Source of the DNA: Thermoflexales bacterium
GTDB taxonomy: Bacteria > Chloroflexota > Anaerolineae > J036 > Brachytrichaceae
Direction: 5' to 3'
Length of the DNA stretch: 64,000 nt
Assembly (NCBI GenBank): GCA_025057935.1
Contig: JANWUW010000088.1
Coordinates: forward strand, 19,425-83,424
Part shown: piece by piece, positions 1 through 64,000 of the stretch
How the letters are laid out: each line of letters opens with the position of its first letter
How positions within the stretch are numbered: position 1 is the stretch's first letter
Translations under genes and position numbers: made by a program
The notes under the pieces: model-generated
Seen by the model: only the letters and a program-made list of their open reading frames with translations
Databases searched by the model: none
Told to the model about the DNA's origin: nothing

Positions 1-74
1 GGAATTCGCCATGACGCAGTGCGCCCTTCGCGCAAGGGGATTATAGATGCTAGGGTGATACACTCAGCGCCGAG

Positions 75-1655
75 GTGTGGTCTGCTGTGGTGGCGCTCGG
101 GCTGCTGCTCTCGCCGCTGCTTGTGAGCGCCTCGGCTAGCGTGGTCGCATTACGGTGGCAACTGCCGTCTGTGGCATGGCGCTGGGCTGCAGCCGCGGCT
201 CTGACGAGCGCAGCCGCGTTTGGCTTAGGCGCGCTCTCGCTGCCAGAGGCAGGCGTGGTGCTCGGCGGTTGGCTGCCTGTGTCTGCATTCGGTGTACCGC
301 TTGCGTTGCGCGCAGAGCCTGCTGCGGTTGTGCTGGCGCTGGCGTGGTTTGCCGTGCAGCTCGATGCGATGCTCCGCGCGCAGCGGCTGCCGAGCGCCTC
401 GCAAGTCTGGGCGCTCGCGCTGACGAGCAGCGCGCTGGTGACGATTGCGCTCGCGCAGAACTTGGTGACGTTGCTCGTCGGCGTGGCGTTGAGCGATTGG
501 CTGTGGGCTTGGCAGCGCTTCCCACGGCAAGACCCGAACCGCGAAAGCAGCGCCTTTGCGGTTGGGCTTTTGCTGCGCTTGGTTGGGCTGACGCTGCTTG
601 TGCTCAGCTTTGCGGCGCACTACAACGCCTACAGCAGCGCTAGTATCGGTCTGTTCCCGCTCGCGGCAAGCCTTGCTCCTTTGGGGGCTGCAGCCATTGG
701 ATTGCGGTTGACGTTCGCGCCGTTTATCCGCTTCGCAGCCGCATCCTTCGATTCAATCCAGCAGTTCGGCCTCTTCTCAACGCTGCTGCTTCAGCATCGC
801 CTTGCCGAGGCAGGATGGACCGCTCTGCCAGGCTGGTTCGAGGGTTGGGCAGTGTTGAGCGTTGGGCAAAGCTTGGTGCTCGTCCTCAGCAGACGCACGC
901 GAGAGATGCGCCTCATCCCAGCAGCTTCTGCGGCGCTTGTTGCGGCGCTCGGTGCGCATGCGGACGCAGCGTCTCAGGCTGTTGCTGCAGTAGCTTGGTT
1001 GGTCGGTGCATCATTGGCGTGCTCTGTGCCGCTGGAGCGCAGGGCGATCCTCAACAGTGTGCGGCGGCTGGTCGGCACGGGCATACTGCTGGTTGTGCCG
1101 CTGTGGGTGGGCAGCTTCGAGACCGTCAGTGGAAGCGAGCGCTGGATGTTGGGCCTAGCTGCGTTGGGCGTGGCGATGTTGATCGCGCGCCCTGTCTTCG
1201 TTGCGCTGCGCCTGTGGCGCACAGTGCGCCTTGAATTGCCGCGCGCCTCGCGTGCCGAGCAGGCAACGCGCTGGGGGAGTTTAATCTTGCTTCAAGCGTT
1301 GGTCCTCATTACTAGCCTAGCGCTGCGCCCAGGTGAAGAGGCAGCGCTGAGTTCGCGCTTGAGCCTCGAGAGCAGCGCGTGGATGGTGGGCGCGCTGGGT
1401 TGTGCACTAGGCGGTTGGTTGCTGGGGCAGAGGCTGCAAGCGCGCGTGCCCCGTTTTGTGCACGGCATGCAGGCGATGAGCGCGCGTTTCGTCGCTGGTG
1501 TGGATGTTGCGATTGCGGTGATGCTCGGCGCCCTGCAGCGGCTCGGCACAGGGCCCGCCCGTGTGTTCGACGCCCTCGAGCGCGACGGTGCGTTGGCGTG
1601 GCTGATCGCGTTGGTGTTGTTGATCGCGCTGACGACGCACGTGCCGACACCATGA
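75..1655 (+). CDS. polytopic integral membrane protein, family not recognised
   Basis: 526-aa ORF (GTG start per track), rich in A/L/V/G/W with many hydrophobic spans. Its TGA overlaps the next ATG (ATGA at 1652-1655), which suggests a coupled two-gene membrane operon. Confidence 0.55.
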   Translation: MWSAVVALGLLLSPLLVSASASVVALRWQLPSVAWRWAAAAALTSAAAFGLGALSLPEAGVVLGGWLPVSAFGVPLALRAEPAAVVLALAWFAVQLDAMLRAQRLPSASQVWALALTSSALVTIALAQNLVTLLVGVALSDWLWAWQRFPRQDPNRESSAFAVGLLLRLVGLTLLVLSFAAHYNAYSSASIGLFPLAASLAPLGAAAIGLRLTFAPFIRFAAASFDSIQQFGLFSTLLLQHRLAEAGWTALPGWFEGWAVLSVGQSLVLVLSRRTREMRLIPAASAALVAALGAHADAASQAVAAVAWLVGASLACSVPLERRAILNSVRRLVGTGILLVVPLWVGSFETVSGSERWMLGLAALGVAMLIARPVFVALRLWRTVRLELPRASRAEQATRWGSLILLQALVLITSLALRPGEEAALSSRLSLESSAWMVGALGCALGGWLLGQRLQARVPRFVHGMQAMSARFVAGVDVAIAVMLGALQRLGTGPARVFDALERDGALAWLIALVLLIALTTHVPTP

Positions 1656-2440
1656 GCTTTCACAGGCGCATCCTGTGGCTGGTGGGCTTGTTGTTGGTGC
1701 TCGCTGCTTCAAGCTTAGCGCCGCGCGCTTGGCTGCGCGCGCTTGACTTCGTCGGTTATGCTGTTTGTCATCGCATCCCTTCGCGTTCGTTCTTCGTAGC
1801 AGGTGAGCAGTTGCCGCTGTGCGCACGCGACACTGGGATGTTCAGCGCAGCGCTGCTCAGCTTGACTTTGTTCGCCAGCACGCTGCGCGGTCGCCCGGCG
1901 CGTTTCCCGCGGGGCGCGTGGCGCGTTGGGCTAGGTGCGTTGGCGCTCGCGTGGGCAGCCGACGGGCTAAACTCCTACGTGGCGCTGATCACGGGTCGCC
2001 CCCTCGCTTATCCGCCAAGCAACCTCCTGCGCTTGATCACTGGCGCTGGGATGGGGATCGTGATGAGCACGCTGCTGGTGTCGCTGTTCAATCAAGCAGT
2101 GTGGGCGCGGTCTGATCCTTCTGCGCCGATCGCGGGCTGGCGCGACGCCTGGCTTCCTCTTACAGCAGCGGGCGCTACTGTCGGGCTTTACCTATGGCGT
2201 CCTGATGCGCTCTACGGTCCGTTGGTGATGATAAGCGCGCTCGGCGTGATCGTGCTAGTCGGCGTGTTGGTTGGGCTGATCATGCTGGTTGCGCTGAACC
2301 GCCACGGCAGGGTGGAGACAGCGCGCGCGCTAGCGCTGCCCATGGCACTGGGCTTTACGCTCGGCGTGCTTGGGCTGCGGACAGTTGCGGAGCTGCGGCT
2401 CGCGCTCCTCGGACCTGCGCTGCCGTTCAGCGCTCCTTGA
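1652..2440 (+). CDS. DUF2085-like membrane protein
   Basis: Track ORF 1379-2440 trimmed to ATG 1652 (MSFHRRILWLVG). The motif YAVCHRIPSRSFF...LPLCARDTGMF fits my memory of the DUF2085 signature and is followed by several TM spans. Confidence 0.65.
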   Translation: MSFHRRILWLVGLLLVLAASSLAPRAWLRALDFVGYAVCHRIPSRSFFVAGEQLPLCARDTGMFSAALLSLTLFASTLRGRPARFPRGAWRVGLGALALAWAADGLNSYVALITGRPLAYPPSNLLRLITGAGMGIVMSTLLVSLFNQAVWARSDPSAPIAGWRDAWLPLTAAGATVGLYLWRPDALYGPLVMISALGVIVLVGVLVGLIMLVALNRHGRVETARALALPMALGFTLGVLGLRTVAELRLALLGPALPFSAP

Positions 2441-2461
2441 GGGTTCAACGCATTCAGGCGA

Positions 2462-3826
2462 CTATCGTCGCGCGATCTCGATGATCGGCTTCTGCGGCGG
2501 CTTGTTGTCACTACTGACAGCAGGCGTGCTGCCGCTCGGCGGCGTGTAACGCGGTAAGATTTCGCGCGCTTGCACCATGATGCGCGTGAGCTTCGCGCTC
2601 AGGTCGCCACGTTCTTGCTGCGCGAGCTGGTCGGCAACCTGTGCCATGAGCGCGATTAGCCTGTCGTCTGCGACCTGGCTGAATTCGCGCAGCAGCTTTT
2701 CGGTTTCGTCGGGGTAGTTTGCCGAGAGCAGCATGTTGATCATTTGCAGTTCGGGCGGCTGACGCTCAGCAATGACCTGCATCACGGCGTCGTAAGCGGC
2801 GCTCAGCGCGCGCAATGCTTCTTGGTCGTTGCGCTGTTGTGCGGCTTGAAGATTGCTCTCGAGCAAAGAGAGCAGCGCTTCGTCTATCTCCTCTGCATGT
2901 TCGCGCGCGGTCTGCAGCGGGTTGGCGCTGGTGGCGATTTGCTCGATCAGCGCTGTCTTGGCTTCGAGAAACGCGCGCGAGGCAGCGTCGAGCTTGTCGC
3001 GGATCTCTTGGATCTCTTTGCGCAAGGCGATAAGCCGCTCGCGCTCTGCGTCATTCTTGGCGGCGTCCACGCGCGCAGTGAGCTGTTGGAAGAACAGATA
3101 ATCGAGCAGCGGGCGTCCCAGCGCGATCAGCGTTTCGCGCGTTTGCGCGTCGGGCGCTTGGATCAGTTGCTCGAGCAGCGTTTCGCGCGTGGGCGACTTG
3201 CGGAACGCCTCGAGCGCGTCCATGCGCGCCTTCACCTTGCGCCCGTAAGTGGTCTCCTCGAGGAGCAGCGCTTGTAGCCCGGCGAGCGCTTGGGCGACGC
3301 GCTCGTTGCCGGCTGCGAGCGTGTTCTCGATCGTCGCCGAGAGCAGCTCGAAGAACAGCTCGTCTATTTGTGCGTCGTTGCGGCGGATTTTCTCCAGCAG
3401 CACCTCACGGTCGGCTGTGCGGAGCAGCTCGCGCAGCAGGTCGGCGCGCGCTTGTTGCTCGCGCAGGGTCTCGGGGCTGATGCCGTCTGCTTCGAGGATT
3501 GCCTCGATGAGGGATTGCATGGAGAAGAAGATGCGCGGCTGGAGCAAGTAGGCGCGCGGCGCATCTTCGGGAAGCCCGCGCATGGCAGCTTGTGTGAGCT
3601 GACCGATGATGCGTTGCTGCTCAAGGTCGGTCAACCCGATCCCCATCGGCATTAGGATCAGCGCGAGCTGCTTGGCGGGGTCATGGTACATGAACGGCGC
3701 GGTGAGGTTGGTGAGCCGACCAGAGAGCAGCGCTGACTTAAGCGCAGGCTCACGCCCCACGTCGATAATCTGTACCGTGAGGGGTTGTTGGTTGAAGGCG
3801 CCGCTAGGCGCGAATTGCTGGGTCAT
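2462..3826 (-). CDS. hypothetical alpha-helical protein (CpXC-like N-terminus without cysteines)
   Basis: 454-aa ORF with coding-like composition and a long E/L/A/R-rich helical body. The N-terminal ~60 aa (..LLSGRLTNLTAPFMYHDPAKQLALILMP) resemble a CpXC-domain layout but lack the Cys pairs. Confidence 0.55.
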   Translation of the reverse strand: MTQQFAPSGAFNQQPLTVQIIDVGREPALKSALLSGRLTNLTAPFMYHDPAKQLALILMPMGIGLTDLEQQRIIGQLTQAAMRGLPEDAPRAYLLQPRIFFSMQSLIEAILEADGISPETLREQQARADLLRELLRTADREVLLEKIRRNDAQIDELFFELLSATIENTLAAGNERVAQALAGLQALLLEETTYGRKVKARMDALEAFRKSPTRETLLEQLIQAPDAQTRETLIALGRPLLDYLFFQQLTARVDAAKNDAERERLIALRKEIQEIRDKLDAASRAFLEAKTALIEQIATSANPLQTAREHAEEIDEALLSLLESNLQAAQQRNDQEALRALSAAYDAVMQVIAERQPPELQMINMLLSANYPDETEKLLREFSQVADDRLIALMAQVADQLAQQERGDLSAKLTRIMVQAREILPRYTPPSGSTPAVSSDNKPPQKPIIEIARR

Positions 3827-3965
3827 GAGCTGTTGAACTCCTCGTGTGCGAAACGCGCAGGATTATAGCCCACGCAGCAGCGCAAAGCGAAGTTCTCATG
3901 CGCAGCGTGCACGGCGTGAATGCGCGCCGCGGCTACAATCCACGCCACGCATGAGGTGATGAGGC

Positions 3966-4880
3966 ATGCCAGAGAAGTTGATCATCATCGGCGCTGGACC
4001 AGCCGGGCTGACCGCCGCACTCTACGCAGGGCGCGCCTTCCTCGAGCCGCTGGTCTTCGTCGGTCCTTCCTTCGGCGGTCAGATCGCCACCACCACCGAC
4101 GTGGAGAATTTCCCGGGCTTCCCGAGTGGCTTGCAGGGTCCAGAGCTAGCCGCGCTGATGCGCGAGCAAGCTGAGAAGTTCGGCGCGCGCATGGTGGAGG
4201 AGAGCATCGTCAAAGTGGACTTCTCGCAGCGCCCGTTTCGGTTGTGGTCGGAAAGCGGGGAGCACGAGGCTCTAGCGGTGATCATTGCCACAGGCGCTAC
4301 GCCGCGCAAGTTGGGCGTTCCCGGCGAAGACGCTTTCGTCGGGCGCGGCGTTTCCTACTGCGCCACTTGCGACGGGTTTTTCTTCCGCGACAAGGAGATC
4401 ATCGTCGTCGGCGGTGGCGATAGCGCGTTCCAAGAGGGGTTGTTTCTCACCAAGTTTGGGCGGCGGGTGCGCATTGTGCATCGGCGCGATGAGTTTCGCG
4501 CCAACCCCACGCTGCAGCGCCGCGCCATGGAAAACCCCAAGATCGAGTTCATCAAGAGCGCCGTCGTCGAGCGCATTCTTGGCGATGGCAAGGTGACTGA
4601 AGTCCAACTCCGCAGCACGAAAACGGGCGAGCAGTGGACGACGCCTGTGGATGGGGTGTTCATCTTCATTGGGCACGAGCCAAACACCCAGCTCTTCAAG
4701 GGGCAGTTGGCGATGACCGAAGAGGGTTACTTGGTCGTGGATCAGCGTCTGCACACCAGCGTGCCGGGCGTCTTTGCGGCAGGTGAGGTGCACGACAACT
4801 GGTTCAAACAAGCCATCACGAGCGCAGGCTTCGGCTGCATGGCGGCAATGGAAGCTGAGAAGTACTTGAGCAGCTTGTGA
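3966..4880 (+). CDS. trxB: thioredoxin-disulfide reductase, canonical NADPH type
   Basis: GAGPAG FAD motif, redox CATC (YCATCDG), NADPH motifs GGGDSA (4410-4427) and HRRDEFRA (4479-4502). Confidence 0.92.
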   Translation: MPEKLIIIGAGPAGLTAALYAGRAFLEPLVFVGPSFGGQIATTTDVENFPGFPSGLQGPELAALMREQAEKFGARMVEESIVKVDFSQRPFRLWSESGEHEALAVIIATGATPRKLGVPGEDAFVGRGVSYCATCDGFFFRDKEIIVVGGGDSAFQEGLFLTKFGRRVRIVHRRDEFRANPTLQRRAMENPKIEFIKSAVVERILGDGKVTEVQLRSTKTGEQWTTPVDGVFIFIGHEPNTQLFKGQLAMTEEGYLVVDQRLHTSVPGVFAAGEVHDNWFKQAITSAGFGCMAAMEAEKYLSSL

Positions 4881-5245
4881 TGCGCAAATTCTTCCTGCGC
4901 TTAGGGGTGAATGCTGCGGTGATCTTCATCGCAGCAGCGGTGCTGCCTGGCATTCACGTGCGCGACGAGAGTGGGCTGACGTATCTGCTCCTTGGCATCC
5001 TCTTCGGGGTGCTGAATGCAACAGTGAAGCCATTGCTCAAGCTGCTGACATGCCCGCTGATCCTGCTCACGCTCGGCTTGTTCATTTTGGTGATCAATGG
5101 CGTGATCTTGTTGTTGGTCAGCGCGCTGAGCGGCGGCGCGCTGGTCGTGAATGGGTTGGGGACGGCGATCCTTGGTGGGGTGGTGATGAGCTTGGCAAAC
5201 ATCATCTTAGAGGTGCTGCTCGGGCTGCGCACGGAGGAGGACTAA
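4880..5245 (+). CDS. phage-holin-4_2 / YvlD-type small membrane protein
   Basis: 121 aa with 3-4 TM spans. GVNAAVIFIAAAVLPGI...LLGILFGVLNATVKPLLKLLTCPLILLTLGLF is typical of the PF04020-like family. ATG overlaps the trxB stop (TGATG). Confidence 0.6.
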   Translation: MRKFFLRLGVNAAVIFIAAAVLPGIHVRDESGLTYLLLGILFGVLNATVKPLLKLLTCPLILLTLGLFILVINGVILLLVSALSGGALVVNGLGTAILGGVVMSLANIILEVLLGLRTEED

Positions 5246-5251
5246 CGCTCT

Positions 5252-5767
5252 ATGCTCGAGGTGATCTACCTGATGGTGAGCGGTGCGGTGACTGCGCATC
5301 GTGCTGCGGAGGTGGCAGCGGGGCTAGCAGCGCGCGCGGCGCAGGTACTCGTCGTTCCAACGCCGAACGCAGCGCGCGTGATCAGCCCCTACGCGCTTCA
5401 GCGCACCCCCGCAGCGCATGTGGTCGAGAGTTACTTCGACGCGCGCATCCTGCCGCGCCCAACCCCAGCGCCAGTGGTGTTTGCGCCGTGCACGTTCAAC
5501 TCGCTGAACAAGCTTGCCGCCGGCGTCGCAGATAACCTTGCCCTCGCGATCACCGCCGAGATGATCGGCTTTGGGCAGCCAGTGGTTGTGGCGGTGTCGG
5601 TGAATCAACCGCTGTGGCGTCATCCAGCAGCACGGGCTGCCGTCGCCACGCTGCGCAGTTGGGGAGTGCATGTTGTGGAACCGGTGTGGGCAGAAGGCGA
5701 CTACACGCTCGCGCCGAGCGAGGCGATCCTTCTCGCCCTCGATCAAGCTCTGAAGGAGCGGCAATGA
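5252..5767 (+). CDS. flavoprotein (HFCD / CoaC-like fold)
   Basis: 171 aa. MVSGAV..A.....L......V.VV.T..A and CTFNSLNKLAAGVADNL resemble the Flavoprotein (PF02441) family. Stop overlaps the next start (ATGA at 5764-5767). Confidence 0.55.
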   Translation: MLEVIYLMVSGAVTAHRAAEVAAGLAARAAQVLVVPTPNAARVISPYALQRTPAAHVVESYFDARILPRPTPAPVVFAPCTFNSLNKLAAGVADNLALAITAEMIGFGQPVVVAVSVNQPLWRHPAARAAVATLRSWGVHVVEPVWAEGDYTLAPSEAILLALDQALKERQ

Positions 5768-6096
5768 AACTCGTGCTTGCTGTTGTGCAGGCTGACGATC
5801 TGCAAGCTGTCACCCAGGCGCTGAACGCGGCCGGCTATCGCGTCACGCGCATCGCTACACAGGGCGGCTGGCTGCGCCGTGAAAACGCCACGCTGCTGAT
5901 CGGCGTTCAAGATGAGCACGTCGAAGACGTGCTCAACATCCTGCGGCGCACTGCGCAGCGCCGCACGGCGTGGGTGAACATCGCTAGCGAAGCAGCCGGC
6001 ATGTTTGCTGCCCAGCCCATTGAGGTGGAGATTGGGGGCGCAACGGTCTTTGTGCTCAACGTTGAACGCTTTGTGCAGCTCTCCGCCGACGAGTGA
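5764..6096 (+). CDS. darA: cyclic-di-AMP receptor, PII-like (DarA/PstA)
   Basis: Track ORF trimmed to ATG 5764. MKLVLAVVQADD...YRVTRIATQGGWLRRENATLLIGV...VEIGGATVFVLNVERF aligns along its whole length with my memory of B. subtilis DarA (YaaQ). Confidence 0.8.
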   Translation: MKLVLAVVQADDLQAVTQALNAAGYRVTRIATQGGWLRRENATLLIGVQDEHVEDVLNILRRTAQRRTAWVNIASEAAGMFAAQPIEVEIGGATVFVLNVERFVQLSADE

Positions 6097-6105
6097 AGCA
6101 AAGCC

Positions 6106-6786
6106 GTGCCTTTGCAGGTCACTTTCGTGCGTCATGCGCAGTCGGTGAACAACGCGCTGTGGAGCAGCGGCGGCACACCTGCAGCGCGCGTGGATGATCC
6201 CGAGCTTACCCCGTTAGGCTGGCAGCAGGCTCGCCACCTCGCAGCGCACCTCGCACGTAACGGCGTCCGCTACACGCATCTCTTCTCCAGCTTGATGCTG
6301 CGCGCCGTGCAAACTGGACATTGCATCGCGGAGCAGCTCAACATGCCGCTCATTGGCTGGTTAGAAATGCATGAGCTCGGCGGGATGTACATGCAGCAGG
6401 AACCTGATGGTGCTTGCCTGCCACGCAGTGGGCAAACGCGAGCGTTCTTCGCCCGATATTTTCCGCGCCTTGTCTTGCCCGATTCAGTTACCGAGGCTGG
6501 CTGGTGGAATCGCCCCTTCGAAGGGGAAGCGGAGCGCTATGCGCGTGCGCAACGCGTATGGCAGGAGATCTGCGCGGCCTGCGCGCGCGAGGAACACTGG
6601 TTGATGGTCACGCACAGCGGCTTTCTCAACGTGCTGTTTTGCGCCATGCTGAGCGTTGCGTCCGAGTCAGCCACGTGGTTCCGCTTCGACAACGCCAGTC
6701 TCACTGAGGTTGTGGTCGCCTGCGCGTTCGTAGAGGTGCGCCGTGTCAACGATACGAGCTTCTTGCCGCCCGAATTGCGCAGCTAG
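6106..6786 (+). CDS. histidine phosphatase family protein (PGAM-like)
   Basis: N-terminal VTFVRHAQSVNN (RHG/RHA catalytic motif), GWQQA, later THSGF. GTG start. Confidence 0.75.
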   Translation: MPLQVTFVRHAQSVNNALWSSGGTPAARVDDPELTPLGWQQARHLAAHLARNGVRYTHLFSSLMLRAVQTGHCIAEQLNMPLIGWLEMHELGGMYMQQEPDGACLPRSGQTRAFFARYFPRLVLPDSVTEAGWWNRPFEGEAERYARAQRVWQEICAACAREEHWLMVTHSGFLNVLFCAMLSVASESATWFRFDNASLTEVVVACAFVEVRRVNDTSFLPPELRS

Positions 6787-6797
6787 GCGCTGATCGT

Positions 6798-6974
6798 TCA
6801 CGACCGCTGACGCTGCAGCACGGCGCCCACCAGCACGATCGCGAGCACCACCCCAATCAACATCACGAGGGCAAAACCAACATCGAACATCCCCGGCAGG
6901 GTGGAGACAGGGATCGCCAGAAACAACAGCACGACGAGGAGAATCGGCCATGCGCCGTTCCAATCGAACTTCAT
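6798..6974 (-). CDS. possible 58-aa two-TM membrane peptide
   Basis: Below the track length cutoff. I translated it by hand as MKFDWNGAWPILLVVLLFLAIPVSTLPGMFDVGFALVMLIGVVLAIVLVGAVLQRQRS. The two hydrophobic helices are clean, but no homology evidence is available. Confidence 0.35.
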   Translation of the reverse strand: MKFDWNGAWPILLVVLLFLAIPVSTLPGMFDVGFALVMLIGVVLAIVLVGAVLQRQRS

Positions 6975-7068
6975 TCCAGTCAGTGGATTCTAAGCGAGTT
7001 TGCTGCTTGCGCGCTTGTCCGGAGCGGCTCGCTCAGCGCTGATCGCAAGGCTGCGTGCGGAGCGGAAA

Positions 7069-7082
7069 TGATGCATGCATCA
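7069..7082. promoter_or_regulatory. perfect 14-bp palindrome TGATGCATGCATCA in divergent intergenic region
   Basis: Self-complementary over 14 nt, flanked by GGAA/TTCC and followed by a T6 run at 7092-7097. Candidate operator or hairpin upstream of the grx-groES-trxR cluster. Confidence 0.3.
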
Positions 7083-7272
7083 CCGAGTTCCTTTTTTCTA
7101 GGCTGCGCTTTGGGATTCCGCGCCTCTGCGGGAATGGCGTTGACATCTCAAGGCGGGGGCAGAGTGATAATGTGTCCGCTAAAGTGAGTTGCTTCCCCTT
7201 GTCACCTTAGCAGCGGCTGCCGCATCTAAGCCACATGGATGACGTTTGTGCACATGAGGTGATGAGGAAGGC

Positions 7273-7527
7273 ATGACAGAGACTAAACCGCAGCCCCGTG
7301 TCATCATTTTCACCACGCCGACGTGTGCGTTTTGCAACGCTGCGAAGGCATACTTTCGGCAGAAAGGCATCCGTTTCACCGAGGTGGACGTGAGCCGCGA
7401 CCCTGCCGCTGCGCGCGACATGGTGCGCCGCTCTGGGCAAACTGGTGTGCCTGTGATTGACATCGGCGGCAAAATCGTGGTCGGCTTTGACAAAGCACGC
7501 ATCAACGCCCTGCTCGGCATCCGCTAA
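7273..7527 (+). CDS. glutaredoxin-like / NrdH-like small redoxin
   Basis: 84 aa. IIFTTPTCAFCNAAKAYFRQKGIRFTEVDV (CxxC), GVPVIDIGGKIVVGF. Confidence 0.8.
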   Translation: MTETKPQPRVIIFTTPTCAFCNAAKAYFRQKGIRFTEVDVSRDPAAARDMVRRSGQTGVPVIDIGGKIVVGFDKARINALLGIR

Positions 7528-7595
7528 TGCGCCAATAACACGCAGGGCGTACACTTAGCCCGCATTTTCCGCAAAAAGAAGGAGGACGCGAAGCA

Positions 7596-7910
7596 ATGGC
7601 TGCCAAGACATCTACCGCGACGAACGCTGTAAAGGAGCAGACCCCAAACATTCAACCGTTGGGCACGCGCGTGTTGATCCGCCCCATTGAGCAGGAGATG
7701 CGCACGCCCTCTGGGCTTGTGCTTCCCGAGACTGCGAAGGAGAAGCCGCAGATCGGCGTCGTGCTTGCGGTTGGCGACTCCGAGGACATCAAGGTAAAGG
7801 TCAACGACAAGGTGCTCTACGCCAAATACTCGGGCACTGAGTTCAAGCACGACGGCGTGACCTACTTGATCATGGACAACAACGACATCCTCGCGATCGT
7901 CCGCGATTGA
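7596..7910 (+). CDS. groES: co-chaperonin GroES (orphan copy, no adjacent groEL)
   Basis: [43 protein letters not shown]...KYSGTEF. Strong SD (GAAGGAGGA) upstream. ~20-aa N-terminal extension. Confidence 0.85.
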   Translation: MAAKTSTATNAVKEQTPNIQPLGTRVLIRPIEQEMRTPSGLVLPETAKEKPQIGVVLAVGDSEDIKVKVNDKVLYAKYSGTEFKHDGVTYLIMDNNDILAIVRD

Positions 7911-7913
7911 CGT

Positions 7914-8885
7914 ATGGAAGCATCGCCAGTTCCCGAGACGGAAACGCTCTGGGACGTGGTGATCATCGGCGGCGGGCCAGCAGGCGCAACAGCGGCGCTG
8001 TATCTGGCCCGCGCTAATTTGAAGACGCTGGTGATCGACAAAGGGTTGACTGCGGGCGCCCTAGGCATCACCAGCCGAATCGCCAACTACCCGGGCATTC
8101 TCGAAGAGATCAGCGGCGCAGAGTTGCTGCAGCGCATGCGCCAGCAGGCGCAGCGCTTCAATGCTGTGTTCGTGCAAGACAAAGTTCAAGCGGTGGAGCT
8201 TGAGGGCGATCCCAAGCTGATCTTCGCCAACGCTGGCACTTACTCGGCGCGCGCTGTGATCATCGCCACAGGCGCGATGGGGCGGAAGCAGCGCATTAAG
8301 GGCGAAGAGGAGTTGCTTGGGCACGGGGTCTCTTATTGCGCCACTTGCGACGGTGCCTTCTTCCGCGACCAAGACGTCGCTGTTGCCGGCAACACCGACG
8401 AGGCGGTCGAAGAGGCGATCTTCCTCACGCGCTTTGCGCGCCGCGTGCACTTCTTCTGCCCCACGCCAGCGCTGAAGGCGCCAGAGCATCTCGTAGAGGA
8501 GCTGCTAGCCCAACCGAACGTGAGCCTTTACCTCGGCGCTGCAGTAGTCGAGATCATCGGCAAGGAGCACGTCGAGGCTGTGCGCGTGGCGCTGCGCGGC
8601 GAGGGCGTGATCACTGTGCCAGTGAGTGGCGCGTTCATCTACCTGCAAGGCAACGTGCCCATCACTGATTTCCTAGGCGGTCAACTGCCACTTACTGAGA
8701 CGGGCTGTCTCAGCGTGGATGCTGAATTTCGCACTGCGCTGCCAGGCGTGTACGCCGTGGGCGATGTGTTGTGCAATCATGTGAAGCAAGCTGTTGTTGC
8801 CGCTGCCGAGGGCGCAATCGCTGCGATGGCAGTCGAGAAGGCGCTGCGCGGTCGCAAGCAGCTTGCGGTGGATTGGTCTAAGTAA
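7914..8885 (+). CDS. thioredoxin-reductase-like flavoenzyme lacking NADPH-binding motifs
   Basis: GGGPAG and CATC (8337-8348) are present. GGGDSA is replaced by AGNTDEA (8385-8405) and HRRDxFRA by HFFCPTP (8448-8468). Starts 3 nt after groES. Confidence 0.8.
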   Translation: MEASPVPETETLWDVVIIGGGPAGATAALYLARANLKTLVIDKGLTAGALGITSRIANYPGILEEISGAELLQRMRQQAQRFNAVFVQDKVQAVELEGDPKLIFANAGTYSARAVIIATGAMGRKQRIKGEEELLGHGVSYCATCDGAFFRDQDVAVAGNTDEAVEEAIFLTRFARRVHFFCPTPALKAPEHLVEELLAQPNVSLYLGAAVVEIIGKEHVEAVRVALRGEGVITVPVSGAFIYLQGNVPITDFLGGQLPLTETGCLSVDAEFRTALPGVYAVGDVLCNHVKQAVVAAAEGAIAAMAVEKALRGRKQLAVDWSK

Positions 8886-8901
8886 GGCGACCGGGCGCGC
8901 T

Positions 8902-9714
8902 TCATGGCGCGCTGAGCTTCGCTCGCTCGTAGGTGCTCAGCACTTCCAGCCAAAGCTCGGCATGACGCTCCAGTCCCGCTGCAGAGAAGTGGCAGCCGTC
9001 GTAGCGATGCTCATCTCCGAGCTGGTCGGTGTCTGGTCCTGCGTAAATGCCAAGCGCAGGGTCGATGAGCGCAGCTTGCGCTGCGCGGATCTTCTCATTG
9101 GGTGGGTACATACCGCAGCGCGTGGCACGCGCCACGAAAACGGGCGCGTCCACGCCGAGCTTGCGAATGGAGGCGAGCATTGCTAGGAACAGGCGACGGT
9201 AGTGCTCGCTGTCGGTGTCGAGGACGGCGTCGCTTTCGCCTTGGTGCCAGAGCAAATGCGTGAAGCGCAAGCCGGCGCGTTGCGCTGTGCGAATGTTGCG
9301 CAACAAGTCTTCGTGCAACAACCCGCCGGGTGCCCACTTGGCGATCTCGGTGCCGCCGATGGCGGCGGGCACAAAAACGACGCGGTCGTACAAACCTGCA
9401 GCGATGATCTTGTCTCCGAGACGCGTCCAAACGCTGCCGCCCGCGCCGTCTGCGCCGGGCAAGGGGTCAGCGGCAGGTGACCATCGCCCGCGGAAAAATA
9501 CGCGCACGCGCGGGTGGGCGCGGTGGCGTGTCTCGCCCCAATTGCCGGCGTTCGATTGACCGAACACCAGTGCTACCATCACGCGTGGCTGTGGCGTAGG
9601 GGTTGGGCGGCGCGCAGCGGGAGTGGGCGCGGGTTGCTGCGCGTGGACAAGAGGCGCAAGCAGGAGCGCGAGCACGACGCCAACGATCTTCGGCGCTGTT
9701 GCAGGCGTCCACAT
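8902..9714 (-). CDS. secreted SASA/DUF303-type (sialate O-acetylesterase-like) esterase
   Basis: Signal peptide (VVLALLLAPLVHAQQ), FGQSNAGNWGE catalytic-Ser motif, WHQGESD. Confidence 0.55.
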   Translation of the reverse strand: MWTPATAPKIVGVVLALLLAPLVHAQQPAPTPAARRPTPTPQPRVMVALVFGQSNAGNWGETRHRAHPRVRVFFRGRWSPAADPLPGADGAGGSVWTRLGDKIIAAGLYDRVVFVPAAIGGTEIAKWAPGGLLHEDLLRNIRTAQRAGLRFTHLLWHQGESDAVLDTDSEHYRRLFLAMLASIRKLGVDAPVFVARATRCGMYPPNEKIRAAQAALIDPALGIYAGPDTDQLGDEHRYDGCHFSAAGLERHAELWLEVLSTYERAKLSAP

Positions 9715-9722
9715 CTATGACT

Positions 9723-10649
9723 TCAGCGCGTGGCACCAGCCGGCGCTGAGACAGTAGGGAGGGTGGGCGGCGACCACTGCAGCACAAGCACCTGCTCGAG
9801 ACGCGAGAAGTCCACGCTAGGACGCACCCATGCGACCTGCTGCAGCTCCACCTCGGAGCTAGTGATCTCCACCACTGTCCCAACTGGCAGCCCTGCCGGC
9901 AACAAGCCTCCCAGGCCGCTGGTGATAAGTGTATCGCCCACGTTGACCGGCTCAGCAGGGAGTACATCGCGCAACAGCAGCCGGCCGCTCTCGTCTCCTA
10001 CTACGGTGCCGGCTGTACCCGTCTCCATGGTGCGCACGTTGACAAAGGAGGCTGGGTCAGTGATGAGCTGGACCTGCGCTGTGGTCTCGTTGACGAGCGC
10101 GATGCGACCCACCAGCGCGCCGCCAGCGCTCACAACTGGCATGCCCACCTTGATCCCGTGACGTGCGCCTGCGTTGATGGTGAGATAGCGCACGAAGGGG
10201 CTTGGCTCTCCCGCGATCGCCATAGCGCATGTGTGTTGCGCTTCTGGCGAGGGCGTGGGGCAGAGCAGCGGGTCGTGCATGCCGATCACGTCGGCGCCGC
10301 GCAGCCCGTAGGCTGGGTTCTCCGCGGCGAATTTCAACAATTTGCGATACTGCTCGACCTCCGTTTGAAGCGCTCGCAAGCGCATCACTTCAGCAGCAAG
10401 CGCGTCCACCTGCCGCTGCAGCACAGCGTTGCGCGTGCGCAGATCGGCAAGCTCGCCAGATAGCCCCACCACACTGCTGACGAAGCGCCCAATCTGGGTG
10501 AGTGCTTGCTGGATGGGCGCGATGAGCGGCGAGAGCGCTCCTGTGCCGATCGAGGCGCGTGTGAACAGCGCAACGAGCACTGCGATGGCGCCGATCGCGA
10601 TGAGCAACGCAAGCAATCCCGGAGAAGTGCGCCGATCGCGAGGGAGCAT
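9723..10649 (-). CDS. mreC: rod shape-determining protein MreC
   Basis: N-terminal TM, coiled coil (LRTRNAVLQRQVDALAAEVMRL), C-terminal beta domains (GMPVVSAGGALVGRI..; DTLITSGLGGLLPAGLPVG). Immediately downstream of mreB. Confidence 0.85.
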   Translation of the reverse strand: MLPRDRRTSPGLLALLIAIGAIAVLVALFTRASIGTGALSPLIAPIQQALTQIGRFVSSVVGLSGELADLRTRNAVLQRQVDALAAEVMRLRALQTEVEQYRKLLKFAAENPAYGLRGADVIGMHDPLLCPTPSPEAQHTCAMAIAGEPSPFVRYLTINAGARHGIKVGMPVVSAGGALVGRIALVNETTAQVQLITDPASFVNVRTMETGTAGTVVGDESGRLLLRDVLPAEPVNVGDTLITSGLGGLLPAGLPVGTVVEITSSEVELQQVAWVRPSVDFSRLEQVLVLQWSPPTLPTVSAPAGATR

Positions 10650-10650
10650 T

Positions 10651-11751
10651 TCAGGAGACGCGCGTCAAGCTGGTGGGCGAGGCAAGCGCTGCTTGTGACG
10701 TGCTCTTGCGCTCCATTCCCACCAACACCTCGCGCAAGTTGTCGAGATCGGAGAGCACAACTTCTGTGCCGCGCGCCACGCAGGAGAGCGGGTCTTCAGC
10801 GACCCACGTGTAGATGTTGGTCTCGTCGGCGATGCGGTCGGCTAAGCCTTGCAGAAGCGCGCCGCCTCCGGCAAGGCAAATGCCGTTGTCCATGATGTCG
10901 GCAACCAGTTCTGGCGGCGTCTCGTCCAGCGTGTTGCGCACCATCTCAACGATCGTGTTCACTGAGTTGGAAAGCGCTTCGCGGATCTCGATGGACGAGA
11001 CCTCCACCGACTCGGGCAATCCGGTGACCAAGTTGCGCCCGCGCATGGTGAATGTTTTCTCCTCGGGCAGAGGAAATGCCGAGCCAATGGCGATCTTGAT
11101 GCGCTCCGCCATGCGCTCACCGATGAGCAGGTTGTACTTCTGACGGGCGTAGTTGATGATGTCCTCGTCCATCTCGTCGCCAGCAACGCGCAGGGATCGG
11201 CTGATCACGATGCCGCCGAGTGAGAACACCGCCACCTCCGTGGTGCCGCCGCCGATGTCCACGATCATTGAGCCTTGCGCCTCGGTGACGGGCAAGCCGG
11301 CACCAAACGCTGCCGCGATTGGTTCTTCGATCAGGTACACCTCGCGGGCGCCTGCCGCACGCGCCGCGTCGATCACAGCGCGCTTCTCGACCTCGGTGAC
11401 GCCGGAAGGGATGCCGATGAGCACGCGCGGGCGCGGGATATTGATGAGGAGGCGGCTGTGGGCTTTGTGGATGAAGTACTCCAGCATTGCCTCGGTGATC
11501 TCAAAGTCGGAAATCACGCCATCGCGAAGGGGGCGGATGGCGACGATGCGCGAAGGCGTGCGCCCTACCATTTCCTTCGCTTCCGCACCGACCGCCTTAA
11601 TCTCGCGCGTCTTGCGGTCCACCGCCACCCACGAGGGCTCGTTGATGATGATCCCCTTGCCGCGCGCGGCGACGAGCGTGTTTGCCGTTCCTAGGTCAAT
11701 CCCCAAGTCCAGTGAGAACAAACCTAGAAAACGGTCTAAGATGCTTGCCAT
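10651..11751 (-). CDS. mreB: rod shape-determining protein MreB
   Basis: LGIDLGTANTLV, actin-fold phosphate and adenosine motifs (DIGGGTTEVAV, GICLAGGGALL). Confidence 0.95.
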   Translation of the reverse strand: MASILDRFLGLFSLDLGIDLGTANTLVAARGKGIIINEPSWVAVDRKTREIKAVGAEAKEMVGRTPSRIVAIRPLRDGVISDFEITEAMLEYFIHKAHSRLLINIPRPRVLIGIPSGVTEVEKRAVIDAARAAGAREVYLIEEPIAAAFGAGLPVTEAQGSMIVDIGGGTTEVAVFSLGGIVISRSLRVAGDEMDEDIINYARQKYNLLIGERMAERIKIAIGSAFPLPEEKTFTMRGRNLVTGLPESVEVSSIEIREALSNSVNTIVEMVRNTLDETPPELVADIMDNGICLAGGGALLQGLADRIADETNIYTWVAEDPLSCVARGTEVVLSDLDNLREVLVGMERKSTSQAALASPTSLTRVS

Positions 11752-11759
11752 TCACAAAA

Positions 11760-11765
11760 ATTATA
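11760..11765 (-). promoter_or_regulatory. perfect TATAAT -10 box 8 nt upstream of mreB ATG (possible leaderless mRNA)
   Basis: Minus-strand read is gcagaaTATAATttttgtgaATG, within a short AT-rich island. No convincing -35. Confidence 0.3.
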
Positions 11766-11830
11766 TTCTGCTCCCCCGTGAGAGACGCCGAGATCGTGAA
11801 AGCCTGTGTTATGTTCAAAAATTGGCGGGC

Positions 11831-11836
11831 TATAAT
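11831..11836 (+). promoter_or_regulatory. perfect TATAAT -10 box 13 nt upstream of tRNA-Leu
   Basis: ggcgggcTATAATcatatgggcatgc followed by the tRNA 5' end at 11850. Confidence 0.35.
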
Positions 11837-11849
11837 CATATGGGCATGC

Positions 11850-11931
11850 GGGGATGTGTCGTAATTGGCAGCCGAGCACGACTTAGGATCGTGTGCCGAA
11901 AGGCGTGTGGGTTCGAGTCCCACCATCCCCA
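11850..11931 (+). tRNA. tRNA-Leu (anticodon UAG), class II with long variable arm
   Basis: Folded by hand. Acceptor GGGGATG/CATCCCC, anticodon stem CACGA/TCGTG with loop CTTAGGA (anticodon TAG), variable arm TGCCGAAAGGCGT, T arm GTGGG-TTCGAGT-CCCAC, discriminator A. No encoded CCA. Confidence 0.85.
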
Positions 11932-11943
11932 ATGTTGGCGATC

Positions 11944-13356
11944 ATGAACTTAAACGTTGAATTCCTCGACACCCACGAAGCACGCCTCACCATCATCCCC
12001 GACGAGACCAGCGTCCAAGCAGCGCGCGACCGTGTGCTGCGCGCAATCAACAAGCAAGTGCGCATTCCGGGGTTTCGCCCTGGGCACGCTCCTGCGCATT
12101 TGGTGATACAGGCTATCGGTGGGCCCCAAGTGCTCGCGCTTGAAGCAAATGAGCAGCTTCTCAAGGAGCTGTATCCGCGTGCGCTTGAGGAGGCGCGGAT
12201 CAACCCCTACGCCGCCGGGGTGCTGGAGGACACGCTCCAAGACCCGCTGCGTTTCGTGGTGCGCGTGCCGCTACAGCCGGTGGTGGATCTCAAGGACTAC
12301 CGCTCTATCCGCCTGCCTTTCCCCGAGGTTGTTGTGAGCGAGGAGGAAGTCGCCGAAGTGCTGGAGGACATTCGTCGCCGTCACGCTGTGCTCGAGCCAG
12401 TCGAGCGCACGGCGGAATGGGGCGATGCAGTTGCCTTTGCCGTCTTCAGCCTTGAGGAGGGCGAGGACAAGCCGCGACTTTTGCTTGAGGCTCGCGACGA
12501 CCGACCGTGGCTGCTTAACCAGCCGAAAGAAGGCGAAGCGCAGCAGGGCTACGTGCCCCAGATCATGGCGATGCTGGTAGGCATGGCAGCAGGTGAGACG
12601 AAAGAAGGCACGTTGACCGCGCCGGAGCGCGAGCCGGAAGCCGATCAACCTACCGAACCGCAGGCTGAAGCAGCACAGCCGCGCACTATGCGCGTGCGCG
12701 TTGAGGTGCGTCGCGTAAGCAAGTACATCCTGCCCGAGTTGGATGATGCGTTGGCGCAAGCAGTGGGCGCTTACAGCTCGTTGGATGAGCTGCGCGCAGC
12801 CGTGCGCGCGCAACTGCGCGATATGAAGCAGCGCGAGGCTGAAAGCGAATATGAGCGCCAAGCCCTCGAGGCGTTCACCGCGCTGGCGGAGGTGAAGTTC
12901 CCGCCCGCCATGCTCGACCACGAACTGAATCAGGTGCTTGCAGAATATAAGCAGCAGATTCAGGAGCAGGAGGGCTTGCCCTACGAGGAATGGCTGAAGG
13001 TCAGCCAGCGCACTGATGAAGAGATTCGCGCCGAGTTGCGCCCCGTTGCCGAGCGGCGCCTGCGCCGCGCGTTGGTGGTCGGCGCGCTCGTGCGCCAAGA
13101 GGGCATTCAGTTGAGCGAGGCAGAGCTCGAGGAGAGCATTGAGGAGATCAGCCGCTTCGCTGCACAGATCGGCGAGAAACGTGCCGATGTGCGTCGCCGT
13201 TACGCCCCTGGCAGCGAGGCGCGCGCTGACCTTCGGGCGCGCATGCTCTACGAGCGCGCGCTCGCGCACATGGCGCGCATCGCTCGTGGCGAGCTTGAGT
13301 CTGCCCAAGCACCAACTGGGCAACCTGCTGAGCCGGTCGCCTCGGCGCAAAGCTAA
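11944..13356 (+). CDS. tig: trigger factor
   Basis: Track ORF 11893 would overlap the tRNA, so it is trimmed to ATG 11944 (MNLNVEFLDTHEARLTI). GFRPGHAP ribosome-binding signature. Long acidic C-terminal arm. Confidence 0.9.
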   Translation: MNLNVEFLDTHEARLTIIPDETSVQAARDRVLRAINKQVRIPGFRPGHAPAHLVIQAIGGPQVLALEANEQLLKELYPRALEEARINPYAAGVLEDTLQDPLRFVVRVPLQPVVDLKDYRSIRLPFPEVVVSEEEVAEVLEDIRRRHAVLEPVERTAEWGDAVAFAVFSLEEGEDKPRLLLEARDDRPWLLNQPKEGEAQQGYVPQIMAMLVGMAAGETKEGTLTAPEREPEADQPTEPQAEAAQPRTMRVRVEVRRVSKYILPELDDALAQAVGAYSSLDELRAAVRAQLRDMKQREAESEYERQALEAFTALAEVKFPPAMLDHELNQVLAEYKQQIQEQEGLPYEEWLKVSQRTDEEIRAELRPVAERRLRRALVVGALVRQEGIQLSEAELEESIEEISRFAAQIGEKRADVRRRYAPGSEARADLRARMLYERALAHMARIARGELESAQAPTGQPAEPVASAQS

Positions 13357-13392
13357 CACAACGCTAATGCCTGCTTGGTAGAGTGCCAACAA

Positions 13393-14064
13393 ATGGCGAA
13401 GCTACCTATACCCGACACCTTCCTGAAGGCGCAGTTCGAGGCGGCGCGCAATGTGATCCCCATGGTCATTGAGACCACGGGTCGTGGCGAGCGCGTCTAC
13501 GACATTTACTCGTTGCTGCTGAAAGAGCGCATCGTCTTCCTTGGCACGCCCATCAACGACCAGGTCGCCAACCTGATCGTCGCGCAGTTGCTCTTCCTTG
13601 ATCGCGAGGACAACGAGAAGGACATCAACTTCTTCATCAACTCGCCGGGCGGCTATGTGTATGCCGGCATGGCGATCTACGACACGATGCAGATGATCGC
13701 TGCGCCGGTAGCGACCTTCGCGGTTGGGCTGACGGCAAGCTTCGGCACGCTGCTGCTGCTTGCTGGCACGAAGGGCAAGCGCTATGCCCTGCCGCACGCC
13801 ACTATTCACATGCACCAGCCCATTGGCGGCGCCCAAGGTCAGGCGACCGATATCGAGATCCAAGCGCGCGAGATCCTGCGCATCAAGGACATGCTCAACA
13901 AGATCATCGTGCGCCACACGAACATGACCGAGGAGCAGGTGCTCAAGTACACCGACCGCGACGTGTACTTGACGCCGGAGCAGGCGAAGGAGCTGGGCGT
14001 GATCGACGCCATCACCGAGCTGGACGCGCGCAAGGCAAAGATGCTCGACGGGAAAGCAGTGTGA
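13393..14064 (+). CDS. clpP: ATP-dependent Clp protease proteolytic subunit
   Basis: [19 protein letters not shown], catalytic Ser context ([11 protein letters not shown]), [12 protein letters not shown] 13393 preferred over the TTG at 13375. Confidence 0.95.
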
Positions 14065-14095
14065 GTCGTTCGTCCGCAGGCTTGCAAATCTCATG

Positions 14096-14122
14096 AAGCC
14101 CCGCCCAAGCGGCGGGGCTTTT
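14096..14122 (+). terminator. intrinsic terminator after clpP
   Basis: AAGCCCCGCC-caagc-GGCGGGGCTT followed by TT. The perfect 10-bp GC-rich stem also argues for the downstream start at 14132. Confidence 0.7.
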
Positions 14123-14131
14123 GAATGTGTC

Positions 14132-14962
14132 ATGAAGATCGTTGTTACTGGGGCAAAAGGCACAATCGGGCAAGCAGTGGCGCGTTACGCTGCCGCACAG
14201 GGCGTGCAAGTGTTGGCAGTGGATAACGTAGGGCGCGGCGATGGCGAAGGAGGCTACTTGGCGGCTGACCTCACTGACCTAGGACAATGCTGCGAAGTAT
14301 TGCACGGCGCTGATGCGGTGATCAACCTAGCCGCGGTCTCGGCAGCGCTGCTATACCCAGGCGCGCAGACGTTGATGACCAACGTGGCGATCACCTACAA
14401 CGTGTGCATGGCGGCGGTGCTGGTCGGCGTGCCGCGCGTGGTTTGGGCGTCGTCGGTGCAAGTGTTTCACAGTTACCCGACGGTGCGGCGCGCGCAGTAC
14501 CGCTATTTCCCCGTGGACGAGGAGCATCCCAACGACCCACAAAACGAGTATGCGCTCTCCAAAGTTCTCGGCGAGCAGATCGCCGAGTATTTCGCGCGCC
14601 AGCATCGCTTGACCGCGGTGAGTTTGCGCTTGCCGGAGGTGGTGCCGCCGGAGATGTGGGCGGATCTGCCGCGCCCCATTGAGCCATGGGAGCACTCGCC
14701 GCTGCCACACTACGTGCACCTGGAGGACTGTGCGCGCGCCTGCTTCCTAGCGGCGACGGTCTCGCTGCCGCCTGCTACCCACCACGTGGTGCTCATCACC
14801 GCTGAGGACACCAGCGCCGACATCCCCACGCGCGAGCTCATCCAACGTTACTACCCCGAAGCAGAGGTGCGCGCAGCGCTGCCTGACTTTGCATCGTTAT
14901 TGAGCGGCAAGCGCGCTGAGGTGTTGCTCGGCTTTCGCGCGGCGCATCGCTGCCATGCTTGA
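14132..14962 (+). CDS. NAD-dependent epimerase/dehydratase family protein
   Basis: MKIVVTGAKGTIGQAV Rossmann motif, YALSKVLGE (YxxxK). Confidence 0.75.
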   Translation: MKIVVTGAKGTIGQAVARYAAAQGVQVLAVDNVGRGDGEGGYLAADLTDLGQCCEVLHGADAVINLAAVSAALLYPGAQTLMTNVAITYNVCMAAVLVGVPRVVWASSVQVFHSYPTVRRAQYRYFPVDEEHPNDPQNEYALSKVLGEQIAEYFARQHRLTAVSLRLPEVVPPEMWADLPRPIEPWEHSPLPHYVHLEDCARACFLAATVSLPPATHHVVLITAEDTSADIPTRELIQRYYPEAEVRAALPDFASLLSGKRAEVLLGFRAAHRCHA

Positions 14963-15003
14963 GACAACAGACGAGCGGCGATTGATGAGCTGCAAGCGCA
15001 GCT

Positions 15004-18000
15004 CTACGCTTGGGGCGTCTTCAACCCCATCGTGCACAGAATCTCGATGCGCGCCTCGGTCGGCTCGCTCTCGACGACCAGCTTTTGCTCATCGTCTAGG
15101 CTGCTCACCAGCTCCACAAGCTCTGCATCTTCCATCTCAAGTTGCAGCGCGCGCCGCAGGCGTTCTTCCACTTCGCCCTGCAGGGCGAAGCGGTAAAGCC
15201 GATCGGCAAGTCTCTGCGCCTTCTGGCGCAGCTCAGCCGACGCTCGCTGATTTTCGGCGATCCTGCGCAAGCGCTGGTATAGCTTGCGGCGCGACCTGCG
15301 CGTCGGCCCAAGCGCGCCCTCCTGCGAAGTGGCGCTCGTCTCTGCTGATTTGAGTGCTTCGTAGGCGGCATGCATGTGTTTGAACACGTCCGGGTTTTCG
15401 AGGGCGGGCGTGTCTGGCTCGCAGCGCATTGCTTCAAACACCTCTGCTAGCGATTGCTCCAACCGCTCGCCACTTGTGCTCACGCGCACAAGGCGGTCTT
15501 CGTGCTCGGCGCCGCGCACAACGCGCGCGAAGATGATCGCGCCATCGGGTCCACCCGTATCGTTGCGGCGGGTGACGTATACCTGCGGCGGCAACGCTTG
15601 TGCGCGCTGGCGCATTTCCTCTGGCGCACTGAGCCATACCTCCAGCGCGCGGCTGGTTAGGTCAACCTCATCGTCCTCTTCGGCGTCGCTGAGCACATGC
15701 GCCTCCTCGGTGTATAGCTCCTTCAGTGTGTGCGCAGCTTTTTCGTCGAAGAACGTCTCGTCTGTGCCGATCACCTGTTGGTTCTCCAGCAGGCGGCGCG
15801 AAAGCGATTGGCGCAGGCGGATGACGCGCTCGATCCCTTCCGCTGGCAAAAACGAATACACAAGGATGGTGGAGTGGCGCTGCCCAATGCGATCCACGCG
15901 ACCTGCGCGCTGGATCAGGCGCACGATTGCCCAAGGCAAGTCAAAGTTGACCACGATGTGCGCGTCTTGGAGATTTTGACCCTCGCTGAGCGTATCGGTG
16001 GTGATCAGCACGCGCAGCTCGGTTTCGCCGCTCTGCAAGCCGCCGTTCGCGTCTGGGCTGAAGCGGCGCACGAGGGCACTGGGGTCGTCAGTTTCGCTAG
16101 TGACCACGCCGACGTCGTTCACACCGCGGTTTCGCAGATAGCGACCGAGTGCCTCGGCAGTGTCGGCGAACTGCGTGAACACTAACACCTTGTCCATCCC
16201 GTGCTCTTCTTGGATTAACCTAAGCAGGTGCGTGAACTTGGGGTCTTCGTCATCGCGCCATGCGCGCGCAAGGTGCAAGATGCGAGCGAGGATCGCGTTG
16301 TCCTGCTCTAGGGCGCGGCTCAGCGCGTCGCGGTTGAAGTACGCTGTTGGCATCCAACGGAAGCGCGCTTCAAACTCCTCCTGCAAGCTGCGATACACCT
16401 CGCCAGCTCGCTGGCGTAATGAGCCAAGGATCGCCTCTGGCGTGGCTCGAGCTTCGAGGTCAAGCTCGTCAACGCGCTCTGTCATGTCAGCGCGGTCTGT
16501 GTCCTCGTCCTCGAACTCGGCTTCAGTGTCTTGAGAGGTCGGATCGAAGCGCGCGATGTCCTGCTTGCCGATGGGCAGCGGCGCGCCCTGCTCCAGCGCG
16601 TGCAGCGCGACGGCGTTGCGCAGGATTTGGCGCTCGATCGAAAGCAGGAAGGCGCGCCCGCTCGACTCCAAGCGCTTGAACAAGCTGGTGCGCGCGAAGC
16701 CAATCAACCGCTGCCCAGCGCGCGCAAGGTCTTCAGCGATCTGTTTGACCTCGCGCGGGGCGCTTTCTAGAGCGCGCGCGTCCACGTAAGCCGCCAGCCC
16801 ATAGCGCGCTAGGGTGAGCTGCTCGATCAGGGTGAGCACCTCATCGCTGTAGAGCCTGTCGTAGAGCGTGCCGCTCAGCGGCACTTTGATCGTGCGCGGC
16901 TGGCGCTCGGGGAAGTAAAAGCGTCGGTTGTTGACGAGCACAAAGTAGCGCCGCTGCTGCGCGTCAAATTGCGCATAGTTGCGGATGATGTAGCCGCGCG
17001 TGCGCCGCACCATGTAATGCCGCAGCAGCTCGCGCCAATCCTCGGGGAACTCGCTCCGCTCGAAGCAGCGTAGGCTGTTCAGCGGCGCTTGAAGTTGCGC
17101 AGCGATCATGTGCTCGCTCACACCTTTCGCTTTTTGCTCCTCTAGGTAGCGCTGCGGGAAGCTGGGCAGCTCTTTTTGCTCGTCGAGGAAAAGGCGGAGC
17201 TGGTTGCTGAGGTCGGTGAAGCGCTTGTTGTATGGCGTGGCGGTGAGCAAGATCACCTGAGGGTCGTTCTCTTGGATGTAGTTGTAAATGGCTTGGTAGC
17301 GTTGCGCCTTGCGGTTGGTGAGGTTGTGGCTTTCGTCAATGATCAGCGTGCGGTAGCGCCGCAGCCGTGGCAGCTCCTCGATGACGCGACCCAGCGAGAG
17401 CGTTTTGGCGTCCGCGCCAACGCACCGCAGATATTCATCGAGGTAGCGCTCCCACATGGGTTGGAGCTTCGGCGGGCAAATCACTAGGGTCGAGCGCGGT
17501 TCGATCTCGTGCAGCACGCGCGCCAGCGCTGTCGCCATCAGCGTCTTGCCCAAGCCGACCACATCGCCAAGGAGCACGCCGCCGTGGCGCTGCACGAGCC
17601 GCGCCGCGGTTTGGACGGCTGCAACCTGGTAGTCCATCAGCTCCTCTCGCAGGTCAGCCGGCAGCTCGAACTCGCGCTTGCCCAAGCGAGCGTCTTCGGA
17701 GAGGTGATAGGCGACCTTGAGATACACGAGGTAAGCCAAGCTGGGGATCTGCGCGGTGGATTCACTCGCCCAAGAGCGCTCAACGGCCTCCACCAAATCC
17801 TCGGAGATGTCTACTGCGCAGTCGCCCTCCCAGCGCTGGTCGAACCACGCCTCGAGCTTGCGCGCGGCGTCTTGGTCAACGACGTCCACGTTCAGCTCGC
17901 CTTGTTCATACAGCCCAGCGTAGGTCAGGTTGCTGCTGCCGACGTAGCCGATCAGCGGGGTGATGGGGTCGTCGCGGCGTAGCAGATAGAGCTTGGCATG

Positions 18001-18405
18001 GAGCGGGTAGCAGAGGTAAAGCTTGATGCGGACGATGCCGCAACGGATCTGCTCGGCGAGCAGCCGCAGCGCTGCTTGCGCCTGCGCGGTGGGAACGCCG
18101 CGGGTGATCTGCGCGCGCGCTTCGTCGATCACCGCTTGCCGCACAGCGCGCCGATGCCTGCCGTCTGCCAACTTGCGCTCAAACGACGCCGGGTCAACCC
18201 CATGCTCCGGCTGGATCATCCCGAGCAGCACGCGGCACGGCGGATCGCTTGGGTTCGCCGGCAGCGAGCGCACGAGGTTTCCCAGAGCGCTCCAGCCTTT
18301 GACGTTGAGGAAGCCAATGCACACCTTGAACTGATAGGCGCGGTTGGCAAATTGATTGAGCTGGTCGAGCAGCTTGACCTGTTCGTTATCGATGATCGTG
18401 GGCAT
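15004..18405 (-). CDS. PLD(HKD) nuclease-domain / SNF2-family helicase fusion protein
   Basis: Single HKD motif LHAKLYLLRRDDPITPLIGYVGSSNLT (17929-18000). SF2/SNF2 motifs GLGKT (17542-17556), DESH (17326-17337), LLTATPYNK, QRAGRVDRIGQ. 1133 aa. Confidence 0.85.
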   Translation of the reverse strand: MPTIIDNEQVKLLDQLNQFANRAYQFKVCIGFLNVKGWSALGNLVRSLPANPSDPPCRVLLGMIQPEHGVDPASFERKLADGRHRRAVRQAVIDEARAQITRGVPTAQAQAALRLLAEQIRCGIVRIKLYLCYPLHAKLYLLRRDDPITPLIGYVGSSNLTYAGLYEQGELNVDVVDQDAARKLEAWFDQRWEGDCAVDISEDLVEAVERSWASESTAQIPSLAYLVYLKVAYHLSEDARLGKREFELPADLREELMDYQVAAVQTAARLVQRHGGVLLGDVVGLGKTLMATALARVLHEIEPRSTLVICPPKLQPMWERYLDEYLRCVGADAKTLSLGRVIEELPRLRRYRTLIIDESHNLTNRKAQRYQAIYNYIQENDPQVILLTATPYNKRFTDLSNQLRLFLDEQKELPSFPQRYLEEQKAKGVSEHMIAAQLQAPLNSLRCFERSEFPEDWRELLRHYMVRRTRGYIIRNYAQFDAQQRRYFVLVNNRRFYFPERQPRTIKVPLSGTLYDRLYSDEVLTLIEQLTLARYGLAAYVDARALESAPREVKQIAEDLARAGQRLIGFARTSLFKRLESSGRAFLLSIERQILRNAVALHALEQGAPLPIGKQDIARFDPTSQDTEAEFEDEDTDRADMTERVDELDLEARATPEAILGSLRQRAGEVYRSLQEEFEARFRWMPTAYFNRDALSRALEQDNAILARILHLARAWRDDEDPKFTHLLRLIQEEHGMDKVLVFTQFADTAEALGRYLRNRGVNDVGVVTSETDDPSALVRRFSPDANGGLQSGETELRVLITTDTLSEGQNLQDAHIVVNFDLPWAIVRLIQRAGRVDRIGQRHSTILVYSFLPAEGIERVIRLRQSLSRRLLENQQVIGTDETFFDEKAAHTLKELYTEEAHVLSDAEEDDEVDLTSRALEVWLSAPEEMRQRAQALPPQVYVTRRNDTGGPDGAIIFARVVRGAEHEDRLVRVSTSGERLEQSLAEVFEAMRCEPDTPALENPDVFKHMHAAYEALKSAETSATSQEGALGPTRRSRRKLYQRLRRIAENQRASAELRQKAQRLADRLYRFALQGEVEERLRRALQLEMEDAELVELVSSLDDEQKLVVESEPTEARIEILCTMGLKTPQA

Positions 18406-18849
18406 GGGCGTGTTGGGTTGAGAGTTCTTAAGCGCGTTTCACATCTGACAGCGGAGATTGTGGAACCACAGCTGAAGGCAGTGTGAGCGCACGCGGCGCG
18501 CTCCTACAAGAGCCACGTGTATGCGGATTGTGCATTGTGGATTGCGCGCGTTGTAGGGGGCGCCTTTGCGGCACCCTAGCTGTTGTGGGCGTATAGTGCA
18601 TCCTCGCGCGGGTACGCAGGCGAGTTGAGTGCGTCACGCGCACAGCAGGAGCACGTAGCGTATGCCCGAGTGCCAATTATGGGCAGCGCGGGCGTGCGCA
18701 GCGCGAATTGTGTGCCTCGTGCATAGCCCAGGGTCGTGTGAGACTACCTGCGTTGGAGACAAGTGCGTCGCAAGTGCGTAGCCAGCAGAGAATGCTCCAA
18801 ACTCCAAACATATCCATGATGCGAGGTGTGCTTCTTCGTGGCAAGACTG

Positions 18850-19608
18850 TCATTTGCTGTCTCGGCGCAGTGTTGGGTTGCGCTGCCAGAACCTCGACAC
18901 CAGTCGGTCGAAGAAATTCTCAATCCGCAAGCCACTCTGGCTGTCTGGAAAGCTCGGGTGTATCTGCACAGGTGTCGCGTTGAAGTCCACCAAGAGCAGC
19001 GCAGTCTCCTCGTAGTGACCAACTTGCGACTCAGGGTCAATGCGCCCTGACACGCCTTGTAGCAACCGAAGCACGCGCCAGGCAAGAGGTGTAGGCTGCC
19101 CGCTCTGATCAATTACTTGCTCGCCACTTGCTGTCTCGTATGGCAGGATCAACAGGAATCCGAAAGCCAGCATGGGGAAACGCGTGTGCAAGTTAGCTGC
19201 GTCCGCAAAGTATTCCTCGAAGCGATTTCTGGCGTTCGCCGAAATACTGGACATCTGGCTCTTAACCGAGAGCGCCAATAGTGGACCGCTAGTCTCTGAC
19301 CACAGTGCGAGATCGAGTGTCTTGTCTACATAGCCTCCTAGGACGTTGACCTCGCGTTCGAGGAGCAGGTTTTGTGCTCTTCGGGCCGGCGCGCTCTCGG
19401 CAGGCACGACATCAATATCGCGGGTGCGTTCGAGGTGCAGGTTTTGGACTCTTCGGGTCGGCGGCAGATCTGTGCGAAGCAGCTCGCGAATGCACCAATC
19501 GTGGAAAGCTCTGATAAAGCTACTGCTGCGCACTGCCGCTTGAGGATTCTGCTTATAGCTCTCGTAAGCAATTCGAGCGGTGTTCTGTAAGTCTGCTAGG
19601 TCAATCAT
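18850..19608 (-). CDS. 252-aa orphan protein, possible PD-(D/E)xK-like nuclease core
   Basis: Starts 16 nt after the methyltransferase stop on the same strand. YVDKTLDLAL-x11-LALSVKSQ-x14-EE resembles a D...SxK...E variant nuclease core. GC is lower than the flanks. Confidence 0.6.
   Translation of the reverse strand: MIDLADLQNTARIAYESYKQNPQAAVRSSSFIRAFHDWCIRELLRTDLPPTRRVQNLHLERTRDIDVVPAESAPARRAQNLLLEREVNVLGGYVDKTLDLALWSETSGPLLALSVKSQMSSISANARNRFEEYFADAANLHTRFPMLAFGFLLILPYETASGEQVIDQSGQPTPLAWRVLRLLQGVSGRIDPESQVGHYEETALLLVDFNATPVQIHPSFPDSQSGLRIENFFDRLVSRFWQRNPTLRRDSK
19354..19463 (-). repeat. in-frame 38-nt near-duplicate at 72-nt period inside the 252-aa gene
   Basis: 19354-19391 and 19426-19463 match at 34/38 nt. 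They encode P(T/A)RR(V/A)QNL(H/L)LER twice, 24 aa apart. Confidence 0.75.
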
Positions 19609-19624
19609 TTTTTGACTGTTTCGG

Positions 19625-22600
19625 TCAAGTTGAGTGCGCTTTGCTAATGCGTGCCCGCACGAGAGCAGACAGCTCAGCGTATAAGTCGTCCCGTGCAGAC
19701 TGCGTTAAGCCTAGAGCATCGAGTAGCACCGTATCTAGCACTTGTCGGTCCGCCTGCTGCAACTCCTCGTCGAGATCGTAAATGACACGGCATTGCATTT
19801 GCTCAACTGCCTCGATGAGCGCTGCTGTGCGCTTCTTGCCTAGGCTACTTGGGGTAACAATCGGCAGCTCGTTAGCGATGCTGACGTTGATCCCTGACGC
19901 GCCAGCACCAGGCTTGCGTCCAGTCAACTCGAAATACAAGAATGAGAATGAGAAGTTAAGCAATCCGAACAGCACTCGCTCGTCAATCTCTGTTTGATAC
20001 CCGTAGAAGTTCTTGTTCAGCGCACAACTATCAAGATTCCAAGCGAAGAAATAGCGCCGATACACAATCTCAGGCACAACCACTCTGCTACGCAGCAATT
20101 CTCCCAGCTCATACCAGTGGCGCCGTCCCCTGAAGAATGGACGGCGATGAATACCCGCTTTCTCGGCTGCTTGGATATAGTCTCGCACAAGTCGATCCCT
20201 GCAGGTGCGATCAGCGATTAGCACCCAGTAAGCAGCATCTTCTGCGCGGAAGCTGTATCGCTTGCATTCGTTGACGGAGCGCATCACAGGCAATAAGTGG
20301 GAGTCTGGCAGCTCGACTTCTCGTGGCTCTCCGAATGCTGTGGTCAAGTAGAGTCCTGGCGAAAGCCGTTTCACGAAGAAGAAGTCGTTCGCACCAGTAG
20401 TCACCCCGAGACGGGCTACTGCGATCTGTCTGACGGGGATCATCTGCGTGTGAGCCATCAGTAAGTGGAAGACATTTGATGCGCGCAGGTACTTACCCCA
20501 CTTGCTGCCTTCATAGCGTTGCTTCTCATGAAAGGCGAGACTTGCTCCTATACGCTTGCTATCTCGCTGCGATAACCCCTGATTCCAGAGCTCACTACGA
20601 GATACAGGTAGAATGCAACAGTCCGCGCATGTTATTGGGACGCAAGTGTTGTCTGCAGCTTTGAAGACCTCGCCAAGCGGCACCTCGATGAAGGGATGCT
20701 TGAACAGAATGAAACGCACGAAGTCATCCTTGTCGTGACACGCACTGTTGCCAACTAGCGCAATAACAGTGTTAACCTCAGCCCGGCTAAACGAGCGCTC
20801 AGCGCTGTTGTCTATGACCATCCTGAGTCGCCCTTGCTGCAACAAAAACGCTTGCAAGTCACGCCCGTAGCCCACATCGAGCCACGAGTTGGAAGTGATA
20901 AAGCACAGCGTGCCTTTCGGTCCGAGCAATCGCAGGGAAGCAGCGTAGAAGTAGACGTATAGGTCCGCCCAGCCGCTTATGCTTCGTCCATTGCTCGACA
21001 AGCCAGTTCTCACTGCTAGTTGTTGAAGCTTCTCGCGGTAGTTTTGTTTCTGCTGCTCCCATTCACGTGAGCCTTCTCCGCCAAACTCTTCTGGGCTCAG
21101 GCTGGGTGGAGCTATCATCTGCTTGCGCACGTAGGGCGGGTTGCCGATCACGATGTCGAAGCCTTGCGCTTGACCTCCGAAGATTTCCACGAAGGCGATG
21201 TCCCACACGAACGGGGGGTTGCCTCCAGCAGCGTTGAGCGCGCGCTGCGCTTGTCGCAGGCGTTCGTGCTCTGCTTCGAGCGTGGCGATTTCTGCAGCGA
21301 GCGCCTCGTGCTTATCAGCAGCGCCGTCATGGTCGCCGACGCCGCCTACACCGATGCTGAGCTGCGCGCCGGGCAGGTTTGCGAGCGCGCGGCGCTTGTC
21401 CTTCAACGCGTCGCCGAGCGCCTTGATCCGATGTTGCAGGATGTCATGGAACAGCTTGACTTCTGCGTGTCGCAACGCCGACTCGCTCATGCTGGAGCTG
21501 CCCTGGTAGAAGCGCAACTTGTCTGCCTTGAGTTGCGTGATGCGGCCTTGCAGGTTGGGCGGCAGGTTCACGGCGCTGCGGCGCAGCCCGAAGAGCACAT
21601 CGCCGACTTCTTGCACGAGGCTGTCGCCCTGGCGCAGCTTAAATGAGAGGTTGGGCAGCAGCGGCTTAAGCTGCGCCTCGGGCTGGCTCAGCTCGGTCTC
21701 GACGGTGAGCTGGAGCCACAAGCGCAACTCAGCAACGTGCACAGCCCAGTCCATCGCGTCCACGCCGTAGAGCTGCTCGCCGATGATGCGCCGTCGGCGG
21801 TCGTAGGGCGTCTCCTCGCGCCCAAGGGCGTAGGCGCAGCGCGCTTGGAGGTCGTCCAACACTTGCAGCATGCCGACGAGGAACGCGCCGCTGCCGCAAG
21901 CGGGGTCGCAGATGGTGAGGCTGCGCACGGCTGCGTCGAGCGCTGACCAGAGATTTCGCTCTGTGATGCGCTGGTCGGCTTCTTGTTTTTGGTCTGGCTC
22001 GACGGCGAAGACCCACTCGTAGAGCAAGTCGCGTGATACGTCGAGGCGATTCGCCAGCGCGTCCACAAGCGCTAAGCGGCACATCAGGTCTATCTCCACG
22101 CGCGGCGTGTAGAAGATGCCCGCGCGCCCGCGTTGGTCGTCAACAGCGCGCCCGCGCTCGGTGAGGTTAACCAAGCTCTCGTACACCTTGCCGAGCATCT
22201 CGGGGTCCACTGCGACTTCTACGTCCAACGGCGTGGATTCACTCACGGTGAAGTTGTAGCGCTCCAAGAAGCCCGGCGTGCTGTCGTTGAACGCATCGAA
22301 GAGCTGCTCGAAGAAAGCGTCGGGGATGTTGAAGCGGCTGCTGTGTTTGGTGTCGAGATGGTTCTCGGTGAACAGCCCGCCGTTGAGATACGGCATGTGC
22401 GCCAGCGCCTCGCGGATGTGTGGCGGGAAGTGCGCGTGCGCGCTGCTGCCAGCTTGAAAGCGCCGATTGAACGCTTCAAAGAACAGCACTTGCAGCCACT
22501 TCCTGAAGAAAGCGTCCTTGCCGAACGCTTGCTCTCGGTAGCTCTTCCAGAAGTGGCGCACGAAGTGGCGGTCGTTCCCGAGCCAATAGCCGCCATCGGC

Positions 22601-23272
22601 GTAGCGCTTGCGCTGGATGAAGTAGAGGAACAAGAGGCGGTTGAGGAGCTGAAGCGCGTAATCGTGCGCCCAACGCGCGTCTTTGGTCTGTTCGTGAAGC
22701 TCCGCTTGGAGCGCCTCGAAGACGCGCTTGTAGTCTTCGAAGAAGCGCTCGGTGACAGCCTCTACCTTGAAGGCTTCGTCGAGGCACTGCCGCACTTGGC
22801 TCAAGCTAGGTTCTGCATCGTGCGGCAGGCTAAGTTTTCCGAGCTGCTCCAATGTGGTGCGCGCTGGCGCGTTGCGTTCGTAGGGCAGGGTGCGCAGCTC
22901 GGTGGGAGCGTTTGCATCGTGGTAGCGCGGCTGCGGGCGCACGAACAGCGCTTGGTCGCCTTGCTTGTCGAGGTACACCACGAGATGCTCCTCGGCAACA
23001 GGGCGCAGCTTGCGGAAGATCGCGCGGCGCGTGGTGAGGTTGGGCAGCCGATCCAGTTGCAGCGCGAAGACACGCACGCCACCGGCTTCGGCGATGCGCT
23101 CCAGCGTGACTGTTTGCTGCAGCGGCGCGTCCACGTCCAGACGTTGCGAGCCGTGCTCGACGTTCCAGAGCAGCACCTCGCCGAACAAGACGCGCAAGCG
23201 GTCGAAGGTGATCGGCGAGCCTTCGAGATGTTTGGCAAGACGCTTGAGAACGCTGTGGGTTGAGTCGTTCAT
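19625..23272 (-). CDS. large gamma-class N6-adenine DNA methyltransferase with C-terminal TaqI-type specificity region
   Basis: Motif I DPACGSGAF (21881-21907), motif IV NPPY (21131-21142, FDIVIGNPPYVRKQ), C-terminal GVTTGANDFFFV. 1215 aa. No nuclease motif recognised. Confidence 0.85.
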   Translation of the reverse strand: MNDSTHSVLKRLAKHLEGSPITFDRLRVLFGEVLLWNVEHGSQRLDVDAPLQQTVTLERIAEAGGVRVFALQLDRLPNLTTRRAIFRKLRPVAEEHLVVYLDKQGDQALFVRPQPRYHDANAPTELRTLPYERNAPARTTLEQLGKLSLPHDAEPSLSQVRQCLDEAFKVEAVTERFFEDYKRVFEALQAELHEQTKDARWAHDYALQLLNRLLFLYFIQRKRYADGGYWLGNDRHFVRHFWKSYREQAFGKDAFFRKWLQVLFFEAFNRRFQAGSSAHAHFPPHIREALAHMPYLNGGLFTENHLDTKHSSRFNIPDAFFEQLFDAFNDSTPGFLERYNFTVSESTPLDVEVAVDPEMLGKVYESLVNLTERGRAVDDQRGRAGIFYTPRVEIDLMCRLALVDALANRLDVSRDLLYEWVFAVEPDQKQEADQRITERNLWSALDAAVRSLTICDPACGSGAFLVGMLQVLDDLQARCAYALGREETPYDRRRRIIGEQLYGVDAMDWAVHVAELRLWLQLTVETELSQPEAQLKPLLPNLSFKLRQGDSLVQEVGDVLFGLRRSAVNLPPNLQGRITQLKADKLRFYQGSSSMSESALRHAEVKLFHDILQHRIKALGDALKDKRRALANLPGAQLSIGVGGVGDHDGAADKHEALAAEIATLEAEHERLRQAQRALNAAGGNPPFVWDIAFVEIFGGQAQGFDIVIGNPPYVRKQMIAPPSLSPEEFGGEGSREWEQQKQNYREKLQQLAVRTGLSSNGRSISGWADLYVYFYAASLRLLGPKGTLCFITSNSWLDVGYGRDLQAFLLQQGRLRMVIDNSAERSFSRAEVNTVIALVGNSACHDKDDFVRFILFKHPFIEVPLGEVFKAADNTCVPITCADCCILPVSRSELWNQGLSQRDSKRIGASLAFHEKQRYEGSKWGKYLRASNVFHLLMAHTQMIPVRQIAVARLGVTTGANDFFFVKRLSPGLYLTTAFGEPREVELPDSHLLPVMRSVNECKRYSFRAEDAAYWVLIADRTCRDRLVRDYIQAAEKAGIHRRPFFRGRRHWYELGELLRSRVVVPEIVYRRYFFAWNLDSCALNKNFYGYQTEIDERVLFGLLNFSFSFLYFELTGRKPGAGASGINVSIANELPIVTPSSLGKKRTAALIEAVEQMQCRVIYDLDEELQQADRQVLDTVLLDALGLTQSARDDLYAELSALVRARISKAHST

Positions 23273-23352
23273 GCGGATGGCGCTTATGCTCCTCGCGGCG
23301 TTGTCTCAATGTTAATCCATGTAGGCAAGGGCTCGCAAGACGAGCGCGTCGG

Positions 23353-23358
23353 TATAAT
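23353..23358 (+). promoter_or_regulatory. TATAAT -10 box upstream of dnaN
   Basis: cggTATAATcgcc lies 45 nt upstream of ATG 23403. SD AAGGAAGG precedes the start. No good -35. Confidence 0.3.
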
Positions 23359-23402
23359 CGCCAGCCGGCTTCGAATCCACACGGCACTCCAAGGAAGGCG
23401 GC

Positions 23403-24551
23403 ATGAAGGTAACCTGCCTGCAAGAGAACCTCGCGCGCGCGCTCAGCTTGGCAGGACGAGCTGTCGCTCCGCGCACTGCGACGTTGCCAGTGCTCACGCA
23501 CGTGCTGCTGGCAACCGACAACGGTCGCCTGAAGGTCGCCGCGACGAACCTCGAGCTCGGGATTAGCTGCTGGATCGGCGCCAAGGTTGAAAGCGAAGGC
23601 GCGGTGACCGTGCCGGCGCGGGTGCTCAGCGAGTTAGTGTCGCTGTTGCCGCCTGATCAGGTCGAGCTTGAGTTGAACGTGCGCACTCAAGCCTTGCGCG
23701 TGCGCGGCGGTCACACTGATGCCAGCATCAAAGGCATTGACGCGCAAGAGTTCCCCATCATCCCTACCTTCGACGCCGCCTCAGCCGCGCTGGTCAGCCC
23801 AAGTGTGTTGAAGAAGCTCATCGCCCAAGTGGCGTTCGCAGCGACAACCGACGAGGCGCGACCCAATCTCACTGGCGTGCTCACCAAGCTTGAGGATCAG
23901 CAAATCACCATGGTCGCAACGGACGGTTTCCGCCTCAGCTTGCGCAAGGATGCGCTGCACGCGCCAGTTGCCGCAGAAGGGCCGCTCTCGTTGTTGATCC
24001 CGGCGAAGGCGCTCACCGAAGTTGCGCGCGCGCTCGGTGAGCAAGAAAAGCCCGTGGCGATCAGCGTCACCCCTTCGCACGGTCAGGTGCTCTTCCACAT
24101 GGAGAGCGTGGACGTCGTGGCGCAATTGATTGATCAGAAGTTCCCGCCCTACGAGTCCATCATTCCCCGCAAGTGGGACACGCGCGTGGTGGTGAACACG
24201 GCTGAATTCCTCAAGGCGTGTCGCCAAGCCAGCGTCTTCGCGCGCGAATCGGCTGACGCAGTGCGCTTGAGCATCAAGGCAAGCGACGAGCTTGGTCCGG
24301 GGCGCATGCTGGTGAGCGCGCGCGCTGCCGAAAGTGGTGAGAACGTCACCGAGCTGGAGGCAGCGGTCAGCGGCTCAAGCATCGAGATCGGCTTCAACGT
24401 GCGTTTTCTGATCGAGGCGCTGAACGCTGTGGATGCGCCGCAGGTGGCGTTGGAGATGACCACGCCGACCAGCCCAGCAATGCTGCGCGCCGTCGGCGAC
24501 GATCAATTCCTGCACCTCATCATGCCCATGCATCTCTCGCGCGCGACGTGA
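23403..24551 (+). CDS. dnaN: DNA polymerase III beta sliding clamp
   Basis: MKVTCLQENLARALSLAGRAV..., three-domain length (382 aa), C-terminal YLIMPM-like HLIMPMHL. Confidence 0.95.
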   Translation: MKVTCLQENLARALSLAGRAVAPRTATLPVLTHVLLATDNGRLKVAATNLELGISCWIGAKVESEGAVTVPARVLSELVSLLPPDQVELELNVRTQALRVRGGHTDASIKGIDAQEFPIIPTFDAASAALVSPSVLKKLIAQVAFAATTDEARPNLTGVLTKLEDQQITMVATDGFRLSLRKDALHAPVAAEGPLSLLIPAKALTEVARALGEQEKPVAISVTPSHGQVLFHMESVDVVAQLIDQKFPPYESIIPRKWDTRVVVNTAEFLKACRQASVFARESADAVRLSIKASDELGPGRMLVSARAAESGENVTELEAAVSGSSIEIGFNVRFLIEALNAVDAPQVALEMTTPTSPAMLRAVGDDQFLHLIMPMHLSRAT

Positions 24552-24569
24552 GCGGCGCTGAGTCATTGG

Positions 24570-25757
24570 CTAATCTGCGTAGCCGAAGCGCCACGGCTGG
24601 TTGTCCATAGGTAGATCGCGCAGGCGCAGTCGGCGCAGCGCTTGAAAGCGCGGTAGCATCTCCTCGAGAGAGTCGCCACCGAGTTTCTCGAGCAGCGCAT
24701 CGGCGAGCACGAAGCACACCATCGCCTCGAGGATGGGCACGGCGCGCGGCACTTGGCAGAAGTCGCTGCGCTCGTATTGTGTCTTCACTGCCTGCCCAGT
24801 CGCCAAGTCCACGGAGTCCAAAGGGTTCAGCGTGGTGGCGATCGGCTTGAGCGCAGCGCGCAGCACGATCGGCGCGCCGTTGGTGATGCCGCCTTCGATG
24901 CCGCCGGCGTGGTTGGTGCGTTGGCGGATCACATCGCCGTCGAGGTAGAGCGCGTCCTGCGCCTGGGTGCCGAAGACGCGCGCCTCCGCAAACCCATCGC
25001 CGATCTCGACCCCTTTCACAGCGTGCACGCTCATCGCAGCCTGGGCTAGGCGCGCGCTCAGCCGCCGATCCCAATGCACGTGGCTGCCCAGCCCCGGCGG
25101 GACGTTGAGCGCAGCAACTTCGATTACGCCGCCCAGCGTGTCGCGAGCTTCCATGGCTGCGCGGATGTGGGCGCGCATTTGTTCCGCTGTCTCGGGGTCG
25201 TAGCAGCGCATATCGCTTGCCTCGGCTTGGGCGAAGCGCTGGCGATACACTTCTGGATCGGGCGAGCTGGTGTGGTTTGGCACGCTCACTGCGCCGATGC
25301 TCACCACATAGCCGACGACCTCAATGCCAAAAGCGCGCAGCAGCGCGCGGCATGCTGCCCCAACCGCCACGCGCATGGTCGTCTCGCGCGCCGAGGCGCG
25401 CTCTAACGCTAGGCGCAGCTCGCGGTAGCCATACTTCACCGCGCCAGTGAGGTCAGCATGTCCAGGGCGTGGGATGGTCATGGGCGGGATGTCGCGTTCT
25501 TTCCACTTGGCGTAGTCGAGGTTTTCGACGACGAAAGCGATGGGCGCGCCGGTGGTGCGCCCGTTCATCACGCCGGCGGTGATGCGCACGCGATCGCGCT
25601 CGATCTTCATGCGCGCGCCGCTGCCGAAGCCGCGCTGCCGGCGCGCTAGGTCGTGATCAATCTCGCTCGGGGTGAGCGGCACGCCGGCTGGCATGCCCTC
25701 GAGAATCGCAGTGAGCGAAGGCCCGTGTGATTCGCCAGCCGTGAGGAAGCGCAGCAT
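24570..25757 (-). CDS. aroC: chorismate synthase
   Basis: Trimmed to MLRFLTAGESHGP (ATG 25757). Signatures GESHG, RPGHAD, GGISNG-like GGIEGGITNG. Confidence 0.9.
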   Translation of the reverse strand: MLRFLTAGESHGPSLTAILEGMPAGVPLTPSEIDHDLARRQRGFGSGARMKIERDRVRITAGVMNGRTTGAPIAFVVENLDYAKWKERDIPPMTIPRPGHADLTGAVKYGYRELRLALERASARETTMRVAVGAACRALLRAFGIEVVGYVVSIGAVSVPNHTSSPDPEVYRQRFAQAEASDMRCYDPETAEQMRAHIRAAMEARDTLGGVIEVAALNVPPGLGSHVHWDRRLSARLAQAAMSVHAVKGVEIGDGFAEARVFGTQAQDALYLDGDVIRQRTNHAGGIEGGITNGAPIVLRAALKPIATTLNPLDSVDLATGQAVKTQYERSDFCQVPRAVPILEAMVCFVLADALLEKLGGDSLEEMLPRFQALRRLRLRDLPMDNQPWRFGYAD

Positions 25758-25896
25758 GATCGCCGATTGTAGTGGGGGCTTAACAGGGCTTGTGCCCTGA
25801 GCGGCTGCGCATCGCGGACGCGGTCGGCTCGCTTCGAGAGACTTCACTGCTTTGGCGCACCCCTAAGCGGGCGCTTACCCTGCTGGCGTGCGTGCA

Positions 25897-25923
25897 TACT
25901 TAGTGTTAAAATTAAACTAAGTA
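25897..25923. promoter_or_regulatory. inverted repeat TACTTAGT-N11-ACTAAGTA in AT-rich aroC/rel divergent region
   Basis: Perfect 8-bp arms with spacer gttaaaattaa. The local AT richness contrasts strongly with the genome. Confidence 0.35.
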
Positions 25924-25958
25924 GCCTATGGCGCTACACGTTTGGATCAGCGCACGTG

Positions 25959-28340
25959 ATGGAAGAGCAGGCAGGGCGTACCTCTGTTAAGAGCCTGCAG
26001 GAATTGTTGCACCTTGTGCAGCAACGCTGCAGCAAGGAAGAGGATATTGCGCTGATCACACGCGCCTATCAGCTCGCTGAAGCCGCTCACCGCAACCAAA
26101 CCCGCGCCTCGGGCGAGCCATACATCACACACCCCCTCGCCGTTGCCGGCATTCTTGCGGAATACGGTCTGGATGCGCCCGCCATTGCTGCAGCCCTGCT
26201 CCACGATGTCGTCGAGGACACGACCGTCACACTCCCTGAAATCCGCAACCAGTTTGGCGAAAAGGTCGCTGAGCTGGTGGATGCGTTGACCAAGATCAGC
26301 CGCGCGGAGATCGCCAACGTTAAAGCGCCGCTCGCCGCCTCCGAAACGGAGGAGACCGAAAGCGCGCCTTACCGCACGCAGCGCGAGGCGGAGTCGTTGC
26401 GCAAGATGCTGTTGGGGCTGGCGAACGACTTGCGCGTGGTGCTGATCAAGCTTGCCGATCGCCTGCACAACATGCGCACGCTGGACACTATGCCGCCCGA
26501 GAAGCAGCGGCGCATCGCGCGTGAGACGTTAGACCTCTACGCTCCGCTGGCAAATCGCCTCGGCTTATGGAAGTGGAAGCAGGAGTTGGAAGAGCTTGGC
26601 TTCCGCTACGCCTACCCTGAGCAGTATGCCTACCTCAAGCAAATGCTCGCTGAGGGCGAGGCTGAGCGCGAGGCGCGCATCCAACGCTACATCGCGCAAC
26701 TCCGCGCGGCGCTTGCCGAGGAGGGCATCACGAACGTCGAGATCACTGGGCGCGCCAAGCACATCTACAGCATTTGGCGCAAGATGCAGCGCAAGAACTT
26801 GTCCTTCGACAAGATCCGCGACACCCACGCCATTCGCGTCATTGTCGAGGACGACGCTGTTGCGCCGCCAGCGAACGGCAACGCTGAGGGCGGAGACAAG
26901 CCGCCAACGCAGCCCAAGTCACACCCGGCGGTGCACTTATGCTATGTAGTGCTGGGCATCGTGCATCGCCTATGGCGCCAAATTCCCGGCGAGTTCAACG
27001 ACTACATTAGCCATCCCAAGGACAACCATTACCAGAGCATACACACGGCGGTCATCGACGAAGAGGGGCGCACGCTCGAGGTGCAAATTCGCACGCGCAC
27101 CATGCACCTCACCGCCGAGCATGGCGTAGCTGCCCACTGGCTCTACAAGGACGACAGCCGCTTCATCAGCAAAGAGTACCGCGAGTACATCGAGCGGTTG
27201 CGCGAGTCGTTGCGCACGCTGGGCAATGAGACGGAGAGCGCAGTGGACTTCGTGGAGGCAGTGCGCACCGACCATCTGCGCGAGACGGTTTTCTGCTTCA
27301 CGCCGAAGGGCAAGTTGATCGAGTTGCCGCTGGGGTCGACGGTGATCGACTTCGCCTATCGCATCCACACTGAGATCGGCGACCACTGCCGCGGGGCGAA
27401 AGTCAATGGGCGGATGGTGCCGCTGAACTACAAGCTGCAGAACGGCGATGTGGTTGAGATCATCACTCACCCCAGCGCGACGCCGCGCCGCGAGTGGGTT
27501 CACGACACAGCCTACGTGTTCACCAGCGCCGCGCGCCACAAGATTCGCCAATGGTTCCGTCGCCAAGACCGCGAGCAGAACATCCGCGCGGGGCGCGAGA
27601 TTGTTGAGCGCGAGCTGAAGCGCCTCGGCGTGGCGCACTGGATGAAGCTCGAAGACGTGTATCGCCTTTACGTGCGCCCCGAGGAAGAAAGCGACGGTCG
27701 CACTTTGGAGAACTTCCTCGAGCGCGTTGGGCTTGGGCACATCACGCAAAACAGCATTGCCTCGCGCATCATGGAGGAAGAGCGCCGTCGCGAGCGCCAG
27801 CGCCGCGAGCAGCAAGCTCAGCAAGAGGGGCAAACCCTCGCTGTTGAAGAGCTGCGCGTGCAGTCTCCGAAGCACAGCGCCGAGCGCAAAGGGCGTTTCA
27901 TCGTCAAGGGTGTGCCCGATTCTGTCTGTCGTGTGGCGAAGTGTTGCAACCCGCAGCCCAACGATGATGTGGTCGGCTACGTCACGCGCGGGCAAGGCGT
28001 CACTGTGCACAAGCGCGCCTGTCGCAACGTCGCTAACCTTGAGCCGGAGCGTCTTGTGGAAGTGGTCTTCGCCAGCGAGGAGGACGTGCGCAGCGCGTGC
28101 GCGGTTTCCGTGCGCGTGGTCGCGGCGGATCGCCCTGGCTTGGTTGCCGACATCGCAAGCGTGATCGCCAGCCACAAAGGCAACATCACCAATATCCACA
28201 CCCCGCAGCGCAACGCAAAGCGCGGCGACGTGCACGTCGAAGTGCGCGTTGAGCTGCCCCATCCCAAGTTCATCACCGACTTGCTCAACGCCTTGCGGCG
28301 CGTGCACAACGTGTTCGAGGTTGTGCGCCTTGCGACGTGA
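25959..28340 (+). CDS. rel: bifunctional (p)ppGpp synthetase/hydrolase (RelA/SpoT homolog)
   Basis: HD domain (HRNQTRASGEPYITHPLAVA..HDVVEDT), synthetase (GRAKHIYSIWRKM, YQSIHTAV), TGS and ACT regions. Confidence 0.92.
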   Translation: MEEQAGRTSVKSLQELLHLVQQRCSKEEDIALITRAYQLAEAAHRNQTRASGEPYITHPLAVAGILAEYGLDAPAIAAALLHDVVEDTTVTLPEIRNQFGEKVAELVDALTKISRAEIANVKAPLAASETEETESAPYRTQREAESLRKMLLGLANDLRVVLIKLADRLHNMRTLDTMPPEKQRRIARETLDLYAPLANRLGLWKWKQELEELGFRYAYPEQYAYLKQMLAEGEAEREARIQRYIAQLRAALAEEGITNVEITGRAKHIYSIWRKMQRKNLSFDKIRDTHAIRVIVEDDAVAPPANGNAEGGDKPPTQPKSHPAVHLCYVVLGIVHRLWRQIPGEFNDYISHPKDNHYQSIHTAVIDEEGRTLEVQIRTRTMHLTAEHGVAAHWLYKDDSRFISKEYREYIERLRESLRTLGNETESAVDFVEAVRTDHLRETVFCFTPKGKLIELPLGSTVIDFAYRIHTEIGDHCRGAKVNGRMVPLNYKLQNGDVVEIITHPSATPRREWVHDTAYVFTSAARHKIRQWFRRQDREQNIRAGREIVERELKRLGVAHWMKLEDVYRLYVRPEEESDGRTLENFLERVGLGHITQNSIASRIMEEERRRERQRREQQAQQEGQTLAVEELRVQSPKHSAERKGRFIVKGVPDSVCRVAKCCNPQPNDDVVGYVTRGQGVTVHKRACRNVANLEPERLVEVVFASEEDVRSACAVSVRVVAADRPGLVADIASVIASHKGNITNIHTPQRNAKRGDVHVEVRVELPHPKFITDLLNALRRVHNVFEVVRLAT

Positions 28341-28358
28341 AGCGGCGATAATCACTGC

Positions 28359-30161
28359 ATGGCAAAAGCACTGCCCAAGCGCAGCGATGTGCCGCGCGCG
28401 TTCACGTGGGACCTCGAGAGCCTTTACGCCACACCTGACGATTGGGAGCGCGCGTTTCAGCATCTAGAAGCGCAGCTCTCGTCGTTCGAGCAGTACGCCG
28501 GGCGGTTGACTGAATCCCCTCACACGCTGTTGGCATACCTGCAGCACTACGAAGCGCTGGCGCCAGAGTATGACAAGCTCTACAACTACGCCGAGCGCGC
28601 TTTTGATGTGGACACCACTAACCAAGAAGCCAGCGCGCGCGTCAGTCGTGCGCGCAGCATACATGCGCGCTTTGCTGCCGCCAACGCTTTCGTGCGTCCT
28701 GAGCTGCTGACGCTCGAGTCGGAGCGCTTTCGCGCGTTCGTTGAGCAAGTCTCAGAGCTTGCGCGCTATCAGCGCTTCTACGACGAAATACAACGCAGCA
28801 AGCCGCATGTCCGCTCCGCCGAGGTGGAAGCAGTGATGGCGCAAGCGGGCGAGGTGTTCGCTGCGCCTTACGGCATTTACACTGTGCTCGCGAACGCCGA
28901 TTTGAAGTTTGCCAAGGCGCGCACGCGCAGCGGTCGGCGTGTGCCTGTGGCACAGGGCAACATCGAAGCTTTGCTTAGCAGCCCCGATCGCGCCTTGCGC
29001 AAGAGCGCGTGGGAGCGCTACGCCGACGCCTACCTTGCCCACGCCAACACCTTCGCCGAGATCATGGCAGCCAAGGTGAAGGCGAGCGTGTTGCGCGCGC
29101 GCGTGCACCGCTTTAACAGTGTGCTCGAGGCGGCGCTGCATCCGAGCAACATTCCCACGGCGGTGTACCACAACGTGATTGACGCCTGCAACCGCCATAT
29201 CGGGTTGTGGCATCGCTACTGGGACGCGCGCCGGCGGGCGCTCAATTTGGACAAGATGGAGGTGTGCGACATCTTTGCGCCGCTTGCGAAGCCGCCGCGT
29301 GTGCCATACGCGCAAGCCGTGCAGTGGATCGTCGAAGGGCTGCGCCCGCTTGGCGCGGATTACGTCGAGACAGTGCGCGCCGGGCTGACCAGCGAGCGAT
29401 GGGTGGACGTGTACCCCAATCTCGGCAAGCGCGACGGCGCCTACTCCTCCGGTGCATACGGCACAAAGCCGTTCATCTTCATGAACTACGACGACCACGG
29501 CTTGAGCGGCTTGAGCACGCTCGCGCACGAGATTGGTCACTCGATGCACACGCTGCTAAGCTGGCAAAACCAGCCCTACCTCTATGCCGAGTACACCATC
29601 TTCGCGGCGGAGGTAGCTTCCAACTGCAATCAAGCCTTAGTGCGCGCGCATCTGCTCTCGCTTCAGCGTGGGCGCGAGTTCGAGATCGCCGTAGTGCAGG
29701 AAGCAATAGACAACTTCCACCGCTACCTTTTCCTCATGCCGATCTTGGCGCAGTTTGAGCACTGGATGCACACCACCGTCGAGCAAGGCGGGGCGCTTAC
29801 GGCTGACGCCATGAGCGAGAAAATGGTGGAGCTGTTCCGACGCGGTTACGGCGACGCCGTGAGGCTCGATGAGCCGCGCGTGGGTGTAACGTGGATGCAG
29901 TTCGTGCACTTCTTCACCGACTACTACGTGTGGCAATACGCATCGGGCATCAGCGCAGCGAACGCGATTGCCGACATGATCCTCAGCGGAACGCCTGAGG
30001 CAGCTGAGCGCTACCTCACCTTCCTGAAGTCCGGCGGCGCGCTCGACCCGCTAGATGCGTTGCGCCTTGCTGGAGTGGACATGACGCAGCCCGAGCCGCT
30101 GGAGCGCGCTTTCGGTGTGCTTGAGCGCTTCATTGCTCGTTTCGAGCAGCTCACCGCGTAG
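28359..30161 (+). CDS. pepF: oligoendopeptidase F (M3B)
   Basis: HEIGHSMH zinc motif, 600 aa, typical PepF N-terminus (WDLESLY). Confidence 0.85.
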   Translation: MAKALPKRSDVPRAFTWDLESLYATPDDWERAFQHLEAQLSSFEQYAGRLTESPHTLLAYLQHYEALAPEYDKLYNYAERAFDVDTTNQEASARVSRARSIHARFAAANAFVRPELLTLESERFRAFVEQVSELARYQRFYDEIQRSKPHVRSAEVEAVMAQAGEVFAAPYGIYTVLANADLKFAKARTRSGRRVPVAQGNIEALLSSPDRALRKSAWERYADAYLAHANTFAEIMAAKVKASVLRARVHRFNSVLEAALHPSNIPTAVYHNVIDACNRHIGLWHRYWDARRRALNLDKMEVCDIFAPLAKPPRVPYAQAVQWIVEGLRPLGADYVETVRAGLTSERWVDVYPNLGKRDGAYSSGAYGTKPFIFMNYDDHGLSGLSTLAHEIGHSMHTLLSWQNQPYLYAEYTIFAAEVASNCNQALVRAHLLSLQRGREFEIAVVQEAIDNFHRYLFLMPILAQFEHWMHTTVEQGGALTADAMSEKMVELFRRGYGDAVRLDEPRVGVTWMQFVHFFTDYYVWQYASGISAANAIADMILSGTPEAAERYLTFLKSGGALDPLDALRLAGVDMTQPEPLERAFGVLERFIARFEQLTA

Positions 30162-31080
30162 CTTTGTTGGCGCTGGTGCGGTCTAGCCCTTGGTCTTCCC
30201 AGGCGCAAGCTTCGTCTAACGGTTCGAGGTGTGTGAACACGGTCGCGTTGGGCACTGCAGCGCGCAGGTCGGCTTCGATGCGCTCCAGCAGTGCGTGCCC
30301 CTCGCGCACGCTCCAGTGCCCCGGCACGAGCACGTGCACTGAGATGAAACAGCGGCGCGCAGCTTGACGTGTGCGCAGCGCGTGATACGAGATGCCTTGC
30401 TGTGCGTATCCGTCGAGCACACGGCGCACTGCGTTCAGTTTCTCTGGCGGCAGCGCAGCGTCGAGCAGACCATTCGCCGAGCGGTAGATCAGGCGCGCGC
30501 CAACCCAGGCGATGTGCGCGGCAACGCCGAGCGCGACAACGGGGTCAAGCCACAGCCAGCCCAACCACGCTGCCGCCCCAACGCCCACTAGCACCGCCAG
30601 CGAAGTCCAAACATCAGTGAGCAAGTGCTGTCCTTCTGCCTCGAGGGCGATGGCGTGAGCGCGCCGACCTACTTGAATGAGCACGATGCCTGCTCCTGCG
30701 TTGAGCAAGGTTGCTGCGCCAACCAGCCCCAGACCAAGGTCAATCTGCAGCATGGGCTGCGGCGCGAAGAAGCGCGGCACTGCTGCCGTCCCGATGCCAA
30801 CCGCAGCGACGAGGATCAGACCGCCCACCAGCGCGCTAGCGAAGTACTCCGCTTTGGTGTGACCATAGGCATGTTCCTCGTCAGGAGGGCGCGCTGCCCA
30901 ACTGAAGAACGTGAGCGTGATCAGCCCGCTCACGACGTTCACCAACGACTCCAGCGCGTCGGAGAGGAAACCCACCGAGCCAGTGATGCGCCAAGCTAGC
31001 GCCTTCAGCGCCACCGTCGCTAACGCGACAAGCGCTGGCAGATACGCCAGCCGTTGCAGCCAGGGCATGATGTGGGGCAA
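30151..31080 (-). CDS. cation diffusion facilitator family transporter
   Basis: Six TM spans, SDALESLVNV and HLLTDVWTS motifs, cytoplasmic C-terminal domain. Confidence 0.85.
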   Translation of the reverse strand: MPHIMPWLQRLAYLPALVALATVALKALAWRITGSVGFLSDALESLVNVVSGLITLTFFSWAARPPDEEHAYGHTKAEYFASALVGGLILVAAVGIGTAAVPRFFAPQPMLQIDLGLGLVGAATLLNAGAGIVLIQVGRRAHAIALEAEGQHLLTDVWTSLAVLVGVGAAAWLGWLWLDPVVALGVAAHIAWVGARLIYRSANGLLDAALPPEKLNAVRRVLDGYAQQGISYHALRTRQAARRCFISVHVLVPGHWSVREGHALLERIEADLRAAVPNATVFTHLEPLDEACAWEDQGLDRTSANKATR

Positions 31081-31143
31081 TCGTAAACCAGCACTGGCAT
31101 GCGCTGCGGGGAACTTTCAGAGAATCGGGCACGTCGTAAGAGC

Positions 31144-32436
31144 ATGATGCGAAGACACTCACTCCACCTCGTTGTTCAAATTGCAGCGATTGTCCTAATG
31201 ACAAGTTGCGCGCTGCCCCCGCCGACACTTCAACCTACACTATCGCCAAACACCTCCCCTCGCTCGGTTGAGTACGCGCCGCTGCCCACGCCTGCTGAGC
31301 CTGTGCGCCTGCAGCACAGTGAGGGGCATCTTGCGTTTGGGATAAACCTTCTCCGTCAACTTGCGGCGCAGAAGCCGAACGAGAACGTGTTCATCTCGCC
31401 GCCGAACATTGCGTTGGCGCTGGGGATGGCAGCCAACGGTGCCGGTGGCGAAACGCTCGCCGAGATGCTGCGCGTGCTCGGCGGCGAAGCCGCCACGCTC
31501 GATCAGCTCAACGCCGACTACCTCGCGCTGAGGTCGCTGCTCTCCCGCGACCAAGCCGGGCTTTTGCTTGACTCAGCAGCTTCGGTCTGGCTGCGCCGAG
31601 GGTTCACGCCGAAGTCCAGCTACCTTGAGCGCGTGCAGCAAGTGTTCGGCGCGCGCGCTGAGGCCTTGGACTTTAACGACCCTGCTGCCCTCGGGGCGAT
31701 CAACCGCTGGGTGAGCGAGCGCACACGCGGGCGCATTCCGCAAGTTGTGGACCAGGTGCCTGCGGAAGTGGTCATGCTGCTCGTGGCTGCGATTTACTTC
31801 AAGGGCGATTGGCAAACGCCGTTTGACGAGAAAGCGACACAAGATCAGCCCTTCACGCTCGCAAGCGGTGCTCAAGTGCAAGTGCCGCTCATGTTCCAAA
31901 GCGGCAAATTCGCGCATGTGCGGGGCGAAGGTTTTCAGGCGGTGCGCTTGCCCTACGTGGGCGGCGACATGTGGATGACTGTGCTTGTGCCCGACGAGGG
32001 GCGCGCGCTCAGCGAGCTGATCAACGCGCTAGACGCTGCGCAGTGGCAGAGCTGGTCGCAGCAATTCGTGCGGCGCGAAGGCGACGTGTTTTTGCCGCGC
32101 TTCCGCCTACGCTATCGAGCGGGCCTGAACGAGGCGCTCGTTGCGCTCGGCATCGAACGCGCTTTTGCGCCCGAGCGCGCCGACTTCCGCAACATGGCGG
32201 ATGAGCCGTTGTTCATTAACGCCGTGCGGCATGAGGCGTTCCTTGAAGTCAACGAACAAGGCAGCGAAGCGGCGGCCGCGACGACCGTTGAGATGGGCAT
32301 CACGGCGTTCATGCCCGAAACAGAGCGCTTTGTGCTGCGCGCGGATCGCCCCTTCCTCGTTGTAATTGAGGACAGGCGCGTGAATGTGCCGTTGTTCCTT
32401 GGCGCTGTTTTCGATCCGACGCGAGAGTCGATCTGA
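31144..32436 (+). CDS. serpin, probable lipoprotein/secreted
   Basis: Signal/lipobox-like VLMTSC. Serpin body (FISPPNIALALGMAANGA, NRWVSERT, IYFKGDWQ), inhibitory-type hinge EQGSEAAAATT, C-terminal RADRPFLVVIED. Confidence 0.85.
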   Translation: MMRRHSLHLVVQIAAIVLMTSCALPPPTLQPTLSPNTSPRSVEYAPLPTPAEPVRLQHSEGHLAFGINLLRQLAAQKPNENVFISPPNIALALGMAANGAGGETLAEMLRVLGGEAATLDQLNADYLALRSLLSRDQAGLLLDSAASVWLRRGFTPKSSYLERVQQVFGARAEALDFNDPAALGAINRWVSERTRGRIPQVVDQVPAEVVMLLVAAIYFKGDWQTPFDEKATQDQPFTLASGAQVQVPLMFQSGKFAHVRGEGFQAVRLPYVGGDMWMTVLVPDEGRALSELINALDAAQWQSWSQQFVRREGDVFLPRFRLRYRAGLNEALVALGIERAFAPERADFRNMADEPLFINAVRHEAFLEVNEQGSEAAAATTVEMGITAFMPETERFVLRADRPFLVVIEDRRVNVPLFLGAVFDPTRESI

Positions 32437-32480
32437 AGCTCAGACCTGTGTTAGGACAAAGCCAAGAACGGAAGGCGGTC

Positions 32481-32505
32481 AGGGCGCGGTTCAAACCCGT
32501 GCCCT
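32481..32505. terminator. hairpin between convergent serpin and CHAT-STAND genes
   Basis: AGGGCGCGG-TTCAAAC-CCGTGCCCT (9 bp including one G-T). No clear U tract on either strand. Confidence 0.3.
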
Positions 32506-32570
32506 CTTCGCGCCTACGCTTTGCAGTGCAAGCGCTGAATCCTTCGTGAGCGAGGCACTGGCGCTGCTCC

Positions 32571-34930
32571 TTAAGCGCAGACTCGCTGGTAGCGTTGCTG
32601 GAGTTCCGCCAGGCGGTCGAGATGCTCTAGGGCATGTTCAGCGGCGAGCGTGCGGGCTTCTGCCAAACCCTCAGCGAGGGCAGCGCAGCCGTCCTGCGTA
32701 GGATAGTGCTCTAGGACGCGCACCAGCATGCTGAGGCTCAGGATCAGGCGGGGCAGGAACGCCCGCGGGTTGTCCCGAGCAAGCTGGCGGCGGATGCTCA
32801 CGGACTCCAGCGCTGCCTTCAGCGCCGCCTCGCGCTGCCCGACCTCGGACAGCCTCGCGCCGAGGTTGTGGAGGCTTGCAGCCAAATCGGGCAGGAACGC
32901 CTGCGGGTTTGCTTGGGCAAGCTGGCGGTAGAGGCTCACTGCCTCCTGCGTCGCCTGCAGCGCCGCCTCGCGCTGCCCGACCGCACCGAGGGCACAGCCA
33001 AGCATCCAAAGCGCCTCTGCCCGCTCTTTCTCTTGGCTCGCAAGCGCAGCCCACACTCGATACACCTCCACCTCGAACGCCCGTAGCCGCAGCGTTCGGT
33101 CAGGCGCAGGCAACGCTCGATGAAGCGACCGCACTAGCTCAAGCATGCCTGCCTCGGGCAACGATCGCCACTCCGCCAACATCGCTCGTAGATTCCCCTC
33201 CTGCGCCTCGAGCTGCGTCACTGCTCGCCGATCCTCCGACGAGAGCCGCGCCGCCCACGCGCGCCACGTCGGCAGTAACTCTGCCCAGCGCTTCCGCCGC
33301 ATATCCTCACTCAGCGGAAAGTGCCCGCGGGCATATTCGCTCACTGTGGCGTGCCAGCGCCACGCCTGAATCTCAGGGTCAAAGTCCGCCAGCGCCGCTT
33401 CGCGCAGCGCCTGCACTCCCTCGTGCGTAGCCGCACGCTGCAGCAGCATCTCTGGCGCGATGTTCGCAGGGAACAACAGCAGCGCCTGCCACGCACCTCG
33501 ATGCCGCTTTCCCAGCCGCTTGGCGCTCCAGGCGTAGATCCTCTCCAACTGCGCCTGGAAGTCGCCCTGGCGCGCCCGCACTTGCTCCAGCACTGCGCGC
33601 AGGTCGCGCCGCCCAGCATGCACAACCAGCAGCTCGACCAGCCGCGGATGACCATCGCTCGCAACGGCAATCTCCTGAGCTTCGCTCGTCTCCAGCGGGA
33701 TGTTCCTCTGCCTAGCCAGATACAGCGCCTGGTATGTCGCAGCTTGAGTGCCCACTCCCTGATGGACGAGCAGGGGCGCGGCCGCAGGCACTTTCTCGAG
33801 CAGTAGCGATAAGCGCGACACGATGATCGCCGCGCTCCCTCCGCCGAGCTGCCTCAGGAACTGCTGCACCTGCGCCAGCTCGCCCTCGGGCAAGGCGTGC
33901 GCGTTGTCCAACACGAACAGAGTGGGCTGCAGCCGTGCGTAGGCAACCAGCTCGGCGCTCACCGCCTTGGGCGCAAAGCTCTGCGGCTGCACCTGCAGCC
34001 CCTCAGCAAGTTGGTTGAACAGATCAGCCGCCGTGCTGGGAGCATCGTCGGGGCAAGCCGCGTATGCAACCCCGCCCGGGAAACGCCATGCATTGCGATT
34101 CGCTGCCTCTAGCGCTAAGCTGGTCTTGCCGATAGCGGGTGCGCCTGAAAGGACGACCACGCAGGGCGGCTGCGCCAGTCGCTGCGCCAGCCTGACCAGC
34201 TCCCGCCCGCGACCGAAGAAGAACTTGGATCGCGCAGGCAGGTTGCCGCGCGGCTGACGCTCGTCTATCCACGGCTCGCTGCGAGTGAGGTGCTCGAAGC
34301 GAAGCGCATCATCGCCCAGCAACACCACCTCGTGCGTGGTGACTGCCCGTTGAGCGCGGCTGACTGCCTCCCGCAGCGGGTAACCGTCCGTCAGCTCGGC
34401 GTAGAGGCGAGCCGCGAAGCGCACCGCCTCGGGGTCGAGGACAGTCTGGGTGTGCCCAACCACGGCGCGCTGCTTTCTGCTTGACCAGCGCCTGCGCCAC
34501 CGAGTGGGTGTCGGCAGCGCTCTCGCAGCCGTTGAGCACAACCAAATCCAGCGGACGAGGCAAGCTTCCCAGGGCAGCGATGATTTCGTCCGTGGTGGCT
34601 TTGTGCGCCTGCCCGAACTCGTCTTCGAGCAGCAGCCCTCCCTTCCAAGCGTGACCGCTGAAGTGCAGCACGTGGGGGAAGAGCTGCTGGGTCTCAGCGC
34701 GAGGAGAGAGGGCGAAGTTTGTCTAGGGTAGGGGGCTGCAGGCGGGTGAGGTAGAGAGGGATTTGGCTCTCGCGTGCGGCTTGGCAGAGCTCGTGCCACT
34801 CCCAGTGCAGGTCGAGCGGCGTTGGAGGGGTGTCTGGGTGTTCGGGGTCGTGGACAGGCGCGGCGAGGAGCGCCAAGATGCGCAGCCTGTTGGCGAGGTC
34901 AGAGCTTGATTGCCGGGGCGCGCCTGACAT
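32571..34930 (-). pseudogene. CHAT (caspase-like) protease - STAND/NB-ARC NTPase - TPR protein, interrupted by two +1 frameshifts
   Basis: The protein continues across three track ORFs: 35047-34694 (from M at 34930), 34671-34309 and 34799-32571. CHAT dyad: HFSGHA (His 34651-34653) and LNGCES (Cys 34525-34527). Walker A GAPAIGKTS (34122-34145), Walker B LFVLDNAH, C-terminal TPR repeats. Frame breaks near 34712 and near 34466. Confidence 0.75.
32751..32982 (-). repeat. 138-nt-period TPR-coding DNA repeats (two ~94-nt cores, ~84% identical)
   Basis: 32751-32844 versus 32889-32982. The terminal 25 nt cagcgccgcctcgcgctgcccgacc are identical. They encode 46-aa GQREAAL... repeats. Confidence 0.7.
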
Positions 34931-35331
34931 CGGTGCGAGCCTTGCACGGGGGAGTATATTGCCTTGCGGCGCTTTCGCACGCTCGGTGTTCGCTGGCGTG
35001 ATCATGCTCCTAGCGCTTGCCGGCATCCAATCGCGTGCAATGTACACACTGCCGCGGCTCAGTGTTCAACCTTCTTGCCGTGGGTTGGCACAGCGCAGAA
35101 GCGCTAGATAGGGTCATAGCGAGCGCCAAACTTCTCCAGGTGAGCAGCAATCTCCATCAAAGGCGGGAGGATCATGCGCTCAGCAGTGCCTCTCTGATTT
35201 CGGCTGCCTTTGCGAGCAACAGTCTCGTTGTCGGAGAGGGCGTGCATCAAATCAGCGTGTGCCATGTGCTTTGAAGCGCTCTTCAGCCTCCCTTAACAGG
35301 CGCGCTCAGGTGCTACAACAATCAGGCGCGC

Positions 35332-36168
35332 ATGGAAGTTTCTGGCGTTGCCGCGCGTTGGCTAGTGTTAGTAGCGTTGGCGATGCTGGCGAGCGCGCCG
35401 ACCTGTGCGCTGCTCATGGCACGGCGCGAGGCGTCGCGTGCGCTGCATCGGGCAACACATGCCGAGCACGCGCATTGGGTCAACGCAGCGGTTGGTCTGT
35501 CTCTGCTTGCCTTTGTGCTTGATGTGCTTGTGCATGGGCGCTGGGTGTGGCTAGTGGCGCGTCTAGCGCTGCTGATCGGCGTGTGGGCGAGTTTGTCTAG
35601 GCAACGAACTGCTCTGGGGGCATTGCTGGTCGCAGCGCTGTTGCTCACTCAGAGCTTCCAAGGAAATGCGCCGCAGCAGAGGGAGTGGCTGGCTGCCGTG
35701 GTCGCAGATTGGTTGCATCTGGTCAGCGCTGCTGTTTGGCTAGGCGGTGTGGGCTACTTGGCGCTCGTGATCTTGCCTGCAGCACTCCGCGATCAGTCGC
35801 GGCTTGCGGGGCTTGCCGAGGCAGTGAGCGCGTTTTCCTCGCTTGCTGTGGCTGCGGTGCTGGTTGCTGCGCTCACGGGCATCGCCCAAAGCGCAGCTTT
35901 GGTCGGCAGCTTTGCGGCGTTGATCGGCACGACATACGGTCAGGCGCTGCTTGTCAAACTAGGCAGCTCGGCGGTGCTGCTCGCCTTAGGGGCGTTCCAT
36001 CACTTCGTCGTCAGCCCGCAGCTCAACCTGTGGCGGTTGCGCGCTGCTCACGCTGCGGAGGCTGCGCGGCGATTTCGCGTCAGCCTCGCCGTAGAGAGCG
36101 CGTTTGCTGCGTTCACGCTCGTGGCTGCGGCGGCGATGACCATATTGCCCGCGCCCGGGCTTGGGTGA
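35332..36168 (+). CDS. CopD-family membrane protein
   Basis: 278 aa with 6-8 TM spans. ADWLHLVSAAVWLGGVGYLALV resembles the CopD signature. Confidence 0.6.
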   Translation: MEVSGVAARWLVLVALAMLASAPTCALLMARREASRALHRATHAEHAHWVNAAVGLSLLAFVLDVLVHGRWVWLVARLALLIGVWASLSRQRTALGALLVAALLLTQSFQGNAPQQREWLAAVVADWLHLVSAAVWLGGVGYLALVILPAALRDQSRLAGLAEAVSAFSSLAVAAVLVAALTGIAQSAALVGSFAALIGTTYGQALLVKLGSSAVLLALGAFHHFVVSPQLNLWRLRAAHAAEAARRFRVSLAVESAFAAFTLVAAAAMTILPAPGLG

Positions 36169-36258
36169 GCTGGGAACAACGTCATTCCTGCACAATGCGA
36201 TGAGCGCAACGCGTGAGTTGGGCTACACTGCTGCTTCACCTGCGCCCATTTGTGAGCC

Positions 36259-36975
36259 ATGACCGACGCCGACCTCATCGCTGCGCAGCGCGCGCTGATC
36301 GCGCCGCTGCTCACGACAGCGCCGCAAGACGCCGTCGCGCATTACTTCGCGCTTGAGCACGACGCTGCGCGCACGCGCTTGACGCTTGTCTATCGAGCGC
36401 CGGGCTTTCCTTCCGCGTTCGTCGCAGTGTGCCAAACAGGCATGGATCTGTTCCGCCCCATGGTGGTGTTTCGCGGCGAAGAGGAAGCGGTGGTCGAGGC
36501 GCTGCGCCGCGCGCTGCAGCGCCCGCGCGCTTACTTGTTCAGCGCTCTACCCGAGCAGCGCGCAGCTTTGAGGCGCGTCGCACAGGTGAGCAGCGATCAA
36601 CCGAATGCAATTTACGCGCTCGACGCTGACGACTTCCGCCCCGTGGTCAACGTCTTGGTGCAAACCTCGCGCACGCCAGATGGGCTGTTCCGCGCTTCCA
36701 TCCGCAGCCGTGACGGCAGCCTTGTTGCTGAAGCAGGCGTGTCGTGGATGTCTTCGCGATATGCGGAGGTCTTCGTGCGCGTCGCGGAGGCGTTCCGAGG
36801 GCGCGGCTTGGGCAAATCGGTGGTCAGCGCGGTGAGCGCTCATGTGCTGGAGGCTGGGCGCACGCCGCTCTACCTCACCTCGCCCAACAACCTCGCCTCA
36901 GTGCGCCTCGCGGAACGGCTCGGCTACCACGACACGAGTCAGTTGGAGTGGAGCGGCGTATGCACAGTGCTGTGA
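36259..36975 (+). CDS. GNAT family N-acetyltransferase
   Basis: C-terminal acetyl-CoA motif FRGRGLGKSVVSAVSAHVLEAGRTPLYLTSPNNLASVRLAERLGY. Confidence 0.7.
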   Translation: MTDADLIAAQRALIAPLLTTAPQDAVAHYFALEHDAARTRLTLVYRAPGFPSAFVAVCQTGMDLFRPMVVFRGEEEAVVEALRRALQRPRAYLFSALPEQRAALRRVAQVSSDQPNAIYALDADDFRPVVNVLVQTSRTPDGLFRASIRSRDGSLVAEAGVSWMSSRYAEVFVRVAEAFRGRGLGKSVVSAVSAHVLEAGRTPLYLTSPNNLASVRLAERLGYHDTSQLEWSGVCTVL

Positions 36976-36986
36976 GGGCAACGCGC

Positions 36987-37823
36987 TCATCGCTTCTGCC
37001 CGACGACGAGCATGCCCCCGCCAACGTCGTGCGGCTCTTCCTCGTAAAACGGGCGCAAGCGCGGCAGCCAGTAACGGTGCACGAGGCGCGCCATGAGCGG
37101 CTGATGACCCAGCATCCGCAGGCGCGGTGAGGCGAGCGCGTTGAACAACGAGCGCCGACCGATGCCAATGGCGCGATTCATGCGATCCCATTGCTGCACG
37201 GCGCGCGGCGCCACGTAGTAGTGGATCAGCGTCAGGCGTATTCCCACGCCGGCAAGCAACACACGCCACTCGTCGGCGGTGTAGTAGTGGTGGTGCGCGA
37301 GGAGCTGATCCACATGTCGCGCGTAGGCTTCCGCAGCCTGCCGGTTCGGCGCGCGCTGCACGCCATCGAGCAAGCGCCGGAAGTGATCGCTTGGCACAGT
37401 GACCACCAGCAGGCCGTCTTGGCGCAGCACGCGTGCCAGCTCCGGCAGCACATTCGCCGGGTCGGGGATGTGTTCAATCACTGAGTTGGCGTACACCGTG
37501 CCAAAAGCGCTGTCGCAATATGGCAGGTGATGCCCATCAGCGAACAGCACGCCATGCTCGTAGACACCGCTGTCACGTGCCGTGGGTAGCATGCGCGTGT
37601 CAATATCGCAGCCGAATACGCCAGGTTGTCGCCCGAAGATCGCGGCGGTGAACAAGCCATCGCCGCAGCCGAAGTCGAGCATGGGCGCTGGAAAGGCGTC
37701 CAAACGACTCAGCGCGCGCGCTTCGATGGCTCGCCACAGCGCAACTGGCGGCGCGAACCAGTAGCGGCGGAGAAAGTCATCGAGGAAGTCTTTGTCGCGA
37801 TGCACGCGCAGCGTGTGATCCAT
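36987..37823 (-). CDS. class I SAM-dependent methyltransferase
   Basis: Motif I LDFGCGDGLF. Post-I and II motifs (GCDID, VYANSVIEHI). Confidence 0.8.
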   Translation of the reverse strand: MDHTLRVHRDKDFLDDFLRRYWFAPPVALWRAIEARALSRLDAFPAPMLDFGCGDGLFTAAIFGRQPGVFGCDIDTRMLPTARDSGVYEHGVLFADGHHLPYCDSAFGTVYANSVIEHIPDPANVLPELARVLRQDGLLVVTVPSDHFRRLLDGVQRAPNRQAAEAYARHVDQLLAHHHYYTADEWRVLLAGVGIRLTLIHYYVAPRAVQQWDRMNRAIGIGRRSLFNALASPRLRMLGHQPLMARLVHRYWLPRLRPFYEEEPHDVGGGMLVVGQKR

Positions 37824-37929
37824 CGCGGCGATTGTATGCTGTGGGCGCGTTGGGCTTTGCAGGGGGCATGACGCGATGCGCCTTCAGCGCTCTCGGCGCT
37901 GTGCTCCAAGAGGCAATGTCGAGGCGTGC

Positions 37930-38181
37930 TTACCGTTGCGGCTGCACGCGATAGGGGACAACCACGCTGCCGCGCCCGCGGGAGGATTGTTGCTCGTGGT
38001 TGAGCAACACCTCATCAGAAAGCGCCGATCGTGTGCGCTGTCGACGCGCCTCACGTCGGCAGCGCTCGCTGCAATACACCACGCGCTCCCAATCGCGCGC
38101 CCAGCGCTTGCGCCACTCGAAAGGGCGCCCGCAGACTGGACAAATCTTGCTGGGTAGCTGCCCCTTCTTCATTCGAGCCAT
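37930..38181 (-). CDS. DUF2256 zinc-ribbon protein
   Basis: [32 protein letters not shown]. The alternative start at 38172 would give an ATGA overlap with the upstream stop. Confidence 0.75.
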
Positions 38182-40082
38182 TGTGTGGAGCGTACGTCGA
38201 AGCGCAGCGTGCGCGCGCCGTCGCTCAGCCGCAACACAGCGCCCTCAGCGCCCACAATGCGCAAGGTGCGCGTGCCTTCGGGCGCATCCACAGTGAACCA
38301 CGCTCCGAGCAAAGCCTCGACAACGAGCACGCCACCGCGGATCTCTTCGTCCACGCCGCCCAGCGCTGGGTCGCGCACGCGCCCCGCGAACACCAAGCGC
38401 GTCTGCACGCGATCGCCGAGGCGCACGCTGCCATGCCACACGTTCTCCGCTAGGAAGCGCGAGGCAGGCGCCGGCGGGGCGATGCCCTCGATGATCACCC
38501 CATCCCCTGCAGGTGTTGCGTCGAGCACTGCAGCGACGCCCTCGACGCGTGCTGTGTCGTATGGTGTGAAGCTGCTTCCCAGCGGTTGCGTGATCACGCG
38601 CCAGGTGATGTCGCTAGGGAAGGGCAACGGCATCGCAGTGCGAGGATCGGCGTTGAGCGCTGCCTGTAACTGTTCCCACCCTTGGCGCGGCGTGTTGTCA
38701 GTGCCAACGCAGCCGCCTACATCCTGGCACGCTTGCCATTGTGTGAGCAGCCCGATGAAGTCGAGTTTGGCGCCCTTCTGCGTGGCTGCGTACAAGCTCA
38801 TGCGATACCACTGGTCGGCGTTGACGCCGCTGCGCAGGTAAATTTCAGGGAAAGGAAGCGCGACGCCGCTGTTCACCTGCCAAACTTGCTCTACTGTCCA
38901 GCCGTTGTTTGGCTGGCGGTTGGGCGAGCCTGTTGTGGGGCATCCATCGCAAGTGCCGAAGTTGATGAAGGGCAAGCTCGTCGCTGTAGCGTAGCCCTGC
39001 ACCCAAGCCAAAGTGGTGATCGGTCCGTTCCAGCTCATCTCAATGTCGTTAGCGCCTAGCACGCGGATGCGCGCAGCCGCGTCTTGAGGCGCTGCCGTGC
39101 TCAGCCACGTGTGGAGCTGATTGATCATCTGCCCCCATGCCCGACCATGCTCGAAGCCCGTTGCGCCGCGGTAGTTATTCGTGCCCACGCCTAAGGTGAG
39201 GCTTGCGAACGACGGCGCGCATGTCCAGTAGCCGCGCAGGAAGCCCTTCACCGCTTCGGCGATTGTTGCCGTTGAGGCGAATGTAAAACCGCTGCGGTAG
39301 TAAAGCACGCCGTACTGTCCGTTTTGCGCCCAAGGTTGCCCGAAGGCTAGGATGATCACTCCCTGCTCGCGCGCTTGCCCAGCCGCGCAGCCCATGTACT
39401 CGTGATGCTGCGGGTTGATGGTCGAGATATAGCGCGAGGTGGTGTACGCAAAAGGAGCGCCGCTCACGAACGGCAGAAAGACGTGCTGCGTGAGAGGCGA
39501 CGTGCCTTCAATGCCGATCGGCACGAAAGCTAGCGCATCGAAGCCCACGCGCCGCGTGCCAGCTTGCTCGCCTGTCACGTCGTCGAGCTGCACGAAATTC
39601 AGCTCGCCAGGTTGAAAGTAGTGCTGCCCAAGACTCACCCACTCCGCGTAGTAACGGTTTTGGCTTACAACGCGCGTGGTGGTGATCGGCGCTGCTGCGC
39701 TGCCGCGCACGATGTGGTAGCGCGCGCTCCGCGTCGTCGCGTTGTAACGCGGGATGAACGCGAAGACCTCGTAGGTCAGAGGCAGCATTGCTGAGAGCGG
39801 CAAATGCCAGCGGGCGAAATTAGTGAGCGTGACCGCTTCGTTCCAAGTCCACACCATGCTGCCGCCGTAGTAGCTGAAGGAGGTGCCTGTGCTTGTCCAC
39901 CAATACTGCGGGGGACCGAAGCGCACAAAGTGGCTGTCGGTGTCGTCCACTACGATCGCGTGCGGTGGCAGATGGCTGACCTGCGCTGCGGCAGATGTTG
40001 TGCCGACGAGCAAGGCGAGCGCCATGCCAAACGCAGCGAGCGCTGCAGTCGAAAGGTGCACACGTTTCCAGAGGCGCAGCAT
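38169..40082 (-). CDS. secreted protein, N-terminal golvesin-C-like carbohydrate-binding-type domain, remainder unknown
   Basis: Track ORF (899 aa) trimmed to [34 protein letters not shown] (signal peptide, ATG 40082). The Arg-rich N-terminal extension overlaps the TauE gene. Confidence 0.65.
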
Positions 40083-40141
40083 CGTTAGCGTTGAGTATTT
40101 TGTCACGCGCTTTCGCGTGCTGCGTGGTGCAAGACAATTCC

Positions 40142-40930
40142 TCACATGAGGCTGCGCACAAGGGTATGCGCGCTGAGCGCGACGATCAACGCGCCAACGA
40201 GAACCAGCAGCAGGCGCACGGGCAAGCGCCGCGTGAGCCACGCGCCGAGCGGCGCAGCAGGGATGCCGCCGAGCGCTAAGCCGACCACGGCGTAAGCGTT
40301 TGCTGAACCAAGCGCGGCGAGAAATGCGAGTGTCGTCGCCAAAGTGACGAAAAACTCGGCGGCGTTCACTGTGCCAATGGCGAGGCGCGCCTCTTTGCCG
40401 CGCCAGATCAGGCTCGAGGCAACGATCGGTCCCCAGCCGCCGCCGCCAATAGCGTCGAGAAATGCGCCAATGAATCCAAGGGCACCAACGCGCTCGACCA
40501 CGCGCGGTGGCGGGATGGGACGAAACGCTTTGCCGATGATGATAGCGCCCATGACCAAGAGGTAAGCCGCGACATACGGGCGCAGCCACGTGTTCGGCAG
40601 GGACGCAGCGGCAATCGCTCCGAGCACCGCGCCGAGGATAGCAGCGGGCACAAGACGGCGGAACAAATGCCCATCCACGTTCCCGAAAGCGCGATGTGAC
40701 ACCGCTGAGGCGCCGGTAGTGAAGCACTCTGCAGCGTGCACTGTGGCGCTGGCAATGGCTGGTGGCGTGCCCAACGCGACCAGCAGCGATGATGCGGTGA
40801 CGCCGTATGCCATGCCTAGGGCGCCATCCACCAACTGCGCCGCAAACCCCACGACAAGGTAGAGCCAAAACTCTGGCGGCACACTCCCCATCGCTCGGCG
40901 CAAAAGCTCGAAGAGTTCAGCGGGGAACAC
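40142..40930 (-). CDS. TauE/SafE (TSUP) family anion exporter
   Basis: 262 aa with 7-8 TM spans. VVGFAAQLVDGALGMAYGV and GGGWGPIV motifs. Confidence 0.8.
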   Translation of the reverse strand: MFPAELFELLRRAMGSVPPEFWLYLVVGFAAQLVDGALGMAYGVTASSLLVALGTPPAIASATVHAAECFTTGASAVSHRAFGNVDGHLFRRLVPAAILGAVLGAIAAASLPNTWLRPYVAAYLLVMGAIIIGKAFRPIPPPRVVERVGALGFIGAFLDAIGGGGWGPIVASSLIWRGKEARLAIGTVNAAEFFVTLATTLAFLAALGSANAYAVVGLALGGIPAAPLGAWLTRRLPVRLLLVLVGALIVALSAHTLVRSLM

Positions 40931-40998
40931 AGGGCTGCGATTGTAGCCTCTGCCCCCGCCGAGGTAGAAGGCACTAGCTGTGATATACCTTCGCAGCT

Positions 40999-42051
40999 AT
41001 GCAAGTCTTCTTCTCGCGTCGCACGTTCCTTAGGCTCGCTGGCGCTGCACCGTTGATCCTCATCGTGCCTGCGCGCAAAGCTCAATCACAAGCGAGTGAA
41101 CCTGTTGCGCAGCCCACGCGCCGCCCATTTGGTCGTGCCATCGTCGGCGGCTTGAAGATACGAGAGCTGCCCTCGACCAAGGCACCGGTTGTGCGCCAAC
41201 TTCGACGCAACGAGGTCATCCCTCTGCTTGGGCAAGCTGAGAGCAACGAGAGTCCCGCGAAACACAACTTGATTTGGTACAAGACGAGCGATGGCTGGGT
41301 GCATTCCGCACAAATCCAGCCTTGTGAGGACAGGCTCAACACGCCGATCACGCACGTCGCTAAAGATGTTGTGGTCTGGGGCGAGGTGACTGTGCCGCTG
41401 ACCTATGCCCGCGTGCAGCCGGACCCAAAAGCGCGCGCGCCTTGGACGCACTACTTTGGCACTATCTTCCAAGTGATGGAGGTGCGCGAGGGCGCCGATC
41501 AAGAGCTCTGGTATCGCATCAGCGATGGCATCTTGAGCACGCTGTGGGTGCACGCAAAACACTTGCGCATCCTCCCGCCAGAGGCGTTTGCGCCGCTTTC
41601 ACCCGACGTGCCCCCAGAAGCGAAGCGGCTCGAGGTTGACCTCAAGGCGCAACGCGTGTATGCCTACGAAGGCGAACGCAAGGTGTTCGAGGCGCGCTGC
41701 TCCACGGGCGCTAGCTTTCGGCAGCCTGATGGGACGTGGAGGAGCTTCCACACTACACGCGGCGATCATCGCATCTACGTGAAGACGCCCTCGCAGCGCA
41801 TGTTCGATGAGCCACGCACCTACGATCTTCCGGGCATTCCTTGGGTGGCGTACTTCACCTCAAGCGGCATCGCCTTCCACGGCACGTACTGGCACAACGA
41901 CTACGGCAAGCCACGCAGCCATGGATGTGTGAATTTGCTGCCAGAGGACGCCCAGTGGGTTTACCGCTGGTCGCTCCCTGTGGCGCCACCTGAGCAACGT
42001 TGGACACGCCTGCGCGACCGCAAGCAGGGCACACTAGTGCGCGTCTTCTAA
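40999..42051 (+). CDS. L,D-transpeptidase (YkuD) with Tat-type signal and SH3-like domain
   Basis: SRRTFLRLAGAA twin-arginine signal. Catalytic HGTYWHNDYGKPRSHGCVNL. Confidence 0.85.
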   Translation: MQVFFSRRTFLRLAGAAPLILIVPARKAQSQASEPVAQPTRRPFGRAIVGGLKIRELPSTKAPVVRQLRRNEVIPLLGQAESNESPAKHNLIWYKTSDGWVHSAQIQPCEDRLNTPITHVAKDVVVWGEVTVPLTYARVQPDPKARAPWTHYFGTIFQVMEVREGADQELWYRISDGILSTLWVHAKHLRILPPEAFAPLSPDVPPEAKRLEVDLKAQRVYAYEGERKVFEARCSTGASFRQPDGTWRSFHTTRGDHRIYVKTPSQRMFDEPRTYDLPGIPWVAYFTSSGIAFHGTYWHNDYGKPRSHGCVNLLPEDAQWVYRWSLPVAPPEQRWTRLRDRKQGTLVRVF

Positions 42052-42155
42052 CACTTCCTGAGTTCGCAAGGTAAAGCTTTCGCGCAAACTCCAATGAGCA
42101 AGCGGCAAGTGCTGTGCTGCGCCCGTCGAATCCAGAACCGCAGCTTGGCTTACGC

Positions 42156-45134
42156 TTAGCGCGTCGAGGCGGGATCGCGCTCAGTGTCGCCAAGGAGGGC
42201 GTGCGCGACCACTTCGATAGGATGCAGCGCCGCACGCGCTGTGAAGTGCGCAATTTGCTCGCGGCATGAGGTGCCCGGGGCAACGATGAGCGTTTCAGGC
42301 GGCGCAGCGCGTATCGCTGGCAGTAAGCCGAGCTCGCCGATGCGCTCCGAGAGCGCGTAGTGCTCGGCTTCGTAGCCAAATGCGCCTGCCATGCCGCAAC
42401 ACGTCGTGTCGATCTCTTGCACCGACATGCCAGCTTGTTCCAGCAGTCTTCGCGTGCCCTGTGTGCCCCACAGCGCTTTCTGGTGGCAATGACCGTGCAG
42501 CAGGACTGTCCGCCGGGAGCGTCGCATGTGGTGCGGGAAGTTCAAAGCCTGCCCCGCGAGCCAATCTTCTACGCCGTAGGTCGCGCGCGCCACAAGCTTT
42601 GCGTCTTCGCTTGGCAGCAGGTCTGGGTAATCTTCGCGCAGCGCGCTCACGCAGCTCGGCTCCAAACCAAGAATCGGCACGCCCTGCTTCGCAAGCAGCG
42701 CAAGCTGCGCCACGTTAAAGCGCACATCGGCAAGCGCCGCTTCAGGTTGCCCTTGAGAGATCAGCGGGCGACCGCAGCAGCGCCATGGCGGCACGATCAC
42801 TGCATAGCCGGCTTGCGTCAGCACGCGCACCGCAGCGATTGCCACGTGTGGATGCTGGTAGCGCGCGAAGGTATCCACAAACAACGCCACGCGCCCGCGC
42901 GGCGCAACAGGCTGCAGAGCGCGTCCCTCGCTGCGCCACCAGCGGTCAAATGTGTGGGGCGTGAAGCGCGGCAGCGTCCGTTGTGGCGCAATCCGCAGCG
43001 CGCGCTTGGCGAGCGGCTGGCTGATCAACCAATTGGTCAGTGGCGCAAGCGTCGCGGCGAAGGGGGCAAAGCGTCCAATGCGCCCAAGCACCCACGCGCG
43101 CAGCGGCACGCCATGCTCCGCGTAGTAACGCGCGAAGAAGGCGCTCTTCAGCTTGCTCATGTCCACGCCAGCCACGCACTCCGTGGCACAAGCTTTGCAG
43201 GACAAGCACAGATCGAGTGCCGCTTTCACCGCCTCTGATGAGAGCGCAGACTGGTCGGGCGGAAGCTGGCGCGCGCGCAGAAAGGCGCGCAGCAGGTTGG
43301 CGCGCCCGCGTGTGCTGTGCATCTCCTCGCGCGTGGCGCGGAACGAAGGGCACATCACGCCCCCTTCAAGTTTGCGGCAGATGCCGTTGCCGTTGCACTG
43401 CTCCACGAGCCCAGCAAACGAACCGTCTTGTCCGAAGTGGAACACAGAAGGAAACGCGCGCAAAGTGTCGCCAGGACCGAGGCGCAGATGGTCTTCCATC
43501 GGCACGGCGCGCACCTTCTTGCCGGGGTTGAGCAAGCCGTTTGGGTCAAAGAGGTCTTTCAACGCGCAGAAAGCAGCGTAGACGCGCGAGCCGAACAGCG
43601 CTTCGTTCATGTGCGAGCGCTCGTAGCCGTCGCCGTGCTCGCCGCTCATCGCGCCGCCGAGGGCACGGCATAGCGCCAATGCCTCTGCAGCAATGCCGCG
43701 CATCTGCGCCAAGCCTTGCTCGGTGCGCAAGTTGACCAATGGGCGCACGTGCAGCACGCCGGCGCTGGCATGCGCGTAATACGTGCCCTGTGTACCGTGT
43801 CGCTCGAAGATCGCATCAAGCTGCTCAACGTACTCAGCCAGCCGCTCAACTGGAACAGCCACATCCTCCACAATGCTGATCGGCTTTGCTGGGCTGCGGA
43901 TGCTGGTGAGCACGTTCAGCCCCATGCGGCGCACAAACCACACGTCCGCTTGCGCCTGAGCCTCGAAGAGCGGGCGCAGCGTGCATGGCAGGCGCTCGCG
44001 CTCGACCAAGCGCTGCAGGCGCTCCACCTTCGCGTGCAGCTCAGCTTCCTCATCAGCCGCGAACTCGATCACCAGCAGCCCCTCGGGAATGCCGCTGCCC
44101 TCGAGCCAGCCAAGTCGGTTGCGACACTCGGGCAGCTCTCGCGCGCTGCGGATGAACGCGCCGCCGATCAGCTCAATGGCGTCAGGCTCGACGGTGAGGA
44201 GAGCAGGCACGGCGCGCATGGCATCGAGCAGCGCCTCGAAGCGTGTCACGACCAGCGCCGTGTGTCGAGGCTTGGGGACGAGGTGAAGCGTCGCCTCAGT
44301 GATCACGCCAAGCGTGCCCTCTGCGCCGGCGAACAAAGGCGTGAGGTGAAACTGCGCGATCTGGCGCAGATGCATCTCGAGGTTGCTCCCGCGGCGCTGC
44401 GCGTTGGCGAAGGTCAAGCAGCGCGTCTGCTCGTTGGGGTCGTAGGTGAGCATCTCGAGGATGAAGTCGAGGTTGTAGCCGCTGGCGCGTCGCCACACGC
44501 GTGGAAAGTCCTGGCGGATGGCGTCAGCGTAGCTCTGCACAAGCGCCTGCACAGCGCGCTCGAGCGCTTGCACGCGCGGATGCGCGGCGCCGGGCGCGAT
44601 CTCCACCGCGTTCCCATCAGCAAGCACCACGCGCAAGGCGCGCACATTGTCCGCAGCCATGCCGTAGCGGATGGAGTGGGCGCCCGTAGCGTTAGCGCCG
44701 ATCACGCCACCGATCGAAGCGCGCTCTGCGCTGGCGGGGTCTGGACCGAACTGCAAGCCATGCGCCGCCAAGCGCCGATTGAGCTGGCTCAGGATAATGC
44801 CCGGCTGCACTCGCACCCAGCGGCTGCCTGTATCGAGATCGAGCAAGGCGTCCATGTAGCGCGTGAAGTCCAGGACCACGCCTGGGCCGAGCGCAGCACC
44901 GCACAAGCCGCTGCCGCCGCCCCGCGCAGTGATGGGCACGCCGTGCTCGGCGCAAATCGCCACTGCTGCAACGACATCCTCCTCCGTTTTCGGCAGCACC
45001 ACGCCAAGCGGCAACATTTGGTAGTTGCTCGCGTCGGTGCTGTGAAGCAGCCGCGAAGGCAGGTCGAAGCGCACATCGCCAGCGATGTGTTGGCGAAGCT
45101 TATGCTCCAACGCTTGGGGGTCTGCTGACGCCAT
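42156..45134 (-). CDS. FAD-linked oxidase (GlcD-like) fused to Fe-S/CCG (GlcF-like) domains
   Basis: Trimmed to MASADPQALEHKLRQ (ATG 45134). FAD-binding PCMH domain (ARGGGSGLCG), 4Fe-4S motifs (CNGNGICRK, CLSCKACATEC), C-terminal CCG repeats. Confidence 0.85.
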   Translation of the reverse strand: MASADPQALEHKLRQHIAGDVRFDLPSRLLHSTDASNYQMLPLGVVLPKTEEDVVAAVAICAEHGVPITARGGGSGLCGAALGPGVVLDFTRYMDALLDLDTGSRWVRVQPGIILSQLNRRLAAHGLQFGPDPASAERASIGGVIGANATGAHSIRYGMAADNVRALRVVLADGNAVEIAPGAAHPRVQALERAVQALVQSYADAIRQDFPRVWRRASGYNLDFILEMLTYDPNEQTRCLTFANAQRRGSNLEMHLRQIAQFHLTPLFAGAEGTLGVITEATLHLVPKPRHTALVVTRFEALLDAMRAVPALLTVEPDAIELIGGAFIRSARELPECRNRLGWLEGSGIPEGLLVIEFAADEEAELHAKVERLQRLVERERLPCTLRPLFEAQAQADVWFVRRMGLNVLTSIRSPAKPISIVEDVAVPVERLAEYVEQLDAIFERHGTQGTYYAHASAGVLHVRPLVNLRTEQGLAQMRGIAAEALALCRALGGAMSGEHGDGYERSHMNEALFGSRVYAAFCALKDLFDPNGLLNPGKKVRAVPMEDHLRLGPGDTLRAFPSVFHFGQDGSFAGLVEQCNGNGICRKLEGGVMCPSFRATREEMHSTRGRANLLRAFLRARQLPPDQSALSSEAVKAALDLCLSCKACATECVAGVDMSKLKSAFFARYYAEHGVPLRAWVLGRIGRFAPFAATLAPLTNWLISQPLAKRALRIAPQRTLPRFTPHTFDRWWRSEGRALQPVAPRGRVALFVDTFARYQHPHVAIAAVRVLTQAGYAVIVPPWRCCGRPLISQGQPEAALADVRFNVAQLALLAKQGVPILGLEPSCVSALREDYPDLLPSEDAKLVARATYGVEDWLAGQALNFPHHMRRSRRTVLLHGHCHQKALWGTQGTRRLLEQAGMSVQEIDTTCCGMAGAFGYEAEHYALSERIGELGLLPAIRAAPPETLIVAPGTSCREQIAHFTARAALHPIEVVAHALLGDTERDPASTR

Positions 45135-45205
45135 CCTTAACTGCTCAATGCTACACTGCGAAGCCGACGCGCGATCCAAGACGCGCGGACGAAGGAGGAA
45201 CGACC

Positions 45206-46228
45206 ATGAGCAATCAGAACGGTTCGCGTTCTGCTGCGTGGGCGCTTGCTGGCGTGTTAGTGGGTTTTGCGTTGCCGGTGTGCCTGTGCGCTTGTGTGGC
45301 TGTCGCGCCATTTGCCTTGCTCAGTGCCTCTCTGCCGGCAGCTACTGCTGCCGCCACACCGTTTGGCACCGCGGCGACAAGCGTGGAACGCGTGCAGATC
45401 TCGGGACCCGCTTCAGGTCCGGCTGTGGCAGTGGTCTCGATCAACGGTCCAATTGTGAGCGGCAGCAGCAACCAGTTCGACTTCACGGGCATCCCAGTTG
45501 CGGCATCGCGCGATGTCATTCGGGTGCTCGAAGAGGTCGCCAAGGACGGAGACGTAAGGGCGCTGGTGCTGTTTGTGGATTCTCCGGGCGGCAGCGTGGT
45601 CGGCAGCGATGAGATCTACCACGCGCTTAAGACCAAAGTGCGCGTGCCGATTGTGGTGTATATGGGCAACACCGCGGCTTCAGGCGGCTACTACGTGAGC
45701 ATGGCAGGGCAGCACATCATCGCGCACCCCAACACCCTCACTGGCAGCATCGGCGTGATCAGCGAGTTCACCAACATCGAAGGGCTTTACGAAAAGCTTG
45801 GCTTGAAGAGCGTGGTGCTGAAATCTGGGGAGTTCAAAGATTTCGGCAACCCAACCTCGCCTTTCACTGAAGAGGATCGCAAGCTTTGGCAAGCAGTGCT
45901 TGACGAGATCTATGAACAATTTGTGCGCATCGTCGCAGAGGGGCGCCGATTGAGCGTTGAGCGGGTAAAAACGCTGGCTGATGGGCGACCTTACACTGGC
46001 AAACAAGCCCTCGAAGCGGGGCTGGTGGATCAACTAGGGTACTTTGAGGACGCCGTAGATAAGGCGGCTGAGCTAGGCGGGATCACGGGTGAGCCGCGCG
46101 TGGTGGAGTATCGCAAGCGCACGCCGCTCTCATCATTGTTGGGCATCCGCCTACTACGCAGCGTGTTGCTCGCGCTGGGCGTGCCCGAATCCGCGATGAT
46201 TCAGCCACGGGGGTTGCAGTATCGCTGA
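45206..46228 (+). CDS. sppA: signal peptide peptidase SppA (36K type)
   Basis: N-terminal TM, VLFVDSPGGSV, GNTAASGGYYVSMAG, TGSIGV. Confidence 0.85.
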   Translation: MSNQNGSRSAAWALAGVLVGFALPVCLCACVAVAPFALLSASLPAATAAATPFGTAATSVERVQISGPASGPAVAVVSINGPIVSGSSNQFDFTGIPVAASRDVIRVLEEVAKDGDVRALVLFVDSPGGSVVGSDEIYHALKTKVRVPIVVYMGNTAASGGYYVSMAGQHIIAHPNTLTGSIGVISEFTNIEGLYEKLGLKSVVLKSGEFKDFGNPTSPFTEEDRKLWQAVLDEIYEQFVRIVAEGRRLSVERVKTLADGRPYTGKQALEAGLVDQLGYFEDAVDKAAELGGITGEPRVVEYRKRTPLSSLLGIRLLRSVLLALGVPESAMIQPRGLQYR

Positions 46229-46263
46229 CACAGCTTCGCTAGAATCCCGACCCCGACAGCAAG

Positions 46264-46680
46264 ATGGAAGGCGCGTCCACGAGCGCGAAGACGGTTGGCG
46301 CGGTCATGCATCGCGGGGTTTACACCTGCCCCGCGCATCTGCGCTTGCCCGAAGCTGCGCGCCTGATGACGGAGCGCAAGGTGCGCGCCTTGGTCGTGAC
46401 GGACGAGGCGTGTGGGTTGGTGGGGCTGGTGTCGCAAAGCGACTTGGTGAATGCAGCTGTGCAGCACGGCATGGGCAATGCGTGGCGCAGCCTCACGGTC
46501 GCCGACGTGATGACGCGCGCTGTGATCACCATCACTGCCGATGCGCCCATCACCGAAGCCGCGCGCATCATGGTTGCCCACCGCATTCACCGCCTTGTGG
46601 TTGTCGCAGATCACGATCCGTGCCAACCCATCGGCGTGCTCTCCATGGGCGATCTTGTGCGCTTCATGATGCAGGAGTAA
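46264..46680 (+). CDS. CBS domain pair protein
   Basis: Two CBS repeats (VGAVMHRGVYTC...LVVTDEACGLVGLVSQSDL; VADVMTRAVITI...HRLVVV). Confidence 0.8.
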   Translation: MEGASTSAKTVGAVMHRGVYTCPAHLRLPEAARLMTERKVRALVVTDEACGLVGLVSQSDLVNAAVQHGMGNAWRSLTVADVMTRAVITITADAPITEAARIMVAHRIHRLVVVADHDPCQPIGVLSMGDLVRFMMQE

Positions 46681-46683
46681 GCG

Positions 46684-47976
46684 ATGGAGAAGTTCATCAT
46701 CGAAGGCGGGGCGCGGTTGAGCGGCGAAGTAGTCGCCTCGGGCAACAAGAACGCAGCGCTGCCGCTGCTTGCTAGTTGTCTGCTCACTGACGAGCCGCTC
46801 ATCCTGCACAACGTGCCGCGCATTCGTGACGTGCACACCATGATCCGCTTGCTGGAGACGCTCGGCGTCTCAGTCACATGGCTCGACACCAACAGCGTGC
46901 GCCTACACGCGAAGGACGTGCGCGCGCAGCAGCTCGATCCGCAATTGTGCCGCGAGATCCGCGCCAGCATTCTGCTTGCGGGTCCGATGCTGGCGCGGCA
47001 AGGCGCCATCGAGCTGCCGCCCCCTGGCGGCGATGTGATTGGGCGGCGGCGTCTCGACACGCACTTCCTCGCCCTCGGTGCGCTCGGCGCCACAATCAAC
47101 GCCAATGGACACTTTTGGCTGCAAGCGCAGCGCCTTGTCGGTCAGGACATCATGCTGGACGAGGCGAGCGTCACCGCGACTGAAAACGCAGTGATGGCGG
47201 CGGTGCTCGCTGAGGGCACCACCATCCTGCGTAACGCCGCCAGCGAGCCGCATGTTCAGGACCTGTGCCACTGCCTCAATCGCATGGGCGCGCGCATCGA
47301 GAACATCGGCTCGAACACGTTGGTGATCCATGGCGTCAAGCGCTTACACGGCGCGGAGTACACCATTGGCGCGGACAACATCGAGGTCACCAGCTTCATC
47401 GTGATCGGCGCGCTGTGCGGCGGTGAAGGCGGTTTGTGGATTCGCCGTGCCGACCCCCAGCACTTAATCATGACGCGCATCATGCTCGGACGGCTGGGCA
47501 TCCGCTTCGAGACGCACGGCAATGATGTGTTCGTGCCCGGGCATCAGCGCTTGGTGGTGACTCCCGAGTTCGACGGCGCCATCCCAAAAATTGACGACAT
47601 GCCCTGGCCGGGCTTTCCCGCCGATGCAATGAGCCTGGCGGTGGTCGCGGCGACGCAGGCAGAAGGGAGCGTGCTGATCCACGAGAAGATGTTCGAGAGC
47701 CGCCTTTACTTCGTGGACAAGCTGATCAGCATGGGCGCGCGCATTGTGCTCTGCGACCCCCATCGCTGCGTAGTTCAGGGTCCAAGCAAGCTGCGCGGCG
47801 AGGAGGTGCAAAGCCCCGACATCCGCGCTGGCGTCGCGCTGGTGATCGCCGCGCTGTGCGCCGAAGGCACGAGCGTGATCGCCAACGTGCAGCAGATCGA
47901 CCGCGGCTACGAGCGCTTCGACGAGAAGCTCCGCGCGCTTGGCGCCAAGATCAGGCGCGTGCGCGTGGAGGGGTGA
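46684..47976 (+). CDS. murA: UDP-N-acetylglucosamine 1-carboxyvinyltransferase, Asp-type active site
   Basis: [29 protein letters not shown]. The active-site loop reads [13 protein letters not shown], with Asp117 (47032-47034) where E. coli has Cys115. Confidence 0.95.
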
Positions 47977-47981
47977 AACAG

Positions 47982-48007
47982 CCTCGCAGATGCCAGCATC
48001 TGCGAGG
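47982..48007. terminator. hairpin between convergent murA and photolyase genes
   Basis: CCTCGCAGATG-ccag-CATCTGCGAGG (11-bp perfect stem), nested in an outer pair GAAACAGC/GCTGTTTC. Confidence 0.6.
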
Positions 48008-48025
48008 CAGCGCTGCGACGCTGTT

Positions 48026-49513
48026 TCATCCAGCCCCTTGGCAGCGCTTGAAGCGGCGCAGGATTTCCTCCTTCTGGACGTTGTGGTCCACGATGGGCGC
48101 TGGGTAGTCCTTGCCGATCACGCATCCAACTTCGCGCTGCAACGAAGGCGGCATGCGGTGGGGAGCGTGGACGTACTCGTTAGGCACGCGCGCTAACTCG
48201 GGCACCCAGCGCCGAATGAAAGCACCGTCTGGGTCGAAGCGTTCGCTCTGCAAGGTGGGGTTAAAAATGCGAAAGTAAGGCTGCGCGTCCGTGCCCGTGC
48301 TCGCCGCCCATTGCCAACCGCCGTTGTTTGATGCAGGATCGCCGTCCACAAGCTTTTGCATGAAGTAGCGCTCGCCAAGGCGCCAGTCCAGCCACAGGTC
48401 TTTAACGAGGAACGAGGCGACGATCATGCGCGTGCGGTTGTGCATCCAGCCAGTTTGGTTGAGCTGACGCATGGCTGCGTCAACGATGGGGTAGCCGGTG
48501 CGTCCCTCGCACCAGGCGCGGAAGCGCATCTCGTCGAGCTCAGGATCGCCGCTGCCCCACGCCATGGCGTCGAAGGCGCGGTTGAAGTTAGCGCGGTCGG
48601 CGTGCGGGAAGTGATACAAGATGTAGATGTAGAACTCGCGCCAGATCAACTCGCTGATCCATGCATCAGCGCCTTCCTTCTTGGCGTCGCTGGCTGCTGG
48701 CGAGAAACTTCGAGGCGCAGGGAAAGGGTAGCTGAGCGTCGCCACTGCCTCGGCGTAGCACTGGCGCGGCGAGATCGTGCCGAAGCGCAGATGCGGTGAA
48801 AGGCGCGAAGTGCCCTCTATCGCTGGAAAATCGCGCTGCAGCGCGTAGGCGCGCATGGCGCCGCTCTGCTTAAAGTGCGTAAGCAAGCGCCAAGCTTCCG
48901 TTTCGCCGCCGCGTGGCAGCGACTGGTCAATGTTGAAGCCGAGCGCTGATGCAGTGGGCAGCGCGACTGTGTTCACTGCGAGCTGGGGCAATGGCGCAAG
49001 CTTGGGCTTCCCTTGCAGTTGCGGCGGTGCGGCAGCGATGCGATGCAGCCACGCTTTCTTGAACGGAGTGAACACGGTGTACGGTTGTCCGCTCGCCGAG
49101 AGCAGCTCATCTCCCTCGAAGATCACGAGATCCTTGAACGTGCGCACGCGCACGCCAGCTGCTTGCAGCTTCTGCTGCACGCGCTGGTCGCGCGCACGCG
49201 CCAACGGCGTGTAATCGCGATTGAAGTACACCGCATCGGCGCCGGCCGCTCGCGCCAGTTGCAGCAGCGCCTCGCTTGGTTCCCCGCGCATCAGGATCAG
49301 CCGCGACCCAAGCTGGCGCAAGCGCGCGTCCAGCTCAGCGAGGCTCTCGAGCATGAACTGCACGCGCGCTGGAGCTACGTCTTTGCCTCGCAGTAAGGCG
49401 TCGTCGAGCACGAAAACGGGCAATACTTCTCCCTCGGCATCGCGTGCTGCGGCGAGCAGAGCAGCATTGTCCTCGAGACGCAGGTCGCGCCGAAACCAGT
49501 GGATAATGCGCAC
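48026..49513 (-). CDS. phr: deoxyribodipyrimidine photolyase / cryptochrome family
   Basis: MRIIHWFRRDLRLEDNAAL. FAD-binding C-terminus GGWQWAASTGTDAQPYFRIFNP. Confidence 0.9.
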   Translation of the reverse strand: MRIIHWFRRDLRLEDNAALLAAARDAEGEVLPVFVLDDALLRGKDVAPARVQFMLESLAELDARLRQLGSRLILMRGEPSEALLQLARAAGADAVYFNRDYTPLARARDQRVQQKLQAAGVRVRTFKDLVIFEGDELLSASGQPYTVFTPFKKAWLHRIAAAPPQLQGKPKLAPLPQLAVNTVALPTASALGFNIDQSLPRGGETEAWRLLTHFKQSGAMRAYALQRDFPAIEGTSRLSPHLRFGTISPRQCYAEAVATLSYPFPAPRSFSPAASDAKKEGADAWISELIWREFYIYILYHFPHADRANFNRAFDAMAWGSGDPELDEMRFRAWCEGRTGYPIVDAAMRQLNQTGWMHNRTRMIVASFLVKDLWLDWRLGERYFMQKLVDGDPASNNGGWQWAASTGTDAQPYFRIFNPTLQSERFDPDGAFIRRWVPELARVPNEYVHAPHRMPPSLQREVGCVIGKDYPAPIVDHNVQKEEILRRFKRCQGAG

Positions 49514-49572
49514 AAGGCGCGAGAATACTGAGTGCCGCGTGTGCGGCTGAGCTGTGGCTGAACTCTGTGTGC

Positions 49573-50007
49573 TCAGCCCTGCTCAGTGCGGATGAGCACC
49601 ATCGCTAACGAGGCAGCGCCAGCCGCGATGAGCACAGCTAGCTGAGTGCTGAGCGCTGCTTCGGTAACCACTGTGACCACTGCTGAAGCCCACGCTGCGC
49701 CGACCGAGACAAGCTTGATCGGCACAGGCAACGCGCGCTGCTCGATGAAGCGCAGCGCGGCGCGGACGGGCTTCTGAAGCCAACGCCGCGTGATCACCCA
49801 ACGGTATAGGCGATCAGAGCTGCGGACGTAGCACAGCAGCGTGATCACAATGAACGGCGTTGTCGGCAAGCCCGGTAGCAGCGTCCCTAGGATGCCTAGG
49901 CTGAGCGCGATAGTACCCACTGCGATCAGCAGGGCGCGTTTCATCGCAGTGAGCGGACGATAGGCGTGTGTCTCAACAATGGGTGCCTTAGTGGTCGGGA
50001 GTGCCAT
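49573..50007 (-). CDS. YbaN/DUF454 family inner membrane protein
   Basis: LGILGTLLPGLPTTPFIVITLLCYVRSSDRLYRWV. Confidence 0.7.
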   Translation of the reverse strand: MALPTTKAPIVETHAYRPLTAMKRALLIAVGTIALSLGILGTLLPGLPTTPFIVITLLCYVRSSDRLYRWVITRRWLQKPVRAALRFIEQRALPVPIKLVSVGAAWASAVVTVVTEAALSTQLAVLIAAGAASLAMVLIRTEQG

Positions 50008-50057
50008 ATTCAGACCTCCATACGCGGACGCGACACGTTGGGGCTTAAACTAGTAAG

Positions 50058-50699
50058 GTGATGCGGAAGCGTGCTACATATGAGGGCGAGCGTTGGCTGA
50101 GCTTGCGCGAGGCTGCTGCTCGGCTGGGCGTGCATCCCGTGACGCTGCGCCGTTGGGCGGACAGCGGTCAGATCGCATGCATGCTGACAGCAGGCGGACA
50201 TCGGCGCTTTGCTGAGTCTGAGCTGGAGCGCTTCGCGCAAACGCACGCACTGCGCCAAAACCGCTCCGCTTTGCCCATGCTTTGGGCAGAGCAGGCGCTG
50301 AGCCACGCGCGCGGTCAACTCAGCGCTGTGCGCTCGGCGCATTGGCTGGCGACTCTGGACGAGGAGCGCCGAGAGCAACATCGCCGCATCGGTCAGAGGC
50401 TCGTAGGCTTGACGCTGCAGTACCTCTCTGCCGATGACGGCGAACACTTGCTCGAAGAGGCGCGCCAGATCGGGCGTGAGTATGCCGAGGCGAGTCTTGC
50501 GGCTGGGTTGCCGCTCTCCGAGGCGCTGGAGGCAGCGATCTATTTCCGCGACCGCATGTTGGAAGCCTCGCTGATGCTGATCGAGCGCGTGCCTGTGCGC
50601 GCGAGCGACAACGCGCGTCTGGTGCTGCGCCTGAACGTGCTGCTCAACGCGGTGCAGATGGGCGTTGTCGCGCGTTACCAAGAAGCAGGTCATGCCTAG
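50058..50699 (+). CDS. excisionase/MerR-type HTH DNA-binding protein with unrecognised C-terminal domain
   Basis: WLSLREAAARLGVHPVTLRRWADSGQIACMLTAGGHRRF, then a ~150-aa helical domain with no cofactor motif seen. Confidence 0.6.
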   Translation: MMRKRATYEGERWLSLREAAARLGVHPVTLRRWADSGQIACMLTAGGHRRFAESELERFAQTHALRQNRSALPMLWAEQALSHARGQLSAVRSAHWLATLDEERREQHRRIGQRLVGLTLQYLSADDGEHLLEEARQIGREYAEASLAAGLPLSEALEAAIYFRDRMLEASLMLIERVPVRASDNARLVLRLNVLLNAVQMGVVARYQEAGHA

Positions 50700-51769
50700 G
50701 CGAGAGCAGGTGCTGGGTTGGGAATCGTGCGGCACAGAGGATTCGTGCAGCCCGTGCAGCGCTGCTTGTAGCGCGCAGAAGCAACGCGCCCTTGCTGCAC
50801 GTGCTCTGCCACGATCTCCGCAAGCGCTCTTACAAAGCGCGGACGATCGTTTAGCGCAGGCGCGCGTCGAAACTCGGTGATGCCCACTGTGTGAGCCAGC
50901 TCTGCATACTCGCGATCGATCTCAAACAGAGTCTCGATGTGGTCGCTGACGAAAGCGATGGGCACAACGAGCACACGCCGCTTGCCTTGTGCGGCGAGCT
51001 CACGGATTACATCCTCGGTCGCAGGTCCAAGCCACTTCACTGGTCCGACGGCGGATTGATATGCCAAGACGTGGGGGTTGGGCACACCCAGCTTGTGCAT
51101 CACTGCGCGGACGCTCGCCTCAATCTCGCCGGGATAGCTATCACCACGGCGCACAACGCGCATGGGCAGTGAGTGTGCGCTGAACAACAGCACTACTTCG
51201 TCGCGATGCTCAGGCGCAAACTGCAGCAGTCCTTCGCGCACTGTCTCCGCCATCGCCTCGATGAAGGCAGAGTGGTCATACCAGCGATCGATCACGCTCC
51301 ATCGAAAGGCACGTGAGAGCCCAAGGGCGCTGAGCGCGCGCCACAGCTCGTTGAGGCTTGAGCCAGTGGTGGTGCAGGAGTACTGCGGGTACATCGTGAG
51401 CGCGATCGCATCTTGCACGCCGTCGGCATGCATGGCGCGCAATGCATCAGCGCTGAAAGGCGGCGCATAGCGGAAAGCAATGTAGAAGCGATGTGGCGCT
51501 GTTTGCGGCGAGAGCTGATCGAGCCACTGCATCATCCCTTCGCCTTGGCGTTGCGTCCAATGCAGTAACGGCGAGCCGCCGATGGCGGCGTAGTTGCGAC
51601 GCACGCGCGGCGTGCGCAAACGCGCAATCAATTTGCCGAGCAGCGACTGAAACGGGAGCGGAATGATCTCGGGGTCAGCGAACAATCGCTCGAGAAACCC
51701 TTGCACGTCGTCAGGTGTGGCGGGTCCACCGAGGTTGAGCAGCACGATGCCTGTGCGAACGTTGCCCAT
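50696..51769 (-). CDS. hemH: ferrochelatase with C-terminal Cys cluster
   Basis: GIVLLNLGGP, SAHSLP, and a C-terminal CTGCTNPLC suggestive of a 2Fe-2S type. Confidence 0.9.
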   Translation of the reverse strand: MGNVRTGIVLLNLGGPATPDDVQGFLERLFADPEIIPLPFQSLLGKLIARLRTPRVRRNYAAIGGSPLLHWTQRQGEGMMQWLDQLSPQTAPHRFYIAFRYAPPFSADALRAMHADGVQDAIALTMYPQYSCTTTGSSLNELWRALSALGLSRAFRWSVIDRWYDHSAFIEAMAETVREGLLQFAPEHRDEVVLLFSAHSLPMRVVRRGDSYPGEIEASVRAVMHKLGVPNPHVLAYQSAVGPVKWLGPATEDVIRELAAQGKRRVLVVPIAFVSDHIETLFEIDREYAELAHTVGITEFRRAPALNDRPRFVRALAEIVAEHVQQGRVASARYKQRCTGCTNPLCRTIPNPAPALA

Positions 51770-51855
51770 GGCTAGTAACTCGGGGCAACATTCTATATTG
51801 AGTTGAGCTAGGCTTTAGTTACTTTTGTAACGTTTTGCTTAGTATTTCTTGCACA

Positions 51856-52893
51856 CTAGGCACTGCGGTTGAGCAGCTCACGAGCGAGTTGTGCCAAGGA
51901 TTCGCGGGCGTTGCTCGGGGGGAGAGCGTGAAGAGCGCTGATAGCCTGCGCGTAAGCTTGCTCCGCCATTTTTTCCGCGTGGCTTCGCCCGCCGGCGTGC
52001 TCGATGCGCGTGCGCAGCAGCTCAATCTCCTCGGCGGTGAGCGGGCGAGGATCGCCGAAGTAGCGGTCGCGCACGGCTGGGTCGCGCTCAGCGGCGAAGA
52101 GGACGGGCAAGGTCTTTTTGCGATGGGCGAGATCGCTGCTGTGTTTGCCTGTGGAGGCAGGGTCGCCCCAGATGCCGAGGATGTCGTCCTGAAGCTGAAA
52201 CGCGAGCCCCAAGCCCCTGCCGAATGTCTCCAGTGCCTCAGCATGCGCTTCTGCGGCGTTAGCGCAGAGCGCGCCGATGCGACAAGCGGCTGCAATAAGC
52301 GCGGCTGTTTTGCCGCCGATCATGGCGAGGTACTCGTCGGCACTCACGTCGCTGCGCGACTCGAAGCTCAAGTCGAGGTGCTGACCGACAGTGAGCTGCA
52401 AGCAGGTCTCGTCAAACACATGGAACATGCGCACTACTTGAGCCGAAGCAGCTCCCGCCTCAGCACATCGCAGCAGCGCCAAGTGTGCAAGGGCGAACAT
52501 GGCGTCGCCAGCGTTGATGGCTTGCGCTTCACCCCACAGTTTCCACACCGTTGGGCGACCGCGGCGCATTTCATCGCGATCCTCGATGTCGTCGTGGATC
52601 AGTGAGAAGTTGTGCAGCAGCTCAATAGCTGCTGCCGCCGGCAGCGCCACGCGCCAATCTCCCCCGCAGGCTTCGCAGCATAGCAGAGTGAGCACGGGGC
52701 GAATGCGTTTGCCAGCAGGCGCGTGAGTTGGCTGCCCTTGTTCATCGGCGAATCCAAGGTGGTAGTTCAACATGGTGTTGAACCGTGCAGGCTGCGCAGT
52801 TGCATTCACTACAGCGCGCATTTCGGCTTCGATAGCCCCGATGAAGCGCGCGAACGTTGCGGCAAGTGGGTCGCTGAGCATACAAGCATTCAC
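51856..52893 (-). CDS. polyprenyl (geranylgeranyl-type) diphosphate synthase
   Basis: First and second Asp-rich motifs LIHDDIEDRDEMRRG and FQLQDDILG. Confidence 0.85.
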   Translation of the reverse strand: MNACMLSDPLAATFARFIGAIEAEMRAVVNATAQPARFNTMLNYHLGFADEQGQPTHAPAGKRIRPVLTLLCCEACGGDWRVALPAAAAIELLHNFSLIHDDIEDRDEMRRGRPTVWKLWGEAQAINAGDAMFALAHLALLRCAEAGAASAQVVRMFHVFDETCLQLTVGQHLDLSFESRSDVSADEYLAMIGGKTAALIAAACRIGALCANAAEAHAEALETFGRGLGLAFQLQDDILGIWGDPASTGKHSSDLAHRKKTLPVLFAAERDPAVRDRYFGDPRPLTAEEIELLRTRIEHAGGRSHAEKMAEQAYAQAISALHALPPSNARESLAQLARELLNRSA

Positions 52894-52981
52894 TCTACCG
52901 CAAGATGATTGGATCGCTCACGGAGGCACGAGAGGGGCGCGTATGCCTCTAGGTGAGGAAGCGTGTGAGCTGGGCAATCCC

Positions 52982-54478
52982 CTACATGTGCATGGGTGCG
53001 CCGCTGGAGTTGATTGCGCAGGTTTGACGGCGCATGTAGTGCTTCCATGCATCGCCGGCGCTTCCAAGCTCGCCAGCGAGCAAGTGGGAAACTTCTGAAT
53101 CGCTTGTGCCGAGGTTAACGCGGGCAATGCTGCTTTCGCAGCCGCTGCTGCCGATGAAGCGCTCGCTCACGCTCAAGCTGTTGGTGAAAATCGCAGCGGA
53201 AAACCCGCCCGGCACTTCGTTGACCAACGCAATCGCGCGGTCGAGCGTGTCATACTCCACAACGTAGAGGATGGGGGCTGCAACCTCGCGGCGCACAACG
53301 GGCGTTTGCCACGGCATTTCGATGATCGTTGGCTCAACGAAGTTCGGTCCCAGCTCCGAACGGATTTTGCCGCCGATCAGCACTTTGCCGCCCTCTGCCT
53401 TGGCTTGGGCTACGGCTGCCAGAAAGCCTTCCACGTGCCGCGGCGCAGCCAGCGGTCCGACGCGCGTGCCCTCAGCGAGTGGATCGCCTAAGCAGGCGTG
53501 CGCATCGGCGTAGGCACGCAGCAGCCGTTCCAGCAGCGCGGACTTCACGCGATGATGGGCGATCAGGCGGCGAGCGCTGTTGAAGCGCTGCCCAGCGGAA
53601 GCAATCGCGGCAGCAGTGATGGCGCGCGAAGCGAGGTCTAGGTCGGCATCTTCGTGCACAACGATGGCGTTGTTGCCGCTCAGCGTCAGCAATGCTCGCG
53701 CTAGCCGTTCGCCTGTATGCTGTGCCACGCGCTTTCCGACTTGGGGACTGCCCGCAAAGCAGATCAGCGGCAGGCGCGGATCGGTGAGCATTGCCTTGTC
53801 AATGTTCTCTTCCGCGCCGATGAAGAGGTTGAGCACGCCGAGCGCATCATGGTCAGCAGCGACGCGATTGCATATGTGCTGCACGGCAATGGCGCACAGC
53901 GGCACGAGCGGCGATGGATTCCACACCACCGTATCGCCACACACAGCCGCGATGAGCGCGTGCCATCCCCACATAGCGAGCGGGAGATCAAATGCAGTGA
54001 TCACGCCCACAACGCCCAAAGGGTGCCACTGCTCGAACAGGCGATGATGGGGATGATCGGTTGGTAGCGTCGCACCGTGGATTCGGTGCGCAAGCTCAGC
54101 AGCGAGATCGCAAATGCTGAGCAGCGCTTGCACTTCGGCGTGCGCTTCAGCGCGCACTTTGCCCACTTCAAGCGCGATGAGATCGCCAAGCGGCTCTTGA
54201 TGTTCACGCAGCACAGCGCTCAGATCGCGGACGAGCGCGCTGCGCTTCTGCGCTGAGCGCTCGCGCCACTCGAGGAAGGTGACCTGCGCGCGGCGCACGA
54301 CAGCGTCGTAACCTGCAGGCGTGGCTTGGATCACGCGCGCTAACGGTAGATTCGTGGCTGGGTTGACCGAAACAAGCACCACGCCTTCTTGCTCGTGAAT
54401 CCAATCACCGCCGGCGCATGCGCCGTAGTTGGTCTCTCGAATGCCGAGATGCTGGAGGATGGACTGCGCAGTTGGCAT
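52982..54478 (-). CDS. ALDH7-like aldehyde dehydrogenase family protein with substituted catalytic triad (probable pseudoenzyme)
   Basis: Full-length ALDH fold, but ITAFDLP has Asp164 (53987-53989) for Asn, LLTLSGNN has Thr265 (53684-53686) for Glu, and SAGQRFNS has Phe299 (53582-53584) for Cys. Confidence 0.8.
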   Translation of the reverse strand: MPTAQSILQHLGIRETNYGACAGGDWIHEQEGVVLVSVNPATNLPLARVIQATPAGYDAVVRRAQVTFLEWRERSAQKRSALVRDLSAVLREHQEPLGDLIALEVGKVRAEAHAEVQALLSICDLAAELAHRIHGATLPTDHPHHRLFEQWHPLGVVGVITAFDLPLAMWGWHALIAAVCGDTVVWNPSPLVPLCAIAVQHICNRVAADHDALGVLNLFIGAEENIDKAMLTDPRLPLICFAGSPQVGKRVAQHTGERLARALLTLSGNNAIVVHEDADLDLASRAITAAAIASAGQRFNSARRLIAHHRVKSALLERLLRAYADAHACLGDPLAEGTRVGPLAAPRHVEGFLAAVAQAKAEGGKVLIGGKIRSELGPNFVEPTIIEMPWQTPVVRREVAAPILYVVEYDTLDRAIALVNEVPGGFSAAIFTNSLSVSERFIGSSGCESSIARVNLGTSDSEVSHLLAGELGSAGDAWKHYMRRQTCAINSSGAPMHM

Positions 54479-54516
54479 GAATGACGCAAGAGGAAGACAG
54501 CGTGGACCAGCGTTGA

Positions 54517-55329
54517 TCAGGCGTCGGGATCGATTCCGAGCGCGCGCAGCTTTGCTGCAAGCCGCTCAGCGCGTTGTCGTTCGACCTCGGCAAGCTCTCT
54601 GCCGATCAGCAACAGCCTGCCCTCTGCATCGCACCAGCGCAGCCACATCGCCTGGATGCCTTCATAGTTCCCCTCCCACAACGTTACGCTCAAGCCGAGT
54701 GGCGTTAGCGCGTCACGCTCAGCAACTTGCCACGCGCCGCGCACATTCACCATGAGGCGCAGTGGGTCCTCCGACACCCAGCGCTGTGGGTCATACACCA
54801 CGTAGTAACGTACGCCGATGTTCGCATACGTCTGCGCCTTTCGGTCAAGCTCGCCGCCTTCGCGGTTCGAGACGATCTCCACTACTACATCAGGGGCTTT
54901 GCCGTATATCCACGTGAAATACGAGCGCCCTTCCTTCTGCCAGACATCTTGCAGCGGCTCAACGCCGACGCTGAGCAAGAAGTCAGGCACGACGGGAGGC
55001 GCATATAAGCTGTAGAACACGCCCACGTTGGCGAGAGCGAGAAAACGCTTGCCTGCCTCAGGGTGTGACCAACTGGTGTAAAGCGCATCAACGAGGAGCG
55101 ATTGCTGCTTGGCGGAGAAGATGTTGTCCACGGGCTGGTCATCCTCGGTGACGAGGGATTGCATGACGCGCTGATACTCTGCCCACTGCTCAGGCGTGAT
55201 CCACGGCGGGCGTTGCCCCACGGGCGCTGTGGGACCGAAAGAGGCATTCGCCTGGATCACTGTGCCGGCTTCGAGCGTCATGAGCGGAGATTGTACGCAA
55301 GTGTGCGCGTAAAGTACACTACTGAGCAT
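54517..55329 (-). CDS. Uma2 (DUF820) family putative endonuclease
   Basis: DDQPVDNIFSAKQ, VVPDFLLSVGV, APDVVVEIVS core, plus a C-terminal coiled tail. The alternative start at 55281 would avoid overlapping the tatC start. Confidence 0.75.
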   Translation of the reverse strand: MLSSVLYAHTCVQSPLMTLEAGTVIQANASFGPTAPVGQRPPWITPEQWAEYQRVMQSLVTEDDQPVDNIFSAKQQSLLVDALYTSWSHPEAGKRFLALANVGVFYSLYAPPVVPDFLLSVGVEPLQDVWQKEGRSYFTWIYGKAPDVVVEIVSNREGGELDRKAQTYANIGVRYYVVYDPQRWVSEDPLRLMVNVRGAWQVAERDALTPLGLSVTLWEGNYEGIQAMWLRWCDAEGRLLLIGRELAEVERQRAERLAAKLRALGIDPDA

Positions 55330-56101
55330 GGCTCAAGACGTGAAGCCGGCCTCTGAAGAGGGCATGACCCTCATGGAGCATCTTGCCGAGTTGCGCGAGC
55401 GGCTGATCAAGTCCGTGATCGCGCTCGTCGTTGGTGCGGCTGTCGGCTTAGCGCTCTCGGAGCACATCCTAAAGATTTTGCTCGGTCCATACGGTCCGTC
55501 GAAGCAGCTTTTGGTCACCAACCCTCTCTCGCCGCTCACCAATGTTTTTGTGGTCTCGGTCACTTTCGGGGCTATTCTCGCTTCGCCCGTGGTGCTGTAC
55601 CAGATTTTGGCGTTTGTCTTCCCAGGGCTTCTGCCGCATGAGCGGCGGTGGGTGCTGATCGCGTTGCCGTTTGGTTTTGGTTTGTTTGTCCTCGGCGCGG
55701 CGTTTGCCTTCTTCGTCATGCTCCCCGCAGCAGTTGGCTTTCTGACAAGCATTTTCCCTACCGTCTTCACCGTTGCGCTGACGCCAGACGATTACATTCC
55801 CTTCGTCGCCGGCGTGATGTTCTGGATGGGCGTGGCGTTCGAGATGCCGCTGATCGTCTTTGCGCTGGCGAAGGCAAACGTGCTAAACGCGCGCGTGCTG
55901 GCGCGGCACTGGCGCTGGGCTGTGATCATCATCGCCGTGATAGCAGCGCTCATCACGCCAACCCCCGACCCCATCAACATGAGCTTGGTGATGGTGCCAC
56001 TGCTGCTGCTGTATGGCTTGAGCATTCTGCTCGCTGCGCTGGCGCGGCGCAACGCCAGCGTGCCTGCGATGCTCGACCCCGAGGAAAAGGTGGGCGCTTA
56101 G
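55328..56101 (+). CDS. tatC: twin-arginine translocase subunit TatC
   Basis: MTLMEHLAELRERLIKS, six TM spans. The real start may be ATG 55364. Confidence 0.9.
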   Translation: MAQDVKPASEEGMTLMEHLAELRERLIKSVIALVVGAAVGLALSEHILKILLGPYGPSKQLLVTNPLSPLTNVFVVSVTFGAILASPVVLYQILAFVFPGLLPHERRWVLIALPFGFGLFVLGAAFAFFVMLPAAVGFLTSIFPTVFTVALTPDDYIPFVAGVMFWMGVAFEMPLIVFALAKANVLNARVLARHWRWAVIIIAVIAALITPTPDPINMSLVMVPLLLLYGLSILLAALARRNASVPAMLDPEEKVGA

Positions 56102-56121
56102 CGGGGCAGAACGTCTTTACT

Positions 56122-57189
56122 TTAGCAGATGCGCGGCAGGAGCTCACCTTGGGGCATGGGCACCACGCGTGTCCCGCCAATGCGCGTGCGCAGAGCGACG
56201 ATCTCTGGGTGCTGGTCGGTGACTTCTCCGATGAGCGCAGCCGCCTCGCCAAGTGGGTGCGCGCGCATAGCGGCGAGCATCGCCTCCGCATGCTCGCGCG
56301 CGACGATGGCGATCAGCTTGCCCTCGTTGGCTACGTAGAGCGGGTCGAGCCCTAGCATCTCGCATGCCGCGCGGACGGCAGGGCGTATGGGGATAGCGCG
56401 CTCGTCGAGCACAATGCCCACCTGCGCTTGCTGCGCAATCTCGTTCAACGCTGCTGCGAGACCGCCACGCGTAGGGTCGCGCAACATGTGCACAGCCTCG
56501 GCGTTGACCGCGAGCAGTGCCTGGACGAGGGTGTGCAGCGGTGCCGTATCGCTCTGGATTGGTGCGTCAAATTCGAGTCCTTCGCGCACGCTCATGATGG
56601 CAATACCGTGGTCGCCGATGGTGCCGCTGACCAGCACAGCGTCGCCAGGGCGCACATGCTGCGGCGCAATGGAGACCCCAGGCGGGATCATGCCGAGCCC
56701 TGTGGTATTGATGAACACGCCATCGCCATGACCCTTCTCCACAACTTTAGTGTCGCCAGCCACGATGCTCACGCCTGCGCGGCGCGCAGCTGTGCCCATG
56801 GCGTGAGCAATGGTGTTGAGGGTTGCGAGCGGCACGCCTTCCTCTAGGATGAACGCTGCAGTGAGATGCAGTGGCTGCGCGCCACACATCGCAAGATCGT
56901 TGATGGTGCCGTTCACCGCCAACTCGCCGATGTTGCCGCCGGGGAAGAAGAGCGGGCGCACCACGAACGAGTCGGTCGAGAGCACAAGGCGCCCTCCCGC
57001 GACATGAATCACCGCCCCATCGCCGCGCGCGCGCAGGACCTCGTTGTCGAACGCTGGCAGAAAGAGATGCGTCACGAGATCAGCCGAGAGCCGCCCGCCA
57101 CTTCCGTGCCCTATGGTGACGTGGGGGTAATCGCGCAAAGGCAGAGGGCATTCCAGCAAGAAACTCTGGCTATCGGCGAAGGTGCTCAT
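56122..57189 (-). CDS. hypE: hydrogenase maturation protein HypE
   Basis: TIGHGSGG, STDSFVVRPLFFPGGNIGELAVNGTINDLAMCGA, RDPTRGG, and the C-terminal PRIC tetrapeptide (Cys codon 56125-56127). Confidence 0.85.
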   Translation of the reverse strand: MSTFADSQSFLLECPLPLRDYPHVTIGHGSGGRLSADLVTHLFLPAFDNEVLRARGDGAVIHVAGGRLVLSTDSFVVRPLFFPGGNIGELAVNGTINDLAMCGAQPLHLTAAFILEEGVPLATLNTIAHAMGTAARRAGVSIVAGDTKVVEKGHGDGVFINTTGLGMIPPGVSIAPQHVRPGDAVLVSGTIGDHGIAIMSVREGLEFDAPIQSDTAPLHTLVQALLAVNAEAVHMLRDPTRGGLAAALNEIAQQAQVGIVLDERAIPIRPAVRAACEMLGLDPLYVANEGKLIAIVAREHAEAMLAAMRAHPLGEAAALIGEVTDQHPEIVALRTRIGGTRVVPMPQGELLPRIC

Positions 57190-57192
57190 CTT

Positions 57193-57924
57193 TCACACCA
57201 ACGAGCGCCCACCGTCCACGAAATACACTGCGCCTGTGGCGAAGTCCTCTTCGATCAGATACCGCACGGTGCGCGCCACGTCCATGGGGTCACCAATGCG
57301 CTTGAGCGCTGATTTCTCGACAGCCCAGCGGCGTTTCGCTTCGTCGGCGTTCTCAGGGAGCAGCACGGTGCCAGGCGCGATGGCGTTAACGCGAATGCTC
57401 GGCGCCCACTCGAGCGCTAACACGCGTGTGAGCGCCACAAGCGCTGCTTTGCTCGCAGCGTGGTGGGCGTATCCTGTCCAAGCCTGGAACGCTGAGAGAT
57501 CAGCTAGGTTAAGGATCACCCCTCGTCCCTGTCGCAGCATGTGCGGCGCAACGGCTTGCGCGAGGAAAAACGGCGCCTTGGCGTTCACAGCGAAGGTAGC
57601 CTCCCATTCACTCTCCTGCAACTCAAGCGCCGGCCGCTGTAACCAAATTGAAGCGTTGTTGATCAGCACGTCCACGCGCCCGAAGTGCGCCAACGTTGCT
57701 TCCACGAGGGCGCGTGCCTCGTCAAGGTGTGTCACATCTGCGCGCATAGCGAGCGCGTTGCCGCTGCGCGCGCGCAGCTCGGCGAGCGTTTCGCGCCAAG
57801 GTTCGTCTTCAGTGTAATAGCTGAACGCCACGAGGGCGCCATGCGCAGCGAGGTCGAGCGCTACAGCGCGACCCACGCGCTGAGCTGCGCCAGTAATGAG
57901 GATGACACAGCCAGCAACCTCCAT
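57193..57924 (-). CDS. SDR family oxidoreductase
   Basis: ITGAAQRVGRAVA (TGxxxxxG), NNAS, YAHHAASK (YxxxK). Confidence 0.85.
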   Translation of the reverse strand: MEVAGCVILITGAAQRVGRAVALDLAAHGALVAFSYYTEDEPWRETLAELRARSGNALAMRADVTHLDEARALVEATLAHFGRVDVLINNASIWLQRPALELQESEWEATFAVNAKAPFFLAQAVAPHMLRQGRGVILNLADLSAFQAWTGYAHHAASKAALVALTRVLALEWAPSIRVNAIAPGTVLLPENADEAKRRWAVEKSALKRIGDPMDVARTVRYLIEEDFATGAVYFVDGGRSLV

Positions 57925-58033
57925 GACTTGCTTTGCTGAAGCTTCGCCCGATGATATTCCGCTCGCGTGTGGCTGCTTTGCTGTTCCTGCTAGGGCGCTG
58001 TGCTAGCACGCGCTTAAGCATGCAACGTGCGTG

Positions 58034-58873
58034 TCAAGGCACGCTGTCGCTCGTCTCTTTGCCGAACACGGTTTGCTCGCGTGTTTGCGCCGAGGTGCGG
58101 CTGTCGTAGTACTCGCGCCAACGATAGAACAGCCCGTCCTGCATGATGCCGATGTTGAGGTCTTGGTCGCTGGCGCGCACGCCAGTCTTGCGGTTGGTGC
58201 ACGTCCACGTTTGCTGCACGGCGAACCAAATGCCATTGTGCACCACGTGATGCACCTCGATCGTTGTATCGGCGTAATTCTCGAAATATGCCTTCACAGC
58301 TTGGCGCAGCGCCTCATGACCGCGCACCACCTCGAGCGGAGTTTGGATCAAGCTTTGCGGGGCGTGACAGCTCACCACTGTCTCAGCATCGCCCTTTGCC
58401 CAACCCTCGCGCGTATGGCGGAAATGAACGGCGAGCTTCTCCGCGCGGCTCATCACGTGATGAGGTGCAGGCACGTGGGTGGGCAGCACCTCGGGACGAA
58501 GCGGATCGTTACTACGGACAAGGCGCTGCGTGCTCGGGTCAGTGTGGAGTCGTAACCACGCGATGCGTTCGCCGCTCATGCGCAGAAGCACGCCCTGTTC
58601 AATTTCCTGCCATGCGTAACCGTCTGCACTGGTGCGCACTACCCACTCACCTGCCCACCAATGTGGGTCATCAGCATCGGCGAAGGCGCGACGCACGAAG
58701 AGCTGCGCGCGAGCGTGAGGGGGCAGCCAGCGTTGCAGCACGCCATGCGCAGAGTGGGTTGTTCCGTCAACAATGCACACAGCATGCGGCTCGAGCAATG
58801 CGAAAACGTCAGCCGCATTGCCCGCAGTGAGCGCATCTGCCAATCGCACGAGGGGTGAGACGATGGGGTTCAT
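58034..58873 (-). CDS. tandem NTF2/SnoaL-like domain protein
   Basis: Track ORF trimmed to MNPIVSPLVRLAD (ATG 58873, ATGA overlap with the SCP2 stop). Two ~130-aa halves with a SnoaL-like pattern. Assignment is weak. Confidence 0.5.
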   Translation of the reverse strand: MNPIVSPLVRLADALTAGNAADVFALLEPHAVCIVDGTTHSAHGVLQRWLPPHARAQLFVRRAFADADDPHWWAGEWVVRTSADGYAWQEIEQGVLLRMSGERIAWLRLHTDPSTQRLVRSNDPLRPEVLPTHVPAPHHVMSRAEKLAVHFRHTREGWAKGDAETVVSCHAPQSLIQTPLEVVRGHEALRQAVKAYFENYADTTIEVHHVVHNGIWFAVQQTWTCTNRKTGVRASDQDLNIGIMQDGLFYRWREYYDSRTSAQTREQTVFGKETSDSVP

Positions 58874-59211
58874 CCGAGGAACATGCGCTGGAAGCGCATC
58901 ATCAGCGCAAGGTCGCCAGCGATCTTGAGCCGACCGCTCATGAACGCGCGCGTTGGGTCGAGCTTGCCAGTCACGATGTCCACCCAATCGCTGGCAGCAA
59001 CGTGGATGGTCACGGTGGGCTTCTCTGCAGTTCCTTCTGCGACGTTCGCCTCGCCTTCGCGGATGGAGAGCACGTAATTTCCGCCACCTTCGCCTGAGGC
59101 GTTGAGCTGGATTACCGCGTTGACGCCTTTCGCCAGCGCAGGGTTGAAGCGCGTCATCATTTGCTGCAGTGACTCGAGCACAGTCATGCGTGTTTGCTCC
59201 GTGGATGACAT
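58870..59211 (-). CDS. SCP2 sterol-binding domain protein
   Basis: AVIQLNASGEGGGNYVLSI...DWVDIVTGKLDPTRAFMSGRLKIAGDLALMMRFQRMF. Confidence 0.75.
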   Translation of the reverse strand: MSSTEQTRMTVLESLQQMMTRFNPALAKGVNAVIQLNASGEGGGNYVLSIREGEANVAEGTAEKPTVTIHVAASDWVDIVTGKLDPTRAFMSGRLKIAGDLALMMRFQRMFLG

Positions 59212-59349
59212 GATACGGAAAGTATACCGAGCGACCTTGGGGGAGCGAGCGCTTCAGCGCTGGCTTGCGCTGCTGGCGACAAGACGAGCGAACGCCCCTA
59301 GACAAATTTGCAGCCGACTTGGGAATGGGCACTGATCGCCCTGCAGGAT

Positions 59350-59375
59350 GCAACGCGAAGAAGCCGTCTGCGTAA
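59350..59375 (+). promoter_or_regulatory. possible ECF-type promoter GCAAC-N16-CGTAA
   Basis: gGCAACgcgaagaagccgtctgCGTAAg lies 15 nt upstream of the sigma-factor ORF. It resembles the GGAAC-N16/17-CGT ECF architecture and overlaps a small CGTCT/AGACG inverted repeat. Confidence 0.3.
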
Positions 59376-59389
59376 GACGTTATTAGCTG

Positions 59390-60055
59390 ATGATGGCGCT
59401 CCTTGGGTGCGCGGAAATGCCAACGCGAGTTTTGACCGAGCGAGCAGATGACGCAGGCGCCGATGAGCAGGCGCAGGCTGTAGCAGCAGTGCAGCGCGTG
59501 CTCGGTGGCGACCGCGAGGCGTTCCGGTGGGTTGTGGAAACCTATCAGGCTCGGGTTTACGGCTTAGCGCTGCGCATGCTCGGCGACCCCAATGAGGCGG
59601 AGGATGTCTCGCAAGAGACCTTCTTGCGCGCGTATCTTTACCTGGGTTCGTATCGCCCCCATCACCGATTCAAGACGTGGCTGTTCTCCATCGCTGCTCA
59701 CCTGTGCATCGATCGGTTGCGCCGTCGGCGGCGTGCTCCTGCGTCTTTGGACGAGGCAACGGTCGGCGAAAGCGCAGCGCCTGAAGAAGGCAATCTTGCG
59801 CTTGCCGACCCTGCGCCTTTGCCTGAGGAGGTGGTCAACGTGCGACAGCGTGAAGCGCTTGTGCGCGCGATGTTGGCAGAGTTGCCGCCTCTCGATCGCA
59901 TGTTGGTCGCAATGGCCTATCTCGATGACCTTAAGCTTGAGGAGATCGCGCGCGCCACTCATCTGTCTGTGAGTGCTGTGAAATCGCGTCTCTTCCGCGC
60001 GCGCCAGAGAATGAGCCGCTCGAAATGGGCAATCTATCTGCTGGAGGAGAGCTAA
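59390..60055 (+). CDS. ECF (sigma-70 family) RNA polymerase sigma factor
   Basis: Region 2 FRWVVETYQARVYGLALRMLGDPNEAEDVSQETFLRAY. Region 4 LDDLKLEEIARATHLSVSAVKSRLFRARQRM. Confidence 0.85.
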   Translation: MMALLGCAEMPTRVLTERADDAGADEQAQAVAAVQRVLGGDREAFRWVVETYQARVYGLALRMLGDPNEAEDVSQETFLRAYLYLGSYRPHHRFKTWLFSIAAHLCIDRLRRRRRAPASLDEATVGESAAPEEGNLALADPAPLPEEVVNVRQREALVRAMLAELPPLDRMLVAMAYLDDLKLEEIARATHLSVSAVKSRLFRARQRMSRSKWAIYLLEES

Positions 60056-60621
60056 TGAGCAATGCATCTCAGAAGCCAGGCGGAGCTTGGATTGAGGAAC
60101 TAATGCAGCGTTGGCTTGAGGGCACGCTGAGCCCTGCTGAGTCTGCGTTGCTCGAGGCATCCCTTGCGGAGCACCCAGAACAGCGTGCCTTGTTGCAACG
60201 CATGGCAGCCGTAGAAGCAGCGCTGCGCGCACAGCCAAAGGCGGCCCCGTCGCCTCAGTTTTCCGCGCGGGTGATGCTCGCGATTCGCGCGCTGCCGTGC
60301 CCACGCCGTGCGCTGAACATGCGCTCTGCGATTGGCGCGCTTGTGGCGCTTAGCGGGAGCACTGTGTTGGTCTGGGCTTCTGTTCTTCTTTTACTTGCTG
60401 TTGCGCTTGCCCCACTTCACCCCGTCACTCAGATTCTTCTCTCCCTCGTGAGCACAGCGTTAGGAGTAGCCATCCAACTGCTCAGCGCTTTGCTCACGAC
60501 GGCTAGGGCGTTGCTCGCACAGCCTGCAGTGCAGAGCATCTTCCTTGTTGGCTTTGGGGCTACGGCGCTTTGGTTGATGGTGCTGCGCCGCCAGCTCAGT
60601 CGGCTGTCGGGCGCAACTTGA
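60055..60621 (+). CDS. putative membrane anti-sigma factor
   Basis: ATG overlaps the sigma stop (TAATG). N-terminal LMQRWLEGTLSPAESALLEASLAEHPE anti-sigma-like helix, then 3 TM spans. Confidence 0.6.
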   Translation: MSNASQKPGGAWIEELMQRWLEGTLSPAESALLEASLAEHPEQRALLQRMAAVEAALRAQPKAAPSPQFSARVMLAIRALPCPRRALNMRSAIGALVALSGSTVLVWASVLLLLAVALAPLHPVTQILLSLVSTALGVAIQLLSALLTTARALLAQPAVQSIFLVGFGATALWLMVLRRQLSRLSGAT

Positions 60622-60667
60622 GCCCTCGGTCGTGCGTAGTGTGAGTATGCACTGGAGGTGTCCTGTG

Positions 60668-61690
60668 ATGCAGCGATCTCTAGGCACTGCTCTCGGATGC
60701 TTTGTAGTGTGGTTTGCGCTTGCGAGCGGCGTCGTTGTAGCTCAGTCGCCTACGCCTGAGCCAACGCCTCAGACGCTGATCGGCGATCGCGTGATCAGCG
60801 GCATGATGTTTCGGTTGCGCCAAGGAGAAAGCCTGCGCGGCAATCTGCTGCTCTACAGCGGCGAAGCCGCAGTGGAACGGGGCGCTGAGGTGTTAGGGAG
60901 CGTGGTCGTGTTCGGCGGGCGCTTCGACCTTGAGGGCGAGGTGATGGGCAACATCGTGGTTCTGGGAGGGGAGGCAAAGCTCGGCGATACTGCGATCGTG
61001 GCAGGTCAAGTCACGCGCCTAGGAGGCTCGCTCACGCAAGCGCCGGGGGCGCGCATCTTGGGCAACGTGTTTGCTTTGCCCTTCGCGCGTGAAGGAAGCC
61101 CGTCGCCTATGCCCCAGCCTCGCGTGGACGAAGGTTGGATGAGTCAATTTCTCGGTCGTATGAGCAACTCGCTGCTCGCTGCTGGCGCCATCTTGCTCGG
61201 CATCGTGACCATCACGCTGCTGGCGACGACGATCGCGGCGCTTGCGCTCGAGCCGCTGATGCGCGCTGGGCAGGCGGTGATCAATGCGTTTTGGATCTCG
61301 CTGGGTTTGGGCGCGCTCACGCTCATCGTTGTGCCTGTTGTCGTTGTGGCACTAGCCATCACCCTCTGCCTTATTCCGTTGGCTCTGGTGCTGGCGCTCG
61401 CCTACGCGATTGCAATTGTGTTGGGCTGGGTGGTCTCTGCCCATCTGTTGGGTGAGCGACTCGTGCAGGCGATTGGGCGCGGTGCGTTACCACTCGTTGC
61501 CCAGGTTGCCCTCGGCGCGTTGGTGCTTGCCGTGCTCGGCAACACGCCGGTGATCGGATGGCTGATCGGCTTCCTTGCTGCTTCTGTGGGCGTGGGCGCG
61601 CTTATTCTCACGCGCTTGGGCACGCAAGCTTACGCGCCGCCTTCGCCACCTTCAGCGCTGTCTGTCCCCGACGCGCCTGTTGCCCCGTGA
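60668..61690 (+). CDS. membrane protein with bactofilin-like (polymer-forming, beta-helical repeat) N-terminal domain
   Basis: Signal/TM, repeats of the G.V.G.VVV.GG type (LGSVVVFGGRFDLEGEVMGNIVVLGGEAKLGDTAIVAGQV), then ~5 TM spans. Confidence 0.5.
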   Translation: MQRSLGTALGCFVVWFALASGVVVAQSPTPEPTPQTLIGDRVISGMMFRLRQGESLRGNLLLYSGEAAVERGAEVLGSVVVFGGRFDLEGEVMGNIVVLGGEAKLGDTAIVAGQVTRLGGSLTQAPGARILGNVFALPFAREGSPSPMPQPRVDEGWMSQFLGRMSNSLLAAGAILLGIVTITLLATTIAALALEPLMRAGQAVINAFWISLGLGALTLIVVPVVVVALAITLCLIPLALVLALAYAIAIVLGWVVSAHLLGERLVQAIGRGALPLVAQVALGALVLAVLGNTPVIGWLIGFLAASVGVGALILTRLGTQAYAPPSPPSALSVPDAPVAP

Positions 61691-61705
61691 GGGCAGTTGA
61701 AAAGA

Positions 61706-61745
61706 AACAAGCGGGTGTTGAGCATGCCCAACACCCGCTTGTTTG
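61706..61745. terminator. bidirectional intrinsic terminator between the membrane gene and groEL
   Basis: AAACAAGCGGGTGTTG-agcatgcc-CAACACCCGCTTGTTT (16-bp perfect stem), flanked by an A-run upstream and TTTGTT downstream. Confidence 0.8.
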
Positions 61746-61762
61746 TTCAGCGTGCCACTTCA

Positions 61763-63388
<1,626 letters not shown>

Positions 63389-63433
63389 AGTTTCTTCCCT
63401 CCGTGTGACTTTCTTAAGTGGTGCGATTTAGGC

Positions 63434-63760
63434 TTACTCGATTACAGCGAGGATGTCACTCTCCTTGAGGATGAGGTACTTCTTGCCCTCTAGCTTGATC
63501 TCGGTGCCGGCATACTTGGCGTAGAGCACGTGGTCGCCGACCTTCACATCCAGCGGGATCACCTTGCCATCGTCCTCTTTGCGGCCGGGACCGACCGCCA
63601 GAACCACGCCTTTCTGCGGCTTCTCCTTTGCGGTCTCGGGCAGCACCAGCTTGCCCCCAGCAAAGGTAACCTCTTCCTCCTCCACTGGCTCCACGAGGAC
63701 GCGGTCCGCCAGTGGGCGAACGTTGATCTTGAGTTCCACCGCGTCAGCTTTCTTCGCCAT
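63434..63760 (-). CDS. groES: co-chaperonin GroES (canonical copy, upstream of groEL)
   Basis: [47 protein letters not shown]...YAKYAGTEI. Confidence 0.93.
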
Positions 63761-63815
63761 AGGCTAGCCCTCCACACAGACATGCTGATTGTGTGCGATC
63801 TACGTTAGCACTGCG

Positions 63816-63842
63816 TTAGCACTTTCGGTGTCCGAGTGCTAA
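63816..63842. promoter_or_regulatory. CIRCE operator (HrcA site)
   Basis: TTAGCACTT-TCGGTGTCC-GAGTGCTAA versus consensus TTAGCACTC-N9-GAGTGCTAA (1 mismatch). It lies in the groES 5' leader. Confidence 0.85.
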
Positions 63843-63854
63843 ACAGCAGCGCGA

Positions 63855-63884
63855 ATGTTAGCACACTCGACGTGAGAGTGTCAA
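63855..63884 (-). promoter_or_regulatory. groESL promoter (TTGACA-N18-TAACAT) overlapping a degenerate second CIRCE
   Basis: Minus strand reads TTGACA (63879-63884), an 18-nt spacer, then TAACAT (63855-63860). The same stretch, 63858-63884, reads TTAGCACAC-N9-GAGTGTCAA (3 mismatches to CIRCE). Confidence 0.5.
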
Positions 63885-64000
63885 GAGATGAGAGCACTCC
63901 TTGGCGCGATTGTCTTCAACAGGGCTTTGTTCCGCATCAGCCGCAAGGGCGCAAGACAGTGCCAGCGCAAGTGAGCAGTACACTGCAAGCTATGGGAAGG

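Follow-up and report, generated by a model that had tools for sequence, protein, structure and literature searches.

The locus lies in a 64,000-nt stretch of DNA, the whole of which was analysed and is called the window here. Rechecking the open reading frames returned three co-oriented minus-strand genes (P1, P2 and P3) at exactly the coordinates originally given and with the lengths and motifs first described, set between a divergent dnaN and a convergent epimerase gene (Table 1); mreB/mreC, chorismate synthase and relA/spoT lie farther out. The window flanks contained no genes for DUF499, DUF3780, DUF1998, PglZ, BrxC or DrmA/B, the last of which the first-pass annotation had named as neighbours that would tell against a new system. 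The P2–P3 spacer gave nothing at E ≤ 1 in an Rfam search and no similarity to any of the fetched loci, and contains a single weak sigma-70-like site (minus strand, 18844–18816). Because this spacer separates the two genes, P3 may be transcribed separately, and a promoter of its own may lie there.

Table 1 Genes and features of the locus (window coordinates)
Feature	Position	Strand	Description
Epimerase gene	14093–14962	+	Convergent with the trio
P3	15004–18405	−	1133 aa; PLD(HKD)-SNF2 helicase-nuclease
P3 conserved C-terminal region (aa 900–1133)	15004–15708	−	
P3 RapA-like SNF2 motor (aa ~240–900)		−	SNF2-rel, Helicase_C
P3 PLD domain (aa ~1–230)	17716–18405	−	Pfam PLDc_2, RE_NgoFVII
P2–P3 spacer	18406–18849		444 nt; no convincing ORF in the ORF list
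Low-GC tract	18700–21100		GC about 0.51–0.56 against 0.62 background; P2 and 3′ third of P1 (segment composition, 300-nt windows)
P2	18850–19608	−	252 aa; PD-(D/E)xK type II restriction endonuclease-like protein
In-frame 72-nt tandem duplication (24 codons) within P2	19354–19463	−	38-nt repeats, 89% identical, 72 nt apart
P1	19625–23272	−	1215 aa; gamma-class N6-adenine DNA methyltransferase/specificity subunit (PglX/MmeI/Eco57I-like)
P1 target-recognition domain (TRD; aa 851–1215)	19628–20722	−	TaqI/Eco57I_C type; part of the proposed acquired cassette
P1 helical domain (aa 161–440) and AdoMet-dependent MTase core (aa 441–850)	20723–22792	−	LNGGLF, G-FYTP, DPACGSGAF, NPPY
P1 N-terminal alpha/beta domain (aa 1–160)	22793–23272	−	Non-catalytic; proposed helicase-coupling domain
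dnaN	23403–24551	+	Divergent from the trio

P3 had been read as a single HKD/PLD motif fused to a complete SNF2/SF2 motor, and this reading holds: the HKD (H136, K138), GLGKT (K287), DESH (357–360), TATP and QRAGRVDRIGQ (832–842) motifs are invariant in 20 homologues, and Pfam agrees (PLDc_2/RE_NgoFVII, SNF2-rel and Helicase_C). In the PLD family, proteins with one HKD are expected to form their active site as dimers. The best PDB sequence matches of P3 are RapA and other SNF2 ATPases, and searches of it revealed no modified-base reader domain. Its relatives, which align over the full length at ~48% identity, form at least 8000 clusters and occur in at least 598 species genomes. It scored 111 bits against the DrmD model (cut-off 610) and 135 bits against NCBIfam NF042964 (cut-off 1100), a PLD-domain anti-phage protein model that presumably represents the MtsD-type effector. 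In P1 the AdoMet motif DPACGSGAF (aa 456–464) precedes NPPY (711–714) and GVTTGANDFFFV lies at aa 956–967, bearing out the gamma-class order and TaqI-type C-terminal signature of the first-pass annotation; Pfam matched Eco57I (1.9e-27) and MmeI_Mtase, and PADLOC its REase_MTase_IIG models (best 5e-51). Over 7000 homologues of P1 were found, many of them aligning along the full length at ~45% identity.

Among 83 loci with a P3 relative (36–75% identity, many phyla), 78 have an adjacent co-oriented P1-like methylase and the other 5 end at a contig edge; adjacency to a ~1100–1250-aa gamma-class N6A methylase is thus obligate in the evaluable loci (78/78), the genes abutting or overlapping in about 55 pairs. 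A survey of neighbours across these loci found no other universal partner, a DprA-like gene being optional (23/49 loci; absent in the window). The slot between the two genes holds P2, HEC-01A/B, AlbA_2, KilA-N, VapBC, DUF3800, PIN or a four-helix-bundle protein. The helical domain and MTase core are strongly kept among 52 partner methylases, and the TRD region is hypervariable within the family.

The initial description of P2 as a protein of no recognised family stands for Pfam and NCBIfam, neither of which matched it, but P2 is not an orphan, as it matches the REBASE-derived PADLOC REase_II model PDLC03558 (2.5e-13). The possible D...SxK...E core noted at the outset proved conserved: D99, S114-x-K116 and E131/E132 are invariant in 18 aligned homologues, as are E42, K96 and D136. 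An AF2 model of P2 (pLDDT 83) returned weak Foldseek matches (best E = 0.02), mostly to the restriction endonucleases PaqCI, BbvCI, BstEII, BsoBI and SgrAI, and structure comparison found no close solved structure. Judged by sequence, the P2 family is type II REase-like of the PD-(D/E)xK kind, with predicted nuclease activity. Its members always lie 0–40 bp downstream of an Eco57I/TaqI-type MTase, an obligate adjacency; the MTase is short (541–609 aa) in at least 13 loci, with no helicase nearby, and long in 4. The tandem duplication in P2 is specific to the window, being absent from all homologues including that of L097, and falls in a low-confidence loop of the model (aa 53–69); the added 24 aa might impair the protein.

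P2 and the P1 TRD differ in composition from the other parts of P1 (GC3 0.63 and 0.59, against 0.76–0.81). P1 tracks the backbone of the related locus L006 up to about aa 800 and the L001 lineage thereafter, with an identity crossover at about aa 700–900; its TRD is 26% identical to that of L006, 47–49% to those of L001, L091 and P0143, and 74% to that of L097, which retains the entire trio at 71–80% identity. L001 shares only 29% identity with P3 in its helicase, against 47% in the TRD and 55% in P2. The Type II MTase model PDLC03267 detects the P1 TRD (aa 917–1197) and also matches, at full length, the short MTases found beside P2 homologues. We propose that the low-GC tract would be a horizontally acquired 'TRD + REase' cassette, P2 having arrived together with the P1 TRD. 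A P1-like TRD at 41% identity occurs without P2 (L095/L096), so the TRD–P2 linkage is limited to the close TRD class, which amounts to 3–4 independent loci only. That P2 is instead a hitch-hiker in a hot-spot slot, an independent or decaying nuclease or other backup effector unrelated to P1 specificity, seems unlikely to us: many unrelated genes fill the slot elsewhere, unrelated defence genes embedded inside multi-gene systems are documented (10.1101/2024.01.29.577857) and the internal duplication is unusual, but every P2 homologue seen follows directly on an Eco57I-type MTase gene, P2 and the TRD resemble each other in composition and phylogenetic affinity and in both stand apart from the other parts of the locus, and the P2 frame and all its invariant residues are intact.

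The methylase family has a described member in Synechocystis Slr6050 (M.Ssp6803IV), with which P1 aligns over 29–374 and 448–720 and which lies on pSYSX in the order PLD-SNF2, VapBC, Slr6050. Slr6050 is the seed of a PADLOC/REBASE 'Type IIG' model, where it figures as a stand-alone enzyme; the family is therefore already in databases as Type IIG. It was tentatively assigned GA(m6A)GGC, by elimination, and its knockout could not be segregated (PMC6105098); the failed deletion would fit a toxic helicase-nuclease partner. P1 might then be a true bifunctional Type IIG enzyme and P3 separate, either a type IV-like, SauUSI-type modification-dependent nuclease or a repair/transcription SNF2. We hold this to be quite improbable. 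The REase_MTase_IIG models match P1 and Slr6050 (the latter at full length), Hagemann et al. pointed out weak HSDR_N similarity in Slr6050, and P3 resembles SauUSI in architecture. However, alignments of 52 and 32 family members contain no invariant D...(D/E)xK triad in the N-terminus, and an AF2 model of that domain (pLDDT 82) had no significant match, and no nuclease match, in the PDB; with the first-pass annotation, which saw no nuclease motif, we argue that P1 has no nuclease of its own. In mirror-tree comparisons with the helicase, whose correlations are inflated by shared phylogeny, the N-terminal domain diverges most in step (r = 0.80, against 0.63 for the helical domain, 0.57 for the core and 0.30 for the TRD). 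This co-variation and the 78/78 adjacency argue for one system, and P3 showed no reader domain for modified bases.

Alternatively, all three proteins could be obligate components of one defence system, with restriction by P3 or P1 depending on P2, but this we regard as very unlikely. The three genes are tightly co-oriented, and the trio is kept in L097 and present in L001/L002 (= L099), and probably in L091; beyond these and the window it was not found. P2 is missing from over 70 loci that have the pair, most of them with the two genes abutting, the short-MTase loci have P2 without a helicase, and in L006, whose helicase shares 72% identity, HEC-01 occupies the slot. Co-occurrence in other genomes, proposed earlier as a check on the trio, does exist: it is general for the pair and confined to these few loci for the three together. 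On gene neighbourhoods, the conserved unit is the PLD-SNF2 and long gamma-class methylase pair, not the trio.

In our view the locus probably combines two restriction modules, one common methylase marking self for two nucleases. The activities that we infer for P1, P2 and P3, a contact between P1 and P3, and a specificity common to P1 and P2 would combine as follows. Module 1 (P1 and P3) would be an ancient, widespread, stand-alone two-gene ATP-dependent restriction-modification-like system: P1 would read a short DNA site via its own C-terminal TRD and methylate host copies, and its non-catalytic N-terminal domain would recruit or license P3 at unmethylated sites, whereupon P3 would translocate with ATP and cut foreign DNA. 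P3, having a single HKD, presumably assembles one PLD active site per dimer; SauUSI and MANTIS MtsD set a precedent for dimeric motor nucleases that combine PLD and SF2, whether or not a methylase takes part. Module 2 (P2) would be a recent add-on, a metal-dependent PD-(D/E)xK type II restriction endonuclease that recombination within the methylase gene brought in along with the P1 TRD. Captured in this way, P2 should share the present target sequence of P1 and would act as a second, ATP-independent nuclease.

It is highly improbable that the locus is a degenerate or minimal class 1 DISARM, ARMADA, BREX type 3 or MANTIS/BR type 2 whose other genes were lost or lie elsewhere in the genome: a RapA/BrxHII-like SNF2 + PglX-like MTase pair is a module common to those systems and PADLOC gave partial matches to DrmD, DrmMI, BrxHI, PglX and HmaA, but YprA/DrmA, DUF1998, DUF499, DUF3780, PglZ and BrxC genes are neither in the window flanks nor recurrent neighbours in about 80 loci, scores stayed well short of every curated NCBIfam cut-off, MANTIS MtsC belongs to the alpha class and P1 to the gamma class, and the same loss would not recur in hundreds of species. 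The composite reading agrees with the restriction-modification-like logic (methylase, SF2/SNF2 motor, nuclease) recognised at the start, and with the view that no named defence system fits: no protein reaches a curated cut-off, and the locus falls outside DISARM, BREX, types I, III and ISP, and MANTIS/Gao_RL. The suggestion of a compact undescribed system survives for the pair and not for the trio, and the methylase family is already filed as Type IIG. Within the open-access literature, P1–P3 appears to be a widespread two-gene restriction-like system without a name, a judgement that may be wrong.

With Type IIG/IIL enzymes (MmeI, Eco57I) and BREX PglX, P1 shares a helical domain, gamma MTase core and C-terminal TRD, and the REase_MTase_IIG, MmeI_Mtase and Eco57I models all detect it; unlike Type IIG/IIL enzymes it has an N-terminal domain without catalytic PD-(D/E)xK and an obligatory separate helicase-nuclease partner. 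P2 recalls classical type II systems with methylases of the TaqI/BseCI/Eco57I kind, where a small PD-(D/E)xK endonuclease gene immediately follows the MTase gene, but its methylase is a 1215-aa helicase-system subunit rather than a ~550-aa stand-alone enzyme. DrmD–DrmMI (class 1 DISARM), ArmA–ArmB (ARMADA) and BrxHII–PglXI (BREX type 3) likewise place a RapA/BrxHII-like SNF2 beside a PglX-like (YeeA-related) gamma N6A methylase, and DISARM also uses a PLD nuclease (DrmC); unlike those pairs, the one in the window stands alone, with PLD fused to the helicase and YprA/DrmA, DUF1998, BrxC, PglZ and others absent, and its DrmD and PglX scores are far below the curated cut-offs. The split type-ISP/III-like enzyme once offered as an alternative comes closer to the truth for P1–P3, since Type III and Type ISP also join a methylase/specificity component to an ATP-dependent SF2 motor-nuclease, and P1–P3 family members, too, are likely to have asymmetric sites that carry methylation on one strand. 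However, class, domain order and nuclease type differ: Type III has a beta-class Mod with central TRD and a Res with C-terminal PD-(D/E)xK nuclease, and Type ISP is one polypeptide with an Mrr-like nuclease, whereas the system here is split over two polypeptides, has its PLD nuclease at the N-terminus and uses an SNF2-type motor and a gamma-class methylase resembling IIG. SauUSI (type IV) and CglI/NgoAVII (ATP-dependent type II) couple an NgoFVII-type PLD to an SF2 ATPase, but SauUSI attacks methylated DNA through its own modified-cytosine reader domain, which P3 lacks, and in CglI/NgoAVII the PLD and DEAD-Z1 motor are two proteins, accompanied by a B3-like DNA-binding domain and a C5 methylase; P3, unlike either, is always paired with an N6A methylase. 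The MANTIS/Gao_RL/Type-2 DUF499-centred BREX-related systems (MtsA–D) have an alpha-class methylase with central TRD, whereas P1, of the gamma class, carries its TRD at the C-terminus and a long extension at the N-terminus, and their DUF499 AAA+ loader (MtsA) and DUF3780 (MtsB) are absent from the window and about 80 related loci. They are nevertheless alike in being methylase-guided, with an effector that joins an N-terminal HKD/PLD to an SF2/Swi2-Snf2 motor, and MANTIS distinguishes self by methylated adenines in short asymmetric sites; a family member here is tentatively linked to GA(m6A)GGC, which is likewise asymmetric.

The three open reading frames (ORFs) reported by the first-pass annotation were found exactly where it had placed them (table). 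They encode P1, a gamma-class N6-adenine methylase, P2, a restriction endonuclease-like protein, and P3, a helicase-nuclease of the PLD(HKD)-SNF2 type. The P1 stop lies 16 nt from the P2 start, P2 and P3 are 444 nt apart, and the P1 and P3 genes are separate, with a 1.2-kb interval between them. The locus sits among housekeeping genes: to one side lie mreB, mreC and a convergent NAD-dependent epimerase gene, and to the other a divergent dnaN, chorismate synthase and relA/spoT. The ORF list showed no credible ORF in the P2-P3 spacer, Rfam gave no match, and no similarity was found to a 160-aa gene of the trio-bearing locus L001 or to any related locus, and a hidden gene there was rejected on these grounds. 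The spacer holds a single weak promoter-like site, and its equivalent in L097, another locus with all three genes, is only ~157 nt long. Between mreB and the epimerase gene lie two further ORFs without Pfam matches, the longer of which is overlapped by an ORF on the opposite strand, so that either strand may be the coding one here.

Positions of features in the window and in related loci
Locus	Feature	Positions	Strand	Size or content
Window	P1	19625-23272	minus	1215 aa ORF
Window	P2	18850-19608	minus	252 aa ORF
Window	P3	15004-18405	minus	1133 aa ORF
Window	Tandem duplication within P2	19354-19463		72 nt
Window	P2-P3 spacer	18406-18849		444 nt
Window	Promoter-like site in spacer	18844-18816	minus	weak
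Window	Low-GC tract	~18700 to 21100
Window	ORF	12271-13392	minus	373 aa
Window	ORF	13402-14163	minus	253 aa
Window	ORF overlapping the 373-aa ORF	11893-13356	opposite	487 aa
L097	P2 homologue (size as truncated in gene call)	1576-2252		133 aa
L003/L004	P2 paralogue, then P2 homologue	9176-10732		paralogue ~246 aa
L043	MTaX1 + HNH endonuclease gene	16915-17919
L043	DprA-like gene	17924-18664
L043	Second methylase	19206-21950		914 aa
L095	PLD-SNF2 gene	12002-15006
L096	PLD-SNF2 gene	5904-9239
L098 (pSYSX)	Ubiquitin-like conjugation cluster	14924-17444

All motifs that had been quoted for these proteins were found again, and those of P3 (H136, K138, G284-T288, D357-H360 and Q832-Q842) were invariant in 20 homologues. 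P3 matched Pfam PLDc_2/RE_NgoFVII, SNF2-rel and Helicase_C, and its family comprises at least 8000 clusters at 90% identity, with full-length relatives at ~48% identity. When a single genome was scanned for each GTDB species, at least 598 loci with a P3 relative came to light; we analysed the best 80 of these, plus loci reached via individual proteins. A co-oriented P1-like gene adjoined the P3 relative in 78 of 83 loci, the other five ending at a contig end right after the helicase gene, and these partners matched both the N-terminal ~26-374 region and the methyltransferase (MTase) core of P1. The helicase gene precedes the methylase gene in 71 loci, the order in the window being that of a minority (7 loci), and the two genes abut or overlap in about 55. 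ORF clustering across ~80 loci revealed no other near-universal neighbour. The conserved unit is therefore the pair of PLD-SNF2 and methylase genes, and not, as had been proposed, the trio. A description of the stand-alone pair was not found in the open-access literature, of which coverage was incomplete; the widespread pair is apparently unnamed and has probably been annotated wrongly.

Several observations concern the surroundings of the pair. A small DprA-like gene (PF02481, DNA_processg_A) follows it in 23 of the 49 loci with enough downstream sequence (for example in L043, L028, L054, L057-L059, L061, L073 and L074), sometimes behind a second variable slot, and may be an optional third component in part of the pair family; the window and its close relatives lack this gene. 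In L043, a gene encoding MTaX1 and an HNH endonuclease lies between the methylase and DprA-like genes, a further example of an extra nuclease beside the pair, and a second methylase of the MmeI/Eco57I/TaqI_C type is encoded just downstream. L095 and L096, from two assemblies of one study, share a PLD-SNF2 gene that is uninterrupted in one of them (1111 aa) but broken up into ORFs of 328, 282 and 355 aa in the other, reflecting either pseudogenisation of the nuclease partner or an assembly error.

The first-pass annotation recognised no nuclease motif in P1, and our analysis bears this out. P1 matched Pfam Eco57I and MmeI_Mtase; the isolated N-terminus, the isolated target-recognition domain (TRD; aa 851-1215) and the P3 C-terminus gave no significant Pfam matches, and a modified-base reader domain was not found in the P3 C-terminus by this search. 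Neither an alignment of 52 partner methylases nor one of 32 closer homologues showed a conserved acidic/lysine triad in aa 1-160. Conservation begins at ~aa 170 with LNRLLFLYF, PYLNGGLF and G-FYTP, followed by motifs I and IV, and the last third is hypervariable. In an AF2 model of aa 1-450 (pLDDT 82), an alpha/beta domain precedes a helical one, and the model had no significant match in the PDB. Because catalytic residues and a structural match were both absent, we rejected a nuclease domain in this region. Mirror-tree comparison of 51 full-length pairs showed that helicase divergence correlated with that of the methylase N-terminal (r=0.80), helical (0.63), core (0.57) and TRD (0.30) parts, all four values being inflated by shared ancestry; the gradient fits an N-terminal domain that would couple to the helicase and a TRD that would be freely exchanged.

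P2, which had been assigned to no recognised family, has no Pfam match and instead matched the PADLOC REase_II model PDLC03558 (2.5e-13). The D...SxK...E core suspected earlier was recovered: among 18 aligned homologues E42, K96, D99, S114-x-K116, E131/E132 and D136 are invariant. D...SxK...E is the variant of the PD-(D/E)xK site found in Cfr10I/NgoMIV-type enzymes, and the invariant core of P2 fits such a site. A P2 profile found no match among PDB sequences. The AlphaFold model (pLDDT 83, pTM 0.81) gave weak Foldseek matches (best E = 0.02), the top of the list consisting mostly of PD-(D/E)xK nucleases (PaqCI, XisH, BbvCI, BstEII, BsoBI, Card1/Can2 and SgrAI). A word-indexed search placed the family in 19 clusters, and an exhaustive search yielded 635, 302 and 38 representatives at E of 1e-3, 1e-10 and 1e-30, respectively. 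Wherever the context could be read, an Eco57I/TaqI-type N6A methylase is encoded upstream of the P2 homologue, at a distance of 0-40 bp. This is a short methylase (541-609 aa) in helicase-free surroundings in L003-L005, L092, L094, L101-L103, L105, L108-L111 and L118; a long methylase with PLD-SNF2, and hence the full trio, occurs only in the window, L097, L001/L002 (= L099) and probably L091. From its sequence and model, P2 is predicted to be a member of a type II restriction endonuclease family. In L003/L004, a P2 paralogue (28% identical over the nuclease core) precedes the P2 homologue, both downstream of one short methylase, and by analogy the two could form a heterodimeric, two-subunit endonuclease of the BbvCI kind.

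Within P2, an in-frame tandem duplication with 38-nt cores that are 89% identical adds 24 residues ('RRVQNLHLER...' / 'RRAQNLLLER...') to the loop preceding the first beta-strand, and is seen in no homologue, including that of L097 (71% identical). Public gene calls for P2 are too short, with an NCBI product of 185 aa (P0001) and a truncated call in L097 despite intact full-length ORFs in both, so that annotations show a pair with a small hypothetical protein rather than a trio. The short L097 gene is accordingly the cut-short call of an intact P2 homologue, and we rejected it as a different occupant of the space between the pair genes.

Comparison of the parts of P1 revealed different closest relatives. 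For the N-terminal, helical and core parts this is the methylase of L006 (58%, 73% and 66% identity), a locus with a helicase 72% identical to P3 and HEC-01 genes rather than P2 in the slot. The TRD is only 26% identical to that of L006, 47-49% to those of L001, L091 and the homologous protein P0143, and 74% to that of L097; L001 has a helicase 29% identical to P3 and a P2 55% identical to that of the window. Sliding identity placed the crossover at about aa 700-900. GC3 is 0.59 in the TRD and 0.63 in P2, against 0.76-0.81 in the rest of P1 and 0.78 in P3, and the low-GC tract is continuous. Residues 917-1197 of P1, within the TRD, match the Type II MTase model PDLC03267; in L005, the short methylase paired with a P2 homologue matches this model over its entire length. 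We take the TRD to be probably derived from TaqI/BseCI-like type II methylases. P1 is a mosaic, and the simplest reading of these sequences is that recombination inside the methylase gene brought in, from a type II system of the classical kind, both a TRD and the endonuclease cognate to it. Strict linkage of TRD and P2 is weakened by L095/L096, where the TRD is 41% identical to that of P1 and P2 is absent. Because the contigs of P0143 and P0145, which have P1-like TRDs, both end at the methylase stop, their contexts are uninformative.

The slot contents vary by locus, both between the pair genes and after them. P2 occupies the slot in the window, L097 and L001/L002, an ABC-ATPase + DUF4276 pair matching PADLOC HEC-01A/B in L006 and L090, AlbA_2/HATPase_c_4 proteins in seven loci, KilA-N in three and VapBC on Synechocystis pSYSX; DUF3800, PIN, four-helix-bundle, GxxExxY and MTaX1-HNH proteins occur in various loci. 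This variability resembles the 'genetic embedding' of Hma, BREX, DISARM and type I systems, in the study of which HEC-01 conferred no protection (10.1101/2024.01.29.577857).

Plasmid pSYSX of Synechocystis sp. PCC 6803 carries the pair, in the order PLD-SNF2 (39.5% identical to P3), an embedded antitoxin-like gene, vapC and the 1100-aa methylase Slr6050; the alignment of Slr6050 to P1 spans aa 29-374 and 448-720. An asymmetric, one-strand GA(m6A)GGC modification has been tentatively assigned to Slr6050 (M.Ssp6803IV), and its knockout could not be segregated and was called essential; the adjacent helicase gene goes unmentioned (PMC6105098). An undeletable methylase is what an active restriction partner would predict. 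The entire length of Slr6050 matched PDLC03628, the PADLOC 'REase_MTase_IIG' model (2662 bits), to which P1 also has a match; members of this family thus count as stand-alone Type IIG enzymes in REBASE-derived resources. A DUF6527 / ThiF-like E1 / E2-UBC / multiubiquitin cluster resembling ubiquitin-like conjugation defence modules directly adjoins the pair, which places the pSYSX copy in a defence-island-like region.

We infer that the locus is a methylase-guided, ATP-dependent restriction system with a PLD-helicase effector, made composite by a type II endonuclease. The first-pass observations thus stood, and of their interpretation the restriction-like character was retained and the trio as the conserved unit was not. 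In the proposed mechanism, P1 would read its site and methylate it. P3 would form a dimer with a single PLD site, as in BfiI, SauUSI and MtsD (the MANTIS effector), and P1, via its N-terminal domain, would recruit or license this dimer where a site is unmodified; after this contact P3 would translocate using ATP and cut foreign DNA. P2 would cut the same unmodified site independently of ATP. P1 would thus be a self-marker common to the two nucleases, and anti-restriction against either would then be less effective for escape.

Tentatively, and with somewhat less than even confidence, we propose that the pair represents an unrecognised, widespread two-component class of ATP-dependent restriction-modification (R-M), mis-filed as 'Type IIG' and 'helicase-related proteins'. 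It would be a minimal, self-sufficient version of the SNF2-PglX module of DISARM, ARMADA and BREX type 3, with an N-terminal pseudo-nuclease domain coupled to the motor and a TRD that can be swapped along with a type II endonuclease, a single methylase thereby licensing two nucleases of different mechanism. How the SNF2-helicase/PglX-like module of those systems turns an unmethylated site into DNA destruction is a standing problem, one reason being that each depends on four to six proteins; if the proposal holds, the natural two-protein form, with its PLD nuclease already built in, would be a far simpler system for studying this coupling. Hundreds of species have the pair. One of them, Synechocystis PCC 6803, is genetically tractable and offers both a known candidate motif and a methylase that resists deletion. 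The 'Type IIG' and 'helicase-related' annotations, which number in the thousands, would then collapse into a single system, and a restriction partner would be added to methylome-to-gene assignments. The cassette of TRD and endonuclease offers a concrete route for swapping specificity and a second effector in one recombination step.

Among known systems, type II R-M has a separate endonuclease gene beside the MTase gene, as seen for P2 directly after P1 and in the family-wide adjacency, and P2 and the P1 TRD would presumably share specificity, the endonuclease cutting what the MTase protects, as their common inheritance and similar composition indirectly support. Type IIG enzymes combine a gamma MTase and TRD in one polypeptide, as P1 does, but also carry an N-terminal PD-(D/E)xK domain, which P1 is predicted to lack from the aa 1-160 alignments and the AF2 model (pLDDT 82). 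In the MANTIS effector, as in P3, an HKD nuclease at the N-terminus is joined to a Swi2/Snf2-type helicase. MANTIS/Gao_RL/BR type 2 combines this PLD-SF2 effector with adenine hemimethylation, but requires a DUF499 AAA+ loader and DUF3780. Neither the DUF499 AAA+ ATPase (MtsA) nor DUF3780 (MtsB) was found in the window or ~80 related loci; P3 is only a distant sequence relative, scoring 135 bits against NF042964 (cut-off 1100), a model presumed to stand for this effector type; and MtsC is alpha-class with a central TRD, whereas in P1 motif I (aa 456-464) precedes NPPY (711-714) and the TRD is C-terminal, the gamma order.

Types III and ISP differ from the pair in methylase class, nuclease type, domain order and polypeptide number. 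Type III has a beta-class Mod with a central TRD and a Res with a C-terminal PD-(D/E)xK, whereas P1 is gamma-class and the P3 nuclease is an N-terminal PLD, the ResIII Pfam match of P3 covering only the generic helicase motif region; type ISP is a single polypeptide with an Mrr-like nuclease, against two genes and a PLD nuclease here. SauUSI-type type IV enzymes act alone on methylated DNA through a C-terminal modified-base reader, a domain not detected in P3, and a methylase partner that is always present runs contrary to type IV logic. P3 scored 103 bits against the DpdE NCBIfam (cut-off 500), and its best PADLOC match, 'C3a139 HKD+Snf2', is merely a type III CRISPR-neighbourhood cluster of a 2018 survey and not a named system.

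The earlier view that the locus belongs to no named system held, and we rejected membership in MANTIS/BR type 2, DISARM, ARMADA and BREX because core genes are missing and curated NCBIfam cut-offs are missed. The class 1 DISARM core genes DrmA (YprA-like) and DrmB (DUF1998) were not found in the window flanks and formed no recurrent cluster in ~80 loci; P3 scored 111.5 bits against NF038317 DrmD (cut-off 610), and P1 matched PADLOC DrmMI only partially, over the MTase core (7e-20), below equivalog level for class 1 DISARM. BREX PglZ and BrxC/PglY were not found in the window flanks, P1 scored 38-47 bits against PglX NCBIfams with cut-offs of 400-900, and no ARMADA-defining gene was found in the window or related loci. 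Class 1 DISARM, ARMADA and BREX type 3 nevertheless have in common with this locus the pairing of a RapA/BrxHII-like SNF2 protein with a PglX-like methylase, but always together with YprA/DrmA, BrxC, PglZ or similar proteins.

Follow-up and report, generated by a model that had tools for sequence, protein, structure and literature searches.

What does a protein that joins a single HKD nuclease motif to a Snf2 motor do, and how does one half-site become an active site? These questions are raised by P0001, a 1133-aa protein encoded on the minus strand of the 64-kb window (the whole stretch of DNA that was analysed). With a probability of about 0.66, we propose that P0001 acts as the restriction subunit in an ATP-dependent defence module of two genes that resembles restriction-modification, with the adjacent 1215-aa methyltransferase as its partner.

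Architecture of the PLD-Snf2 protein

The genes, domains and motifs of the locus are as follows.

15004..18405, minus strand: P0001, PLD-Snf2 nuclease-translocase, 1133 aa, predicted restriction subunit; intact open ORF
17761..18405, minus strand: PLD (single-HKD) nuclease domain, residues 1-215, from PLDc_2 and RE_NgoFVII matches and the homologue alignment
17929..18000, minus strand: catalytic motif H136-A-K138 ... D146 ... G156-S-S-N159, invariant residues
17176..17640, minus strand: Snf2 ATPase lobe 1, residues 256-410, from SNF2-rel_dom, ResIII and DEAD matches
17542-17556, minus strand: Walker A GLGKT, residues 284-288, invariant
17326-17337, minus strand: DESH, residues 357-360, invariant
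Lobe 1, minus strand: TATP, residues 388-391, invariant
16249..17175, minus strand: inter-lobe insertion, residues 411-719, from the secondary structure of the AF2 model
15781..16248, minus strand: Snf2 ATPase lobe 2, residues 720-875, with Helicase_C at 723-841
15880-15912, minus strand: motif VI QRAGRVDRIGQ, residues 832-842, invariant
15007..15768, minus strand: family-specific C-terminal domain, residues 880-1133, from conservation and the AF2 model
18406..18849, no strand: non-coding spacer of 444 bp between the 252-aa gene and P0001
18850..19608, minus strand: 252-aa gene between P0001 and the methyltransferase, PADLOC REase_II 2.5e-13
19625..23272, minus strand: Eco57I/MmeI-type N6-adenine methyltransferase, 1215 aa, predicted modification and target-recognition subunit
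21881-21907, minus strand: methyltransferase motif I DPACGSGAF, residues 456-464
21131-21142, minus strand: methyltransferase NPPY, residues 711-714

Both flanks of the locus consist of housekeeping genes (epimerase, trigger factor, mreBC, dnaN, aroC).

In P0001 an N-terminal PLD nuclease domain precedes a complete Swi2/Snf2 motor, and a conserved domain of 250 aa forms the C-terminus; the top PADLOC model of the protein is 'HKD+Snf2' (PDLC01075, 2.4e-44). The start codon is supported by the homologues, whose alignment begins at M1-P2 and keeps D6 and N7 invariant, and the AF2 model of the whole protein reached a pLDDT of 81.7 and a pTM of 0.75. At least 590 species-representative genomes from many phyla encode full-length homologues, which are also present on plasmids; those in the loci read are 40-75% identical to P0001.

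The PLD domain is modelled as an alternating pattern of strands and helices with a helical hairpin inserted at approximately residues 82-121. Pfam detects one PLDc_2 stretch at 106-192 (E 2.7e-9; 37-40 bits against a cut-off of 27), as well as RE_NgoFVII at 130-190, above its cut-off. HxK followed by GSSN places the domain in the single-HKD PLD superfamily of the Nuc/BfiI/SauUSI type, and in a sequence search of the PDB the nuclease domain of SauUSI ranked first (7clg_A, E 0.014), with an alignment that spans HxK...GSSNLT. H136, K138, D146, G156, S157, S158 and N159 are invariant in alignments of 66 and 34 homologues, and because the catalytic His, Lys and GSSN do not vary, it can be argued that the PLD-Snf2 family has an active nuclease. 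An earlier note on this DNA had located the motif exactly (codons 136-159, nt 17929-18000) but spelled it H-x-K-x4-D, which is wrong: the canonical Asp at H+7 is missing, this position being the variable R143, and the conserved Asp is D146 at H+10. SauUSI is also without an Asp at H+7 and has Glu there (PMC7913695).

The claim of the same note that there is only one HKD motif held against several searches. No PLD-like Pfam family matched residues 436-722 or 900-1133 at E<=10 except PP_kinase_C_1 (12.5 bits, E 0.11), which lies on helices without conserved His or Lys. The comparison of the PLD-domain profile with the profile of residues 233-1133 by hhalign gave a probability of 0.2%, the family alignment contained no further conserved HxK, and fold searches for a second PLD domain were negative too. 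Among the 150 library representatives listed, the PLD profile match is found at the protein N-terminus, with a few matches starting later and two stretches in four rows.

The motor belongs to the Swi2/Snf2 class of SF2 (SNF2-rel_dom 51.7 bits against a cut-off of 24.9, Helicase_C 57.6 bits), and the SF2 motif set that had been read from residue ~284 onwards stands, as GLGKT, DESH, TATP and motif VI are all invariant. The insertion between the lobes is made mostly of helical protrusions and a small beta unit (479-507), its acidic loop 620-651 (nt 16453-16548) is disordered with pLDDT <50, and its residues 436-722 match no Pfam family at E<=10. The C-terminal domain contains the invariant residues C995, G1030, G1033 and G1127. 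It was previously seen as a helical, unassigned tail; no fold could indeed be assigned to it (best PDB match E 0.4, no nuclease fold, Pfam matches at chance level only), but it is not purely helical, since the model has a beta-hairpin sheet (942-976 and 1119-1129) beside a five-helix bundle (AF2 pLDDT 83.6). A PLD identity for this domain was rejected, as neither profile nor fold gave a PLD match.

In the Foldseek search with the whole model, the top 50 matches were all Snf2 proteins, RapA first (E 2e-16) and then SRCAP, SWR1 and Chd1. As RapA aligned along most of the chain and the locus has housekeeping genes on both flanks, P0001 could be a housekeeping RapA-type Swi2/Snf2 remodeller that acts in transcription or repair rather than in defence. 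We consider this extremely unlikely: RapA has no PLD nuclease, the NCBIfam RapA model scores 72 bits against a cut-off of 576, and the PLD-Snf2 family shows a patchy, cross-phylum and plasmid-borne distribution, linkage to a methyltransferase and defence cargo in its locus.

The methyltransferase partner and the gene between

The 1215-aa protein matches Pfam Eco57I (1.9e-27) and MmeI_Mtase, and in PADLOC the models REase_MTase_IIG, DrmMI and PglX. Its homologue adjoins the helicase on the same strand, with a median gap of 32 nt, in 77 of the 86 loci read, a sample which comes from the 80 best matches and is biased towards closer relatives. Six of the nine unpaired loci are cut by a contig end or lie within ~2.4 kb of one, and at the threshold used no adjacent methyltransferase was detected in the three with full flanks (L028, L048, L055). 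The module, which we define as a PLD-Snf2 protein of ~1060-1250 aa with an adjacent Eco57I/MmeI-type methyltransferase of 1000-1370 aa on the same strand, is present at this locus. Defence or toxin genes of unrelated types (Schlafen/AlbA_2, AAA_15/21, a MORC-like ATPase, PIN, DUF3800, YhcG) are carried as cargo in the slot between the pair or immediately downstream.

The distances between the helicases correlate with those between the N-terminal 450 aa of the methyltransferases (r 0.73, Mantel p 0.001) and much more weakly with those of the target-recognition end (r 0.35). The N-terminal domain is conserved as LFxExLGW ... PD ... EHL. A single-chain enzyme of type IIG or IIL (MmeI, Eco57I) would carry an active PD-(D/E)xK nuclease here. 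Because E-x-K is missing from the consensus of the family and N78 replaces the Asp in the window protein, the domain is apparently nuclease-dead, and its sequence suggests an inactive nuclease.

The PLD-Snf2 protein might instead work independently of methylation, sensing phage DNA or replication intermediates alone with the methyltransferase as no more than an independent or protective neighbour, or it might exclude phage without cutting, in the way proposed for BREX. Some nuclease-helicase proteins, such as HmaA, do defend alone (PMC11232893), and DNA cleavage by MtsD, a relative with the same fusion, has not yet been reconstituted in vitro (bioRxiv 10.64898/2026.09.23.753747). The three full-flank loci without a detectable partner would also fit. 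Nevertheless, the same-strand adjacency, the co-variation with the methyltransferase N-terminal part and the invariant His, Lys and GSSN make both versions very unlikely, and a restriction-like pair remains our preferred reading.

At this locus the pair is separated by the 252-aa gene, whose product has no Pfam match and belongs to a rare family of 19 proteins. In all three contexts read, its homologues lie directly downstream of Eco57I-type methyltransferases, and judged from its sequence it is probably a small, methyltransferase-associated type II-like restriction endonuclease. Since no homologue was found in the 88 helicase-centred loci (L001-L088), the gene is outside the conserved two-gene core, and the PLD-Snf2 protein must therefore suffice as the nuclease family-wide. 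L090 shows the same set of three genes, although its helicase is only 29% identical; this locus was fetched via the 252-aa homologue and is the only one read that pairs that homologue with a PLD-Snf2 gene. At the present locus, restriction could be divided between the 252-aa protein as the primary site-specific endonuclease and PLD-Snf2 as a secondary processive shredder or back-up. The match to the PADLOC type II REase model, the recurrence in L090 and the position of the homologues, always after Eco57I-type methyltransferases including short ones without a nearby helicase, speak for such a division, but with 0 of 88 loci carrying the gene we regard it as improbable.

In the 444-bp spacer, no ORF of at least 60 aa fills the coding strand, and the single weak promoter-like site (18844-18816, minus strand) is not above chance expectation. 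In L090 a 160-aa gene occupies the same place, and a remnant of it was looked for in the spacer and not found.

One half-site per chain

As each chain carries one half-site, the full PLD site could be assembled only when converging motors, each translocating as a monomer, meet. This would agree with type III and ISP enzymes, in which two sites must communicate, and with MANTIS, whose restriction is strongest where sites are paired in inverted orientation. However, such assembly by collision is very unlikely, as both solved PLD-motor relatives are stable dimers with an interface between the nuclease domains, and SauUSI cleaves single-site DNA as well. Nor is any PLD nuclease known whose site assembles only transiently, which counts against collision.

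SauUSI (PDB 7CLG) dimerises through its N-terminal PLD domains and has a single preformed active site (PMC7913695), and the cryo-EM structure of MtsD likewise shows a dimer whose interface, with one active site, is built from the PLD domains of both protomers (bioRxiv 10.64898/2026.09.23.753747). Because both are stable dimers via their nuclease domains, we favour, by analogy, an obligate dimer of P0001 over a collision-assembled site. The suggestion in the earlier note that two protomers must pair was thus sound, while its collision alternative gained no support; pairing had already been established for SauUSI and MtsD, and the step from a single HKD motif to a dimer adds little on its own.

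Known systems, a proposed mechanism and the Synechocystis pair

One close parallel is MANTIS (Gao_RL, the Type-2 DUF499-centred BREX-related system), in which MtsD has, like P0001, an N-terminal single-HKD PLD domain and a Swi2/Snf2-class SF2 ATPase, and its partner is an N6-adenine methyltransferase by which short asymmetric sites are hemimethylated. While the MANTIS set consists of MtsA, MtsB, MtsC and MtsD, the module here is a two-gene core, and its methyltransferase, an Eco57I/MmeI-type protein of 1100-1250 aa, has a conserved N-terminal domain of its own. P0001 was rejected as an equivalog of MtsD, which we take to be represented by NF042964 (phospholipD_antiphage), because its score of 135.5 bits, with two matched stretches and the best at 691-916, falls below the cut-off of 1100. 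A DUF499 AAA+ protein (MtsA) turned up neither beside the locus nor in the scan of the window's large ORFs, and no DUF3780 protein (MtsB) was seen among the genes neighbouring the locus. In Type-2 BR systems the effector has already been described as a fusion of HKD and Swi2/Snf2, of which the earlier note was unaware (PMC12839542).

SauUSI, a type IV enzyme of Staphylococcus aureus, also combines an N-terminal PLD domain and a downstream SF2 translocase in a single chain and is driven along DNA by ATP, but unlike P0001 it is autonomous, having its own SRA domain, attacking methylated DNA and lacking a methyltransferase partner. Its motor is absent from the Snf2-dominated fold list of the P0001 model. 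In type III (EcoP15I Mod/Res) and type ISP (LlaGI) systems, a methyltransferase with target recognition acts with an SF2 motor-nuclease at asymmetric sites, with ATP-dependent long-range communication. The nuclease of Res is a C-terminal PD-(D/E)xK domain, and that of the ISP enzyme, a single polypeptide, is Mrr-like, whereas P0001 has an N-terminal PLD nuclease and a Snf2/RapA-like motor. Type III membership was rejected on the grounds of this N-terminal PLD nuclease, although the two-gene logic is the same; the likeness to type I, III and ISP enzymes drawn in the earlier note was apt at the level of the system, but the conserved methyltransferase partner had been missed.

Class 1 DISARM (DrmD, DrmC, DrmMI, DrmA, DrmB) combines the same three activities, and partial matches to DrmD and DrmMI were obtained here (PADLOC, NCBIfam), but PLD and Snf2 are fused in P0001 and separate in DISARM as DrmC and DrmD. 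Membership was rejected with DrmD at 111 bits against a cut-off of 610, and neither DrmA nor DrmB (DUF1998) turned up in the locus or in the large ORFs of the window. The PLD-Snf2 family also falls short of the DpdE family cut-off, and partner genes of DpdE are absent from the window as well. In CglI and NgoAVII a PLD nuclease is likewise coupled to an SF2 ATPase, but as separate subunits (R2H2). PbeA is an HKD-SF2 fusion that works with a CxC ABC ATPase and DndE, and its PADLOC match to P0001 reaches only 4.3e-11, over residues 89-314.

From these analogies a mechanism can be outlined. Going by type III, ISP and MANTIS systems and by M.Ssp6803IV, the methyltransferase would use its C-terminal target-recognition region to read an asymmetric site of short length and would methylate one strand of the host DNA; on unmodified DNA it would recruit or license the PLD-Snf2 dimer, which would track along the duplex with ATP and cleave away from the site. 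Going by SauUSI, MtsD and BfiI, two protomers joined by their PLD domains would form one metal-independent active site that cleaves both strands in turn via a phospho-histidine intermediate. The docking surfaces are likely the methyltransferase N-terminal domain and the helicase C-terminal domain. The analogy with MANTIS may fail at the coupling step, because MANTIS requires the AAA+ loader MtsA and, for methylation, MtsB, and the module has neither. As a tentative and rather doubtful extension, the module could be a counterpart of MANTIS and type III systems that is reduced to a minimum and has no loader: the methyltransferase N-terminal domain would directly dock and license the dimer via the helicase C-terminal domain and, in the window, one methyltransferase would shield the genome from both the 252-aa endonuclease and the PLD shredder. 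The locus would then represent two-tier restriction sharing a single specificity. If the module works as proposed in the main reading, self/non-self discrimination by methylation in PLD-Snf2 systems would need no AAA+ loader, unlike in MANTIS, and the range of what is minimally required to couple a methyltransferase to a motor nuclease would become narrower.

The module is already widespread and not an oddity, an uncharacterised two-gene version of a known kind, and the pair is among the commonest restriction-like pairs still without a name or an experiment. A homologous pair is found on plasmid pSYSX of Synechocystis sp. PCC 6803, where the helicase-related protein WP_011153866 belongs to the same family as P0001 (39.5% identical over the full length) and slr6050 (M.Ssp6803IV) is homologous to the window methyltransferase in its N-terminal and catalytic parts. 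A VapBC pair occupies the slot between the two genes; the gene order differs in that the helicase comes first, and the 252-aa gene is absent. The methyltransferase slr6050 was assigned to GAm6AGGC and its knockout never fully segregated, which the authors read as essentiality only, leaving the helicase partner undiscussed (PMC6105098). The proposed coupling, if true, would account for this undeletable gene, as the non-segregation is what would be expected if protection against an active cognate nuclease were lost.

The single HKD site and predicted structure of P0001

P0001, the PLD-Snf2 protein (also termed the helicase), is a single open frame of 1133 codons (window 15004-18405, minus strand), and its start codon is right, since the homologues align from M1-P2 onwards, D6 and N7 being invariant, in alignments of 66 and 34 homologues. 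The HKD motif lies exactly where the earlier note, made from the sequence alone, had placed it (codons 136-159, nt 17929-18000), and H136, K138, D146, G156, S157, S158 and N159 are invariant in both alignments. The H-x-K-x4-D spacing given there is wrong, as H+7 is R143, a variable residue, and the conserved Asp is D146. SauUSI also departs from the canonical Asp at the H+7 position (PMC7913695), and SauUSI (7clg_A) was the top PDB sequence match of the PLD-domain profile, a weak match (E 0.014) that spans HAK...GSSNLT. The full SF2 motif set that had been read from the sequence was upheld, all motifs being invariant in the homologue alignment.

Features of P0001 (residues; minus strand of the window)
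1-215: alpha/beta PLD unit with a helical hairpin insert (AF2 model)
106-192: PLDc_2, in one stretch (Pfam, E 2.7e-9)
130-190: RE_NgoFVII (Pfam)
259-392: SNF2-rel_dom, ResIII and DEAD (Pfam)
284-288: GLGKT, invariant
357-360: DESH, invariant
388-391: TATP, invariant
723-841: Helicase_C (Pfam)
832-842: QRAGRVDRIGQ, invariant
Motor: two RecA-like lobes (AF2 model)
Between the lobes: long, mostly helical insert containing an acidic disordered loop, 620-651 (AF2 model)
C-terminal region: beta-hairpin sheet and five-helix bundle (AF2 model)

A second, cryptic HKD motif, which the earlier note had named as the finding that would speak against its reading, is ruled out, as Pfam, profile-profile comparison (hhalign), the family alignment and a fold search with the C-terminal region were all without one. 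No PLD-like Pfam match was found in residues 436-722 (the inter-lobe insert) or 900-1133 (the last 233 residues) at E<=10, the sole Pfam exception there being PP_kinase_C_1 (12.5 bits, E 0.11), in helices where neither His nor Lys is conserved. Comparing the PLD-domain alignment (A2) with that of residues 233-1133 (A3) by hhalign gave a probability of 0.2% and left the HxK region untouched, and the family alignment holds no further conserved HxK. When searched against 1.84 billion representatives, the PLD-domain profile matched 370 clusters (E<=1e-30); the PLD match is N-terminal in nearly all of the matches listed (150 rows), and those that are about 1060-1250 aa long evidently represent complete proteins.

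AF2 gave a good whole-chain model (pLDDT 81.7, pTM 0.75), and its top 50 Foldseek matches in the PDB were exclusively Swi2/Snf2 proteins. The first of these was E. coli RapA (E 2e-16, about 1100 aligned columns), in agreement with the RapA architecture that BREX-related helicases are stated to share (PMC12839542). The C-terminal 254 residues, modelled alone (pLDDT 83.6), had no PDB fold match (best E 0.4). The tail is thus a conserved, folded region of unassigned fold and not a PLD domain. The earlier description of the tail as helical and unassigned therefore holds for the fold assignment and fails for the purely helical character, as the model contains the beta-hairpin sheet. RapA aligns with the whole chain, and the isolated model did not show the tail to be the RapA C-terminal domain or an inactive REase domain. 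Within the Snf2 inter-lobe insert, residues 620-651 (window 16453-16548, minus strand) form a strongly acidic disordered loop, DPTSQDTEAEFEDEDTDRADMTERVDELDLEA, with pLDDT below 50. As the acidic linker of SauUSI has been proposed to be a DNA mimic restraining its nuclease (PMC7913695), it may be speculated that this loop has a similar role.

Pairing with an Eco57I/MmeI-type methyltransferase

Full-length homologues of P0001 (1100-1160 aa, same Pfam set, 47-75% identity) occur in Chloroflexota, Cyanobacteria, Bacteroidota, Armatimonadota, Acidobacteriota, Verrucomicrobiota and other phyla. Relatives are encoded by at least 590 species-representative genomes and also on thirty plasmids, and are named 'helicase-related protein' or 'NgoFVII family restriction endonuclease' in the databases; the top PADLOC model for P0001 is 'HKD+Snf2' (PDLC01075, 2.4e-44).

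Genes of the island in the window
15004-18405, minus: PLD-Snf2 protein, P0001
18850-19608, minus: 252-aa gene
19625-23272, minus: 1215-aa Eco57I/MmeI-type adenine methyltransferase

We read 86 distinct loci, drawn from the best matches and thereby biased towards closer relatives, and in 77 of them the helicase gene has a methyltransferase homologue as its same-strand neighbour, as a rule on the downstream side, with a median gap of 32 nt. Some pairings tabulated as methyltransferase-first have negative gaps, which the coordinates showed to be overlapping starts in the usual helicase-first order; the methyltransferase comes first in the window and in loci L001, L056 and L090. Six of the nine exceptions are cut by a contig end or lie within about 2.4 kb of one, and three have full flanks. 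In one locus (L007, 11456-15121, plus strand) tblastn detected a full-length methyltransferase homologue (45% identity, query residues 4-1215) where the deposited gene calls instead place an unannotated ORF of 759 aa, on the other strand, probably a gene-calling error.

Helicase distances correlated with those of methyltransferase residues 1-450 (r 0.73, Mantel p 0.001) and far more weakly with those of the C-terminal target-recognition end (r 0.35), the mean identities in this comparison being 58%, 41% and 25%. Such a pattern would be expected if motor and methyltransferase body had been inherited together, and perhaps functioned together, while specificity regions were exchanged. The N-terminal 450 aa are the best-conserved part of the methyltransferase (residues 30-80 correspond to window 23035-23185, minus strand). 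The N-terminal domain carries a conserved LFxExLGW ... PD ... EHL; E-x-K is missing from the consensus, and in the window protein Asn replaces the Asp of PD. Judged from these motifs, it resembles a restriction-endonuclease fold from which E-x-K has been lost, and for this reason the PLD domain is probably the sole nuclease of the core pair. The N-terminal domain is also a candidate docking domain for the helicase.

Plasmid pSYSX of Synechocystis 6803 also carries the core pair, in the order helicase (39.5% identical to P0001 over the full length), VapBC pair and 1100-aa methyltransferase, the last being homologous to that of the window in its N-terminal and catalytic parts. This methyltransferase is slr6050, tentatively M.Ssp6803IV, to which the asymmetric motif GAm6AGGC has been assigned (PMC6105098). 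The slr6050 knockout never segregated, which its authors read as essentiality (PMC6105098); we infer that it reflects lost protection against the adjacent nuclease-motor.

Relation to known PLD-motor systems

The P0001 locus represents a very common and as yet uncharacterised two-gene version of the PLD-motor restriction systems already known. SauUSI is an ATP-driven translocase and a stable dimer, in which the PLD domains hold the protomers together and the HxK site is preformed (PMC7913695), and the cryo-EM structure of MtsD of MANTIS is likewise a dimer with one PLD site (bioRxiv 10.64898/2026.09.23.753747). MtsD has been described as a repurposed SauUSI-like module, active downstream of a methyltransferase and on unmodified DNA (bioRxiv 10.64898/2026.09.23.753747), and the effector of the Type-2 BR system has been named as an HKD+Swi2/Snf2 fusion (PMC12839542). 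From the single HKD the earlier note had derived either a dimer or cleavage on the collision of two motors. Because of the SauUSI and MtsD precedents, obligate dimerisation of P0001 is favoured, and the odds are low that the active site is assembled by collision of the motors. The observation behind the note is thus confirmed and its interpretation partly supported; the reasoning from a single HKD to a dimer is right in kind, and it is not new, having already been demonstrated in relatives.

P0001 would work like MANTIS, SauUSI and type III enzymes, yet it is outside those families. It fails the cut-offs of NF042964 (phospholipD_antiphage), which we take to represent MtsD (135 bits, cut-off 1100), and of the DrmD (111 bits, cut-off 610), DpdE (103 bits, cut-off 500) and RapA (72 bits, cut-off 576) models, and neither DUF499, DrmA nor DrmB was found at the locus or among the large ORFs of the 64-kb window. 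Our literature search found no paper in which a two-gene PLD-Snf2/methyltransferase module was named or tested.

The 252-aa gene, cargo and surroundings

The 252-aa gene gave a PADLOC match to a type II REase model (2.5e-13), and its family is rare, with 19 proteins. As a core third component it is ruled out by the lack of a homologue in the 88 helicase-centred loci (L001-L088), and as random cargo by the contexts read, in all three of which the homologue directly follows an Eco57I-type methyltransferase. One context (L090, 7001-7705) has the order methyltransferase, 252-aa gene, PLD-Snf2, with a helicase only 29% identical to P0001; in the other two (L091, 6176-7732, with two diverged paralogues in tandem, and L092, 1857-2579) it lies behind short 530-600-aa methyltransferases and there is no helicase. 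The gene is thus associated with the methyltransferase rather than the motor, so that one methylase may serve two nucleases. Given its PADLOC match, the protein may be a small cognate endonuclease that has the methylase in common with the PLD-Snf2 protein. Joint import of the target-recognition end and the 252-aa gene from a short type II system is a weak proposal, as identity between the short methyltransferases and that of the window is only 22-27%. In window 18800-21000, where the 252-aa gene and the target-recognition (3') part of the methyltransferase gene lie, the GC content is 52-56% against 60-65% around it. L090 has a similar dip (51-53% against 59-61%) at about 6000-7500, spanning the methyltransferase 3' end and most of the 252-aa homologue.

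In about fifteen loci the core genes are 0.7-2 kb apart. The genes in this slot are mutually unrelated: Schlafen/AlbA_2 ATPases, AAA_15/21 ATPases, a MORC-like ATPase with HSDR_N, DUF3800, PIN toxins (PIN/VapC), an Mrr_N protein and, in L001, AAA_21 plus DUF4276. The slot is a hotspot for defence and toxin cargo (L008, L040, L042, L060, L061, L080, L082, L084, L001 and L089), and the same cargo-embedding habit has been described for BREX-related (PMC12839542) and Hma (PMC11232893) loci. Genes just 3' of the methyltransferase are likewise mixed (AAA_21, DprA-like, YhcG, Schlafen). A universal DprA-like third gene at this position was unsupported in the sample: of 52 downstream genes, a single BLAST cluster with 5 members holds both DprA-like (DNA_processg_A) proteins scanned, and the others are heterogeneous.

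In the window the locus is bordered on one flank by genes for an epimerase, trigger factor and mreBC and on the other by dnaN and aroC. As these are all housekeeping genes, the island is 15004-23272. No remnant of a lost gene was found in the 444-bp spacer between the 252-aa gene and the helicase gene, and a promoter and terminator scan gave no site above chance. About 9 kb from the restriction-like locus, a 742-aa ORF (window 32571-34799, minus strand) encodes a candidate STAND-like NTPase, judging by its AAA_16/AAA_22 and TPR matches.

What the first reader, a model, noticed from the sequence alone, without database searches (positions are those of the whole stretch)
32571..34930. CHAT-STAND-TPR (caspase-like effector + NTPase sensor) gene broken by two +1 frameshifts
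Seen: one continuous protein can be read only by joining three frames:
- LRILALLAAPV...TLDKLR (35047-frame, from M at 34930)
- ALSPRAETQQLFPHVLHFSGHAWKGG...LNGCESAADTHSVAQALVKQKA (34671-frame)
- AVVGHTQTVLDPEAVRFAARLYAEL... through Walker A GAPAIGKTS, LFVLDNAH and TPR repeats (34799-frame)
The breaks lie near 34712 and near 34466, and each needs a +1 shift. The CHAT His/Cys dyad is intact.
Established: STAND NTPases with N-terminal effector and C-terminal repeat sensor are a recurrent antiviral/programmed-death architecture (Avs/NLR-like). CHAT is a clan-CD caspase-like protease.
Inference: this is either a decaying defence gene (possibly counter-selected for toxicity) or two single-base sequencing errors in GC-rich runs.
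Basis: partly seen in the sequence, partly recalled or inferred. Interest (0 to 1): 0.6.

Follow-up and report, generated by a model that had tools for sequence, protein, structure and literature searches.

The report
Dead caspase-like NLR-type defence gene
A bacterial "alarm" gene that fuses a caspase-like protease to an ATP switch and a repeat sensor is truly broken by two small deletions in this hot-spring bacterium and is still collecting further breaks, so it is an ordinary, recently dead gene and not a sequencing error.

Summary
On the minus strand (about 34930 to 32571), one CHAT–STAND NTPase–TPR protein can be read only by joining three frames. The joints lie at 34714-34711 and 34467-34464. 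All 14 intact homologues I aligned (50-67% identity, Chloroflexota and Methanothrix) read straight through both joints as one ORF. The three parts are therefore not normally separate genes.

The breaks are not assembly errors. Contigs from eight runs of four independent hot-spring studies (2014-2023, up to 508x) carry both breaks with no indel, and so does a second MAG. A relative with 86-93% identity at the same locus still has the "GC" that is missing at joint 2. That break is thus the loss of one GC unit from GCGCGCGC. Joint 1 lacks 5 nt.

Two further 1-nt deletions are polymorphic: 33632 in one run's main strain and 34568 in a minority of another. They are the only small indels across 19 kb in four runs.

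Verdict: a real, recent pseudogene that is still decaying, belonging to a known "all-in-one" bacterial NLR-like architecture. No PADLOC model matches, and no partner gene or serpin linkage is conserved. Interest is low.

The parts
34712..34930 (-). Segment A (codon starts = 1 mod 3). It holds the N-terminal part of the CHAT domain, LRILALLAAPV...TLDKLR. The possible start is ATG 34930; an alternative is GTG 35047. The frame then runs on into a stop at 34696-34694. This copy lacks the ~50-aa N-terminal leader found in most homologues.
34711..34714 (-). Joint 1. Frame A codon CGC overlaps frame B codon GCC by 2 nt. The window lacks 5 nt relative to LRxALSPRA, which is present in all 14 homologues. 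The break is fixed in every run that covers it.
34465..34713 (-). Segment B (codon starts = 0 mod 3). It is the catalytic core of the CHAT domain, with His (34653-34651, HFSGH) and Cys (34527-34525, NGCES).
   Evidence: (CHAT 21.4 bits on the fragment)
34568..34568 (-). Polymorphic extra frameshift: 1 nt lost from a GGG run in a minority contig arm of run X7 (11-18x beside about 50x without it).
34464..34467 (-). Joint 2. One GC unit is lost from GCGCGCGC, giving AAR|VVGH instead of AARAVVGH. A relative in run X11 carries the GC and reads through in frame.
32571..34466 (-). Segment C (codon starts = 2 mod 3). It holds the end of the CHAT domain (to about 34296), the STAND NTPase (Walker A 34145-34119, Walker B 33923-33897, GHP motif 33656-33627), a helical linker, TPR units (about 33017-32706) and the stop at 32573-32571. 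NCBI annotates only this part, from GTG 34463, as a 630-aa 'ATP-binding protein'.
33632..33632 (-). Extra frameshift in the main strain of run X3: 1 nt lost inside the conserved DGHPRLVELL motif (7306-nt contig, 19.5x). It is absent from X2, X4, X6 and X7.

Best explanation
This is a recently inactivated gene that is still decaying. It belongs to the 'all-in-one' bacterial NLR-like family, with an N-terminal CHAT (caspase-like, His/Cys) protease, a central Apaf-1/NB-ARC-like STAND NTPase and a C-terminal TPR sensor.

What the intact protein does is inferred from the family, not shown here. The TPR arm would bind a trigger. The NTPase would then exchange nucleotide and oligomerise, and the crowded CHAT domains would become active and cleave cellular targets. 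The outcome would be abortive infection or programmed death, in filamentous organisms.

In this hot-spring Anaerolineae population the gene was broken by a 5-nt deletion (34714-34711) and by loss of one GC unit (34467-34464). The first separates the N-terminal strands of the protease from its catalytic core. The second separates that core from the rest of the protein. Both breaks are fixed. Later 1-nt deletions (33632, 34568) segregate in subpopulations, as expected for a sequence no longer under selection. No full-length protein can be made by ordinary translation.
For: Three-frame homology. All 14 aligned homologues read through both joints as one ORF.

Both breaks are present with zero indels in Logan contigs of X1, X2 (508x), X3, X4, X5, X6, X7 and X8, which come from 4 studies between 2014 and 2023. 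They are also present in MAG GCA_033581275.1, which is 99.82% identical with 17 SNPs and 0 gaps over 9430 nt.

The X11 relative at the same locus (86-93% identity) has 'GC' inserted behind 34464, which restores AARAVVGH.

The extra 1-nt deletions at 33632 (X3) and 34568 (X7 minority) are the only small indels over 24000-43000 in four runs. The chance that both fall in a gene covering 12.6% of the stretch is about 0.016.

Against X11, 21 of 40 substitutions are in third codon positions and 21 are synonymous (p = 0.0096). This indicates selection until recently. The coding GC pattern is intact in each frame.

The window copy departs most often from positions that are otherwise invariant, 13 of 178 (7.3%) against 1.2-5.8% for the homologues.

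Family identity: Pfam CHAT scores 50.9-60.5 bits in intact homologues, and AAA_16 and TPR_10 pass their cut-offs in the window. An AlphaFold model of homologue P0026 (pLDDT 89.8) matches the SAVED-CHAT filament 8tl0 (rmsd 3.7-3.8 A over about 220 columns), and also PH0952, Avs3, Apaf-1, CED-4 and plant resistosomes.
Against: Only contigs were available, not raw reads, so rare in-frame alleles cannot be excluded. Joint 1 was not covered in the X11 relative, so its ancestral state is inferred from homologues at 50-67% identity only. SNP density inside the gene is not raised (1 of 17 SNPs against L001; 2 of about 40 in X3), so relaxed selection shows in indels only. The excess of violated conserved positions is mild. 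No RNA run was found, so lack of expression is not shown. The defence or death function of the intact family is inferred; no member of this clade has been tested and PADLOC has no model for it.
Confidence: 0.9

Rival explanations
1. The frameshifts are sequencing or assembly errors and the gene is intact in the organism.
For: The region is GC-rich and joint 2 lies in a short GC repeat. The window comes from a metagenome-assembled genome.
Against: Eight runs from four independent studies, one at 508x, give contigs identical to the window across both joints. A second MAG has 0 gaps over 9.4 kb. Joint 1 is a 5-nt loss, not a homopolymer miscount. The same pipeline recovers a GC-containing allele in a relative, so it can see the difference.
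Confidence: 0.02
2. Programmed recoding: ribosomes make two +1 shifts and produce the full protein. This is comparable to the frameshift-joined CHAT-TIR/NB-ARC genes noted earlier in this scan for cyanobacteria.
For: Both joints have the local context CGC-C. Earlier notes report frameshift-coupled effector/sensor genes elsewhere.
Against: There is no slippery heptamer and no stop-adjacent shift site at either joint. Both joints lie inside the CHAT domain, not between modules. Reading across them leaves the protein 2 and 1 residues shorter than all homologues. Homologues and the X11 relative are unbroken. Further random frameshifts segregate in the population.
Confidence: 0.02
3. Contingency (phase-variable) locus: slippage at short G/C repeats switches a costly suicide gene off and on within the population.
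For: Joint 2 is the loss of one GC unit from (GC)4, and 34568 is a contraction of a GGG run. Several frame states coexist.
Against: The repeats are very short, 3-4 units. Joint 1 is a 5-nt loss and 33632 is not in a repeat. Two independent reversions would be needed. No in-frame allele was seen in any of eight runs of this strain, although contigs hide rare variants.
Confidence: 0.03
4. The remnant still has a function. The 630-aa STAND-TPR ORF, annotated as 'ATP-binding protein', would be expressed without its protease as a decoy, regulator or partner of another effector.
For: A 630/742-aa ORF stays open with intact Walker A/B and TPR. It is conserved at 99.8% between strains.
Against: The annotated GTG start sits exactly at the deletion, with no evident Shine-Dalgarno sequence. 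The main X3 strain carries a frameshift inside this ORF, in the conserved GHP motif. No homologue with this truncated form appeared among 117 hits other than this strain's own cluster. No partner gene is conserved nearby.
Confidence: 0.05

Closest known systems
'All-in-one' prokaryotic NLR-like proteins with an N-terminal CHAT/caspase-like effector, an NB-ARC-type STAND NTPase and TPR repeats, described in multicellular bacteria and filamentous archaea (Dyrka et al. 2020, bioRxiv 10.1101/2020.01.06.895854; Kaur et al. 2020, PMC7159879; Kaur et al. 2021, PMC8195603)
   Same: The domain order is the same: CHAT, then STAND, then TPR. The taxa are the same: Chloroflexota and Methanothrix. It is a single polypeptide with no conserved partner gene.
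   Different: The window copy is dead, with two fixed frameshifts. It also lacks the ~50-aa N-terminal leader of most clade members. No member of this particular clade has been tested experimentally, as far as my searches show.
[quoted passage not shown]
   Same: The STAND module of homologue P0026 matches Apaf-1 and CED-4 by fold (E 5e-9 to 1e-6) and by profile. The logic is the same: a sensor-driven oligomer activates a caspase-type protease. In the bacterial forms the protease is fused directly.
   Different: The sensor is TPR, not a WD40 beta-propeller. The protease is of CHAT type. Sequence identity is only 13-17%.
Avs (AVAST) antiviral STAND proteins, e.g. Avs3 bound to phage terminase (8dgc)
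   Same: An effector-STAND-TPR-like sensor in one chain. The fold match to Avs3 has E 1.2e-9.
   Different: No PADLOC Avs/AVAST model matches at E <= 0.01. The effector is a protease, not a nuclease. The phage trigger is unknown.
SAVED-CHAT (8tl0) and TPR-CHAT/Csx29 of Craspase: CRISPR-linked CHAT proteases
   Same: The protease domain is the closest solved relative: phmmer E 3.8e-7 with H and C aligned, and fold rmsd 3.7-3.8 A at 27% identity.
   Different: Those proteases are switched on by cyclic oligoadenylate via SAVED, or by an RNA-guided complex. They are not switched on by a fused STAND NTPase.
A broken CHAT-STAND-TPR gene in another genome of this scan
   Same: The same kind of case: a caspase-linked STAND sensor inactivated by small deletions.
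   Different: It is in a different clade (nSTAND1, with a membrane helix) and a different organism. I did not check it.

Membership tests
CHAT domain (Pfam PF12770; caspase-like clan CD peptidase) | Pfam score at or above the gathering cut-off of 24 bits | tested here: inconclusive
   The window's middle fragment alone scores 21.4 bits (E 1.9e-4), which is below the cut-off because the domain is split over three frames. Intact homologues at 53-59% identity score 50.9-60.5 bits.
CHAT domain (Pfam PF12770; caspase-like clan CD peptidase) | Catalytic His and Cys in the conserved motifs | tested here: met
   HFSGH (His 34653-34651) and LNGCES (Cys 34527-34525) are invariant in A1 and A2. They align with HFIGH and LNAC of 8tl0.
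CHAT domain (Pfam PF12770; caspase-like clan CD peptidase) | Caspase-like alpha/beta fold | tested here: met
   This was tested on homologue P0026, not on the broken copy. The model has pLDDT 89.8 and matches the SAVED-CHAT filament 8tl0 with rmsd 3.7-3.8 A over about 220 columns, E 2e-7.
STAND NTPase (Apaf-1/NB-ARC-like) | Walker A, Walker B and the helical/winged-helix extension with a GxP-type motif | tested here: met
   GAPAIGKTS, LFVLDNAH and DGHPRLVELL are present. AAA_16 scores 35.4 bits against a cut-off of 32.6, and AAA_22 scores 34.1 against 27. Profile hits go to PH0952, Apaf-1 and AfsR. Fold hits go to PH0952, Avs3, Apaf-1, CED-4 and plant NLRs.
Pfam nSTAND6 (PF25201) | Score at or above 27.7 bits | tested here: not met
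   The score is 26.1 bits, just under the cut-off. P0049 scores 21.8.
TPR sensor | TPR repeat models above their cut-offs | tested here: met
   TPR_10 scores 29.2 bits against a cut-off of 27.5 in the window. Homologues have several TPR families above cut-off.
Avs/AVAST and other named defence systems (PADLOC-DB 2.0.0) | Match to a system's protein model | tested here: not met
   There is no relevant hit at E <= 0.01 for P0001, P0026 or P0022. The only hits are weak P-loop matches to Cas3fv and mad8.
Functional gene (as opposed to pseudogene) | One uninterrupted reading frame across all domains, as in relatives | tested here: not met
   Three frames are needed. Relatives have one ORF. The breaks were confirmed in independent runs.
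Programmed ribosomal frameshift | A slippery site, and conservation of the shift in relatives | tested here: not met
   There is no heptamer and no stop-linked +1 site at either joint. Relatives are unshifted.
NLR with paired amyloid signalling motif (BASS; Dyrka et al. 2020) | The same short motif on the NLR N-terminus and on a neighbouring effector's C-terminus | tested here: not met
   A profile of the homologues' N-terminal leader hits once per locus, only on the CHAT protein itself. It has no hit in the window.
EACC1-type or other two-gene protease/effector modules | A conserved small partner gene next to the protease-STAND gene | tested here: not met
   No neighbour family is shared by more than 4 of 36 homologue loci. 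None of the window's neighbours recurs in those loci.

The most novel reading that the evidence does not exclude
The locus may not be simply dead. The population holds several frame states at short G/C repeats: one GC unit lost at joint 2, a GGG contraction at 34568, and the GC-containing allele in a relative. Slippage could then act as a stochastic on/off switch for a costly suicide-protease gene, or the repeated independent breaks could reflect selection for loss of an autoimmune gene. Contigs hide rare alleles, so in-frame revertants are not excluded.
Probability: 0.04. Interest if true: 0.55.

Novelty: new member of a known kind. Interest (0 to 1): 0.2.

Why it matters
The result is mainly a clean negative. 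An apparent recoding event or assembly problem turns out to be an ordinary recent pseudogene.

It has some modest value. It corrects the public annotation, where a 630-aa 'ATP-binding protein' and a 78-aa hypothetical protein are really pieces of one dead CHAT-STAND-TPR gene. It also gives a population-level snapshot of an NLR-like gene being lost in a natural hot-spring lineage: two fixed breaks and two segregating ones. Finally, it points to a well-populated, untested clade with more than 100 members in Chloroflexota and Methanothrix. That clade has no PADLOC model, and its intact members would be better subjects for experiments.

Tried and rejected
I could not look for paralogues or intact copies elsewhere in the window's own genome. 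tblastn found none within the 64-kb window.
- I looked for a close intact orthologue in genome contigs and metagenome contigs using the read-through protein. Nothing closer than 29% turned up. The profile scan gave only relatives at 68% identity or less.
- No RNA run was listed for the gene, so expression is untested.
- A weak tblastn hit (E 0.2-1) suggested a remnant of the homologues' N-terminal leader at 35167-35265. A profile of 47 leaders found nothing there, so I rejected it.
- I considered that the neighbouring serpin (31099-32436) might be a functional partner, an inhibitor of the caspase-like protease. No homologue locus has a serpin or any other of the window's neighbours, so I rejected it.
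- I tested for a conserved small partner gene or a paired amyloid motif. Neither was found.
- I considered a programmed frameshift like the one in earlier notes. There is no slip site and relatives are unbroken, so I rejected it.
- I tried to cover joint 1 in the X11 relative. Only 34316-34575 and three other short pieces were assembled, and no further run of that lineage was found.

Full report
**Observation**

The minus strand between about 34930 and 32571 carries one protein-coding signal spread over three reading frames.
- Frame A reads ...LRILALLAAPVHDPEHPD...TLDKLR and then runs into a stop at 34696-34694.
- Frame B reads ALSPRAETQQLFPHVLHFSGHAW...LNGCESAADTHSVAQALVKQKAAR.
- Frame C reads AVVGHTQTVLDPEAVRFAARLYAEL... 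through GAPAIGKTS, LFVLDNAH, DGHPRLVELL and the TPR units to the stop at 32573-32571.

tblastn with four intact homologues returns exactly these three frames: 34960/35026-34658, 34713-34450, and 34469-32577/32745. Each segment shows the genome's coding composition in its own frame (GC1 about 0.73, GC2 about 0.47, GC3 about 0.77, no stops), like the neighbouring genes.

**Where the breaks are**

I aligned the read-through protein with 14 homologues at 50-67% identity (A1). Every one is a single ORF across both joints.
- At joint 1 all homologues read LDxLRxALSPRA. In the window, codon CGC (34714-34712, frame A) overlaps GCC (34713-34711, frame B) by two bases. Five bases are therefore missing.
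- At joint 2 all homologues read (L/K)ARA(A/V)VGH. In the window, CGC (34467-34465) overlaps GCC (34466-34464). Two bases are missing from a GCGCGCGC run.

Both joints lie inside the protease domain, not between modules.

**Real mutation or error?**

The stretch is held by hot-spring metagenome runs from several studies.
- Logan contigs of X1, X2 (depth 508), X5 and X8 are identical to the window over 34300-35100, with no indel.
- X3, X4, X6 and X7 also carry both breaks.
- These eight runs come from four studies dated 2014-2023.
- Short exact pieces also occur in X9.
- A second public MAG (GCA_033581275.1, locus L001) is 99.82% identical over 9430 nt, with 17 substitutions and no gap. There NCBI annotates only the last segment, as a 630-aa 'ATP-binding protein' (P0001), plus a 78-aa ORF.

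One run from a further study, X11, holds short contigs of a relative at the same locus. They are 86-93% identical and include the upstream spacer. That relative has 'GC' inserted behind 34464, which restores ...AARAVVGH... in frame. So joint 2 is the loss of one GC unit in the window's lineage. Joint 1 was not covered in that relative.

**Ongoing decay**

The main strain of X3 (a 7306-nt contig at 19.5x) lacks one more base at 33632, inside the conserved DGHPRLVELL motif of the NTPase's helical domain. A minority contig arm of X7 (11-18x beside about 50x) lacks one base of a GGG run at 34568.

As a control I laid four runs on 24000-43000. These two are the only small indels in 19 kb. The gene covers 12.6% of that stretch, so the chance that both fall in it is about 0.016.

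Against the X11 relative, 21 of 40 listed substitutions are at third codon positions and 21 are synonymous (binomial p = 0.0096). The gene was therefore under purifying selection for most of that divergence, and the inactivation is recent. The window copy also departs most often from positions that are invariant in the others: 13 of 178 (7.3%) against 1.2-5.8%. This is only a mild excess. SNP density within the gene is not raised.

**What the gene was**

Pfam results on the window:
- AAA_16 scores 35.4 bits, AAA_22 34.1 and TPR_10 29.2, all above their cut-offs.
- nSTAND6 scores 26.1, just below its cut-off.
- CHAT scores 21.4 on the isolated middle fragment, below the cut-off of 24.

Intact homologues score 50.9-60.5 bits for CHAT. 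The read-through protease segment matches the solved CHAT protease 8tl0 (E 3.8e-7), with HFSGH/HFIGH and LNGC/LNAC aligned.

An AlphaFold model of homologue P0026 (35-sequence alignment, pLDDT 89.8, pTM 0.86) gave these fold matches:
- the STAND proteins PH0952, Avs3, Apaf-1, CED-4, MalT and plant resistosomes (E 1e-9 to 1e-6);
- the activated SAVED-CHAT filament for the N-terminal domain (rmsd 3.7-3.8 A over about 220 columns, 27% identity).

PADLOC has no model for the family, and NCBIfam has none either. Relatives occur in many Chloroflexota MAGs (Anaerolineae, Chloroflexia, Thermoflexales, Ardenticatenales) and in Methanothrix, sometimes in several copies per genome. This fits the published picture of NLR-like proteins with CHAT effectors in filamentous or multicellular prokaryotes (10.1101/2020.01.06.895854; PMC7159879; PMC8195603; PMC13581612).

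**Mechanism**

The following is inferred from the family, not shown here. In the intact protein the TPR arm binds a trigger. The STAND NTPase then exchanges nucleotide and oligomerises, and the clustered CHAT domains become active and cleave targets. The result is abortive infection or programmed death.

In this genome that cannot happen. Joint 1 cuts the first strands of the protease from its catalytic core, and joint 2 cuts the core from everything downstream.

**Rivals**

- Assembly error is essentially refuted.
- Programmed +1 frameshifting is rejected. There is no slip site, the joints are inside a domain, reading across them leaves residues missing, relatives are unbroken, and further random frameshifts segregate.
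- A phase-variable switch is unlikely. The repeats have only 3-4 units, joint 1 is a 5-nt loss, and two reversions would be needed. Rare alleles could not be checked without raw reads.
- A surviving function for the effector-less STAND-TPR ORF is weakened by the X3 frameshift inside it, and by its annotated start lying exactly at the deletion with no evident ribosome-binding site.

**Context**

The neighbours are PepF, a cation-efflux protein, a serpin (convergent), CopD, a GNAT acetyltransferase and a methyltransferase. They are ordinary genes, and none recurs beside the homologues. No partner gene is conserved next to the family: at most 4 of 36 loci share any neighbour.

**Limits**

- No RNA runs were found.
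- Only contigs, not reads, were available.

**Verdict**

This is a genuine, recent pseudogene of a known architecture that is still eroding. Interest is low.

Noticed in passing
Homologues P0022, P0025, P0026 etc.; loci L005-L047 (N-terminus of the CHAT ORF); absent upstream of window 34930: Most homologues start with a conserved ~50-aa leader (consensus MSDDPRGSIQIGGDVSGSVLVTGSQNVIIQAEQVMLQAAEQARAQGRDPARM). It is rich in G, N, Q and V, and residues 1-29 are predicted disordered in the P0026 model (pLDDT < 50). It looks like a propeptide or an amyloid-type signalling motif. It occurs only once per locus, and the window copy lacks it.
   Followed up: partly
L009, L011, L013, L014, L016, L020, L027, L041 (Methanothrix/Methanotrichaceae MAGs): The same CHAT-STAND-TPR clade (48-60% identity to the window) is present in archaeal Methanothrix genomes as well as in Chloroflexota. 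This suggests transfer between filamentous partners of anaerobic communities. One Anaerolineae MAG (JALUTT01) has three copies.
   Followed up: no
window 34066-34115, 33328-33368, 32920-32970: In X3, X7 and X11, very deep contigs (up to 750-1500x) from other organisms match only these short conserved stretches at 80-90% identity. One runs on into a GPPGIGKTAL P-loop. Dominant members of the same hot-spring communities therefore carry their own homologues.
   Followed up: no
window 34413-34568 and 34711-34975: Run X9 is labelled 'gut metagenome', yet it holds exact low-depth pieces (2-3x) of this hot-spring organism's sequence. This is probably a labelling oddity or carry-over between libraries.
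   Followed up: no
window 34463 (GTG) and 34930 (ATG); L001 3534-3770 and 4001-5893: The public annotation splits the dead gene into a 78-aa hypothetical protein and a 630-aa 'ATP-binding protein'. The start codon of the latter lies exactly at the 2-nt deletion. The catalytic middle piece is not annotated at all.
   Followed up: yes
window 27314-27402: One X4 contig (30.5x) skips 87 nt here. The shorter side is only 22 nt and the sequence between the two sides is not known. It could be a deletion variant or an artefact.
   Followed up: no
L010 4435-5541, L028 315-1283, L033 4820-5206, L037 8777-9745: An ORF that looks like a tyrosine recombinase or integrase lies next to the CHAT-STAND-TPR gene in 4 of 36 homologue loci. 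This hints that some copies travel on mobile elements.
   Followed up: no
window 31099-32436: A serpin gene converges on the 3' end of the dead protease gene, with a 134-nt spacer. The pairing is not conserved in any homologue locus, so it is probably coincidence.
   Followed up: yes
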